DNA of 41,780 nucleotides from an uncultured Candidatus Marinamargulisbacteria bacterium. Its GTDB lineage: Bacteria; Margulisbacteria; Riflemargulisbacteria; GWF2-35-9. The stretch lies in NCBI GenBank assembly GCA_903902445.1, contig CAIUUT010000133.1, forward strand, positions 1 through 41,780, written 5' to 3'. Each line of letters begins with the position of its first letter. Position 1 is the stretch's first letter. The translations under genes and the position numbers were made by a program. Shown here piece after piece: positions 1 to 41,780 of this stretch. The notes under the pieces are model-generated. The model did not search any database and was not told where the DNA came from. It saw nothing but the letters and a program-made list of their open reading frames with translations.

Positions 1-49
1 CCAACTCGAAAATTTGGTTATACAGGGAAGGGAACAAAGTTTTAGTCAT
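1..49 (-). CDS. 5' end of an unknown gene running off the window (MTKTLFPSLYNQIFEL...)
   Basis: ATG at 49 overlaps the last codons of the Cys-rich peptide gene, and the frame stays open to the window edge. Only 16 codons are visible. Confidence 0.45.
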   Translation of the reverse strand, partial: MTKTLFPSLYNQIFEL

Positions 50-161
50 GGCACCCCATAACCACCTTTGTATTTTTTGCACAACACTGAGCCACTGTTT
101 TATCGGCACTGCCGCAACAAGACTGTTGTAATTTAACATTTACTTCGGTAATCTTTTTCAT
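42..161 (-). CDS. 39-aa Cys-rich small peptide (MKKITEVNVKLQQSCCGSADKTVAQCCAKNTKVVMGCHD)
   Basis: Translated by hand; below the ORF-track cutoff. Its ATG overlaps the methyltransferase TGA (ATGA at 158-161). It has two CC pairs and a C-terminal GCHD. Confidence 0.7.
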   Translation of the reverse strand: MKKITEVNVKLQQSCCGSADKTVAQCCAKNTKVVMGCHD

Positions 162-796
162 TCTTTCACCCCTTTCATTATGATGCTGCAGAGCGCAAAT
201 CCTTCTTTATTATACTGCCTTGAACTTAGGATATCTACTGACTTAAAGCCTACGCTGTGTATTTGTTGCAGCAGTTGGTTTTCGGGTATTGCCCCACCCC
301 AGCAGGCCGCAACTTTGGCTGGATCCTGACTCACTTCTTTAGGCAGCTCATCCACACTCACCACGTCACCTACTAAAAAGTAGCCACCATTTTTCAGAAC
401 TCTAAACAATTCTGCGTAAACTTTGTCCTTTTGCAGCGAATGATTAATAACACAATTACTGGTAATAACATCAAAGCAGCGGTCCATAAAGGGTAAATTA
501 TGCATGTCCCCTACCTTGAATTCAAGTTGGGGATGTATATATTTTTTCTTGGCTTCCTCAATCATGGCGGGTGTTAAGTCTAAACCAACAACACTTCCAG
601 TTTCATCCAGCCTTTGGGCCATTTTATAAGCCGTTTGTCCTTGACCACAACCCAAATCTAAAACACTGTCTGAAGGCTGGAGCGCTAAAAAAGACCAGAG
701 ATTGGCACACCCCAGACTGGACGAGGCTACCTCTTGTTCATAGCGCTCTACAATCTGTGTAGAAGTTTGAGTTTGGCATTGATTATTGTTTTCCAT
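158..796 (-). CDS. Class I SAM-dependent methyltransferase, arsenite methyltransferase (ArsM)-like
   Basis: SAM motif VLDLGCGQG. The Cys motifs SLGCAN, FDVITSNCVIN and ACWGGA match ArsM-family positions. Confidence 0.75.
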   Translation of the reverse strand: MENNNQCQTQTSTQIVERYEQEVASSSLGCANLWSFLALQPSDSVLDLGCGQGQTAYKMAQRLDETGSVVGLDLTPAMIEEAKKKYIHPQLEFKVGDMHNLPFMDRCFDVITSNCVINHSLQKDKVYAELFRVLKNGGYFLVGDVVSVDELPKEVSQDPAKVAACWGGAIPENQLLQQIHSVGFKSVDILSSRQYNKEGFALCSIIMKGVKE

Positions 797-851
797 ACCC
801 TATATGATGCCATAAAACCTAAAAAGATACATACACCTTAAATATTTTAGA

Positions 852-1520
852 CTATTTTTTTATCTCTGGAGATTCACTTTTATTTGGTGCGAGAGTATTG
901 GGTTTATTTATTCCTGAAAACCCACTTAATATACCAAGACCACCTACCATTACAAGTCCAGCAGTAATAGCATTCGCTATAATATTTTTCCTAAAATTAA
1001 TGGCGTATTGCAGGCCATGCATTATAGCTGTCAACGTGTGTTTATCCGACATAATTATCACTGAAGTGCCTAGGGCCGTGCTCACCCAAGAGTCATGGAT
1101 TAAATTATCTCTAGCATCTTCCTTGCGTATTTTACTGGCTATCTTATTATTATCGTCAGTTATAGGTTCTATCTCTGGGTCACATTCTGGCTTATTTACA
1201 GGTTCTGGCATTACTATCGCAGGTACATCTTCAGGAATCTCGCACTCAGAGTTATCCTTAGTGATAATTTTTACATCAATATTTACATAATACTTCTTTA
1301 TTACCGCATCCAATAATTCATTTACTTTTTTATCTGGAGGATCTGAATCGTCCTTTGAGCCTTTGTTAACTAAGCTTCTTTTAGTGGCTTTATTTATTCG
1401 CTCACGATTTAGCCTTTCCCTATCCTGGCTTTCATGCCTCGCATCTTCTAATCTAAGTCTTTCCCATTGTTTAAAGCTATCTAGACGGTGTACTGAAAAA
1501 TGACTATCTATTCCTATCAT
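852..1520 (-). CDS. Hypothetical protein: charged N-terminal half, C-terminal hydrophobic segment(s)
   Basis: Long ORF. The RBS AAGGGGAG precedes the ATG at 1520, which I prefer to the track start at 1550. TM-like IIANAITAGLVMVGGLGILSGF near the C-terminus. Confidence 0.65.
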   Translation of the reverse strand: MIGIDSHFSVHRLDSFKQWERLRLEDARHESQDRERLNRERINKATKRSLVNKGSKDDSDPPDKKVNELLDAVIKKYYVNIDVKIITKDNSECEIPEDVPAIVMPEPVNKPECDPEIEPITDDNNKIASKIRKEDARDNLIHDSWVSTALGTSVIIMSDKHTLTAIMHGLQYAINFRKNIIANAITAGLVMVGGLGILSGFSGINKPNTLAPNKSESPEIKK

Positions 1521-1575
1521 GCAACTCCCCCTTCTCTCAACGCCATACATTGTGGTTACGCGTCAGTGTACAAGT

Positions 1576-1583
1576 ATATCGGC
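1576..1583 (-). promoter_or_regulatory. Putative sigma28 (FliA/SigD) -10 element GCCGATAT
   Basis: Exact SigD-type -10 octamer about 55 nt upstream of the ATG at 1520. No canonical TAAA -35 is seen. Confidence 0.4.
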
Positions 1584-1654
1584 AGCACTCACAGAGAATC
1601 CCACATAAGTTGGATGAGAAAAGAAAAACAGGAAAGAGCAGAAACTATGTTTGG

Positions 1655-2314
1655 TTAATTTACAAAGGGAACCTTTGGGCAAAACTTATCTAAAAAACAT
1701 TCGGCACATTTGGGATTGCGAGGCAAACAAATGTTCTGACCTAGCAGCACCAGCCTGCGATTTAAACCTCTCCAGTATTGGCGGGGCAACCGTTCACGTA
1801 ATCTAAGTTCCGTTTGGTCAGCATTTGCTGTTTTCACCCAGCCCCATCTATTAACGATACGGTGTACATGAATGTCGACACAAATGCCCTCTTGTCCAAA
1901 CACTTCCGTCACGACCAAATTAGCCACCTTTCTGCCCACTCCTGGTAAAAGCAATAACTCTTCAATACTCTGAGGTAAAGGGTTACTACTGGCTAACATA
2001 ATTTTGGCAATCTCTTTAAGCTGAATCGTTTTACGTTTATAAAAGCCACATGGATAGAGCATTTTTTCTAAGGCGTCTGGTACTATATTGGCTAAAGTCT
2101 GAAAATCTTTGACCTGCGAAAAAACTCTTTTAGAGGCCTCCCATGTTACTTTTTCTTTGGTGCGTAAACTGATCACGCTGGCCACAAGTATTTTAAAGAA
2201 TCTCTCCTCAATGTTACTTATTTGAGAAAGCTCATGAGACACCAGTAGTTTTGGAGCATAAGCCAAGAGCGTATCGATTTGGGGTAAAATCCAATCTAGA
2301 TCCGAATACTTCAT
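1655..2314 (-). CDS. nth: Endonuclease III (HhH-GPD DNA glycosylase)
   Basis: HhH LLLLPGVGRKVAN, VDIHVHRI, and C-terminal 4Fe-4S motif CLPRNPKCAECFLDKFC. Confidence 0.92.
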   Translation of the reverse strand: MKYSDLDWILPQIDTLLAYAPKLLVSHELSQISNIEERFFKILVASVISLRTKEKVTWEASKRVFSQVKDFQTLANIVPDALEKMLYPCGFYKRKTIQLKEIAKIMLASSNPLPQSIEELLLLPGVGRKVANLVVTEVFGQEGICVDIHVHRIVNRWGWVKTANADQTELRLRERLPRQYWRGLNRRLVLLGQNICLPRNPKCAECFLDKFCPKVPFVN

Positions 2315-2342
2315 ACTCCTGCTTGCCCTTGGGAAGTACGAA

Positions 2343-2840
2343 TCATCTGGCTATGTAGGGAGAAGCCTTACCCCACATTTTTCCAAACTCTGTCTTAAAC
2401 GCAGCAATGGTTTCTTTATCTTTTAGAATAAACATATTTTCATAGTTAAAAAACTCTGCGTTATTTGTCCAATTATAGGAACCTGTTGTCAGATACTTAT
2501 CACCAATAAGCATAAACTTATGATGCATGATGCCTCTGGCCTGAGCATTGGGTAATATTCGCAACTCTAAATATTTGGCTAACCAAGGCGCAACCGAGTT
2601 TTTACCGCTTAATTGGCTTCTATCCATGATTACCCGAACCGTCCTGCCACCTTGTGAGGCAGCAATTAAACCTAAAGCCAGTTCCTTCGAGGTAAAGCTA
2701 TAAATAGCTACATCAATGCTCTGCGTTGTAGTCTGCATTAATCGAAGTAGCGCTTCTCTGGCGCCACCATTTGGAGAAAAACATACCGCCGAAAATGAAA
2801 ACTGCAATATTGTTAGGGTAATAATTAATCTTTTCCACAT
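2343..2840 (-). CDS. Secreted phospholipase D-family nuclease (Nuc/PLD6-like, single HKD)
   Basis: N-terminal signal peptide; FSP, SIDVAIYSFT, MHHKFMLIGD and TGSYNWT...NYEN motifs. Confidence 0.85.
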   Translation of the reverse strand: MWKRLIITLTILQFSFSAVCFSPNGGAREALLRLMQTTTQSIDVAIYSFTSKELALGLIAASQGGRTVRVIMDRSQLSGKNSVAPWLAKYLELRILPNAQARGIMHHKFMLIGDKYLTTGSYNWTNNAEFFNYENMFILKDKETIAAFKTEFGKMWGKASPYIAR

Positions 2841-2926
2841 GTTACGTAGTATAGATTAATATAAAATATTATAAAATGGAAAATTCTTGATTTACTTCTG
2901 AAAAAAGCGGTAGTATCATTTTAATT

Positions 2927-3394
2927 ATGACTTATTCCATCCGCAAAGCAGTTTTAGCCGATAGCGAGAGCATTCAGAAGCTTGTTAAGCAAAATGCGCA
3001 AGAAGGCAAAATGCTCCACCGCTCGTTGCAGTACATTTACGAGCATATTCGTGATTATTACGTTGCCCCCAACCAAGACGGTGACATTATCGGAGCTTGT
3101 GCCTTTACGATTAGTCAGAAAGATTTGGCGGAAGTAAAATCCCTTACCGTCGATAAAAAATTTCAGAAGCTAGGGATAGCCTCAAAACTCATTAGCGCTG
3201 GTCTGGAAGATCTGCAAAAGCTGGGGATTATTAAAGCTTTTTGCCTAACCTACGTTCCCGACTTTTTTGCTAAACTAGGTTTTAGTATCGTTACCAAAGA
3301 GTCCCTACCTCATAAAATTTGGACGGAATGTATCAACTGCCCTCAATTTCCAGATTGCGATGAAATTGCTATGGTAAAAGACTTATCAAACTAG
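2927..3394 (+). CDS. GNAT N-acetyltransferase (short ArgA-like amino-acid N-acetyltransferase)
   Basis: LAEVKSLTV, QKLGIASKL acetyl-CoA motif, C-terminal LPHKIWTECINCPQFPDCDE; argC lies elsewhere in the window. Confidence 0.8.
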   Translation: MTYSIRKAVLADSESIQKLVKQNAQEGKMLHRSLQYIYEHIRDYYVAPNQDGDIIGACAFTISQKDLAEVKSLTVDKKFQKLGIASKLISAGLEDLQKLGIIKAFCLTYVPDFFAKLGFSIVTKESLPHKIWTECINCPQFPDCDEIAMVKDLSN

Positions 3395-4843
3395 TTAGAA
3401 ATCATCAAAGTTTAGATTATCAAAATCCACTTCTTCGCTTTCCAAATTTTGTGTACTTTTTTCCAGCTGTTTAATGGGTGGCGCGTACTCACTCGTCCCG
3501 CTAGAACCGAACATATCCTTTAACTGCCTAACCGTTTCCGCAAAAGGAGTAAACTCATGGGTACCCTGTTTAAGAAAATTATTTACTTTATCTATTTTAT
3601 CAATGGCCCAGTCTATCTTGGGATTACTACCATTTACATACGCACCGATGTTTATTAAGTCCTCGGCTTCACTATATCGAGCCAGAACCTCACGCAGTTG
3701 GCCCGCTGCTCTTTTATGTTCCTCGTTATTAATAATAGAAAATAAGCGACTCACACTGTTACTTACATCAATGGAGGGAAAATGATTTCTAGCGGCTATA
3801 TCTCTAGAAAGGATAATGTGTCCATCCAGAATACTTCTGGCTGTATCGGCAACGGGCTCGTCCATGTCTCCGCCCTCAACTAATACGGTGTAAATAGCCG
3901 TAATAGAGCCAATAACGTTGGTCCCCGTGCGTTCCATTAAGCGTGGCATCAGCGCAAAAACTGAAGGAGGATACCCCTTCGTAGTAGGCGGTTCGCCTGT
4001 TGCCAGACCGACCTCACGCTGAGCCATGGCATACCGCGTGGTACTGTCCATCATAAATAAGACTTTTTTCCCTTGGTCCCGAAAATACTCCGCCACAGCC
4101 GTTCCCACTAAGGCTCCCTTTAATCTGATTAAAGGAGGCTTATCGGAGGTAGCCACAATAACTACCGAGCGTTTCATACCTTCTTCCCCCAAGGAATCTT
4201 CTATAAATTCCCTTACTTCGCGTCCTCTTTCACCAATCAGCGCTATTACGGAAACATCCGCCTTTGATTGTCTGGCAAGCTGCCCCATTAATGTAGATTT
4301 TCCGACCCCTGAGCCAGCAAAGATACCGATACGCTGACCTACGCCTAAAGTCAGACAACCGTCAATGACGCGCACCCCAACTTCCAACACTTCATCAATC
4401 TTTGGTCTTTTTACAGGATCTGGAGGATCGCTATCGAGTGGATAATATTCCTCACAAATAATGTCACCCTTGTCATCGATTGGGTCACCTAAACCATCGA
4501 TAACTCTGCCCAATAAGTTCATGCCGACCTTCACGCCCAAGGGCTTTCCTGTAGCATAAACCGGACTGCCTGGACAAATACCATCGATGGGGCCAAAGGG
4601 CATTAATAGTACTTTTTCCTTTCTAAAACCGACAACTTCAGATCTGACAATTCGCTTATCTGGCAGCTCAATTTGGCAAACCTCTCCTACAGATACATTT
4701 TGAATATGCGCCTCTATAATTAAACCCACAACTTCGGTAACCTTACCAGTATTCTTGGTTAAAGAGCCAATCGCCTTTACTTCTTTAATATAGTCATCAA
4801 ACTTTATATAGGGACTATTGTTCATCGAGTATATCTGGCTCAT
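3395..4843 (-). CDS. fliI: Flagellar/type III export ATPase FliI
   Basis: Walker A GIFAGSGVGKST, LIGERGREVREF, MDSTTRYAMAQRE, GEPPTTKGYPPS; directly downstream of fliH. Confidence 0.93.
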   Translation of the reverse strand: MSQIYSMNNSPYIKFDDYIKEVKAIGSLTKNTGKVTEVVGLIIEAHIQNVSVGEVCQIELPDKRIVRSEVVGFRKEKVLLMPFGPIDGICPGSPVYATGKPLGVKVGMNLLGRVIDGLGDPIDDKGDIICEEYYPLDSDPPDPVKRPKIDEVLEVGVRVIDGCLTLGVGQRIGIFAGSGVGKSTLMGQLARQSKADVSVIALIGERGREVREFIEDSLGEEGMKRSVVIVATSDKPPLIRLKGALVGTAVAEYFRDQGKKVLFMMDSTTRYAMAQREVGLATGEPPTTKGYPPSVFALMPRLMERTGTNVIGSITAIYTVLVEGGDMDEPVADTARSILDGHIILSRDIAARNHFPSIDVSNSVSRLFSIINNEEHKRAAGQLREVLARYSEAEDLINIGAYVNGSNPKIDWAIDKIDKVNNFLKQGTHEFTPFAETVRQLKDMFGSSGTSEYAPPIKQLEKSTQNLESEEVDFDNLNFDDF

Positions 4844-5882
4844 CTAACTCTAAGCTGGAAAGGTCTTGGTCATCGACGTCAAAGTTAATCTGCTCAAGCT
4901 CTAAATCCTCTTCCTCATCTTCGAAAAAGCTTAAATCATTTCCATCCAGCTCATCTTCACTTAGGGTTAAGAGTTCGTCACTTTGCTCAAAAATATCATC
5001 CTCATCTTGAGTCGCAGTTTTTTCTTGTACCAAAGTTCTTTCAATAAGTGCCGTATTTGCCAATTGCTTCGTTTCAAAAGTTTTGTTAATAACTTCCATA
5101 ATACCAATCATTTTTGTTTCGATAGTAGCATCAACCAGACCATATTCGGTTTCGATAATACACCCCCCAGGCTGTATCGTTTCTGACTTCAGAATGTCGA
5201 GACTTTGTACCGAACCAATCTGTGCAATCAGTCTTTGCTTATTCTCCGTAATAAAATCATAGTGTTGGGGATTGACCTTTATTCTTATCCTTTCCATTTC
5301 CCCCATTTTACGCAGGGCGTCACGAATAACGTCCATAATATGCGGTGGGTTGGCCACAAACTCATCTGCAATGACCTTCTTCAAAATACTGTCGACTAAT
5401 CCAATAAAATAGGGTTCTGTACTTTTAAAGATATCCTTTTTATATTCATTTAACTCATTGATTTTGTTAAATATTTCTTTAGTATTTTTTATATACTCCT
5501 CTTTGATTAAGTCAAACTCACTACTGCCCTTCTGATAGCCTTCAGCATAACCCTTTTTATTACCTTGCTCTAAACCTTCTTGATAACCCAGTTTGCTAGA
5601 CTCGTTTATAACCTTTTGTTTCTGAGTCGATAAATCTTGATTGGCAGCTATCTTTTCTGACTCATAAAGCTGCTTTTTCTGACTAAATTGGATTCTCTCT
5701 ATCTCTAGATTATTTTTTATTTCTTGCACTTCCTGCAGCATTTCTTGTTTTAAAATATTTAATTCATGTTGGATTTTTTCACGGGGAACTTTTAACTCGA
5801 TACAAAGCTTTTCGGGGGGAGGTTTGGGTATTTTTTCTTTTCTATCAAAGGCTATTTGCCCCTTGCTTATGAGACTAGACAT
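4815..5882 (-). CDS. fliH: FliH/SctL ATPase regulator with long acidic C-terminal tail
   Basis: GxxxG repeats (GYQEGLEQGNKKGYAEGYQKG), IRIKVNP, PGGCIIETEYGLVDAT; lies between fliG and fliI. Confidence 0.88.
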   Translation of the reverse strand: MSSLISKGQIAFDRKEKIPKPPPEKLCIELKVPREKIQHELNILKQEMLQEVQEIKNNLEIERIQFSQKKQLYESEKIAANQDLSTQKQKVINESSKLGYQEGLEQGNKKGYAEGYQKGSSEFDLIKEEYIKNTKEIFNKINELNEYKKDIFKSTEPYFIGLVDSILKKVIADEFVANPPHIMDVIRDALRKMGEMERIRIKVNPQHYDFITENKQRLIAQIGSVQSLDILKSETIQPGGCIIETEYGLVDATIETKMIGIMEVINKTFETKQLANTALIERTLVQEKTATQDEDDIFEQSDELLTLSEDELDGNDLSFFEDEEEDLELEQINFDVDDQDLSSLELDEPDILDEQ

Positions 5883-6471
5883 TTTCCATGGCCTGTTTAA
5901 GTGAGATTAGAAAGGCTTGCTTTACACTAACGGACATTTTAGCAATGATAGGAGATTTTTGCATTTGATTTTGGATCTTTATACCTCTAATGGATAAGAA
6001 GTCCGATATTTCCTTTTGTTTATTCAGCGGGAATAAATCTAGGATAATCCCATGGAATACCTTATTTTCAGCAAACATCAAATCCACCACAATTTCCTTG
6101 GCACACGCCTGCAAAAAGTCTTCCTCGGAGACTTCTTGGGGTTGGACTTCAAGATTTTCAAGTATTGGCGCAACTTTTTGTTCTGTTTGTTCGATGTCCG
6201 TTGTTTCGACATCTTTATGCGCTTGCGTTTCTGACACTTCCTCGAGGCTACTCATATTTTGCACATCAGGCACTTGTTCTTTAACTAATTCTTCAAAAAC
6301 AAAAGCATCAATATCCTCGGGTAGCGTTATTTCACCAATTAAGGCCAATACATTGTCTTGAATTTTTGCTACGGTCTCTGGCGACAACCCAGTCAATATC
6401 TCTTGCGAAAGCTCACTACCGAGCATGGAGAATATTATCGCTGTTTTTTCTATATTATTATATTCAGCCAC
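5875..6471 (-). CDS. fliG: Truncated FliG-like protein (N and M domains only)
   Basis: FliG-N signature EKTAIIFSMLG...EILTGLS; position between fliF and fliH; 198 aa; EHPQ appears degenerate (ENKV); no MFxF/C-terminal domain. Confidence 0.7.
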   Translation of the reverse strand: MAEYNNIEKTAIIFSMLGSELSQEILTGLSPETVAKIQDNVLALIGEITLPEDIDAFVFEELVKEQVPDVQNMSSLEEVSETQAHKDVETTDIEQTEQKVAPILENLEVQPQEVSEEDFLQACAKEIVVDLMFAENKVFHGIILDLFPLNKQKEISDFLSIRGIKIQNQMQKSPIIAKMSVSVKQAFLISLKQAMENV

Positions 6472-7980
6472 CTAGGACTCCATCCAACTGTTTATTTTAT
6501 TGATAATTTTTTCTTTATTATCGGTGGCAAAGCCTCTAAATTTCTCAATAGCTATTTCCTGCTCCCTTTGCGCTACCGTTTCTTCGTCAGCATCCTCAAG
6601 GGTTTCTTGTTCTTCGAAATCCTCTGTTTCTGCTGACTTTTGTTTATTTATGACCCGTAAAATAAGGATTACAAAAATAATACTAATAATAATAAAAGCA
6701 TAAATATATTTAAAAACAAGAGCGGTAGCTCCCTTGGGTGCATTAAATTTGCCAAATTGCTTGCTGGCGGGAGAAAAAATATTTTTCTTTACAGGTTTGG
6801 CAACTTGCTGATCCGAATCAATATTTACGAAAGGGCCTTTCTCAATAACTATTGAATCTCGGCTAGGCACATAGCCAATCGCTGAAGACACTAAGGTAAA
6901 AGTAGATTCCTTTAATTCGCTGGTGAGTTGGATATTTTGATTATTGGCATCTAAAAGAATGGCCACATCCACATTGGCCAAAACATAGGGCGAACTTTCC
7001 TCTGAAGATTCAGCCAACTTAACGTTGGTAAAAACCAGATAACTGCCCATGGGGTAAAGTGTCGCCAACACATTTTTCACTTTTTGATTATAATCATTTT
7101 CGTAATTTTTCTTTAACTGATCGCGAAACTTTATGAGCAATTCTAACGGTGATTTTGTTTCATCACCCTTAGAAGAAATAAGGTCAAAAAACATGGCTTG
7201 TCGCTTGTCTAATAGCGAAGCCTTCACTCTGTCGCTTAGGATATTTCCCGCATTGTCGATGACCGTAACATCTTCGGGCTTGATGTCTTCTACCGAGCTG
7301 GCCACTAGATGCATAATGCCCTTAATTTGCTTATCGGTAATGGAGTACTTTGGTTTTATATTTAATACAACCGAAGAACTGCCTGCAATCCTGTCAGCAA
7401 AAGGTTTCTGTTCTGGAATGACTATTTGCACTCGAGCCGTATTAATGCCTTTCATATGAGAAATAATTCTAGATAACTCTCCGCTTATAGCACGCACAAA
7501 CTGTATTCGCTTGTCATAATCTGTTGCACCTAGGCTTTGTGCCTTATCGAAAATTTCGAAACCGACAATTCCCCCCTCTGGCAAACCCAGTTGTGCCATT
7601 TTGAGTCGGGCTTCATCGGCAAACTTCTTCGGCACAGCAATGTTTACGATACGCCCCTCTTTTTTAGATTCAAAGGGTATGTTTTCAAAGCTCAGTGCTT
7701 GGCGAATTTGCGAAGCATCCATAGGTGTAAGCTGCTCAAAAACTGGCAGATACTTTTCATGTTTGTTGTATATTTTTTCTTTAGGAACATCGTCATCTAT
7801 GTTTTTTGGTTTCTGATTGGAGCCTCTAATCAGAAAACCCATGATGACTAAGACAATAATCAGCGCTACGGCAACGCCCGCTGCAATTTGATAAAGTCGA
7901 TTGGAAAGAAATGTAGTGACTATACTATTGGCTTGTGTGCTATTTTCTAGGTTTTCTCCCTCTTCTACCAATCCTCTCAC
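6472..7980 (-). CDS. fliF: MS-ring protein FliF (short RBM3)
   Basis: Two TM helices; GLPEGGIVGFEIFDK, RAISGELSRII, ARVQIVIPE, HLVASSV, VTVIDNAGNILS, SAIGYVPSRDSIVI motifs. Confidence 0.9.
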   Translation of the reverse strand: MRGLVEEGENLENSTQANSIVTTFLSNRLYQIAAGVAVALIIVLVIMGFLIRGSNQKPKNIDDDVPKEKIYNKHEKYLPVFEQLTPMDASQIRQALSFENIPFESKKEGRIVNIAVPKKFADEARLKMAQLGLPEGGIVGFEIFDKAQSLGATDYDKRIQFVRAISGELSRIISHMKGINTARVQIVIPEQKPFADRIAGSSSVVLNIKPKYSITDKQIKGIMHLVASSVEDIKPEDVTVIDNAGNILSDRVKASLLDKRQAMFFDLISSKGDETKSPLELLIKFRDQLKKNYENDYNQKVKNVLATLYPMGSYLVFTNVKLAESSEESSPYVLANVDVAILLDANNQNIQLTSELKESTFTLVSSAIGYVPSRDSIVIEKGPFVNIDSDQQVAKPVKKNIFSPASKQFGKFNAPKGATALVFKYIYAFIIISIIFVILILRVINKQKSAETEDFEEQETLEDADEETVAQREQEIAIEKFRGFATDNKEKIINKINSWMES

Positions 7981-8086
7981 CTCTACAACTAAGTATAATA
8001 GAAAATCTATTAATCAGTAAATGAATTTACAAGATAACGATTAACACGGCAATAATTCACTAATTTAGCATCGATCCAAACAAATA

Positions 8087-8401
8087 CTAAACAGGCATTT
8101 GCATTATCTCTTTAATGGTCGTCACACTTGTATTAATAACCGTCATTGCCAAATTTACGGACAGATTGGCTTTTTCAACTTCTATCATTACATCCTCTAA
8201 ACTGGCCTTTCCCTGAATGTAGTCGTTAATCAACTTTTCCGAATTCATTTCTTGGGCACTGACCGCATTTAAACTATCCACAGCTTTATCTAATAACGAC
8301 TGGAAAGGATTCTTATCCAGTTTTAAGGAATTATCCACCACATTTGTTAATGGTGTGTTTTTTATTATATTACCTAAACCTGAAACCGGATTAATATCCA
8401 C
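8087..8401 (-). CDS. fliE: Hook-basal body protein FliE
   Basis: FQSLLDKAV...LEDVMIEVEKANLS...KEIMQMPV C-terminus; RBS GAGGAG before GTG; follows flgC. Confidence 0.88.
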   Translation of the reverse strand: MDINPVSGLGNIIKNTPLTNVVDNSLKLDKNPFQSLLDKAVDSLNAVSAQEMNSEKLINDYIQGKASLEDVMIEVEKANLSVNLAMTVINTSVTTIKEIMQMPV

Positions 8402-8415
8402 AGCCTACTCCTCTT

Positions 8416-8850
8416 CTATTTGCCTAAATTCATTATGGTTTGAGCCGCCTGCTTGGCAGAGTTAAACACGGCCGCATTGGCTTCATACAAACGGCGAGTT
8501 AGCGCCATATTCACCAACTCCGTAGACAACGAGTTGTCTACTACATAGACATATCCCTCGTCATCCGATTCAGGATTGGAGGGGTCATATAACTTTTGTA
8601 CCGTATCGGTTCGCTCTTCCACTCCAGACACGTAAGGGGTGTTATTTTCTTTATTGGTTTTCACTATCACTTGTTTCTGTTTGTATATCTGACCATCACT
8701 GGTCTTAGCGGTGCTGAGATTGGCTACATTTTCGGCAATAACCTCTAGCTTTTTTTGCTGGACAGACATCCCCGACCTAGCAATATTAATGACCTCAAAA
8801 ACATCCCCCCAACATAAGGCCGTAATTACTAGGAGGAGGAGGACTTTCAT
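8416..8850 (-). CDS. flgC: Proximal rod protein FlgC with N-terminal signal-peptide-like extension
   Basis: SGM...VIAENVAN, YDPSNPESDDEGYV, RLYEAN motifs. The start overlaps the flgB stop (TAATG). Confidence 0.88.
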   Translation of the reverse strand: MKVLLLLVITALCWGDVFEVINIARSGMSVQQKKLEVIAENVANLSTAKTSDGQIYKQKQVIVKTNKENNTPYVSGVEERTDTVQKLYDPSNPESDDEGYVYVVDNSLSTELVNMALTRRLYEANAAVFNSAKQAAQTIMNLGK

Positions 8851-9149
8851 TAACCTTTTCCCAAGGTTACAACTTTTCTTAAAATCTTCAATTTCGAGGA
8901 CATTAACTGGGCGTAGGATGTCATTTTTAGGTTATTTTCGGCCAACTTAGACAGCTCATTATCTAACAGCGCTTGCTTATCCGTTATTTTGGATTGAGCT
9001 TTATCTAGTTCGGTCTGAAAACTCTTGTAATTGTTGGACTCAATGTTGGCAATATTTTGAGCAATCGCCTTGTGACGGTTGGACGTTTCTTTGATGGCTT
9101 TTTCTAAACTATCAAAGGTCGAGCCATAAACGACATTATCTATTTCCAT
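8850..9149 (-). CDS. flgB: Short proximal rod protein FlgB (99 aa)
   Basis: RHKAIAQNIANIESNNYK and ELSKLAENNLK motifs. The ATG at 9149 overlaps the fliA stop (TAATG), preferred to the track start at 9161. Confidence 0.82.
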   Translation of the reverse strand: MEIDNVVYGSTFDSLEKAIKETSNRHKAIAQNIANIESNNYKSFQTELDKAQSKITDKQALLDNELSKLAENNLKMTSYAQLMSSKLKILRKVVTLGKG

Positions 9150-9919
9150 TAAACAGTCCAACTTTTCTTTAGTTTATTTGATAACTTGTTTTTTAGTTTT
9201 TCCAAGAGCTTCATGTGCAGTCTACTAATTTTACTTTTTGACATACTTAAAGCACTGGCTATTTCAATTTGGTTTTTATTTTCATAATAATACATTTTAA
9301 TTAACCTAAGTTCTTCAGGACTAAGTTCTTCTATACTTTCCTGCAAAAATATACGCTCATTGGTTCGTTCAATCCGATTTATGATTTCACTACTAATATC
9401 ATCTTTTCTTAAGCTATTTGGAACATTTTCGATATTATCCAAAGATAAAAGGTAGACAATGGCCGAATTGGAAATGGCCGACTGTAGAACAGTATCTTTT
9501 TCTTCTTCACTTTGCGGATTGGTTTCCTCATATAGGTTTTTAGCGATCTCATTCATCTTTTCCGTAACTTTGTCACGATCCACTTTTCGCGTATAGTTCG
9601 GATTGCGAATCTTCCATTCTTTACGGATGTAATCTAAGACTTCCCCTCGAATACGGTAGGAGGCGTAAGTTTTAAACAAAGTTCCTTTGTCGTTTTTATA
9701 GTTCTTCCAAGCTTTAACGAGGCCTTCGTATCCATAACCCATTAAATCGTCAAATTCTAGTCCTGGGGGCAAATTACTGGAACTAAAAATAGAGGCCACC
9801 ACCGTACGAACTAACTTTAAATACTCGTCCATTAACTCTGGAGGAATAGACTCTTGTTGTTTTTCTGTCTCCATCGCCCGTAATTGGGGATTAAATTCTT
9901 TGATTTGGATTTCTTCCAT
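9149..9919 (-). CDS. fliA: Sigma28/FliA-WhiG family sigma factor
   Basis: Region 2 DDLMGYGYEGLVKA...FKTYASYRIRGEVLDYIR; region 4 LIKMYYYE...EIASALSMSKSKISRLH. Confidence 0.85.
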   Translation of the reverse strand: MEEIQIKEFNPQLRAMETEKQQESIPPELMDEYLKLVRTVVASIFSSSNLPPGLEFDDLMGYGYEGLVKAWKNYKNDKGTLFKTYASYRIRGEVLDYIRKEWKIRNPNYTRKVDRDKVTEKMNEIAKNLYEETNPQSEEEKDTVLQSAISNSAIVYLLSLDNIENVPNSLRKDDISSEIINRIERTNERIFLQESIEELSPEELRLIKMYYYENKNQIEIASALSMSKSKISRLHMKLLEKLKNKLSNKLKKSWTV

Positions 9920-9921
9920 TT

Positions 9922-10245
9922 TTATTTAATTCCTTCGGTATTAAAATCTAATAAATTGCTATCGATCATTTGTTGCGCCAATTGCTTTTTGAAAATATCA
10001 TTTACAATCATGTCCCCAGTTTCATTACTAAAAATGTTGGACTCACGGTCTTGTCCATTTTCGTTTTGCTCTGGTTCTACGCTATAGGTCATCTTAAAAT
10101 CACGAAGATAAATTTTTTCAATGAGCATCGCTAAAAACTGATTTTTAGCATCCTGTTGTGTCGTATTTTTATCTTGGTTATTTACATTCCCATAATTAAT
10201 TATACTGGAAGAATCAAAAAAAGTTAAAGGGTTAATATAGGTCAT
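9922..10245 (-). CDS. FlgJ-like rod-binding protein (no muramidase domain)
   Basis: Directly after flgI (TAATG overlap). AKNQFLAMLIE and DIFKKQLAQQM resemble the FlgJ rod-binding domain. Confidence 0.55.
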   Translation of the reverse strand: MTYINPLTFFDSSSIINYGNVNNQDKNTTQQDAKNQFLAMLIEKIYLRDFKMTYSVEPEQNENGQDRESNIFSNETGDMIVNDIFKKQLAQQMIDSNLLDFNTEGIK

Positions 10246-11282
10246 TAAATTACCTCAATTTCAGCCGTTATAGCGCCAGCTGCCTTAATAGCCTGCAAAA
10301 TAGAAATAAGAGTGGAAGGCTTTGTACCCAGAGCGTTCAACGACTTCACCAAGTCTGCCAAAGTATTTCCACTGGATACAATTTTAAACTGAGAATTTTC
10401 TTCTGTCACGTCTATGTTAACTGCATCACCTGCATCTTTAAGAATTTTTATGCTCACATCCCCGTAGTTTATTGCCACAGGAGAAATTTTAACTTTTTCA
10501 CCGATAACAATAATGCCAGTTCGTTCACTAACGACTATCTTAGCCACCGTATCGGGGACCACCATAATGTCCATAAGCTTGGCGATAAAATCCACTATAT
10601 TGTTTTTGGCGGTTTCGGATACTCTAACTTTTAAGGTTGAGGCATCGTAACTATCACAAAATGCCAAACCAGACTTTTCGATGGCAAAAGCCATGCGAGC
10701 AGAGGTAATAAAATCTTGATTATTAAGAACCAAAGTTAAAATATTATCTTGGCTTAATTTTACGGGGATTTCTTTCTCAACGATTCCTCCATTCGGGATT
10801 ATGCCTCGGTTAGGCTCTATGCTTCTATATTTTGTTTCTCCAGACTCCGCGGAAATACCACCAATCGTTATATTTCCCTGAGCCGTAGCATAGGTTTTGC
10901 CATCAGGACCAAGAAGATTTGTTAACAGAAGCGTTCCACCTCTTAAAGAGTAGGCATCGCCCACCGAGGATACGTTAATATCAATTTTTTGACCTTGTTT
11001 ATTAAAGGGTGGCAATTCAGCCGTCACCATAACTGAGGCAATATTTCGACTTTTAATGTCTCCTGGATCGGGGGAAAGCCCCATTTTCTTCAATAAGTTT
11101 AACATCGATTTATAGGTTACAAGTACTTGCAAAGAATCTCCCGTATTAGTAAGGCCTACCACCAAACCATAGCCCATGATTCTGTTGGGTCGTGCATCTT
11201 CGATATAGGCCAGCTCTTTAATACGTGTTTCCAGAGGATAAGCCAAGCAACCAATAATAAAAAGTATTAATATTTTTTTCAT
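10245..11282 (-). CDS. flgI: Flagellar P-ring protein FlgI
   Basis: Signal peptide; RIKEL...NRIMGYGLVVGLTNTGD, VMVTAELPPF, SLRGGTLLLT, ILQAIKAAGAI. Confidence 0.95.
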   Translation of the reverse strand: MKKILILFIIGCLAYPLETRIKELAYIEDARPNRIMGYGLVVGLTNTGDSLQVLVTYKSMLNLLKKMGLSPDPGDIKSRNIASVMVTAELPPFNKQGQKIDINVSSVGDAYSLRGGTLLLTNLLGPDGKTYATAQGNITIGGISAESGETKYRSIEPNRGIIPNGGIVEKEIPVKLSQDNILTLVLNNQDFITSARMAFAIEKSGLAFCDSYDASTLKVRVSETAKNNIVDFIAKLMDIMVVPDTVAKIVVSERTGIIVIGEKVKISPVAINYGDVSIKILKDAGDAVNIDVTEENSQFKIVSSGNTLADLVKSLNALGTKPSTLISILQAIKAAGAITAEIEVI

Positions 11283-11321
11283 AATTTTCTCATTAAATCA
11301 TTCAACTCTAAATATATACCC

Positions 11322-11357
11322 AACACTCACATTCACTCTTCACTCTTCACTTTTAAC
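11322..11357. repeat. Short degenerate heptamer tandem repeat (TTCACTC-like)
   Basis: acactcacattcactcttcactcttcacttttaact in the flgH-flgI spacer. Confidence 0.5.
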
Positions 11358-11367
11358 TGTTTACTAG

Positions 11368-11973
11368 TTATAGCAACCAATCAAATATGCGCCCCAGAAA
11401 CCCTTTTTCCTGTCCGCTGGTTACATTTCCATAACCTTTAATTTTCAAAACAGCATCAGAAATTAGCGAAGAAGGAATGGTGTTGTCGGCTTGAATGTCG
11501 GCAGCTCGAATAACCCCTTCCATACTGATTTCTTCTTCTTCATTATTGATAATTATTTTTTTGCTGCCCCTAATGGAATATCGCCCCTCTTCAACTTTAT
11601 AGATAACCGCTGTTAACTGGGCTTGCAACTTGCTGCTTCTGCCGACAGTGCCACTACCCGTAAAGTTATTATTGGCATTGTAACCTGCTTTTCCCTGACT
11701 TTGAGCGGATTGATTGAGATTCATGTATTGAGCTACCTGAGACCAATTTAAGTTGGCATCTCCTGCTAACTGCGTGTTTTTCTTAAGGTCGGTTTGAGAT
11801 TTCTGTGTAGCGGTATTGCTCTCATCAATTTTAATAAGAACGATATCCCCTACATTTCTCGCCAAGGCTGGCCCATAGGGTGAAACATTATCTTCCGTCC
11901 ACAGTGACCCGCTAAATGCACAGGACCAAATAAAAGTAACCATAATAAATAGTGGAAAAACTTTATTCATCAT
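11368..11973 (-). CDS. flgH: Flagellar L-ring protein FlgH
   Basis: Signal peptide then GSLW; ARNVGDIVLIKIDE, IRGSKKIIINNE, GVIRAADI..DNTIPS; C-terminal GFLGRIFDWLL. Start uncertain (11970/11973/11979). Confidence 0.92.
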   Translation of the reverse strand: MMNKVFPLFIMVTFIWSCAFSGSLWTEDNVSPYGPALARNVGDIVLIKIDESNTATQKSQTDLKKNTQLAGDANLNWSQVAQYMNLNQSAQSQGKAGYNANNNFTGSGTVGRSSKLQAQLTAVIYKVEEGRYSIRGSKKIIINNEEEEISMEGVIRAADIQADNTIPSSLISDAVLKIKGYGNVTSGQEKGFLGRIFDWLL

Positions 11974-11989
11974 TTTCAAAACCCCAATT

Positions 11990-12140
11990 AATTCCGCTTG
12001 TTCTGACGCCCCCGTCTGGCCCCCTTAGTCCCCAATTTCAAGTTCTCGTTTTAGCCGCACAATTGTGCGCATCGGCGAATGATTATTCTCCGCAACGATG
12101 TTCTTAGCAAAGCCAGCATCCCTCGTATCGGCGGAACTTG
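11990..12140 (-). ncRNA. ssrS: Probable 6S RNA
   Basis: About 150-nt GC-rich segment folding as a rod: closing stem AGUUCCGC/GCGGAAUU, stem CUGGCUUU/GGGGCCAG (G-U pairs favour the minus strand), central bubble, UCGUU/AACGA and terminal hairpins. The 3' segment CUUGAAAUUGGGGACUAAGGG resembles the CUUGAA..GGG..AAGGG of E. coli 6S as I recall it. Confidence 0.6.
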
Positions 12141-12141
12141 G

Positions 12142-12501
12142 CTAGCTACTGGCTTTCTGTACTATGTTTTTTTCGTCTACTAAAACCACTTTCGGCTTAA
12201 AAGTTCGCGCCTTTTTCGCTTTAATGATGCCATAAGCAATAATAATTACCTTATCTCCTGGCACTGCAAGCCGTGCTGCGGCGCCATTCAATACTATTTC
12301 ACTATCCTTCTTACCACGAATAACATAAGTTACAAAACGTTCAGCGTTATTTACATTTACTACATGTACCTGCTCAAATTCATTTATTCCCGCTAAATCC
12401 ATGAGTTTGGAATCTATGGTAATACTACCTTCATAATCTATGTTCGTATCCGTGACCGTAGCACGGTGTATTTTTGACTTACAGACCGTTATTTCCACCA
12501 A
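12142..12501 (-). CDS. panD: Aspartate 1-decarboxylase
   Basis: [10 protein letters not shown], self-cleavage site YEG|[20 protein letters not shown]. Confidence 0.96.
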
Positions 12502-12614
12502 AAAATCCTTTCTTAACTAAAATATTGCTCGTTTACTAGCTCCCCAGTAATAATGATATTGCGGGGACTTTTGTTTCGTAAATTTTCTACTACTTTCAGA
12601 TTTCGATACTGGCT

Positions 12615-13268
12615 CTAGATTTCAAGCCTCACTTCTACATTGTGACTATCAATAACTATAGCATCTAAGATTTTCTTAGTCTTCTCGTTTAACACTTTAA
12701 TTCTACTACCAATAGTCCCATTTTTCAATGCAGTCCCTGGAACGGTAATAGCGATTAACTTGTAACGTAAATTTATAAAACAAGGCTGCTGATTGAAGAT
12801 AACCGGCTCTTCTTTTAAGTCGGTGTCCTGAAAAAAGTCATCCCGTTTTTTATTAAAACGACTTATGCTGTTGATAATTTTGGAACTGTCGGTTATGACA
12901 AAGGTGGAGACCTTATCGAGTCTTACCCAGTCTAAGCGGAGATTTTGAGAAACTATTTTATCTCCAGGCTTAAGTGCGCCAACACAAACCGGCACTTGTT
13001 GTTGCGCCTCCAAAACATAGTCTAAATTGCCAATAAAGCGCTCTTGCCTCAAGAGCTTCAAACTATTGAAACCATAGGCATAGCTATCAGGGTAAGTGAC
13101 AGTATCCGCTGATGATATTTGCAATTTGTTCAAATTTTGATATTGAATTGAATAGGTTACCACTTTACCCTGTGCTGAAAAATACTCCGTAATCTTTTGA
13201 GGTAAATCAACTTTAAACGCCGAAAAAGATAAACAGGTTACAGCAAGGAACGCAACAAAGCTACGCAC
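12615..13268 (-). CDS. flgA: P-ring chaperone FlgA (SAF domain)
   Basis: Signal peptide; C-terminal ITVPGTALKNGTIGSRIKVLNEKTKKILDAIV; start overlaps the end of flgG. Confidence 0.82.
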   Translation of the reverse strand: MRSFVAFLAVTCLSFSAFKVDLPQKITEYFSAQGKVVTYSIQYQNLNKLQISSADTVTYPDSYAYGFNSLKLLRQERFIGNLDYVLEAQQQVPVCVGALKPGDKIVSQNLRLDWVRLDKVSTFVITDSSKIINSISRFNKKRDDFFQDTDLKEEPVIFNQQPCFINLRYKLIAITVPGTALKNGTIGSRIKVLNEKTKKILDAIVIDSHNVEVRLEI

Positions 13269-14055
13269 GCGCTATATCGCTGGCTGATTTAAGCATGTTT
13301 TCACCAGACTGAATGGCTTTCGTTATGATATCAAAAGCTCTTTGCGTAATAACCATCTCCATCATCTCTCCGATGATATCAACGTTACTCGATTCTAAGG
13401 AATATTGAGAGATGGTACCAAAATTTTCTTGTCCCGGAATACCCGTCACAGCCTCACCCGATGCTACGGTTTGTTTATATAAATTGCCACCAATGCTTTC
13501 TAACCCCGAGGGATTTACAAACTTGGCCAGCTGTATTTGCCCCACAAGTCTTTCTTGTGTTTCTTGGTTAAGGGTAACAAACAAATTGCCGTCCGAGGCA
13601 ATTCGCACAGTTTGAGTATTATTGGGTATGACAATTTGTGGTTGCAAAATATTACCATTAGCGTCTACCAAGTTTCCTTCACTGTCTCGACTTAGGTTAC
13701 CCGCTCTGCCGTAGGCGACGTCTCCGTTGGCCGTTTTATAAGACAGAAACCCTTCACCGTTAATGGCAATATCGAACTCATTATTGGTGACGGCAATGGT
13801 TCCTTGGCGAAAATCCTTAGGGGTGGACACGATGCGAACACCAGCTCCAAGTTCAATTCCTGCTGGCTTACCAGCAGCTTCTGATTCTTTCTTGGCAATG
13901 GCTTTTTCTAAGACTTGAGGAAAAATATTTTCCAATTCCGTGCGGGTCGATTTATAACCTACTGTTTTGGAGTTGGAGACATTATTGGTAATATTTACCA
14001 TTAGCTTCTCAAAGGTAGACATCCCAGAGGCGCCAACATAAAATTCTCTTAACAT
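13261..14055 (-). CDS. flgG: Distal rod protein FlgG
   Basis: GASGM..NNVSNSKTVGYK, DIAINGEGF, FVNPSGLESIGGNLY, LESSNVDIIGEMMEMVITQRAF. Confidence 0.92.
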   Translation of the reverse strand: MLREFYVGASGMSTFEKLMVNITNNVSNSKTVGYKSTRTELENIFPQVLEKAIAKKESEAAGKPAGIELGAGVRIVSTPKDFRQGTIAVTNNEFDIAINGEGFLSYKTANGDVAYGRAGNLSRDSEGNLVDANGNILQPQIVIPNNTQTVRIASDGNLFVTLNQETQERLVGQIQLAKFVNPSGLESIGGNLYKQTVASGEAVTGIPGQENFGTISQYSLESSNVDIIGEMMEMVITQRAFDIITKAIQSGENMLKSASDIARA

Positions 14056-14342
14056 TTTTTTATTCCCCCGCTTCTCTATAACTAATATTAATCATGTATT
14101 ATCATGGGTCAATACCCAATATTAAACGCTACATCTCTATTCTTAACATTGCAAGATATTGGCAAATAAACCCATACCCTCATATTAAAGTGTACTTAGC
14201 TACTATTTACTTGGCAATACTTTTAGAATATTTCTATGGGGGAAATATTGTATTTGACTGATGTTATCCTCGCGTTGCCCAAGACATGCGAAGCCTCAGG
14301 CTGAAAGCCAAGATTAAGAAATATTTTTTCTTACCAGAAACA

Positions 14343-14873
14343 TTAAAATAAGCTTATTTTTCCTTTGAAATACTCGATTTCTTTTATATCTACCCAACCA
14401 TCTGAATTTCTGTCTAGAAGTGCGTCTTTCTTTGTCTTTACAGCAAAACCTCGCCGACGAATTTTCATGTTTGGAGAAGTTACGTTTCCATCTACACCCA
14501 GAGACTCAACCTGCACATCAACGCTAGCTATTTCATTTTCTAAGGCACCTGCAAAAAGTAGTCTTAAATTTTCTGTTTTAAGTGTATCTTTTTCTTCTAG
14601 AACAACTGTTAATTCGGTATCAGCATGATTTATATTAAAGTGCATTTCGATATATCCAGGGAAATTTTTGTTTTTCCTATCTTCCACAATCAGCGTTCTA
14701 CTGGGGTCATCTGTGCGGATATCGGCTTTTGGCATTTCCTTTTTGAATAAAATTAGCGCTTTGTTATAAAGTGTATTGGCATCCATATCTTTAATAATTA
14801 TGAGTTTATCTTCACCACAACCCACAAGGAAAGAAGCAAGCACTAATAACATTGAAAACAGGAAATATCTCAT
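14343..14873 (-). CDS. Lipoprotein with C-terminal EF-hand-like loop
   Basis: Lipobox LVGC; DRNSDGWVDIKE matches DxNxDGxxDxxE. Confidence 0.75.
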   Translation of the reverse strand: MRYFLFSMLLVLASFLVGCGEDKLIIIKDMDANTLYNKALILFKKEMPKADIRTDDPSRTLIVEDRKNKNFPGYIEMHFNINHADTELTVVLEEKDTLKTENLRLLFAGALENEIASVDVQVESLGVDGNVTSPNMKIRRRGFAVKTKKDALLDRNSDGWVDIKEIEYFKGKISLF

Positions 14874-14977
14874 AGTTAAAAGTATACAAACTTTATGCTT
14901 AAAGCGCTAGATGAGTGAATGAGCTGTTTGAGTTATTCATCATACTAGGGATTATCCACTATTTCAGGATATTAGAA

Positions 14978-17539
14978 CTAGAAACCATTCAATTTTAAGC
15001 TAAAATATAGAAAACTCAGGCTACCCTCACTAGTAGCTATCCCGAATACTGGAACTATAGAAAAGAAATACCCGCTACTGCATTCCGTCTGTAGTTCAGC
15101 TCCATAAGAAGTTCTTCCTCCATTTATCGTCGAATAATCTGCGAATAAAACCCCATATACATCTCCAATAAAAATATTTGGATTCCAAAAACCATCTCTA
15201 ACTTGCAGAAACTGTCTGGTAAGTTCTAGAGTGACATGTGACCCACCTGCTGATGATGAATAATCCGAAAAACCACGAACATTCTCTGAGACAGGATAAT
15301 CTTTATATACGCTGCCTTTTAATGAAACTTTTCCGAAGGTTGAATAAAGCGTATTTACAACAGACAAATACGCACTCGTATCTAATCTTGCAGGCTTATT
15401 TAGGGAGGCAGAAAGTGTATAGGCATTTTCCGGGAAAGAATAGTTCACAAAACCAGTTAAATCCATGGTTTTATTTGAAGGAATAGATAATCCTACAAAT
15501 ATATTGGATATGCCATTAGATAGTCTTTGCAGAAGAGGATATGAGAAGTTTATGACCGTGTTGGGATTGTTGCTAAGTAGATTCGTTGCCACACTGCCTC
15601 TGAGCGGTATAAAAAGTTTTGTATTCAGAAAAGCACTAATCCCTTGCCCTGAGGACGAAAAAGAGAGCTGATAGTCAAAAAGACTTAAATGGTCTGACCC
15701 CGCGGCCAATTCGGGAAAAATACGATTATAAGGAAAACTTGACGCCCCCTCCGACAATAAAGTGTTAATTGTTGCTGCACTAAGATGCAAATCGATAGAT
15801 TCTGTAATTTCTTCTTGTGGTGGTAATATATATGGTTGTGCAGAAATACTATTTTGATACAGCCCTTCCCCATCAGCTTCTAACCCAACGAAAAACAGCT
15901 TATCCGAAACAATAACACCGTCTTTGGCGTAACTTCCAGTCGATATTCTAACAATACTTCCTGTCTTAAGACCATAAGCATAGGTCATTATTTTTTTATC
16001 ATAATTTGCTGTAAAAATTAGCGTATCACCTACTATTTTAATATTTGTCTCGTGCCAATAAGTGTTAATTATCGGCGTAATTTGTAGCGTCTTCATGTTT
16101 AAATAACCAATATTCCAAGAACCAATAGACTTTTTATATACCACCAGAAGCTTGTCTTTATAGGACTTTATTTCACTAATTAGCTCTTCAGTCTCCCCCA
16201 CTTTATATTTCTTTCCTTGCTCATAAAACCATAGCTCGCTGCCAAAGTTAGTTTTCTTTCTTTTGGAGTAAAAGATAGTACCCGAAGCTAAAGGGACATA
16301 ATCATAAAATTCATCAAAAAAAACTTCCTCAGGTTTTGACAAATTATTCACATTAATCCGATATAAAACATTTTGCAAACCTATCCCATAATTGTCGATA
16401 TTTGCACTACAAGGTTCGAACTCTGTTCCCACAAAATATAAATTAGCTGTGTTTTGTGTATCGGCCTGAATGGAGCTGTAATCAGAAACATTTGTAAAGG
16501 TAAATAGTAGCCTTTCTTTACTGGTAATTGGATCATATTCGGCTAATTGACAATAACTTGTAAAAAAAGCAAATGGACCAGGTGTTATAAAGTTTTGTTT
16601 TTCGTAATATAGCTTATTATTGATGGCGGCTAATTTCTTAAAAACAGAAGACGTCTTAATAATTGAAATTCTATCTCCAACTATTTCCCAATCCGCAGCC
16701 TGTTTTTTCTCGGCTTCTTGCCAGTCAAGGAAGAGCTTATCAAAGCCTTTACCATATATCTCTGTAGCCACGCTATCGATACCAATACTAGGGAAAAAGA
16801 TTCCAATCTGTGGAGTAAGAAAGTGTGAAGAATAAGCATAAAAGAATTTTGCGAACTTATCTTCTCCATAGGTTGCAGATAAATAGCGAAAGAATGAACC
16901 ACCATAAAGATAATGCTGACCTAGGGGAAAAGTTGCGTACATGTAATTGGCTTGCAACGAATTAGGAAGTTTGTCTGCCTTGGCTTTGCTCTGTATAAGC
17001 GCATCATATTCTCCATAATTTAGGCGTCCTGAATATTTATTTAATTGAGATTCTGTATAGACCGTGATCCCTTCAAGCACCCACATTGGCACACAAATAT
17101 TGGGAGCATATAGATCACCTAGAAAAAAAGTTGCGATATTTGCTAACCCAGAAGTATTATGCAGTTGATTTATATGTGTATATTCATGTACATACAACCC
17201 TTTGGTATAATCTTGATCGTGTGCAAACGCATCGGAATTTGGATCACAGGTATAATCGACTATTTTTGTCCCATAAATTGAAGCGGAACCATTGACATAC
17301 ATCCCATAATCCTGAATGACAATTGCCGTCTTAAGACGATTTTCATTTCCTGTCATTTTCTTAACCATAGGCTCGTTTGTTGTTAAATAGTAGAGTGCTT
17401 GTTTTGCCCTAAAATCGTAACCTGCTGGATAATAAATTATAAAATTACCAGTTTCTATAGTTTGCCAGTCAGAGAAAGAAAAAGCATAAAGAGGTAGTGA
17501 GCCTAGAATCAACAATATTAATAGTATCGCTTTTTTCAT
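14978..17539 (-). CDS. Secreted/outer-membrane protein: gluzincin-like domain, TolB-like beta-propeller and beta-rich C-terminus
   Basis: Signal peptide MKKAILLIL..LYA (start 17539 preferred to 17578); HEYTH plus WVLEGITVYTES; propeller-like middle; amphipathic strands ending in Phe. Confidence 0.7.
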   Translation of the reverse strand: MKKAILLILLILGSLPLYAFSFSDWQTIETGNFIIYYPAGYDFRAKQALYYLTTNEPMVKKMTGNENRLKTAIVIQDYGMYVNGSASIYGTKIVDYTCDPNSDAFAHDQDYTKGLYVHEYTHINQLHNTSGLANIATFFLGDLYAPNICVPMWVLEGITVYTESQLNKYSGRLNYGEYDALIQSKAKADKLPNSLQANYMYATFPLGQHYLYGGSFFRYLSATYGEDKFAKFFYAYSSHFLTPQIGIFFPSIGIDSVATEIYGKGFDKLFLDWQEAEKKQAADWEIVGDRISIIKTSSVFKKLAAINNKLYYEKQNFITPGPFAFFTSYCQLAEYDPITSKERLLFTFTNVSDYSSIQADTQNTANLYFVGTEFEPCSANIDNYGIGLQNVLYRINVNNLSKPEEVFFDEFYDYVPLASGTIFYSKRKKTNFGSELWFYEQGKKYKVGETEELISEIKSYKDKLLVVYKKSIGSWNIGYLNMKTLQITPIINTYWHETNIKIVGDTLIFTANYDKKIMTYAYGLKTGSIVRISTGSYAKDGVIVSDKLFFVGLEADGEGLYQNSISAQPYILPPQEEITESIDLHLSAATINTLLSEGASSFPYNRIFPELAAGSDHLSLFDYQLSFSSSGQGISAFLNTKLFIPLRGSVATNLLSNNPNTVINFSYPLLQRLSNGISNIFVGLSIPSNKTMDLTGFVNYSFPENAYTLSASLNKPARLDTSAYLSVVNTLYSTFGKVSLKGSVYKDYPVSENVRGFSDYSSSAGGSHVTLELTRQFLQVRDGFWNPNIFIGDVYGVLFADYSTINGGRTSYGAELQTECSSGYFFSIVPVFGIATSEGSLSFLYFSLKLNGF

Positions 17540-17584
17540 TTTGCCCTTTTTTTTATAATTCCTGGACGAAAAGTACATTAAATC

Positions 17585-17704
17585 GTCATTCCGAGCGCAC
17601 CGACTTTGTCTGGCAGTCGAGGAATCTGCAGGTCAAGAACTTAAATGCATTTCAGATCCCTCCATGCAGCCTGCCCTGAGCGCAGTCGAAGGGGTCGGGA
17701 TGAC
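17585..17704. repeat. Composite REP-like palindromic element (GTCATTCCGAGCG...GAGGAATCT / AGATCCCTC...CGGGATGAC)
   Basis: Inverted termini; nested CCCTGAGCGCAGTCGAAGGG unit; both arms recur at 40647-40807. Confidence 0.8.
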
Positions 17705-17710
17705 AAACGT

Positions 17711-18898
17711 TTAAAGATTATTTATTAAAGCTTTTGCAAATTCTAGAGAACCAACCTCAGTTGCACCCTCGATCTGTCGCGCTAAATCGTAGGTTACGAT
17801 TTTAGATTGTATGGTTTTCTCCATCGCCGTCACTACTGACTTGGCGGCTTCTTGCCAGCCTAAATACTCTAGCATCATCACCGCAGAAAGAATAAGTGAC
17901 GAGGGATTGGCTTTATTTAGATCCGTATATTTTGGAGCCGTACCATGGGTGGCCTCGAACACGGCGTAGAAATCGCCGATATTACCACCTGGAGCAAGGC
18001 CTAGCCCACCAACCTGTGCGGCACAAGCATCACTAAGGTAATCGCCATTTAGGTTGGTGGTAACCACTACGTCATAGTCGGCAGGTCGCAGCAATAACTG
18101 CTGGAACATGCTGTCGGCTATACGATCATTGATGAGAATCTTGTCACTAGGTGCTGGCCCTTGCAACTCACTTTCTAAAACGATATAGTCAGCAAATTCC
18201 CTTTTGGCTAATTCATAGCACCATGTGCGGAAAGCGCCTTCTGTATATTTCATGATATTGCCTTTGTGCACAATGGTCACCGATTTACGTTTATTTTCGA
18301 TGGCGTGATGCATCGCTTTTCGCATAAGGCGCTCGGAAGCGGGTCTACTTATTGGCTTTATGCCAATTCCAGTTTCCTCATGGAGGGAAATATTGAATCT
18401 GGTCTTGAGAAAATCTCTCACGTCTTTGGCTTCAGGCGTGCTGGCTTCCCACTCTATTCCCGCGTAGACATCTTCAGTATTTTCTCTGAAGATTACTACA
18501 TCGAGCTGCTCAGGATGTTTGAGCGGACTCTCAACACCACTAAAATAGACTACAGGTCTCACGCAGGCGTAGAGGTCTAAGTCTTGGCGAAGCGTCACAT
18601 TTAAGCTTCTGATGCCTTTACCAATGGGAGTCGTAAGTGGTCCTTTAATCGCTACCACATATTCTTTAATTTTTTCTAGAGTTTCGGCTGGCAGCCACTG
18701 CCCCGTTTGCCTAAAGGCTTTCTCCCCTGCCAATATTTCTAACCAAATAATTTCTTTGCCGATTTTATTTACTGCTGCATCTATCACTAAACGCATGGCT
18801 TTAGTAATATCTCCACCAATACCGTCACCCTCGATAAAAGGAATGGTAACTTTATCTGGGATTACTAATTTATTATTTTCTATGGTGATTTTATTCAT
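17711..18898 (-). CDS. icd: Isocitrate dehydrogenase (NADP, E. coli type)
   Basis: [68 protein letters not shown] before the ATG at 18898. Confidence 0.96.
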
Positions 18899-18924
18899 AT
18901 TTACTTCTCCCACTAATATATTTT

Positions 18925-21666
18925 TTACTTATCTTTTCTCATTTGTTCTAATACTTGACCTAACATTTTAATGTTTTCTCCATAGCCTTTCCAGTCCGAA
19001 TTCTGGATTGATTTTTGAGCATCACTATAATATCGGCCTGCTTGATCGATTAAGCCTGAAAGTTTGGAGCTTTTTTCTTGGGGAGTATCTAGGACTGAAG
19101 ATTTTTTTGTTTCAACAGTAAAGGGGTCTGCGGCATTTAAGTCGAAAACTTTTTGCAATGCTAATTCGAAAGTCTCTTCCATCGCAATTTTATTTCCGTA
19201 GGCCACCACAATACGCTTTAGCTCAGGAAAACGAGACTGTGTCGCTTGCAAATAAACAGGCTCAACATAAATAAAACTGTTCTCCAATGGAATAACCAAT
19301 AGATTCCCTCGAATAACCTGGGAACCTTTTTGTCCCCAAAGCGACAACTGCTTAGAAATCTCGGTATCTTGATCGATTCGCGACTCTATTTGTTGGGGGC
19401 CATAGATCATTTGCTCTTTGGGCAACTTATAAACGGTAATTTTTCCATAATTGGGCGCATCTGAATTGGCGCTCATCCAGCCGATCATGTTGTTCTTCTT
19501 AGAGGGCGTAAAGGGCATCATTAGACGGAAAGTAAGTTTATCATCCTCTGGCAGCTTCATCATGGTGTAGTACGGCTGTATGGGTTGCGTCTTGTCTTCA
19601 AAGGTCTCGTTGGGAATAACCCATAAATCTTCTTGATTGTAAAATACCTGCGGGTCGTTCATGTGGTATTTTGAATACATTTTGGCCTGAATGGTAAACA
19701 AGTCCTCGGGATAGCGAAAATGGGAAACTAAATCTGGGTCAAGCTTACTTACATCCTTGAATAAAGAGGGGAAAATTTTACTATAAGCTAAGATTAGTGG
19801 GTCTTTTTTGTCGGTTAAATAGAAACTGGTTTCACCTGTATAGGCATCCACAACCACTTTTACCGCATTACGAATATAGTTGTAATTCCCGTAAAACGGC
19901 TGCGCGTAAGGATACATGTCGGACATCGTATAGGCATCGGTTATCCAATATAATTTACCTTTAGATAGCACCATATAGGGGTCACTATCGTAAAAAAGAA
20001 AAGGGGCTATTTTTTGTAGTCGCACCTTGATGTTTCGGTCAAAAAGTACGCGACTCTTAGGGGTAATGGTATCGGAAAGAATAATATTTAACTCTTGAAA
20101 CTTGATGGCAAAAAGCACTTTTTTAAAGAAATTGTTGAGCAAAATGCCGTGATGAGATTTATAAACCGTGTATTTATTATTATCTCCCTGAGGGTAATCA
20201 AACTCTTTGGCTTTCGTATTCACAATAATATATTTATTGGTCGATTCACCAAAATAAATATCCGGATTATCTATTTTAATGTCGGCATTAATTTTGGCTG
20301 GGATGTCGTAGATATAGAAATTGGGCAGCCCCTCACTGGTCATTTTATTTACTGGCAACATGACTAGGCCATGCCCGTGAGTGTAGGTTAAGCGTTGGTT
20401 GATCCAGTTTCGGGCTCCTTCAGGCAGTTGGTCTGCGTCAAGCTCTCTAGCCGAAAGCATTACCTGCTGATACTTACCATTTAGGGTATAGCGGTCGATA
20501 TCGACGTCATTAAAATCGTAATACAGACGTATGGCTTGTAGCTGGTCTAGAGTTTTTAGTAGTGGGCGGTGATCCCATAGCCGAATGTTGGAAATGGTCT
20601 CCTGGTTTTTCTGTAAATCAGCAACTTTTAGATTATTATTTATCGTAAAGGTACGCTCTTCGACATTGTTAAGATTGTAGGCTTCTCTAGTGTAGGCAAC
20701 ATTTTGCTCTATATAGGGACGCTCTTTTTCAATTTCATTTGGTTTTACTACGAATTGCTGCAAGACAGAAGGATAAACAACTTTTAAGGCTACGAAAACT
20801 ATTACCAAAACTGCCAAACCTTCTAGTGGCAACAAAATCCCTTTACGGAAGATATTTACAAAGATAAGCCCCACTATAAAAAGTGCGACAACAAATAAAA
20901 CTTTATAGCCCAAAAGGTCGGCGTGAATATCGGAATAACCCGCACCATATACCAGTCCCTTTGCTGAGTATAATAGGTGATACATATTTAATTTATAGGA
21001 CCATGCTAATAAGCCAAAGAAAATAGCCAGTAGTACTGAGATATGGACCTTAACCTCTTTACGAATTTCCAAAGCTCTCCCTTTTATTCTTATAGCCTTA
21101 TGGTTAAAATAGATAAGGCCTACCATGATGGCCGTAACAAGGGTTAAGCCTGACAACCATGTTTGCAACAACTTATAGAAGGGGTAAATAAAAAAGTAAA
21201 AACCTATATCTTGATTAAAAATAGGGTCAGTTTTTCCGAAAAGACCACCATTGTAAAAAAGGAGTACTTTGTCCCAATTAAGAAACCAAAACCCGCCAAA
21301 TAATAAGCAGAAAATACCTGCTACAACCAAGGCAATCCATTTATAGGAAGTCAATAATTCCATGGTTTTATTGAAAGGAAGACTGTCAAAGTTGAAGTTT
21401 AAACTACCATCGTAAACAACTTCAGGCTCTTTATCTAATTTACGTCTTGTCCACATCGCCAAAAATATATTTGCGTAGATGAAGAAGAAAGCTACTACAG
21501 CAAAGATGAGTAGTACCCCTAAACGAACTTCCCAAATCTTGAGAAAAACACTCTGATAACCAAGGTCAATAAACCACAAGAATTCGGGGTAAATGTTGAT
21601 AAGCGCCTTCAGTAGAGGCCCTAAAATCATGAAAGCAATAAAAATACCATAAAGGTAAATAAGCAT
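18925..21666 (-). CDS. UPF0182 family membrane protein
   Basis: About 7 N-terminal TMs; [52 protein letters not shown]. Confidence 0.93.
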
Positions 21667-21819
21667 TAAGCATAGTTTAATCTATTCGCGAGCAATTGCC
21701 TAGAATATTTTTTTCCAGTTTTTGCCATAATGCCATTAATTTTATAATTGTTAACCACAATCTTCTTAATTGAAAGTAGTAGCCCCCACTCTTTTAATAA
21801 GTTATAATTTATTTTACTT

Positions 21820-22404
21820 ATGCTTGGCAAGAAAGTAATTGCAAAAACAATCGGATATCTCCTTTATGTTGCGGTAATCTGCATCAATAAAACGCTGAAA
21901 ATTTCCATTGAAAATAAATCTGGTCACGAGCTTTTTGCAACGGAACCTTATATTTTTGCAATTTGGCACAAAAATACCTTCACTCCCTTTTATTGTTATA
22001 GGAACAAAGATATTGCCATGTTTGTATCTAGCAATCTAAAGGGCATGATTTTAGAGCAAACCGCAAAGTTACTGGGCTATGACACCATTCCCTATGGCAA
22101 AGATGATACTCGCCATACCATTAATATAAAGAAAAAACTGGAACAGAAGCAAAATGCCATTATGGCCGTTGATGGACCGACAGGACCAGCTCTTAGGATT
22201 AAAGAAGGCTGCCATTATCTAACTGATAAAACCCATGTTCCTACTGTGGCTATTCACGTTAACTATTCGGCCTACTTTCCCATATTTTGGCGCTGGGACA
22301 AATATTGTATCCCTTTTCCCTTTTCTAAGGTTATAATTACCTTTTCTAAACCTTTTTCACTCAATAATGAATGGGTAGAATTGCAACAATTTTTGGAGGC
22401 CTAA
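21820..22404 (+). CDS. DUF374 / lysophospholipid acyltransferase family protein
   Basis: IFAIWH, MAVDGPTGP, WDKYCIPFPFSK motifs. Confidence 0.8.
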   Translation: MLGKKVIAKTIGYLLYVAVICINKTLKISIENKSGHELFATEPYIFAIWHKNTFTPFYCYRNKDIAMFVSSNLKGMILEQTAKLLGYDTIPYGKDDTRHTINIKKKLEQKQNAIMAVDGPTGPALRIKEGCHYLTDKTHVPTVAIHVNYSAYFPIFWRWDKYCIPFPFSKVIITFSKPFSLNNEWVELQQFLEA

Positions 22405-22405
22405 A

Positions 22406-23923
22406 ATGAACAATTATGAAATTTTAAAAAACTATGACCTCTTTAATAATTTATCAATCGCTACCTTTACCATGGTTAATGAAAATCTACGCGAGGAGTC
22501 CTTTGTCAAAGGAACAACTATTTTTAATGAAGGAGAAATCGGTGATAAAATATTTTTCATTGTGCAAGGCAGTGTTTCGATATCTGTAGAAAATAAGCAA
22601 GGGCAAGATATAATCCTCTCTTCGCTTTGCGCAGGAGAGTTTTTCGGGGAAATGGCGATGCTTACACATTCCTCACGAACTGCTACCGCAATAGCTGCAA
22701 GTGACTGCGTGCTTTCCTATATGCAAAAACACGAGTTTGACCAACTACTTGAGAATCATCAGGTAATGGCGGTAGAGCTTAGCAGAGTTCTCAGCCAAAG
22801 ACTTATATCTACAAATCGAATTATTACCCATAAAGTAACCAATGAACTAATACTATTTATTGGTGCAGATGCAAATATTGATAAAACAAATATTTTTCTA
22901 GATTATTTCGAAAAAATCACTGCAAAAAAAATAATTATTTTGGACGAATCTATGGATATTGAGCAAGAACTTCAAAGAGTAAATAACTGTTTCCTAATAG
23001 TAAAGTGCAAGGTAATTACGCCACAAATTAGAGCTTTGGCTCAGCATATTATTAGTTTTCAAGATCTGCAAGAAACAGGAATATACTCCTTGAAAAGCTC
23101 CTGCATGCTGGTGGATTTGCAAAGGGTTGCCCGTTCTATCGCCAAAAAAACGATTGGCATTGCACTTAGTAGCGGAACTGCTCCTGGTCTAGCCCACGTT
23201 GGAGTAATGAAAGTTCTAACCGAAAATAATATTCCTTTAGATTTCATCGCTGGAACAAGCGGTGGTTCGTTATACGGGGCTCCGTTTGCCTTCAACCTAA
23301 ATTATGATGCGATCTATACTGCTTTTGAACAAGTCTACAAAAAGCCTCTGTATCAATTATGGGATCCATCCCTAAGTATTAGCGGAATCTTTAAGGGCAA
23401 TAAATTATTGCTCAAAACCATTCATAAACTTCTTGGCAAAAAGAATATTGAAGAAACCTATATTCCTTTTGCTGCTGTCTCCACTAATTTATATACGGGG
23501 AAAGAAGAGATAATTTCCACTGGCGACTTAATGAACGCCATTCGAGCCTCTTTGTCTATCCCTATTATGTTTACTCCTGTGCGACACAAAAATAAGTTAC
23601 TCGTAGATGGAGTAGTTACCACTCCCGTTCCCATTTCGGCCTTGGAAAAAAACAATATACATATAAAGATTGCGGTATATGTTTCCGAGCTAAATAAGTT
23701 TGAAAATAAACATCCCAATTTACTTAATGTTTTTCTTCGAGCTAGGAATATTTCTTCGGACTTTATTGCTGATGCAAGTGTGGAGCGAGCAGATGTAATT
23801 ATTAAGCCAAAAGTCCATCATTTAAAGCAATTTGAATATAACCGCATCGATGACATCATAAAAGCTGGCGAGGAGGCTGCACTACAGGCATTGCCCCGCA
23901 TAAAGAAATTATTACAAGCTTAG
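22406..23923 (+). CDS. cNMP-binding domain plus patatin-like phospholipase (NTE/RssA-like)
   Basis: GEFFGEMAML..RTAT; GLAHVGV, GTSGG nucleophile elbow, ASLSIP, LVDGVV. Confidence 0.88.
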   Translation: MNNYEILKNYDLFNNLSIATFTMVNENLREESFVKGTTIFNEGEIGDKIFFIVQGSVSISVENKQGQDIILSSLCAGEFFGEMAMLTHSSRTATAIAASDCVLSYMQKHEFDQLLENHQVMAVELSRVLSQRLISTNRIITHKVTNELILFIGADANIDKTNIFLDYFEKITAKKIIILDESMDIEQELQRVNNCFLIVKCKVITPQIRALAQHIISFQDLQETGIYSLKSSCMLVDLQRVARSIAKKTIGIALSSGTAPGLAHVGVMKVLTENNIPLDFIAGTSGGSLYGAPFAFNLNYDAIYTAFEQVYKKPLYQLWDPSLSISGIFKGNKLLLKTIHKLLGKKNIEETYIPFAAVSTNLYTGKEEIISTGDLMNAIRASLSIPIMFTPVRHKNKLLVDGVVTTPVPISALEKNNIHIKIAVYVSELNKFENKHPNLLNVFLRARNISSDFIADASVERADVIIKPKVHHLKQFEYNRIDDIIKAGEEAALQALPRIKKLLQA

Positions 23924-23929
23924 AAGTGC

Positions 23930-24934
23930 TTACGGATAGACAGGCGAAAGAATAAGACCCGCCGTTTCTTCTAGTCCTAAGATTAAATTCATGTTTTGTA
24001 CGGCCTGACCGCTTGCCCCTTTTACCAAATTGTCGATAACTGAGACTATGATAAATTGACCTTCTTTGCTGGCTTTATATAATTTTAAATAGGCATTATT
24101 GGTCCCTGTGATCATACGTAGCTCAGGATCTGATTTGGTAAGAACGGTTACAAAAGGCTCGTTTTTGTAAGTTGTCTGCAAGAGGCTATTGAGTTCTTCA
24201 TAGGTTTTTTGTGATTTAAAGTAAACCGTGGCTAAAATCCCCCTACTAACTGGCAGCAAGTGAGGAGTAAACTCTAGCTTTTGCCCCACATAAGTTTCTA
24301 TTTCAGGCTGATGGCGATGTTTGGCAATACCATACGCCTTAAAATTGCTGGCTACATTTACATACATATACGCTTCTTCTGCTTTTCTTCCCGCTCCTGA
24401 TACTCCGCTTTTGGCATCGATAATGATGTCAGTAACGACCTCTTTAAGGGGCAATAAGGCCAGTAAAGAGGCGGTAACATAACAACCAGGATTGCCAATG
24501 AGTTTGGCGTTAACGATATCCTTCCGAAAGAATTCGGGCAACCCATAAACCGCCTGACTGCACAAATCTCTTTGGCTGTGAGGTTTATAAGTCTTTTCAT
24601 AAGTCTGATAATCGGAAAAACGGAAATCAGCACTAAGATCAACCACCTTGATACCCGCTTCTAATAGATCAAAAGCAAATTGCATTGACTCCCCATGAGG
24701 TACTGCTAAAAAGACGCAATCAAGCTTTCTTTTTTTGGCTTCCAGCACAGTATAGTCTTCGAAGGATAGATCTAGATACGATAAATCTGGATATAATTCT
24801 GAAACCTTCTTGCCAGCACTAGAGGTAGACGTGGCATAAACTAACTCTACCCCACCATGCCCAGCTAATATTTTAATAAGTTCATGACCGGTAAAACCAG
24901 TAGCCCCAACAATCCCAACTTTGAACTTACTCAT
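23930..24934 (-). CDS. argC: N-acetyl-gamma-glutamyl-phosphate reductase
   Basis: GIVGATGFTG, DLSADFR, YGLPE, GNPGCY, SGVSGAG, HRHQPEI, DNLVKGASGQAVQNMN. Confidence 0.97.
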   Translation of the reverse strand: MSKFKVGIVGATGFTGHELIKILAGHGGVELVYATSTSSAGKKVSELYPDLSYLDLSFEDYTVLEAKKRKLDCVFLAVPHGESMQFAFDLLEAGIKVVDLSADFRFSDYQTYEKTYKPHSQRDLCSQAVYGLPEFFRKDIVNAKLIGNPGCYVTASLLALLPLKEVVTDIIIDAKSGVSGAGRKAEEAYMYVNVASNFKAYGIAKHRHQPEIETYVGQKLEFTPHLLPVSRGILATVYFKSQKTYEELNSLLQTTYKNEPFVTVLTKSDPELRMITGTNNAYLKLYKASKEGQFIIVSVIDNLVKGASGQAVQNMNLILGLEETAGLILSPVYP

Positions 24935-25203
24935 TAGTTTCGAAGCTGAGACAGAAGCCCAGTCCTTTCTGATTCCAGAATTTTTATCTTGATATAGGCT
25001 TCATTCTTGTCGAAAGTGTTGAGTGACTTATTGTACGTTTCCCATGCCGCGGAAAGGGAAATAAGGATGCGATAGAGTTTTTCATCTCTCGCATTGTATT
25101 TTAGTGCCTTGTCTAAAAATTCCTCCGACTGGAATTGTTCATCCATAACAATTGGAGAATCAATAATTGGGTCAGATAGGGCGTTTAATTCTTCTAAATT
25201 CAT
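24934..25203 (-). CDS. Hypothetical 89-aa protein
   Basis: RBS-like AGGA; its stop overlaps the argC start (TAATG). Confidence 0.6.
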   Translation of the reverse strand: MNLEELNALSDPIIDSPIVMDEQFQSEEFLDKALKYNARDEKLYRILISLSAAWETYNKSLNTFDKNEAYIKIKILESERTGLLSQLRN

Positions 25204-25279
25204 ATCCTACTTAGAATAACACTATTTAATTTGAATTTCAATAATTTGCTTGGTCAATACCCAACGATTTTACTAGGCA

Positions 25280-26335
25280 TTAAACAACTTCAAGAGTTAG
25301 TGATGGAAACTTATCATTTAATACTTTTTGCAGTGTATCTAAAACTGGCACCTCACTGAGTTCATGACCAAGATCCAGAACAGTAAGATTATGGTCCTTT
25401 GCCAACAATTCGTCATGGTATCCAATCTCTGCGGTTATATATAGATCTATATCTAAAGCAATAACCCTCTTTAGCAAACTCGAGCCATTGCCGCCACAAA
25501 AGCCAATTCGTTTTATTGACTTTTGCGAATCGGTGTTTCCTTTTAAACTTCCCGCTGGCCACTTTTGACTAAATTCTCCCAAACTAAGGGGGGAGACCTC
25601 CGCATACCGCCCCAAGCCGACCTGCTGGCCAGTATTGATAAGTGGAACAAGGTCATACGCAACCTCTTCATAAGGATGATAGTTTTTCATTAAGGCAAGC
25701 ACCTGAGAAACGTCCGCATCTTTAACGATGGTCTCCAGTTTATATTCTTGCACTTTGGATAAATGTCCTATTTCTCCTATGAAAGGATGTGACTCCTGCT
25801 CGGGGAGAAATGTTCCTTCCCCTAAACTGCTAAAAGAACAGTGCGAATAATTACCGATGTGGCCAACCTTGGTCTGCAAAAATTGCTCCCTGAATTGAAG
25901 GAAATACTCAGCCGGAATGTAAACGATGAGCTTAGACAATTTTTCGCTGTTGGTTACTTGGAGTACTTGCGTTTGTGCGCAACCAAACTTGGCTGCCAAA
26001 GCATCACTTACCCCTTTACTGGCAATGTCCAGATTGGTATGAAGTGAGTATACCGTAAGTTCGTTCTGAATAATAGTTTGGATCAGCTTTCCGCTGGGAC
26101 TCGAAGTATCTAAATGTTTTAGAGGTGTAAAGATGAGAGGATGGTGGGCAATTATGAGTTTACTGCCTAAAGCGAGAGCCTTTTCGACAACCTGGGGTGT
26201 AACCGTAAGGGTTATTACTACAGTATCTGTTTGCCCTAATAAGTCCCCAACTTGTAAACCACAGTTGTCCCAGTCTAAAGCATATTTTAATGGGTATACT
26301 TGCTCTAAATAGGAGGTAATGTCCGCTATTTTCAA
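25280..26335 (-). CDS. Nif3-like dinuclear metal centre protein (YqfO type with PII-like insert)
   Basis: WDNCGLQVG, AHHPLIF, HTNLD, GHIGNYSHCSF, HPYEEVAYD, GHELSE. Confidence 0.92.
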   Translation of the reverse strand: MKIADITSYLEQVYPLKYALDWDNCGLQVGDLLGQTDTVVITLTVTPQVVEKALALGSKLIIAHHPLIFTPLKHLDTSSPSGKLIQTIIQNELTVYSLHTNLDIASKGVSDALAAKFGCAQTQVLQVTNSEKLSKLIVYIPAEYFLQFREQFLQTKVGHIGNYSHCSFSSLGEGTFLPEQESHPFIGEIGHLSKVQEYKLETIVKDADVSQVLALMKNYHPYEEVAYDLVPLINTGQQVGLGRYAEVSPLSLGEFSQKWPAGSLKGNTDSQKSIKRIGFCGGNGSSLLKRVIALDIDLYITAEIGYHDELLAKDHNLTVLDLGHELSEVPVLDTLQKVLNDKFPSLTLEVV

Positions 26336-26343
26336 GTCATTAA

Positions 26344-27294
26344 CTAAACTAAAAGATTCGGAGTATTACTTTCCTGAGCTCTGCGGACAAGCTGATTTCT
26401 AACGTCTACTAAAAAATCTTGATTTCCACTACTGTTTGATTCTTTGATAGGTGAAAAAGATTGGATCGAAAAAGCTTCCATTTGTTTTGGTAATACTCTG
26501 TTTAATAATATATTTTGTCTATGTGTATCAAACTCTGGTTTAACGTAAATCTCATAGGGTTTAATGATTTGCTTTTCGGAATCAACAGACCTATTTTTCT
26601 CTTGAAATTTGGCCATATAATCATTAATTAAATCATATCCACTATCCGTTATTTTAAAATAATAATCAACCATCGTTTTACCCTTTTTTTCAAGTTGGGT
26701 AACACCTAAAAAATTTAGGGTTTTAAAAAGAAAAATGAAAATGAGCTGTTTATTACTGAAAACCTCGGCCTTTGTATAATAAAAATTAGAAGGATTATTG
26801 TACTCTCTGAAAAAAGCATATCTTTTAGAAAGGACTTGATATAACTTTTCAAAGGATATTCTCTCTTCTTTGTCAATTTCTGATAAGGTCTTAATAATGC
26901 TTTTTCGTTTACGAATAATCTCATAATCATTGTTGGCAAAAATAGTATTAAAGACTAGTGGTGATTTATAGTATTCGTTGTAGTCGCGACTGAAGAATAA
27001 AAACTTAAACATGTTCTTAATTAGAAACTCTGGTTTGTCCAATTTGTCCTTAAGACTATAGTTTACTTTCCATATTTTATTTTCCACGTAAATAAATTTC
27101 GTCACCATTAAAAATAAAGAAATATAATTGGCAAAATCTTTGGGAATTTTATACTGCAATGATAACTGTTTAACTCTGGACTTAAGGGTATTTCTCTTAT
27201 GAGAAATTTCTATAATATTTTCATCAATAACAAGCAAATAATCTTTCACAAAAGCGAGGACTTTATCTTGTTCCACAGGTTGAAATTCTGCCAT
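26344..27294 (-). CDS. Hypothetical protein, weakly similar to helicase-associated (XPB N-terminal-like) helical proteins
   Basis: Long ORF; RBS GGGGG before the ATG at 27294. The LNFLGVTQL..FKITDSG and KPYEIYV patterns are only suggestive. Confidence 0.55.
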   Translation of the reverse strand: MAEFQPVEQDKVLAFVKDYLLVIDENIIEISHKRNTLKSRVKQLSLQYKIPKDFANYISLFLMVTKFIYVENKIWKVNYSLKDKLDKPEFLIKNMFKFLFFSRDYNEYYKSPLVFNTIFANNDYEIIRKRKSIIKTLSEIDKEERISFEKLYQVLSKRYAFFREYNNPSNFYYTKAEVFSNKQLIFIFLFKTLNFLGVTQLEKKGKTMVDYYFKITDSGYDLINDYMAKFQEKNRSVDSEKQIIKPYEIYVKPEFDTHRQNILLNRVLPKQMEAFSIQSFSPIKESNSSGNQDFLVDVRNQLVRRAQESNTPNLLV

Positions 27295-27395
27295 GTATAC
27301 CCCCAAAGACTTCTGACTATTGTTTGCTGACCCCCGATTCAAAAACTGATTCTAATATACAAAAATCAAATTGGCAAATTAAGAATTTTCGATGT

Positions 27396-28331
27396 TTATT
27401 TGTGTGAAATTAATTGACTAAGTCCATTTTTTATTTCGTAATCAAACTTATAGCCTGTCTCTCTGCGTAAATTAATTATGTCCGCCAAAGAATGTCTGAT
27501 ATCTCCTGCTCTAGAAAGCTCATATTTTATATTATCTACGTTACTGGATAGCGAAAAAATAATACCTACCAATTCGTTTAGGTCAGTCTGCAAGCCTGTT
27601 CCAACATTAAATATAGCAAAACCTCTAGCGATCTTTTCCGCTACCAAATAATTGGCCGCCACAACATCTTTAACATATACAAAATCTCTGGTCTGCTTTC
27701 CATCACCATAAATGGTTATTTTTTGTCCGCTCAATATTCGATTTATAAAGATGGAAATTACCCCTGAGTACTCACTGGCTGGGTCTTGTCTAAGTCCATA
27801 GACATTGAAGTAACGCAAGGCCACAAATTTTGTACTACCTTTCAGTGACAATTTAGCGGCCATTTTTTCGTTTTCTAATTTATGTTCACCATAAGGAGAA
27901 ATTGGTTTTGGAGACATGTCTTCTACTTTTGGGATCTTAGGATCATCGCCGTATACGGCTGCCGAAGAAGCAAAAACTACTCTTTCCACCCCATGATCGA
28001 CTGCTGCCTCAAAAACATTCCTCGTCCCTTCGACATTAATACTATATGTGTTTTCTGGGTCGGTAATTGACTTCTGGACAGAGGCAATAGCAGCCTCATG
28101 AAAAACGCAATTTATGGCATTGTCTTTAAAAACTTGATTAATAAGATTATTATCTCTTATGTCGCCCTGAATTAAACGATAACTATCCTGGGGTAAATGC
28201 TCTAGGTTTTCCTTCTTCCCAGTCGATAAATCATCCAAAACCAGTGTATTGTACCCCCTGTTCACGGCCTCTTCCACAATATGCGAACCAATAAAACCTG
28301 CCCCACCTGTTACTAAAATATTTTTTGACAT
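27396..28331 (-). CDS. NAD-dependent nucleotide-sugar epimerase/dehydratase (GalE/WbpP-like SDR)
   Basis: VTGGAGFIGSH, ASSAAVYG, YGEHK (YxxxK), LRYFNVYG, QTRDFVYVKD. Confidence 0.92.
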   Translation of the reverse strand: MSKNILVTGGAGFIGSHIVEEAVNRGYNTLVLDDLSTGKKENLEHLPQDSYRLIQGDIRDNNLINQVFKDNAINCVFHEAAIASVQKSITDPENTYSINVEGTRNVFEAAVDHGVERVVFASSAAVYGDDPKIPKVEDMSPKPISPYGEHKLENEKMAAKLSLKGSTKFVALRYFNVYGLRQDPASEYSGVISIFINRILSGQKITIYGDGKQTRDFVYVKDVVAANYLVAEKIARGFAIFNVGTGLQTDLNELVGIIFSLSSNVDNIKYELSRAGDIRHSLADIINLRRETGYKFDYEIKNGLSQLISHK

Positions 28332-28349
28332 GCTTCACTCCTTTTAATT

Positions 28350-28398
28350 AGTAATAAGTAAAGAGTGATGAGTATAATTTTACTCTTTACTGATTACT
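28350..28398. repeat. Imperfect inverted repeat built from heptamer-like units (possible stem-loop)
   Basis: AGTAATAAGTAAAGAGT ... ACTCTTTACTGATTACT between the DJ-1 gene and the epimerase gene. Confidence 0.55.
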
Positions 28399-28400
28399 CT

Positions 28401-28913
28401 TTACTCTATATTTAGTTTATGAATAATTGCTCTAGCAAAAAGCTGCGCACTGGCTGGACCATCTCCTGTGATAAATTGGCCATCCTCTTCCACTTGCTGT
28501 CCAGTGTAATGAACGCCATAGGGTAAGAGCGTTTCTTTATCTCCTACAAAAATTGTCGCTTTTCTATCTTTCAGTAAGCCCGTCTGCGCCACAATTTGAG
28601 GGGCCATACAAATAGCAGCTACTAGCTTGCCCCTTTTGGCGGTATCTAGGATAATCTTGTGCAATTGTTTATCGCCTAAATAGCCATACCCACCTGGCCC
28701 ACCAACAATAACCAAAGCGGATATATCGTCCGTCTTTAACTCGCTCAGGGTATGACTAACCTGAAATGTTCCACCCAGTTTACCCACCGCGGTACCCTTC
28801 TGCGAAGAATAAACGACTACCTGATAGTTTGCTTTTTGGAATTGCTCAAAGGGAATAAAAAACTCTTCATCTCTAAAGCCTTGGAAAGCGATAATTACGG
28901 CTATTATTGACAT
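28401..28913 (-). CDS. DJ-1/PfpI family protein
   Basis: GFRDEEF, VIVGGPG, VAAICMAP nucleophile Cys, ITGDGP. Confidence 0.92.
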   Translation of the reverse strand: MSIIAVIIAFQGFRDEEFFIPFEQFQKANYQVVVYSSQKGTAVGKLGGTFQVSHTLSELKTDDISALVIVGGPGGYGYLGDKQLHKIILDTAKRGKLVAAICMAPQIVAQTGLLKDRKATIFVGDKETLLPYGVHYTGQQVEEDGQFITGDGPASAQLFARAIIHKLNIE

Positions 28914-28925
28914 CTTGTACTCCAG

Positions 28926-30011
28926 CTAGCTTGTCTTATTTAGTGCTAAGTATTTTCTATATTTTATTTCTGTACCCAGCTCGATAATTACTATTTTCAT
29001 GACCGATACAAAGGGGACAGCTAACAACATAGCGAAAAGACCACCCAGCGCACCACCCAGCATAATAGCGACCATGACAATCAGCGGATGAAGTTCTACG
29101 CTTTTACCCACTACAACCGGATTAATGAGCAGGTTATCGATAAGCTGGACTATGGTAAAGGTTAAAAAAATTACCAACATAAATTTAGGGTCAAAACCTT
29201 TGTCCATAATAGAAACAAACATCGCAGGAATCATGCCCATGACAGGGCCAAAATAGGGAATCAAATTGGCTAAACCTGCAAACATACCAATAATAAAAAA
29301 ATATTTAACACCAATTAGCCATAGGCCAAAGGAAGATAATATCCCACAGAACAAGGCATCTAAAGCTTGTCCACGAATATAGTTTCCTAGTTGCTTATCC
29401 ATGCGTGACGCCAAATTTCGATACAACTCATAATACTGATTAGGAATTAACTCGTATAATTTTCTCTTAAATAAGGGGCCATCTTTTAGGAGAAAAAAAG
29501 TAATAAAAGGGACTAAAATTAATAGCATTAACATACTCGTCACCATGCTGATGAATAGGGGAATATTTTTAAATATTTGCAGAGCATAATTGTCAGCACT
29601 CTTGGTAAGAAACCCCATTATGTCTATTTCCTTAAGCGGTAGCTGAGGGAATCTACTGTGTAGCTGCACGATGCTGGTGTCAAAGGATTCTTGCAAATAC
29701 TTCATATAAGTAGGTAAGTTTGCCTGTATCGTTCCAATCTCTTTTATTAATATAGGAATAGAAATATATAAGCCTAACCCAATTAAAGAGAAAAAAACAA
29801 TATAAATTAATAGCACTGCCATTATACGACTTAAGCCAAATTTAACTGTAATTTTACCAATGAGCGGGTTTAATAAATAGGCAATGATGATGGCTAGGGC
29901 AAAAGGGAAAAATATGCTCCAGAAAAGATAAATGACATAACCAAGAACACCAAGGAAAAGCAATAATATTGAAATATCTTTAATTAAGGATAGATTCGTT
30001 TTGTTGGTCAT
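28926..30011 (-). CDS. AI-2E family transporter
   Basis: AYLLNPL, FFLLKDG, YIRGQ, NLIPYFGP, ELHPL motifs. The ATG at 30011 overlaps the upstream TGA. Confidence 0.9.
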   Translation of the reverse strand: MTNKTNLSLIKDISILLLFLGVLGYVIYLFWSIFFPFALAIIIAYLLNPLIGKITVKFGLSRIMAVLLIYIVFFSLIGLGLYISIPILIKEIGTIQANLPTYMKYLQESFDTSIVQLHSRFPQLPLKEIDIMGFLTKSADNYALQIFKNIPLFISMVTSMLMLLILVPFITFFLLKDGPLFKRKLYELIPNQYYELYRNLASRMDKQLGNYIRGQALDALFCGILSSFGLWLIGVKYFFIIGMFAGLANLIPYFGPVMGMIPAMFVSIMDKGFDPKFMLVIFLTFTIVQLIDNLLINPVVVGKSVELHPLIVMVAIMLGGALGGLFAMLLAVPFVSVMKIVIIELGTEIKYRKYLALNKTS

Positions 30012-30508
30012 GTTGATTTCTTTTCCCAAAGGCTTATTTGCTCATTTGTTTTACGCAATCTCGCGCTAATTACTCCACCAATGTTCCATAATATTTTACA
30101 AGCAATCTCAGGTTGTTCCTGCATCACTTTTAGTAAATCACCACGAAAAAAAGAAAGCAGCTCTACTTTATCGCTAAAAGCAAGAGCCGACGCAGAACGG
30201 GGGGATTCGTCTAATAGCGCCATCTCGCCAAAGAAATCTCCCTCGATAAGCAAGGCTAAATCTTTGATTTGCTTATTTTCCGTCTCTATTTGAATCTTCA
30301 CATTACCACTCATGACGATGTACATTCCAGCACCTGGCTCCATCTCGCGAAAAATATACTCATTGGTCATAAATTTACGCCTAATCATGTGCTTTTCCAA
30401 CTTCTTAAGCTCTCCATTACTTAAATCGGCAAAAATAGGGACTTTCTTTAAATAGTCTCTAACCTTCAAATTATTTTTCGAGAAAAAATTATTCCATATT
30501 GCGTTCAT
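30008..30508 (-). CDS. Stand-alone cNMP-binding domain protein
   Basis: VPIFADL, GDFFGEMALLDESPRSASA; no HTH. Confidence 0.88.
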   Translation of the reverse strand: MNAIWNNFFSKNNLKVRDYLKKVPIFADLSNGELKKLEKHMIRRKFMTNEYIFREMEPGAGMYIVMSGNVKIQIETENKQIKDLALLIEGDFFGEMALLDESPRSASALAFSDKVELLSFFRGDLLKVMQEQPEIACKILWNIGGVISARLRKTNEQISLWEKKST

Positions 30509-30570
30509 AACTATAAACTCCTTTTCTAGACCTACTTACTTATACTCTGCCCGAATTGGTTTTAGTGTAT

Positions 30571-31308
30571 CTAAAAACTAATTTCACTTTGATACATATA
30601 GTATATAATAACCAACAAGACAACAATGCCATTTTCAATTATATACCTGCGTTTGTCATATACCAACCTAGCTTTGTCCAAATAATATCGAGCGACAATG
30701 GGTAGTATTCCCAAGAGATGAAACGGGCTAATAAATAGAATAAAAACAAAAACCCTATAGAGCATTGCGGCAATATTGTATTTCAAACCACCAACTTTTT
30801 CACTGACAGTACGGTCATAATAATATAGAACGACTTCCACCGCATAGGAGACATAAATAGCTAAAGAACAAATAAAGGAAAAACGAATAAACAAACGCCA
30901 ATCTTTAATAAAATCGTAGCTGTAGGAAAGGAAAAACAAACTATTTTCACTTACCAAATCTTCGGTAAAATCAAAAGGCAGAAAAAAAATGGTAGCCATG
31001 GCGGCTATATGAAGGAGCTGATCCAAGAAAAAGTAAATAATTTCCTTTTGGATTATATTTCTATTAATAATAATTTTAACTTTATCAATGACTATGTGGC
31101 TTAGGGTAACGGCTAAAAGCCACACCACAAACGTAAATGAGTGTTCATACAGTGGCCGAGTTAACAGAATAGCGCAAAAAAAGAAAATAGCGGAGTGTAA
31201 GACAACCCCCCATATATTCTTTACTTTAAGCTTAAAAATGTAACTAGTCTGTAGAACAAAATCGGATAACGTATGAGCAAAAAGAAGAAGAAAAAAAATA
31301 GATATCAT
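30571..31308 (-). CDS. DUF3307 family membrane protein
   Basis: AHTLSDFVLQT, HIVIDKVK, FFLDQLLH motifs. Confidence 0.82.
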   Translation of the reverse strand: MISIFFLLLFAHTLSDFVLQTSYIFKLKVKNIWGVVLHSAIFFFCAILLTRPLYEHSFTFVVWLLAVTLSHIVIDKVKIIINRNIIQKEIIYFFLDQLLHIAAMATIFFLPFDFTEDLVSENSLFFLSYSYDFIKDWRLFIRFSFICSLAIYVSYAVEVVLYYYDRTVSEKVGGLKYNIAAMLYRVFVFILFISPFHLLGILPIVARYYLDKARLVYDKRRYIIENGIVVLLVIIYYMYQSEISF

Positions 31309-31375
31309 AAGTTCGTCCCTTTCCCATTGTATAATAGATTAGACTAAAGTCAAATAGACTTAGCGATAACCTGAC

Positions 31376-34300
31376 TTAATGATGTTTCTTCCCGTTAACT
31401 TCTACAAAATAATAAACCTTCTGTCCTGTCAAGAGCAAGTGAAGCTCTATTAGGTACGAACCATTTTGCAAAAAGGTATAATTAAAGTAATTTACTTTGT
31501 TTATTGGCTGGCTGGTCTGTTTAAGAAAGAGGATCTGTTCTTCTTGGGCACCAATTTTTTTGACGATTATCTCTAGGGGAACTAGATTCACCAACTCCTT
31601 GGTAGTAATCTTATAATTGAACGTTTGCTCTTCACTTAGGGCTACGATTTGGTTGACGCTATCTTGCAGAATCAAATTAAAGGAATTAGCCGGCTTGGTT
31701 TGCAAAACAAACGTTTTAGATTTCTTTAGCCAAGGAATGTCCACTTTTTCTTTCTTATAGAGGGTTACTTGCTCTAAGGACTCTACATAAGAAGGCGAAA
31801 TAATTATCGGGGCCTTATCTCGCAAATTGACTACTGTACTGAAATTTCTCTTGCTTATTTGAATGCCAATATCGACTGGTTCCTTAGAGCTATTAACTAA
31901 CTCAACCTCATAGGGTTGCCCCTTGGTATAAAGTGTTACTTTTTGAGGAATCGAAGTAAATTCCTTGCCATTGAAAATAATTTTCTGCCGAACAACCTCT
32001 TGCTGAGATGAGCTTTCTATGAGGGGTTGAATCGTTACCGTGGGAGAAGTGATTGACGTTGTCTTCCCGACAGTAACAAAAAGTTGGAACCTTACAATAC
32101 TATCCTTATGGGCTTTTGCATATGCTTGCACTTCGTACTCTCCTGGCTGTGTAGGGGCTAACAGCTTTGCAACAGCCACACCTTGTTCATTGGTGAAAAC
32201 CTCCTGAGGCAAATGAGTCATTTCCTTTTTCTGGTTCACGGAATATATTTGAAAAACCACCGGCAGATTGGCAATGGGTTGAGACTGCGTATCTAAAACC
32301 TTAACGGCTAAATTTTCAGCGAGCTCTTCACCAGAGCCCACCGATTGGCCATCTCCTCCAAATAGCTCAACTTTACTGACTTTAGTGGATATGGATTTAA
32401 CAAAAAAGGATTGATATTCCCATTTATTATTACTCCTATAATACGCCCTAATCTCTCTTATTCCTGGCTCAGAGTCCAGCTCAAAATTGAAACGTGCTAC
32501 CCCCTCATGATTTGAGAGAGTGGGTTTCTCTATGCGTCGCTGTTCCCCTTTGAACCTAAGCGTATAGGACCACTTAACTTGTGCATTAGCAACGGGATTG
32601 TTGTAAGCATCTAATAACTGCACAGCAAAGTCCTTGGCCAGCTTAGAGTTGGCGTTGGCTAATTGATTATCACCGTCCATAATCTTGGCCTTACTGATGA
32701 ACTGAGGTTTGAGCTCAATATTCACGCTAAACTGCGTTTTTTGCGAATCTGAGGCATAGATTTTGGCTGTATAAAGCCCCGACTTTGAGGGAAAATCGAG
32801 ATGGAAGGAGCCCTCCCCACGTCCATTGGCTTGTGTGTCTACGCCAACTTCTGATTTATCGGAGTTGAGCGGATATAAATCTAGACTGACTTTAGCCTTA
32901 CTAATAGGATTACCAAACTTATCTGTAGCTCGGAACGTAAAAACATCTTTGACTCTTTCATCTACCATAAAAACTAACCGTTCCTTCTCGATATCTTTAA
33001 GCGCAATCTTTGCGATTTGTGCGCCTCTCGCTCTTATTGGTAAGAAGCCAAACTTAGTGAATCGGTTATCGGCTACATAAAACCAATATTTCCCCTCCCG
33101 CGCAGGCATTTCTAATTTAGCGTATGCAAAACCATCTTCCTGAATTGTGGCTTGATTAAATCTATTTTTTGATGCTTTCTTTTGAGCATTAATGCCATAA
33201 TAAAAAACACCATATCTTAGTCTATTTTTATACTTGTCGTAGGCGGAAAACTGTAGGTTCTCTACCGTTGCACCAACTGGATAAAGGGCATTGGGCTTAT
33301 TGGCAATTACGATTTCCTCTGGATCCAAAGCCAAAGCATTTATTGTAATATTTTTATTGAGATTATTCCCCAACCTTACATTGTAAATATATGTACCCGC
33401 TGTCTTGCCTAAGACTGGTGAAAAATAGGCATGCCCCTGCTTATTGGTTCTCACGCGCAGAGCCGTAAAATTATTTAGCTGCTGATTGGGGACTCGGATA
33501 CAGTTAATATCGAGGTTTATACTGCCTACTGGCTTACCATTATTATCCGCGACCATAACCTCAATGGGAGGCATAAGCTTACTTTCTACTTTTCCTTGGC
33601 GGGGATAGGAATTGATGTTAAGGGCGGAAATATCTTCAGGAATGACATCGATTTTCACCCAAGTAATAATTGGGGTTTTACCATCTGCGTATTTACCTTT
33701 AAAGTTGATTTCATCTCCTTGGTCACTTACGATAAAGTTATAAGACACCAACCCCTGCTTGTTGGTATTTACCGCAATATTTTGCTGGTAACTTACACCT
33801 TTTCTTATTACCAAGTACTCAAACTCTACCTTGTGGTTACGCAGAACATGACCATACTGATCCTTTAAAACAAAGACTATATTTTCGGGCAAGGGTTGCG
33901 AGGGGAAAACCTTTATCACGGGCTTACTCATTAAATATAGTTGATATTTTTTAGGCTCGGCACAATAAACCTTAAACGCCACCTTAGAACCGGCAGCACT
34001 GGCCACTACATTTTCCAACTTTTTTGCGCTTGATTTTGGAAAAATACTGGCTCTTGCCAGACCGTCAGCATCGGTTTTATCATCTTTTTCATACCAATTT
34101 AGGTTTTCGCTCTTTTCCCAATGAATATCGGCATCTGAAATGGGGTTACCTAGGGAGTCTAAAACCTGAACTTGCAAAGGACTATTTGGTATTTTATTCC
34201 ATTCCACTACTTGGTTGTCTCCTGAAACAATTTGCACCTTAGCTGCTGAACCTGGTACTACCAGTAAGGAATAGCCCGCTTCCAGTTCAGAGAATTTTTC

Positions 34301-36325
34301 GCAACTGGCGACAACACTGTACCCACCCGTCTTTTTCGGAGTATCAAACCTAACCTCTGCTACCCCCTGGGGATTTGACCGAGCAGTCTTTAGTGCTATT
34401 TCTTGTGACTCCTCATCTTGCAAGGAAAACTTTACATTTATATCCGTGGCGGGATTACCCATCTTATCTGAAAGTTTAACCGCAAAACTATACTTAATGG
34501 GCACTCCAATGATTGCTTGCCTTTCTTCCGAACCGACTATTTCCATATTTTCGGCTCGCTTCGACTGACTTTGCAAAGAGTAAGCCACTTGCGCCTGCGA
34601 ATCTTTCAACTTGGCGATAATAAAGAACTTCTTCACATCATCTGCCATACGGTAATCTACTCTTAAGACACCCTGCTCATCGGCAGACAATTGGGCGAAC
34701 TTTAACATATCATTTTTATCGATGGGACGTTCCCATAATTCTATGGGTGCATCGGGCACCCTATTTCCAAAGCGATCCAGTACTTGCAGCACCATAGCAT
34801 CCTTTAACACTTGACCCGCTGGAGCCACTAGATAGGTGTTTTTCTTTAAATTCTTTAGTGCCACAGGTGGTGCAGGGAACGTATTGAACCACATTTTATT
34901 TTTATCCTTATTGCGTATAATCTCTAGCTTATATTTACTTGTTAATTTGCCAAACTTAAGTGAGAGCATAAACCGACCCTGAGCATTTGTTGTTACCAAC
35001 TGAGAGCCCAATATGTGGGAGGCATTCGCCTTATTGCTTGGCACTAGATCAACCGTAAAAACCTCATTGGCCCTTAATTTCCCTAAACCATTGACGCACT
35101 CAAACTCTAAATCTGGAGCCGTGCTGTCTACGAGATAATTTACTGTAGAAAAGAGAGCCTTAACCCTCAGGCTATTCTCCTTGTCCTTTAGCGGCCTCTC
35201 ATAGGCAATATAATGATACTCTTTTTTTATAGCGCTCCACACCTTATTAGGGGCTTTGGGGCATGGCTTATGAATGACCTCGGGAATAGGCTTGGCTGCT
35301 ATTTTGCGGACTACTTTGGGCATTGCCTTAGGAGCTATCTGGGAAGCCGCTTTGGGAGCAACCTTAAGTATTGCATTGGGCGTTACCTTGGGAATTACGT
35401 TGTGCGTTACTTTATGTATTTGTTTGGGTACTTGCTTCAGCACATGTTTGGGTATTTGTTTGGGTACTGCCTTTTTTATATGAACTGGGTGAGGATTAGG
35501 CTTCAGGGCTGTATGAATTTTAGCGTTCAAGGTATGAGTACTGGACTGCACAAAAGTGCCCACTTCCTTCAAGATATTACGCAGCAGTCCATTCAGAAAA
35601 TGCAGTATGTTTCTTAATGCAACTCCTAAATACTTAACTAACGCTAATACACAACGCCCTAAAATAATGAAAAGCTTAGTGACTAACTTACCTAACGTCA
35701 CCACCAGCCAATGGAAAAACTTGTAAATTACCTTTAAGGAGTTAGCCAAAAAGGGAGTTATTTTCTTAGTCAAAACACTAGTAACCGCTAAAGATTGGCT
35801 ACTAAACTTAAGCATTCTCTCAGGAAAAGCCATTTTCTTGTAGGAAATATCTAGGGCTATATTGCTGCTGGTGATTGCATAAGTAGACTCTATTACCCTT
35901 TGCTCATTCATCACTTGTCTATTTTGATTGACGTTAAAAATGGGAGAAGCCACTAATAATTTGGCGGTAATTCCCAAGGTAGTTTTAATATCAGACGTAA
36001 CAGGCGTTAGCACCAAGGTTAAGTCGATGAGCCCTTGCTCTTTATCTATTAAAATAAGATGGGTTGGCTTTGAGGTTGCTAACTTATAGTCATCCAAATA
36101 GTTGGGATCCTTATCTCGATAGACTTCGGGGTTTGTATCGTTGAGTGTTACATCCTGCATGGCAAAAGAAGAACCACTTATAGAAACTACTTTTTGTGAC
36201 AAATCTAAGTTGACGGTTACGTGAAGGGGTTTAGATTGGGAATCAAAGAAAAAATAGATAACAGGAAGCGCCAGCATAATTACTGCATAGGCAATAATCA
36301 TGAACAAAATAGTTTTATTTTTCAT
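31376..36325 (-). CDS. 1649-aa membrane-anchored protein with invasin/intimin-like Big_1 Ig repeats
   Basis: N-terminal TM; repeated (S/D/G)GD(N/G)Q...V.V.D..GNP...V.F...T(N/D)..G.A units; PK-rich tetrapeptide repeat region. Confidence 0.8.
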   Translation of the reverse strand: MKNKTILFMIIAYAVIMLALPVIYFFFDSQSKPLHVTVNLDLSQKVVSISGSSFAMQDVTLNDTNPEVYRDKDPNYLDDYKLATSKPTHLILIDKEQGLIDLTLVLTPVTSDIKTTLGITAKLLVASPIFNVNQNRQVMNEQRVIESTYAITSSNIALDISYKKMAFPERMLKFSSQSLAVTSVLTKKITPFLANSLKVIYKFFHWLVVTLGKLVTKLFIILGRCVLALVKYLGVALRNILHFLNGLLRNILKEVGTFVQSSTHTLNAKIHTALKPNPHPVHIKKAVPKQIPKHVLKQVPKQIHKVTHNVIPKVTPNAILKVAPKAASQIAPKAMPKVVRKIAAKPIPEVIHKPCPKAPNKVWSAIKKEYHYIAYERPLKDKENSLRVKALFSTVNYLVDSTAPDLEFECVNGLGKLRANEVFTVDLVPSNKANASHILGSQLVTTNAQGRFMLSLKFGKLTSKYKLEIIRNKDKNKMWFNTFPAPPVALKNLKKNTYLVAPAGQVLKDAMVLQVLDRFGNRVPDAPIELWERPIDKNDMLKFAQLSADEQGVLRVDYRMADDVKKFFIIAKLKDSQAQVAYSLQSQSKRAENMEIVGSEERQAIIGVPIKYSFAVKLSDKMGNPATDINVKFSLQDEESQEIALKTARSNPQGVAEVRFDTPKKTGGYSVVASCEKFSELEAGYSLLVVPGSAAKVQIVSGDNQVVEWNKIPNSPLQVQVLDSLGNPISDADIHWEKSENLNWYEKDDKTDADGLARASIFPKSSAKKLENVVASAAGSKVAFKVYCAEPKKYQLYLMSKPVIKVFPSQPLPENIVFVLKDQYGHVLRNHKVEFEYLVIRKGVSYQQNIAVNTNKQGLVSYNFIVSDQGDEINFKGKYADGKTPIITWVKIDVIPEDISALNINSYPRQGKVESKLMPPIEVMVADNNGKPVGSINLDINCIRVPNQQLNNFTALRVRTNKQGHAYFSPVLGKTAGTYIYNVRLGNNLNKNITINALALDPEEIVIANKPNALYPVGATVENLQFSAYDKYKNRLRYGVFYYGINAQKKASKNRFNQATIQEDGFAYAKLEMPAREGKYWFYVADNRFTKFGFLPIRARGAQIAKIALKDIEKERLVFMVDERVKDVFTFRATDKFGNPISKAKVSLDLYPLNSDKSEVGVDTQANGRGEGSFHLDFPSKSGLYTAKIYASDSQKTQFSVNIELKPQFISKAKIMDGDNQLANANSKLAKDFAVQLLDAYNNPVANAQVKWSYTLRFKGEQRRIEKPTLSNHEGVARFNFELDSEPGIREIRAYYRSNNKWEYQSFFVKSISTKVSKVELFGGDGQSVGSGEELAENLAVKVLDTQSQPIANLPVVFQIYSVNQKKEMTHLPQEVFTNEQGVAVAKLLAPTQPGEYEVQAYAKAHKDSIVRFQLFVTVGKTTSITSPTVTIQPLIESSSQQEVVRQKIIFNGKEFTSIPQKVTLYTKGQPYEVELVNSSKEPVDIGIQISKRNFSTVVNLRDKAPIIISPSYVESLEQVTLYKKEKVDIPWLKKSKTFVLQTKPANSFNLILQDSVNQIVALSEEQTFNYKITTKELVNLVPLEIIVKKIGAQEEQILFLKQTSQPINKVNYFNYTFLQNGSYLIELHLLLTGQKVYYFVEVNGKKHH
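35245..35475 (-). repeat. Degenerate 12-nt (4-aa, xxPK) coding tandem repeat
   Basis: AVPK QIPK HVLK QVPK QIHK VTHN VIPK VTPN AILK VAPK ...; repeated TTTGGGTA/TTGGG in the DNA. Confidence 0.8.
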
Positions 36326-36539
36326 ATTTTAACCAATATTCCCCTTGCTTTTGCCCACTCATAAAAATTGTAATACCTGCGAGTAGCTTAAGCAATACTT
36401 TTAGGGATAATAGAGGGGGCAATCGCGATATAAATGCATATCAGCAATGACAGGAACAACTCGAAGGCGATTGCTCTGAGTAATTACAATTTACCTGGCG
36501 CAACAGTCTCAACTTATATGCTAAAATAACCTGTATATA

Positions 36540-37313
36540 ATGAAAAAAATCAAACTTCTCGATTATTTGCTAGAAAAAGAGCTTGTTCACTCCGAAGATG
36601 AAGCCAATAAGCAACTTCTTGCAGGCAATATTTTTAGCCAAAACAAGCGATTCTCTTCTTTGTCTGAAATTGTGACGCCACATGACCAGATAACGCTGCG
36701 TGAAACCAGCAAATATGTAAGTAGAGGCGGCGAGAAACTTGCTTCAGTATTTCCTGAATTTGATATAAGCATTTCAGATAAACTATGTTTAGACTGTGGC
36801 GCATCAACGGGCGGTTTTAGCGACTTCCTTTTGCAGCATGAAGCAAAAAGCATCATAACTGTGGATGTAAATTACGGGATGCTCGCCCACTCTTTACGAG
36901 TTCACCCCAAGGTTATTCCTATTGAAAGAACCAATATTCGAGAGCTAGATGTTACTAAATTGTGTGGACTTCTCGCCCAACATAAAAAGAACAGGGAAAA
37001 TATAACCTTACCGGTAGATATTATCGTGGCCGATTTGTCGTTTATTTCACTACGTTTGATCTTACCCGTAATTCGAGACTTTCTTACCCCTACCGGAGAT
37101 GCCATACTACTATTTAAGCCGCAGTTTGAGGCACCTAAAGATAAAGTGCCATTTGGTGGCATTATTGATTCAGAGGAATTGATTAACAATTTAATTGAAA
37201 ACTTTATTAGTTTCGCAGAAAAATGCGAATACAAATGTGTTAAATATGTACCAAGTAAAGTTAAGGGAACAAAGGGTAATCAGGAATTCTTTTTTCATCT
37301 AAAGCGGACATAG
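36540..37313 (+). CDS. tlyA: TlyA family rRNA 2'-O-methyltransferase
   Basis: S4-like N-terminus; YVSRGGEKL, LDCGASTGGFSD, DLSFISL, KPQFEA, GTKGNQEF. Confidence 0.93.
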   Translation: MKKIKLLDYLLEKELVHSEDEANKQLLAGNIFSQNKRFSSLSEIVTPHDQITLRETSKYVSRGGEKLASVFPEFDISISDKLCLDCGASTGGFSDFLLQHEAKSIITVDVNYGMLAHSLRVHPKVIPIERTNIRELDVTKLCGLLAQHKKNRENITLPVDIIVADLSFISLRLILPVIRDFLTPTGDAILLFKPQFEAPKDKVPFGGIIDSEELINNLIENFISFAEKCEYKCVKYVPSKVKGTKGNQEFFFHLKRT

Positions 37314-37353
37314 AAAAGCCCTCTTCTTCATTTTCATGAAGAAGAGGGCTTTT
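37314..37353. terminator. Bidirectional Rho-independent terminator
   Basis: Perfect 18-bp inverted repeat AAAAGCCCTCTTCTTCAT-TTTC-ATGAAGAAGAGGGCTTTT between convergent genes. Confidence 0.9.
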
Positions 37354-37364
37354 ACTAAAGCGAA

Positions 37365-39734
37365 CTAGTTAACCATAAATCTGCCAGTTTGTCTTACTCC
37401 ATTGGCATCTATAATATAGGCATGAGCACCTGCGTTTAACTCGCCGATTGGTAAGCTAACTACATTTTTACCAACACTTGTTCCGGCTGCACCTTCGGAA
37501 AGTTTTTGTTGTAATACTCTCTTGCTAAATAAATCCAACACTGAAACCGTTACATTCCCTGCATTAGCTAAGGAGTAACTTAACTTTAGTTCCCCATTGC
37601 TATAATAACCAACTGGTTTTGCGGAAACTGTTGTGGGTGGTGTAACAACTAAAGAATCAATATTAAAATTTCCAGTTAACTCGCCCTGTCTGTTGTTTGT
37701 ATCTTTCACACTTAACTTATAATAGTATTGAGTATTTTTATCTAAACCATTCAAGTTAAATCTCACCTCACCAGTAGCCGTGGGAATGGTTTGCTTGGTA
37801 TTGGTTAAACTGTCGGGAGAAGTACCCCATAATAACGTACTGGTTTGCACTGCTCTTGGAACTTTGACCACAAACTCAACACCTTGGGCATCTTTTGGAG
37901 TTAGGGTAACATCTTTTTGAGCTATTTGAGGGCTATACGTTGAGGTAGCAAAAGCTTTAACCGCACTGGTTGTCACCTGACCTTGCGCATCAGAAATCTG
38001 TATTTTTGCAAAATAGTTCTTAGCTTCTTGCAGATTCACTCCAGCGGTCTTATCATCTACATTAAAAATTACCATACCATTGGCATCTCTAGTGGAAGAT
38101 AAGCTTAACTCGATTAGATTACTTTGGTCCTCTCCCATAAATAGCTTGGCAGTAATAGCTGGATTATCTTTGCCTGCTTCCTGGGTATAGGCCATTAGCG
38201 TTACCCCTAAAAAGTCTTTCCAAGGCTGAACTTGCACACCATCTTGTCCAAAGCTAGGAGCGAAGTCTGTCGTGGTAAAGGAAGTTGCAGCACTGGTTGT
38301 CACCTGACCTTGCGCATCGGTAATCTGTATCTTACAAACCTTAGTTTGACCAGCCTTTAAATTTAAGCCTGGTGTATTTGAATCGAGATTGAAAGTCACC
38401 ATACCGTTTGCATCTCTGGTTGAGGATAGCGCTAACTGAGTTAAGTTGCTTTCACTATCTCCAATTAGTATCTTGGCCGTAATGTTGGGGTTAATTTTGC
38501 CTTGCTCTTGCGTATAAGCCATTACTGTGGCACCAACGGAATCTGCCCATACCTGAGTTGTTACTCCATCTTGACCGAAACCTGGTGCGAAATCCGCAGT
38601 AGTGAAAGACGTTAAGGGGCTCGTTGCAACTTGACCTTCACCATCGGTGATTTGAAGCTTGCAATATTTGGTTTGGCCAGCCAGTAAATTTAAGCCTGGT
38701 GTATTTGAGCCTACGTTAAAAATAACCATACCATTTGCATCTCTAGTAGCTGTAATGGGTAACTCGGTAAGGCTGCTGGCACTGTCCCCAATGAGCAACT
38801 TGGCAGTAATATTTGGATTTGTTTTACCTTGTTCTTGAGTATAAGCCATTATTGTAGCTTCTGGATAATCTTTCGAAACTAAAATCTGCACACCATCTTG
38901 TCCAAAAGCTGGAGCGAAATCGGTAATTTTAAAAGAACTTGTTTTACTGGTAGCCGTTTGTCCCTGCGCATCTTTAATGATTACTTTGGCAAAATATGTT
39001 TGACCTGGAGTTAAGGTTAAGCCTGGAGTAGTGTCATTTAGGCTGAACTGTACAACACCTGTAGCATTATCTCTGGTGGCGGGGATATCCAGTTTGGTAA
39101 AATTAGCGCCATCTGTACTTACCCAAATTTCACCACTTATACTGGGAAGATCTTTACCTGGTTCATAACACCACGCCACGGCTGTTGCACCAACGTAGCT
39201 ACTGCCAACGGTAATTTGCAGATCATCAGCTCCAAAACGAGGCGCCAAATCGCTGGTAGTGAAGGTATTGGTAGCACTTTTTGTTATTACACCATCTGTG
39301 TTTTCTAGTTCAAAGTAATAGGAGTGTTCTTGAGCAGCTTTAGTAAGCTGAGGATTAAAACCAATCCACTGACTGGTAATATCATTGGCCTCAAAATTGT
39401 GCTCACCCATCTTTGTAAAGTTTACGCCATCTTCACTTACAAATAATCTGGCTTGTTTTAAAGGGGTTACAGAAGTACCAATGGTAGCCCAAAACCCAGC
39501 GGATACGCCCATCCAGTCAGCCCAAGGGCTTGCCTGCATGCTGCTTATTTGAGGATCGGTTAAAGAAGTTGTGGATACGGTTGGAATACTGGCTACGTTT
39601 ATTGGCGCATTTCCCATAATACCTGCACTCTGTAAACTTACAGCTTTTACGGCAACGACTGAAGTATTATTAGTTATCGTTGCTGATTGAATTATTACTG
39701 GACTAGGTTTAATTGATGTTATTGTTGAACTCAT
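37365..39734 (-). CDS. 789-aa protein with tandem ~109-aa beta-sandwich (Fn3-like) repeats and a T9SS-CTD/FlgD-Ig-like C-terminus; no Sec signal
   Basis: Four clear D(F/L)AP.FG.D..Q/T repeats plus diverged flanking units; C-terminal LSYSLANAGNVTVSVLDLFSKRV...LNAGAHAYII...TGRFMVN; RBS AAGGAG. Confidence 0.8.
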   Translation of the reverse strand: MSSTITSIKPSPVIIQSATITNNTSVVAVKAVSLQSAGIMGNAPINVASIPTVSTTSLTDPQISSMQASPWADWMGVSAGFWATIGTSVTPLKQARLFVSEDGVNFTKMGEHNFEANDITSQWIGFNPQLTKAAQEHSYYFELENTDGVITKSATNTFTTSDLAPRFGADDLQITVGSSYVGATAVAWCYEPGKDLPSISGEIWVSTDGANFTKLDIPATRDNATGVVQFSLNDTTPGLTLTPGQTYFAKVIIKDAQGQTATSKTSSFKITDFAPAFGQDGVQILVSKDYPEATIMAYTQEQGKTNPNITAKLLIGDSASSLTELPITATRDANGMVIFNVGSNTPGLNLLAGQTKYCKLQITDGEGQVATSPLTSFTTADFAPGFGQDGVTTQVWADSVGATVMAYTQEQGKINPNITAKILIGDSESNLTQLALSSTRDANGMVTFNLDSNTPGLNLKAGQTKVCKIQITDAQGQVTTSAATSFTTTDFAPSFGQDGVQVQPWKDFLGVTLMAYTQEAGKDNPAITAKLFMGEDQSNLIELSLSSTRDANGMVIFNVDDKTAGVNLQEAKNYFAKIQISDAQGQVTTSAVKAFATSTYSPQIAQKDVTLTPKDAQGVEFVVKVPRAVQTSTLLWGTSPDSLTNTKQTIPTATGEVRFNLNGLDKNTQYYYKLSVKDTNNRQGELTGNFNIDSLVVTPPTTVSAKPVGYYSNGELKLSYSLANAGNVTVSVLDLFSKRVLQQKLSEGAAGTSVGKNVVSLPIGELNAGAHAYIIDANGVRQTGRFMVN

Positions 39735-39762
39735 GATTTTTCTCCTTTATTTATATATATTA

Positions 39763-40488
39763 TTAAAACTTGTAAGATAAACCTACTGCTGACTGATTGC
39801 TCATATCATTCATGGACATTTGATACGTTATGCCAAATTCGTTGATCTTATAGTCTACGCCTGCTTCGATTCCATTGCTACTCAGAGAACCTATAACTGA
39901 AAGATTTGGAGCTGCTTCCCACAAGAGGCCCGCACCAATTTTTGTATTTGTTGATTCAATTTCCACAGAACCTAAAGCGGTTATGTTTCCCATTTTGTAA
40001 CCTACATTACCCTTTAAGGTTTTCTCTAAACTGATGGCAGATTCGGTGGAAATGATATTGGCTTGGGTTAAAGAGGCGGATAAATCTCCCACGTTAAGCT
40101 GCACCCCAGCATCAATACCCAAACTTGATTCTTTATTGGCACCAACTTCTAGTCCATAATAGTTGGCTCTTGCCGCAACATTTATTTGTGGGGAAACGGG
40201 CAACTTCACGCTTGCTCCGAGAGCCATTCTAGCGTCAGCTACGCTATGCCCGGTTTCGACTGGAGTTCCGTTAGCGTCTAAAGTGGTTTCGGGTGTTGTA
40301 CCCGCATCATATTTAGCGATATCAAGTCTCACAGACTGACCATTGGCACCTACCAAAGCTATATCACCGCTGAAGTTAGATGAATTTACATCCTGACTGG
40401 TGATTGTTTTAGCAGTCACGCCCTGGGCTTCCTTTTGTAGGGGAAACAAAGGACTCCTTGTTGAAAAATTTACTGATAGGTTTGACAT
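39763..40488 (-). CDS. PorV/PorQ-like beta-barrel protein, N-terminally shortened, no Sec signal
   Basis: Alternating amphipathic strands (GIDAGVQL, KGNVGYK, KIGAGLLW, EAGVDYK) ending in VGLSYKF; RBS GGGAGG. Confidence 0.6.
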   Translation of the reverse strand: MSNLSVNFSTRSPLFPLQKEAQGVTAKTITSQDVNSSNFSGDIALVGANGQSVRLDIAKYDAGTTPETTLDANGTPVETGHSVADARMALGASVKLPVSPQINVAARANYYGLEVGANKESSLGIDAGVQLNVGDLSASLTQANIISTESAISLEKTLKGNVGYKMGNITALGSVEIESTNTKIGAGLLWEAAPNLSVIGSLSSNGIEAGVDYKINEFGITYQMSMNDMSNQSAVGLSYKF

Positions 40489-40582
40489 AATTTCCTCCCT
40501 TTACATTGATTTAATCTTTTTTAGCGCTCAAATTCCACAACATTTGTACATCATGTTATGTGTATTTTGCGCTCTTAAATAT

Positions 40583-40590
40583 ATATCGGT
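40583..40590 (-). promoter_or_regulatory. Putative sigma28 -10 element ACCGATAT
   Basis: 7/8 match to GCCGATAT about 95 nt upstream of the barrel gene; shares CCGATATA with the 1576 site. Confidence 0.35.
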
Positions 40591-40646
40591 CACTTTTGAA
40601 AATTATTGCAAAAAACATTTAGAAAGAGTTAGGACTTTTAAAGTAA

Positions 40647-40807
40647 AGATTCCTCGACTTCCAGACTATGTCTGTGCGCTCGGGATGACGATTGAAACAC
40701 AGAGAAATGGAGGGATCTAGCAGCTCATCACAAAAAGATTCCTCCATGCAGCCTGCCCTGAGCGAAGTCGAATGGGTCCTGATTACAGGACTACAGTCCG
40801 AAATGAC
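40647..40807. repeat. Cluster of REP-like palindromic units related to 17585-17704
   Basis: 40647-40693 is the reverse complement of 17581-17627 with 5 mismatches in 47 nt. 40736-40807 matches 17654-17704 with a 20-nt extra segment. Confidence 0.8.
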
Positions 40808-40889
40808 GAAAGCCCTAATTAATGACTAATTTATTGAAATCTATTTTGGACAAATAGCAGGAAGCTGGGAATATATGCTTGCTGGTTAT

Positions 40890-41306
40890 CTAGAGTTTCG
40901 TTATTTGGCTCTCGCGCAAGGATTCTAGTATTTTGCCTAAGATGTCATTGGTCTTACTGGTATTTTCTTCTATACCAATAAAAAGAATAATAGACTCGGA
41001 TATAGCCTTAAAAATAATATAGGAGGCAATACCAGAAATAATAGCCACAATAACCATCATAAAAGAATGATTAAAAAGACCACCCGCCACACCTAGGATT
41101 ATGTACAGTAGAGAAATAACGGCTAAAACATCAAGAAGCAAACCAATGATGTAGAGGGCACTATATTTGGCATTTAATCTATGGTAATGGAAAAATCTAG
41201 CCCATTTGGTGACTTTACGGATAACATCTTCATCAAAATCGTAGCCACAGCCACACTTACTACGTTCATCTTCGTGAGACATTTCACATTTTGGGCAAAC
41301 TTTCAT
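40890..41306 (-). CDS. Zinc-ribbon membrane protein
   Basis: N-terminal CPKC...CGCG; two TM helices; C-terminal IEENT; RBS GGAG. Confidence 0.75.
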   Translation of the reverse strand: MKVCPKCEMSHEDERSKCGCGYDFDEDVIRKVTKWARFFHYHRLNAKYSALYIIGLLLDVLAVISLLYIILGVAGGLFNHSFMMVIVAIISGIASYIIFKAISESIILFIGIEENTSKTNDILGKILESLRESQITKL

Positions 41307-41482
41307 TTTCTAGCACTCCTTCAAAATTACTATATTTAGCAGGTTACATTATAAAGTATATTGGGTAATTTACACAAATTATTTTATGTCAATTCTGCGG
41401 GTAAATTGCTCTATAGATTCCCAAGCTTGGCAATAATTTTGGGACCTATCGCAAGCCCTACAAAAAGACCCATAAAGACTGA

Positions 41483-41780
41483 CTAATTTGCGGGCGTCCA
41501 GTCTACATTGCTGGCAAAATTGAGCATATAACCGGCGTGCCTTGAGAGTGCCTCCGACAAGGAAAGCTTTATTGGCCCCGTAGCCGTCTGTGTAACAAAG
41601 TTATAGATATTCCAAGCTCCACCTCTGTAGACAGCCACAGCCACAAGCTTGTGTGGCTCTGTTCCCAAAGGTCTTGGATCTATAGAGTCTTTTAACTGTT
41701 GTATCGTCAGGGATGAGCCTAACACTCTGCTCATTGGATTCCAGCCTACCACAAAGTTATACGTAGTTACTGAACTTGGC
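41483..41780 (-). CDS. 3' end of a larger gene; GWN-type beta-sandwich C-terminal domain of an extracellular protein
   Basis: The frame is open to the window end (PSSVTTYNFVVGWNPMS...). GWN...W..Y...AGYML...W pattern. Confidence 0.55.
   Translation of the reverse strand, partial: PSSVTTYNFVVGWNPMSRVLGSSLTIQQLKDSIDPRPLGTEPHKLVAVAVYRGGAWNIYNFVTQTATGPIKLSLSEALSRHAGYMLNFASNVDWTPAN

Follow-up and report, generated by a model that had tools for sequence, protein, structure and literature searches.

Does a cluster of flagellar basal-body genes whose FliG has lost its torque domain encode a flagellum, the relic of one or a machine for export? The question is raised by positions 3395-14055 of a 41,780-nucleotide stretch of DNA (the window, by which we mean the whole stretch) from an uncultured Candidatus Marinamargulisbacteria bacterium (GCA_903902445.1, CAIUUT010000133.1:1-41780). 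A first-pass annotation had read the cluster as a candidate non-rotating, flagellum-derived secretion apparatus, which could be a "third architecture" in which rod and L/P rings serve as an export conduit. Below, "B-type" denotes the flagellar gene set of the window, "A-type" the canonical flagellar set of the same genome, and G000 the genome itself.

An intact basal-body cluster

The region holds 14 open reading frames (ORFs), every one of them intact and on the minus strand:

3395..4843, minus: FliI-type export ATPase (B-type), 482 aa (Pfam ATP-synt_ab 9e-89, T3SS_ATPase_C 1e-27)
4815..5882, minus: FliH, 355 aa, long acidic C-terminal tail (Pfam FliH 7.7e-18)
5875..6471, minus: short FliG, 198 aa; N domain, disordered acidic linker, ARM_M-like middle domain (Pfam FliG_N only, 2e-5)
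6472..7980, minus: FliF MS-ring protein, 502 aa (Pfam YscJ_FliF 1.6e-50, weak FliF_C)
8087..8401, minus: FliE, 104 aa (Pfam FliE 3e-15)
8416..8850, minus: FlgC, 144 aa, Sec-signal-like N-terminal extension (Pfam Flg_bb_rod, Flg_bbr_C)
8850..9161, minus: short FlgB (no Pfam match; aligned with FlgB of relatives)
9149..9919, minus: FliA-like sigma factor, 256 aa, lying within the cluster (Pfam Sigma70_r2, r4)
9922..10245, minus: orf107, no family, in the FlgJ-N (rod-binding protein) position (no Pfam match)
10245..11282, minus: FlgI P-ring protein, 345 aa (Pfam FlgI 1.9e-103)
11368..11979, minus: FlgH L-ring lipoprotein, 203 aa (Pfam FlgH 1.2e-39)
12142..12501, minus: PanD aspartate decarboxylase, non-flagellar (Pfam Asp_decarbox 2.6e-46)
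12615..13268, minus: FlgA P-ring chaperone, 217 aa (Pfam ChapFlgA 1.7e-18)
13261..14055, minus: FlgG distal rod protein, 264 aa (Pfam LlgE_F_G_D1 7e-20, Flg_bbr_C 1e-12)

TAATG stop/start overlaps at three junctions (FlgI/orf107, sigma factor/FlgB and FlgB/FlgC) bear out the earlier description of the cluster as intact and translationally coupled. The FlgB ORF as listed begins at a TTG and has 103 aa; since the ATG at 9149 overlaps the stop codon of the sigma gene in a TAATG, the protein is assigned 99 aa. The sigma factor, 27% identical to the FliA on contig C192, keeps the same cluster position across the phylum. The product of orf107 could tentatively be a FlgJ-N-like rod-binding protein, as the ORFs in this position at loci L053, L063, L064 and L075 gave BLAST matches to the A-type Rod-binding protein. 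In G008, G009 and G012, as in a number of further Margulis loci, panD stays within the cluster, at the same place.

Remodelled components

The absence of a C domain from the cluster FliG was confirmed: Pfam found no FliG_C in it, and a profile built from 42 short FliGs matched solved FliG over residues ~3-171 only, that is, over the N domain and the middle domain with an EHPQ-like motif. The middle domain is thus kept, and the WOR-1 orthologue matches both FliG_N and FliG_M in Pfam. The AlphaFold2 (AF2) model of the short FliG contains two helical domains (6-64 and 116-197), and the protein measures 174-202 aa in nine relatives. In a library of 1.84 billion proteins, the best 63 representatives were all of 206 aa or less, the first full-size FliG appearing at rank 64.

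In B-type FliF, a hydropathy scan shows two transmembrane segments; RBM1 and RBM2 are accompanied by an RBM3-like domain of compact form, and a conserved Trp lies in the C-terminal tail. In sequence and profile searches only RBM1-2 aligned with Salmonella FliF, while the A-type FliF of the genome, used as a control, aligned over its full length (22-558). The AF2 model (pLDDT 76.9), which matched FliF rings in Foldseek with E values down to 7e-26, places an alpha-beta-beta-alpha-beta RBM3-like unit at 278-382, with a mere 7-residue turn at what we take to be the site of the collar hairpin insertion in the Salmonella FliF structure. This single monomer model, read against the position of the collar in Salmonella, suggests that B-type FliF lacks the beta-collar insertion, as had been claimed, but the RBM3-like domain itself is still there.

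Two remarks on the rod proteins were also upheld. FlgB is short (~97-127 aa for the B-type against 134 aa for the other FlgB of the genome), the window protein aligning with the A-type FlgB except for ~35 residues in the centre of the latter. FlgC begins with a signal-peptide-like hydrophobic extension, where hydropathy peaks over residues 1-24. This extension, with its AxA|DVF-type site, occurs in all 11 class-level sequences (the window and L040-L049) and in none of 10 Saganbacteria/WOR-1-type sequences.

A second, canonical flagellum in the same genome

The genome carries two FlhA, two FliP and two full-length FlhB genes, and paralogues of FliI, FliF, FlgC, FlgI, FlgH and FlgG lie on other contigs; the window FliI is 58% identical to the one on C176 and the window FlgG 41% to the one on C74. 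The A-type set, likewise on other contigs, comprises its own FlhA, FliPQR/FlhB, FliF, FliI, FliK, FlgD, rod and ring genes, a full-length FliG (C176), FliM, MotAB, FlhF/G, a 757-aa FlgE hook protein, FlgK, FlgL, flagellins and FliD. CheW and CheA are encoded (five CheW matches here, four in G008). With full-length FliG, MotAB, hook, flagellin, FliD and che genes present, the cells are probably flagellated. A genome encoding full-length FliG, MotAB, hook and flagellin had been named beforehand as evidence against a non-rotating apparatus, and this is such a genome; since those genes belong to the separate A-type set, their presence is not decisive. By the same token, whether this organism swims is uninformative about the B-type set.

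The rest of the B-type set

Further B-type genes were found on other contigs. C110 encodes FliPQR, FlhB, FliM-like and FliN-like proteins and a 287-aa FlgE-like protein; C198 encodes the B-type FlhA and a second sigma factor; and C165 encodes FliK-like, FlhB-C-like and FlgF-like proteins. In the relative G012, C110-type fliPQR/flhB and C198-type flhA are contiguous and the FliK-like, FlhB-C-like and FlgF-like genes lie directly upstream of a window-type flgG, and on this basis the gate on C110 and C198 was assigned to the window's set. The flgF and fliJ genes, previously reported as missing, have instead been relocated: an FlgF-like gene lies at C165:7695-8483, beside the FliK-like and FlhB-C-like genes, and a FliJ-like gene at C126:1219-1704 (Pfam 28.0 bits, cut-off 28.4). 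C165 also holds a second FliE match, stronger than that of the window FliE.

Taken over all contigs, the B-type set includes the gate and the ATPase complex of flagellar type III export (FlhA, FlhB, FliPQR, FliH/I/J), a flagellum-specific rod (FliE, FlgB, FlgC, FlgF-like, FlgG) and P and L rings. The FlhB has an NPTH site and the FliK-like proteins a Pfam Flg_hook domain. The FliM-like profile matches SpoA and, at 1.7e-10, the middle domain of solved FliM; the B-type FliM of G000 has no LSQxEIDALL-type (CheY-binding) N-terminus, whereas the A-type FliN carries a CheY-binding motif. No stator genes were found in the B-type loci of G000, G008, G009 or G012, nor any dedicated hook-junction, filament or cap genes for the B-type set, the single FlgE-long/FlgK/FlgL/FliD set of each class genome being linked to A-type genes.

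Distribution and inheritance in Margulisiibacteriota

We surveyed 91 sampled genomes of at least 85% completeness, 11 in the window's class and 80 outside it; absence counts rest on metagenome-assembled genomes (MAGs), with two closed genomes (G018 and G030) included. FlhA (FHIPEP) was found in 89 of the 91 (78/80 outside the class), and two full-length copies in the 11 class genomes only. Flagellin_N was detected in 12 genomes and FliD_C in 12, each with one outside the class (for FliD_C a weak match). FliG_C occurred in 39 (28/80 outside the class) and MotB_plug in 36 (25/80), in nearly the same families. Fifty-two of the 80 genomes outside the class, the two closed ones among them, have the B-type set but not a single FliG_C match. 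Among genomes with the B-type set only, neither FlgK nor a long FlgE was found in five of five, all rod/hook-family matches lying in open frames of at most 299 aa, and CheW in none of the three checked. These filament absences come from family searches, which would miss a filament protein unrelated to flagellin.

The gene order of the cluster is kept across the phylum, closed genomes included, and 41 short FliG ORFs adjoin 43 B-type FliF ORFs. In a FliI tree built by a "quick" method, all 41 B-type FliI formed one clan (SH-aLRT 100), the window falling within its class clade (99). Identity to G008, of another family, reached 71% for FliI, 68% for FlgG and 66% for FlgI. By these sequence comparisons, the B-type set is vertically inherited throughout the phylum and orthologous to the sole flagellar-type set found elsewhere in it.

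These findings bear on the possibility that the cluster is a decaying, functionless relic of a lost flagellum. The shortening of FliG, FlgB and the FliF collar region and the movement of some genes out of the cluster would suit decay, but the frames are intact and coupled, gene order and shortened forms alike recur throughout the phylum, the identities to G008 are high for another family and FlhA is almost universally kept. We regard decay as highly improbable, in agreement with the first-pass annotation.

The pattern that had been proposed as support, an export gate without motility genes, was found in the relatives as regards FlhA, flagellin and FliD and, in the genomes checked for them, FlgK, long FlgE and CheW. 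For MotAB and FliG it applies to most of them, MotB and FliG_C being missing from the majority, but not to all. Outside the class, therefore, the distribution of the B-type set fits a non-rotating derivative of the flagellum.

Could the B-type set instead drive rotation with a split FliG, the short protein anchoring to FliF and FliM while torque comes from separate FliG_M+C proteins with MotA/MotB, turning a short hook-like or other appendage? G000 has seven FliG_C matches, which belong to gene sets other than the B-type and include the full-length FliG on C176 as well as additional FliG_M+C genes; MotA-family and MotB_plug matches likewise number seven each. The FliG_M+C proteins are either membrane-anchored (490-550 aa) or soluble (253-276 aa), with MotA/MotB adjacent, and a module of membrane FliG_M+C, FliG_M+C only, MotA and MotB is kept in the class. 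In G016 and G044, a 480-491-aa FliG_M+C member, MotA and MotB lie directly upstream of B-type genes, a position matching that of motAB in Firmicute-like flagellar operons, and the co-occurrence of FliG_C and MotB_plug by family also favours such a motor. Conversely, 52 of the 80 outside genomes do without FliG_C, the modules are unlinked to B-type clusters within the class, and the membrane-anchored members have a periplasmic domain and transmembrane segment of their own, so that they may form independent rings; the failure of the flagellin, FlgK/long FlgE and FliD searches to find filament genes also argues against it. We consider a split-FliG motor unlikely, though a rival to be taken seriously.

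Within the class, the B-type set might alternatively build a second flagellum by recruiting hook, junction and filament proteins, and perhaps those of the rotor, from the A-type regulon. There are bacteria whose supernumerary flagellar systems have components in common; here, both sets occur together in 13 of 13 class genomes with one set of FlgE-long, FlgK, FlgL and FliD in each, and the FliK-like ruler and FlhB switch could handle late substrates. Yet in most of the phylum the orthologous set persists without flagellin, FliD, FlgK or FliG_C; moreover, the B-type FliG has no torque domain, its FliM lacks the CheY-binding motif that A-type FliN has, and the set is equipped with sigma factors of its own. 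Such borrowing seems to us decidedly improbable.

Discussion

Our preferred reading is that the B-type set encodes a distinct flagellum-homologous export apparatus, probably a non-swimming, envelope-spanning basal body serving protein export or forming a surface or envelope structure. As most relatives carry only this machine, its function is probably something other than swimming. The idea of a non-rotating export apparatus fits the gene content of the relatives, but the FliG_M+C proteins encoded beside MotA/MotB in this genome, and in 28 of the 80 others, leave room for a rotary one.

By homology, FliF would form the membrane ring, with RBM1-3 present and, in the model, no collar insertion; its C-terminal tail would bind the N domain of the short FliG, whose middle domain would bind the FliM homologue devoid of a CheY-binding peptide. 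With the FliN homologue, FliM would build a C-ring-like sorting platform for FliH/FliI/FliJ. The FliPQR-FlhB-FlhA gate would export FliE, FlgB, the FlgF-like protein, FlgG and the 270-290-aa FlgE-like protein, with the class FlgC seemingly travelling via Sec instead. FlgA, FlgI and FlgH would make the P and L rings, through which the rod would be built. A FliK-like ruler and the FlhB NPTH site imply a substrate switch, and two dedicated sigma factors a checkpointed gene hierarchy. Ruler and switch together also imply late substrates, of which none was found, and this counts against our reading. The end product would coexist with a canonical motile flagellum in this MAG, and secretion may be its function.

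Comparison with known systems

We found no published description of the B-type set in the literature. With the canonical flagellum (A-type, Salmonella) it shares the export gate, ATPase complex, MS ring, FliM/FliN, rod, P/L rings, FlgA, FliK-like ruler and FliA-like sigma factor, and its gate operon mirrors the order flgE-fliM-fliN-fliO-fliPQR-flhB-flhA-sigma. It differs in having no FliG C domain, no flhF/flhG, no CheY-binding motif on FliM and, in the B-type operons of this genome, no motAB or fliL. FlgB is short, the FliF model shows no collar insertion, and the long hook protein is replaced by an FlgE-like protein of 270-290 aa, with no dedicated FlgK, FlgL, FliC or FliD.

To speak of a third architecture overstated the novelty, as flagellar basal bodies without filaments are already known from Buchnera and Lysobacter. 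Buchnera is not known to have a flagellin, and a transport role has been proposed for its basal bodies. According to PMC8109811, Buchnera aphidicola retains and highly expresses basal-body and type III export genes, and the B-type set resembles it in this retention. The Buchnera set, however, is what reduction has left of an enterobacterial flagellum, in an endosymbiont genome of 600 kb, whereas the B-type is an ancient set found throughout the phylum, in lineages both free-living and symbiotic, has a remodelled FliG and FliF, and in one class stands beside a complete flagellum. In non-flagellated Lysobacter enzymogenes OH11, as described in PMC7688988, FT3SS-like genes are kept without a functional fliC, and FliI and FlhB are needed for the secretion of non-flagellar proteins. 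In that case the loss took place recently, inside a single genus, and secretion was shown experimentally; the B-type, known from gene sequences, has a much deeper distribution and defined domain losses. Basal-body and export genes without a functional flagellin, the feature common to both, were found in 79 of the 80 genomes outside the class, while G000 itself has flagellins.

Membership of the injectisome family was rejected, given the flagellar rod proteins and FlgH/FlgI; FliI scores were uninformative here: against injectisome ATPases, the B-type protein did no better than its A-type counterpart. Abby and Rocha (2012; PMC3459982) proposed that the path to the injectisome began when flagellum-specific genes were lost, with a Myxococcales "intermediate". 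The B-type set shares with that proposal, as set out there, the concept of a flagellum-derived export machine minus its motility parts but, unlike the injectisome, it retains the rod proteins FliE, FlgB and FlgC and the L/P rings in place of a secretin or needle.

Intact basal-body cluster with altered motor and rod parts

All 14 open reading frames along 3395-14055 of the window are intact and lie on the minus strand, in the order, along transcription, FlgG, FlgA, PanD, FlgH, FlgI, orf107, a FliA-like sigma factor, FlgB, FlgC, FliE, FliF, a 198-aa FliG-like protein, FliH and FliI. The translational coupling described in the first-pass annotation was recovered as TAATG stop/start overlaps at FlgI/orf107, sigma/FlgB and FlgB/FlgC, and several further junctions overlap by 8-29 bases. 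The window is contig C133 of assembly G000, which comprises 2.14 Mb in 214 contigs, is 93% complete and has a G+C content of about 39%. Other features of the window were as follows.

12142-12501 (-), panD (aspartate decarboxylase), between flgA and flgH inside the basal-body cluster, a position kept in the window's class and at several other loci of Margulisiibacteriota
22406-23923 (+), cyclic-nucleotide-binding domain fused to a patatin-like phospholipase domain
31376-36325 (-), possible surface adhesin of 1649 aa, with Big_1, macroglobulin MG2/MG4 and invasin-D3-like repeats

The flagellum-like set represented by this cluster is referred to as B-type. Its FliG had been read as lacking the C-terminal (torque) domain, and this was borne out: the window copy is FliG_N only by Pfam, and a profile of 42 short FliG proteins aligns nothing past the N-terminal and middle (M) region. 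This profile aligns with residues 8-171 of Aquifex FliG (E 3e-11) and residues 3-152 of the Salmonella protein (E 4e-11), taking in an EHPQ-like motif. A 159-aa WOR-1 orthologue carries both FliG_N and FliG_M by Pfam. Among 1.84 billion representative library proteins, the best 63 matches (E up to 7e-22) were all 206 aa or shorter, FliG of normal size appearing from rank 64. AF2 predicted two helical domains with a disordered acidic linker between them (mean pLDDT 67.5); FliG structures topped the Foldseek list for this model, yet every match had E > 0.6. In the ESM Atlas, short FliG_N+M clusters are labelled Margulisiibacteriota, Spirochaetota and Actinomycetota, labels that rest on few members.

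B-type FliF and its nine-sequence profile align with Salmonella FliF over residues 45-224 only; as a control, the canonical FliF of the same genome (A-type, see below) aligns over residues 22-558. The AF2 model of B-type FliF (44 sequences, mean pLDDT 76.9) contains the ring-building domains RBM1 and RBM2 together with a unit resembling RBM3 (helices 278-308 and 354-368; strands 314-324, 332-344 and 376-382), and Foldseek matched it to FliF rings, including an RBM3 ring at E 2e-5. The proposed absence of the FliF beta-collar agrees with this model, in which only a 7-residue turn links the first two strands; the collar hairpin of Salmonella FliF is presumably inserted at this place. We therefore infer, rather than observe, the loss of the collar.

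The short FlgB proved to be a feature of B-type sequences across the phylum. The signal peptide ascribed to FlgC was also recovered, as a signal-peptide-like extension in 11/11 sequences (the window and loci L040-L049), and is absent from 10/10 Saganbacteria/WOR-1-type sequences. Within the class, B-type FlgC (window 8416-8850 (-)) carries a conserved, predicted Sec-type signal with an AxA|DVF site ahead of a normal FlgC N-terminus. The rod protein FlgC is normally exported via the type III gate, and a Sec-type signal is hence unexpected.

A second, canonical flagellar set in the same genome

FlhA, FliP and full-length FlhB each occur twice in G000. By tblastn, paralogues of window proteins lie on other contigs, namely FliI (58% identity), FliF, FlgC, FlgI (40%), FlgH and FlgG (41%). 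This second (A-type) set is a canonical flagellar one. Since CheW/CheA-type genes were also found, the organism is probably motile by the A-type system. Contamination or mis-binning as the origin of the second set was rejected, both sets recurring in 13/13 class genomes; at least two FHIPEP matches were likewise found in 13/13.

Flagellar genes of G000 on contigs other than the window
A-type, C176: flgB-flgC-fliF-fliG (334 aa, N+M+C)-fliH-fliI-fliJ
A-type, C74: flgF-flgG-flgA-flgH-flgI-rod-binding protein, then flgK-flgL
A-type, C141: FliK (624)-FlgD-FlgE (757)
A-type, C63: motB-fliL-fliN-orf167-fliP-fliQ-fliR-flhB
A-type, C192: flhA-flhF-flhG-fliA
A-type, single genes: FliM on C5; FliE on C165; flagellins on C74 and C163; FliD on C196
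B-type: C110:667-8264
B-type: C198:8190-11682
B-type: C165:5808-8483
B-type, FliJ-like gene: C126:1219-1704

The first-pass annotation had proposed a non-rotating, flagellum-derived secretion apparatus and held that full-length FliG, hook and flagellin genes in the genome would speak against it. Such genes are present in G000, but they belong to the separate A-type set, and they count against the proposal only formally because the B-type set is the second of two systems.

The remaining B-type genes were traced through G012, a class-level relative. One G012 contig carries orf155, FlgE-like (292), FliM-like (442), FliN-like (129), FliO-like, FliP, orf421, FliQ, FliR, FlhB, FlhA, orf98 and sigma (196), and the best matches of these proteins are G000 proteins on C110 and C198. 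Another carries FliK-like (429), FlhB-C-like (113) and FlgF-like (254) genes directly upstream of a window-type flgG...fliI cluster. Because of this linkage and these best matches, the C110, C198 and C165 genes were assigned to the B-type set. The flgF and fliJ genes, thought to be missing, are instead relocated, to C165 (FlgF-like) and C126 (FliJ-like). An NPTH autocleavage motif is present in B-type FlhB. The FliM-like protein is without the LSQxEIDALL-type N-terminus; the A-type FliN has ISQSEIDALL. A five-sequence profile of the FliM-like protein hits SpoA and, with E 1.7e-10, the middle domain of solved FliM. The following were also noted at these loci.

C110:2786-3871 (-) (L018), 361-aa protein with a signal peptide and no known family, encoded by a gene that separates fliP from fliQ in the B-type gate; it has a 421-aa counterpart in G012 and is absent from the relatives G018, G030 and G044
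C198:8190-9487 (L004), second sigma factor (198 aa) after B-type flhA, with two small no-family ORFs between; in the f3 family (L120, L125) the sigma factor and the second small ORF form a single, fused protein of 303 aa

Phylum-wide conservation of the B-type set

Margulisiibacteriota is a sister phylum of Cyanobacteria. Related loci are labelled Candidatus Marinamargulisbacteria, Riflemargulisbacteria, Termititenax, Margulisiibacteriota, Saganbacteria and WOR-1. Each of the 11 same-family and same-order genomes has a window-type FliF (42-61% identity) as well as another FliF, and in G008 and G009 the cluster is syntenic, with panD inside and a GNAT gene alongside. Gene order in 80 related loci was annotated by BLAST with labelled G000 proteins as reference. 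The B-type order, in which FliF is followed by a short FliG (149-197 aa), was found throughout Margulisiibacteriota, including a WOR-1 genome that is curated and complete and a 1.77-Mb chromosome.

In a tree of 67 FliI rows (IQ-TREE 'quick', with SH-aLRT support values), 41/41 B-type FliI form one clan (100), the window falling within its class clade (99). The six A-type FliI group apart from these (92), within a polytomy that includes other phyla. The tree and the phylum-wide cluster order thus indicate an ancestral, vertically inherited B-type set; the A-type set may have come by transfer or be an old paralogue. Against flagellar and injectisome ATPases of solved structure the two FliI paralogues gave similar scores, which carry no signal on injectisome affinity. 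The closest relatives share 55-80% protein identity, so synonymous sites are probably saturated. A reading of the cluster as decaying was rejected, its coupled frames being intact and its shortened forms and gene order being kept phylum-wide.

Gene content and a possible split FliG

The census covered 91 genomes of the phylum, each at least 85% complete and including G000, with 11 in the class and 80 outside; these are samples of MAGs, and an absence means not found in those searched.

Genomes with matches to flagellar families
FHIPEP (FlhA): 89/91 overall; 78/80 outside the class
FliG_C: 39/91 overall; 28/80 outside the class
Flagellin_N: 12/91 overall; 1/80 outside the class
FliD_C: 12/91 overall; 1/80 outside the class, that one below cut-off
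MotB_plug: 36/91 overall; 25/80 outside the class

Among the 91, only the 11 class genomes have two full-length FHIPEP copies. Outside the class the expected pattern, an export gate without filament or motor genes, was largely recovered: no flagellin-family match was found in 79 of the 80 genomes sampled there, and no FliG_C match in 52 of them, closed G018 and G030 included. In five genomes with the B-type set alone, the rod/hook family gave 3-5 matches per genome, all in frames of at most 299 aa, and FlgK and a long FlgE are therefore lacking; CheW was not found in 3/3 such genomes searched.

The motor genes bear on the main rival reading, in which FliG is split, N+M standing on the ring and M+C being supplied in trans. 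Class genomes have modules encoding a membrane-anchored FliG_M+C protein, a soluble FliG_M+C protein, MotA and MotB, and in G016 and G044 such a module adjoins B-type genes; C85 of G000 also encodes FliG and MotAB. A split FliG could therefore restore rotation in some lineages. The predicted complex of the short FliG of G009 with the soluble protein (score 0.10, mark 0.32) spoke neither for nor against binding. The loci concerned in G000 are as follows.

C166:97-1578 (-) and C182:25-672 (+), with relatives L139-L148, conserved FliG_M+C/MotA/MotB module with no export genes; its anchored protein (490-550 aa) has an N-terminal signal or TM, a periplasmic domain of about 160 aa, a TM, FliG_M and FliG_C, and its soluble FliG_M+C-only protein has 253-276 aa
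C85:8131-15021 (L019), FliF_C-like two-TM protein (435 aa), full-length FliG (333 aa), MotA, MotB, 202-aa FliM-like fragment and two TPR proteins, without export or rod genes

The former looks like a stand-alone rotor-stator unit, and C85 would be the third FliF/FliG-like pair of G000.

A probable non-swimming flagellum derivative

In gene content, the B-type set has all that a flagellar basal body needs: export gate, rod, P and L rings, a platform like the C-ring, a ruler, a switch and a short distal protein resembling FlgE. It has no genes for steering, junctions, filament, cap or, in most lineages, torque. It is most likely a non-swimming flagellum derivative with, we infer, an export or envelope/surface role. 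We hold the fuller reading tentatively, at somewhat short of an even chance: Margulisiibacteriota would possess an ancient, independently evolved flagellum derivative, a non-swimming type III export organelle that kept the rod and L/P-ring conduit and shed the filament, hook junctions, chemotactic control and FliG torque domain, some lineages adding separate membrane-anchored FliG_M+C/MotAB rotor-stator modules.

If true, this would be a second path, without a secretin, by which a flagellum became a secretion or surface machine, in parallel with the injectisome's own origin. A remodelled basal body of defined make-up, kept by a whole phylum, would allow a natural test of the role of such a structure without rotation or filament building, and would reveal the C domain of FliG, the collar of FliF and the CheY-binding motif of FliM as dispensable. 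As the class has both machines, they can be compared within one cell; how cross-assembly is avoided then becomes a question, on which the Sec-type signal of FlgC may bear.

To our knowledge, filament-less flagellar remnants are otherwise recent reductions. No description of the B-type system was found among the papers listed for Margulisbacteria, Riflemargulisbacteria, Saganbacteria and Termititenax, though supplements and Utami 2019 (Termititenax) may mention such genes; the chief genome paper on Margulis- and Saganbacteria, Matheus Carnevali 2019 (PMC6349859), never mentions flagella, motility, type III, secretion or pili in its main text. Buchnera is known to carry flagellar basal bodies without filament (PMC8109811), and a Lysobacter FT3SS without flagellin secretes other proteins (PMC7688988). 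Abby and Rocha proposed motility-gene loss as the first step toward the injectisome and found NF-T3SSs to be monophyletic, so that exaptation into an injectisome happened once (PMC3459982). As described in these papers, neither Buchnera, nor Lysobacter, nor the injectisome precursor has the feature combination or the depth of conservation of the B-type set.

Follow-up and report, generated by a model that had tools for sequence, protein, structure and literature searches.

The rod, hook and filament of the bacterial flagellum are built from parts that all pass through the organelle's own type III channel and are added at its far end, and the rod proteins are early substrates of this route. Axial proteins are believed to fold only as they assemble, which speaks against their supply from the periplasm. 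Another group of basal-body proteins, FlgI, FlgH and FlgA, reaches the periplasm via Sec with signals that are cleaved. In the aphid symbiont Buchnera, basal-body and export genes are kept without flagellin; we know of no Sec signals on Buchnera rod proteins. For the proximal rod protein FlgC, a Salmonella study describes export by way of the flagellar type III gate with no signal to be cleaved, the importance of N-terminal residues 6-14 for this export, and F49 as a gate-recognition residue (PMC9307174). The literature we searched, with subscription journals outside its scope, yielded no published signal peptide on a rod protein and no account of the flagellar genes of Margulisbacteria.

The window analysed here is a stretch of 41,780 nucleotides from a member of this phylum. 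It carries a flagellar-type gene cluster, all on the minus strand, that has the flgB-flgC-fliE-fliF gene order of canonical FlgC loci. Around flgC, the cluster consists of the following features.

4815-5882 and 3395-4843, minus strand: fliH and fliI, the export ATPase pair
5875..6471, minus strand: short FliG-like protein of 198 aa, with a weak FliG_N match, no FliG_C and no NCBIfam match
6472..7980, minus strand: fliF, the MS ring (Pfam YscJ_FliF, E 1.6e-50)
8087..8401, minus strand: fliE, no signal peptide (Pfam FliE, E 3e-15)
8850..9161, minus strand: flgB, no signal peptide (TIGR01396, 35.5 bits, below the cut-off)
9149..9919, minus strand: sigma-70 family factor with regions 2 and 4, found 5' of flgB in every sampled locus
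9922..10245, minus strand: small open reading frame of 107 aa that separates flgI from the sigma gene; it matches no family and lacks a signal
10245-11282, minus strand: flgI, the P ring
11368-11979, minus strand: flgH, the L ring
12142-12501, minus strand: panD, aspartate decarboxylase, lying within the flagellar cluster between flgH and flgA
12615-13268, minus strand: flgA, the P/L-ring chaperone
13261-14055, minus strand: flgG, the distal rod, no signal

The start of flgB is probably the ATG at 9149, which forms a TAATG with the stop of the sigma gene, and not the listed TTG at 9161. Elsewhere in the window, the region 5' of flgG (14343-17578, minus) holds two open reading frames with no family match, one of 176 aa with a lipoprotein-like start and one of 866 aa with a signal-like start. 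A reading frame of 1649 aa occupies 31376-36325 (minus), and a protein with cyclic-nucleotide-binding and patatin-like phospholipase domains is encoded at 22406-23923 (plus).

The flgC gene itself can be divided as follows.

8416..8850, minus strand: flgC open reading frame, 144 aa (reading of the frame)
8806..8850, minus strand: flgC codons 1-15, encoding MKVLLLLVITALCWG, a predicted Sec-type signal peptide (from its sequence form)
8416..8805, minus strand: the predicted mature FlgC-like proximal rod protein, 129 aa plus stop (Pfam, TIGR01395, phmmer)
8851..8868, minus strand: the 18 bases 5' of the flgC ATG, aaccttgggaaaaggtta, purine-rich with a Shine-Dalgarno-like AAGG, within the 3' end of flgB

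The original prediction, made from the letters of this stretch, held that a 15-residue extension precedes the point where canonical FlgC begins and that it has a basic n-region, a hydrophobic core and a C-x-G site. Both statements hold. In the FlgC reading frame DVFEVINIARSGM stands directly after MKVLLLLVITALCWG; the n-region is MK, the core VLLLLVITALCW has 12-13 hydrophobic residues, and the predicted cut falls before Asp16, after Cys-Trp-Gly, with Cys at -3 and Gly at -1. No FlgC profile and no solved FlgC chain reaches into residues 1-15. Pfam places Flg_bb_rod (PF00460) at residues 21-47 (30.5 bits, cut-off 20.7) and Flg_bbr_C (PF06429) at residues 108-142 (23.2 bits, cut-off 23), and the NCBIfam FlgC equivalog TIGR01395 aligns over profile positions 1-137 of 137 on residues 18-144. 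Among solved FlgC chains, phmmer returned 12du_W (E 6.1e-17), 7bin_V (E 1.9e-14) and 8z5s_g (E 1.6e-11); the alignments pair residue 17 of the window protein with residue 3 of 12du_W and, in Salmonella FlgC (7bin_V), residue 19 with residue 5. Because the solved-chain alignments and TIGR01395 begin at residues 17-19, the first 14 or 15 residues are extra. The TIGR01395 score of 97.3 bits is below the cut-off of 102.1 and is 97.9 bits when the signal is left out, a shortfall that leaves room for a changed role of this FlgC. By a hand count on the phmmer alignment, Salmonella F49 corresponds to Val63 in the window protein and to Ile in a second FlgC of the same genome, described below, which makes this position uninformative.

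The assignment of the start codon was likewise borne out. The flgB TAA and the flgC ATG overlap by one base (TAATG), the flgB reading frame ending at 8850, and the window gene has no ATG, GTG or TTG within -3 to +5 codons of the canonical FlgC start. In frame, no further ATG occurs before codon 28, and a start there would delete the conserved N-terminal motif. Two homopolymers, a G6 run at 8810-8805 and a T5 run at 8801-8797, are present at the junction of signal and FlgC. The out-of-frame ATG near them consists of letters from the codons GAT-GTT (Asp16-Val17), residues found without change in 11 of 11 close FlgC orthologues. A Logan contig of the probable source sample, which is not an independent sample, is identical to the window over 8300-9300, with no indel.

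We compared the gene across 146 genomes of the phylum Margulisbacteria, all of them metagenome bins; the close relatives are Candidatus Marinamargulisbacteria, Margulisbacteria, Riflemargulisbacteria and Termititenax. A first search found FlgC in 40 of 41 related genomes, and a match at E <= 1e-5 is present in 131 of the 146. Families f1-f4, which comprise 13 genomes including the window's own, give two FlgC matches per genome: one begins at query residue 2-6 (19 in G012) and has the extension, and the other begins at query residue 17-22 and does not. FlgC frames were classed, after refinement of their starts, by how far the invariant N-x-A-N motif lies from the start codon. This distance is exactly 26 residues in canonical genes; in the others it is 39-69 residues and is accompanied by a strongly hydrophobic stretch. 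Of 141 frames, 71 have a signal-like extension, 68 are canonical (counting L051, which the script scored canonical and which has a short hydrophobic start that makes its class uncertain) and 2 could not be anchored; chance does not account for so many extensions.

The 71 extended genes come from 71 of the 131 FlgC-bearing genomes and from 33 families. By genome, 61 have the signal-bearing type only, 59 the canonical type only, and 9 both, a count made with the second copies of four further f1-f4 genomes left out of the fetched frames; one more genome has the signal-bearing type plus an unanchored frame, and one an unanchored frame. The signal-bearing gene is thus the sole FlgC found in 61 genomes. 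The trait is uniform inside families, with 33 families of the signal-bearing type and 12 canonical; 1 gene is unclear. In a FastTree phylogeny of 138 mature FlgC cores (140 columns, signal left out), the signal label requires 2 changes against a mean of 46 after shuffling. The window FlgC falls in a starred clade of 12 signal-bearing rows and the second copy of its genome in a clade of 9 canonical rows; the tree is unrooted with many unresolved forks, and we claim no direction of gain or loss from it.

Beyond the phylum set, a profile search of a library of 1.84 billion representative proteins returned 8874 FlgC-like proteins at E <= 0.001, and 21 of the best 150 of these have a signal-like start. 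Two library proteins, P0009 and P0013, are of the canonical second-copy type (…SSTGMSVQRKRMDIIAENLAN) yet have signal-like starts. Judging from the sequences of this pair, signal-bearing FlgC may occur in more than one FlgC lineage. A word-indexed protein search with FlgC returned 2 proteins only, and the matches in the ESM Atlas were FlgC clusters only.

The extension has a consistent form. By simple rules of our own and by reading of N-termini, not by a trained predictor, all 71 signal-bearing FlgC proteins show a tripartite arrangement of a K/R n-region, an uncharged core and a small-residue -3/-1 site. The n-region is net positive in 66 of 71; the core spans 8-22 residues (median 15); and small residues stand at -3/-1 in every case, with A (33), S (20), G (14) or T (4) at -1 and with Q (25), D (12) and L (12) among the residues at +1. 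For 61 of the 71, a crude site picker places the predicted cut between -2 and +5 residues relative to the canonical Met, and mature FlgC would in this way keep its canonical N-terminus. A Shine-Dalgarno-like motif 4-18 nt 5' of the upstream start supports it in 51 of 71 orthologues (random positions: 214 of 1420), and in 39 of the 71 the canonical position has no start codon nearby. Taken with the frame, which is open in all 71 genes, and with a second assembly that agrees in its letters, these results answer the points on which the original prediction could have failed: orthologues across 33 families keep the extension, no indel need be invoked, and translation does not appear to begin downstream. 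A signal for Sec, as had been proposed, with cutting by signal peptidase I is the best reading of the sequence.

Two other classes of signal can be set aside. For a lipoprotein signal, the window has T-A-L-C with Leu at -1 in place of the lipobox L-[AS]-[GA]-C, and the Cys is absent in most orthologues (e.g. L003-L006). For a Tat signal, the n-region MK lacks RR, and orthologues mostly have a single K or R. The genome encodes signal peptidase I (lepB; TIGR02227, 135 bits). On C205 lepB adjoins a FlgE/F/G-like gene; it is grouped there with rplS, trmD and rimM, and we judge the adjacency incidental.

The feature appears to be wider than FlgC, with FlgB, the FlgF-like protein and the small open reading frame bearing apparent signals in other families. 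We surveyed 42 sampled genomes, one per family, of which 33 are of the signal-bearing type and 9 canonical by their FlgC. The automatic caller missed clear signals on FlgB and FlgF-like proteins, and the counts for these and for the small open reading frame come from reading the printed N-termini.

FlgC: signal in 33 of 33 signal-type representatives and 0 of 9 canonical
FlgB: signal clear in 23 and probable in 2 of 33 signal-type representatives, and in 0 of 9 canonical
FlgF-like: signal in 24 of 24 signal-type representatives where the gene was found, one start being unsure, and in 0 of 9 canonical
Small open reading frame: signal in 18 of 26 signal-type representatives where found; gene not found in the canonical representatives
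FliE: signal in 0 of 42 sampled genomes
FlgG, the distal rod protein: signal in 0 of 37 sampled genomes

Both FlgG-like genes of each canonical representative lack a signal. FlgB is without one in the signal-type representatives of f1, f2, f3, f4, f15, f18, f24 and f39; in G016 and G023 FlgB, the FlgF-like protein and the small open reading frame all have signal-like starts. Signals among rod parts thus seem, from their N-termini, to be confined to the proximal ones (FlgC, FlgB and FlgF-like) and to be absent from FliE and FlgG. The window's own genome bears the signal on FlgC but not on FlgB, FliE, FlgG or the small open reading frame. Since FlgB lies below FlgC in the rod, its lack of a signal here means that rod subunits would arrive by two routes in alternation, a point against assembly of FlgC from the periplasm.

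The window's genome holds two flagellar-type gene sets, which we sorted by neighbourhood. The second FlgC, without a signal, is encoded at G000 C176:2243-2668 (141 aa, start MSFFNSS) and adjoins FlgB, FliF, a full FliG, FliH, FliI and FliJ. To this canonical set belong flagellin, FlgK, FlgL, FlgM, FliW, CsrA, FlhF, FliA, FliL and MotB (C176, C74, C192, C63, C141). The window's set comprises genes for FliF, a short FliG, FliH, FliI, FliE, FlgB, FlgC, FlgG, FlgA, FlgH, FlgI, FlhA, FlhB and FliPQR; outside the window its FlhA lies on C198, and FlhB, FliR, FliQ, FliP, FliN-like, FliM-like and FlgE/F/G-like genes lie on C110. There are two copies each of FlhA and FliP in the genome. The window FlgC is a member of the window's flagellar-type set and not of the filament-bearing flagellum.

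The window-type set recurs through the phylum. FlhA (PF00771) is present in 135 of 146 genomes, mostly once outside f1-f4 (a few genomes have 2-3 hits, several of which are fragments of one gene); f1-f4 genomes have two, or three in two of them. Flagellin (PF00669) was detected in 15 of 146 genomes, made up of all 13 of f1-f4 plus two more. A check of 5 good genomes for FlgD turned up none. The 42 sampled genomes keep one order: FlgF-like, FlgG, FlgA, FlgH, FlgI, the small open reading frame, the sigma factor, FlgB, FlgC, FliE, FliF, short FliG, FliH and FliI. A basal-body gene set without flagellin, kept across a phylum, is thereby brought to light. It is probably not a swimming organelle; in the window's genome that role falls to the separate canonical flagellar set.

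Several observations concern the switch and export components of these genomes. The FliG of window-type sets is short (159-240 aa) and consists of the N and M parts only. At G016 L160:4095-8206, separate proteins of ~490 aa with FliG_C adjoin MotA and MotB genes, and FliG_C matches in G000 lie on C132, C166, C85, C182, C128 and C55. A 130-aa reading frame at G023 L162:13010-13402, just 5' of the FlgF-like gene, comprises the FlhB C-terminal domain only.

Our data suggest a route to the rod that differs from the canonical one. The 15-residue signal would take pre-FlgC to SecYEG, and signal peptidase I would cut after Cys-Trp-Gly, giving a mature protein with Asp16 at its N-terminus, one or two residues at most from the canonical FlgC start. 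Mature FlgC would be free in the periplasm and would then be added onto the FliE/FlgB base within the periplasmic collar of the MS ring, bypassing the type III export channel. We consider Sec export and cleavage very probable, because of the extension's form and conservation and because the predicted cut would give back the canonical N-terminus. The whole chain, from Sec export through the signal peptidase I cut to assembly into the proximal rod from the periplasmic side, is one that we favour with some reserve; entry into the rod from that side is suggested because the FlgC sequence and the gene order are kept. More tentatively, and with slightly more doubt than conviction, we propose that the whole proximal rod above FliE (FlgB, FlgC and FlgF-like), together with the small open reading frame, switched from type III to Sec export in much of the phylum, while FliE and FlgG stay with type III.

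A protein exported by Sec and cleaved need not be a rod subunit. FlgB, FlgC and the FlgF-like protein could make up a different periplasmic structure, or serve as regulators, within a remodelled machine with no part in swimming. The rarity of flagellin (15 of 146 genomes) beside the window-type set, the lack of FlgD in the five genomes tested, a FliG without its C-terminal domain and a FlgC score just under the curated cut-off are all consistent with such a change of role. We nevertheless consider it unlikely. The mature part aligns over its full length with FlgC profiles and with FlgC chains from solved rods, the flgB-flgC-fliE-fliF order is kept in 42 of 42 sampled loci, and the predicted cut restores the canonical N-terminus, which is part of the core in solved rods. 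Alternatively, the hydrophobic N-terminus could stay uncleaved and, as a signal anchor, keep FlgC attached to the inner membrane. In the window protein the core does abut the conserved domain, and CWG makes a short c-region. This reading seems quite improbable given that small -3/-1 residues occur in 71 of 71 genes, that no linker separates the core from the conserved N-terminal helix, and that cores of 11-15 residues in the window's family are short for a membrane span; a tethered N-terminus would also be hard to fit into a helical rod.

It is also conceivable that the extension is still a type III signal, or is inert, and that FlgC passes the flagellar export gate as usual. Hydrophobic N-termini are normally captured by the Sec/SRP route, and the extension resembles a Sec signal rather than the disordered, polar signal of type III substrates. 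Genes for the gate persist: 135 of 146 genomes have FlhA, and the window's genome encodes FlhB and FliPQR for the window set. Residues 6-14 of Salmonella FlgC do matter for type III export (PMC9307174). Against continued use of the gate, signals stand on proximal rod proteins and on neither FliE nor FlgG, a pattern that points to a deliberate split of routes, and we regard this explanation as very improbable. An artefact, whether a wrong start codon, a frameshift at the G6/T5 runs or a chimeric bin, is scarcely credible. Homopolymers do lie beside the junction and the genome was binned from a metagenome as 214 contigs, but 71 genes from 71 genomes retain frame and signal, a second assembly has the same letters, and the out-of-frame ATG is accounted for by the conserved Asp-Val codons. 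The presence of both FlgC types in all 13 f1-f4 genomes likewise shows that the two sets are not a binning error.

We therefore return to Sec export followed by assembly from the periplasm as our preferred reading. With a conserved Sec signal, the proximal rod proteins of this natural system break the rule that all axial parts travel by type III. If the proposed mechanism is true, the product would be a filament-less, flagellum-derived, envelope-spanning machine with a shaft supplied through two export routes at the same time, and axial proteins would be able to assemble from the periplasmic side. Were export confirmed, rod subunits could be said to come from the periplasm, the share of type III export in early rod assembly would become testable, and the result would bear on models of flagellar origin that combine a secretion system with periplasmic parts.

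The system closest to this one is canonical FlgC, as in Salmonella (7BIN, 7CGO, 7E80). It has the same Flg_bb_rod and Flg_bbr_C domains as the window FlgC and the same flgB-flgC-fliE-fliF order, and the window protein aligns in full with TIGR01395 and the solved chains; the differences are the 15 N-terminal Sec-like residues and a score just below the TIGR01395 cut-off. The second FlgC of the genome (C176) is 39% identical to the window protein over residues 22-143. It has no signal, passes the TIGR01395 cut-off at 145.8 bits and sits in a canonical set with full-length FliG, FliJ, flagellin, FlgK, FlgL, FlgM, FliW and MotB (C176, C74, C192, C63). The window FlgC resembles FlgI, FlgH and FlgA at its start, since the window copies of these proteins begin with comparable signals; unlike FlgC, they are ring proteins and a chaperone, outside the axial family of rod, hook and filament. 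Buchnera resembles the window-type set in keeping basal-body and export genes without flagellin. The set described here differs from it in being phylum-wide and in existing, in one class, alongside a full flagellum.
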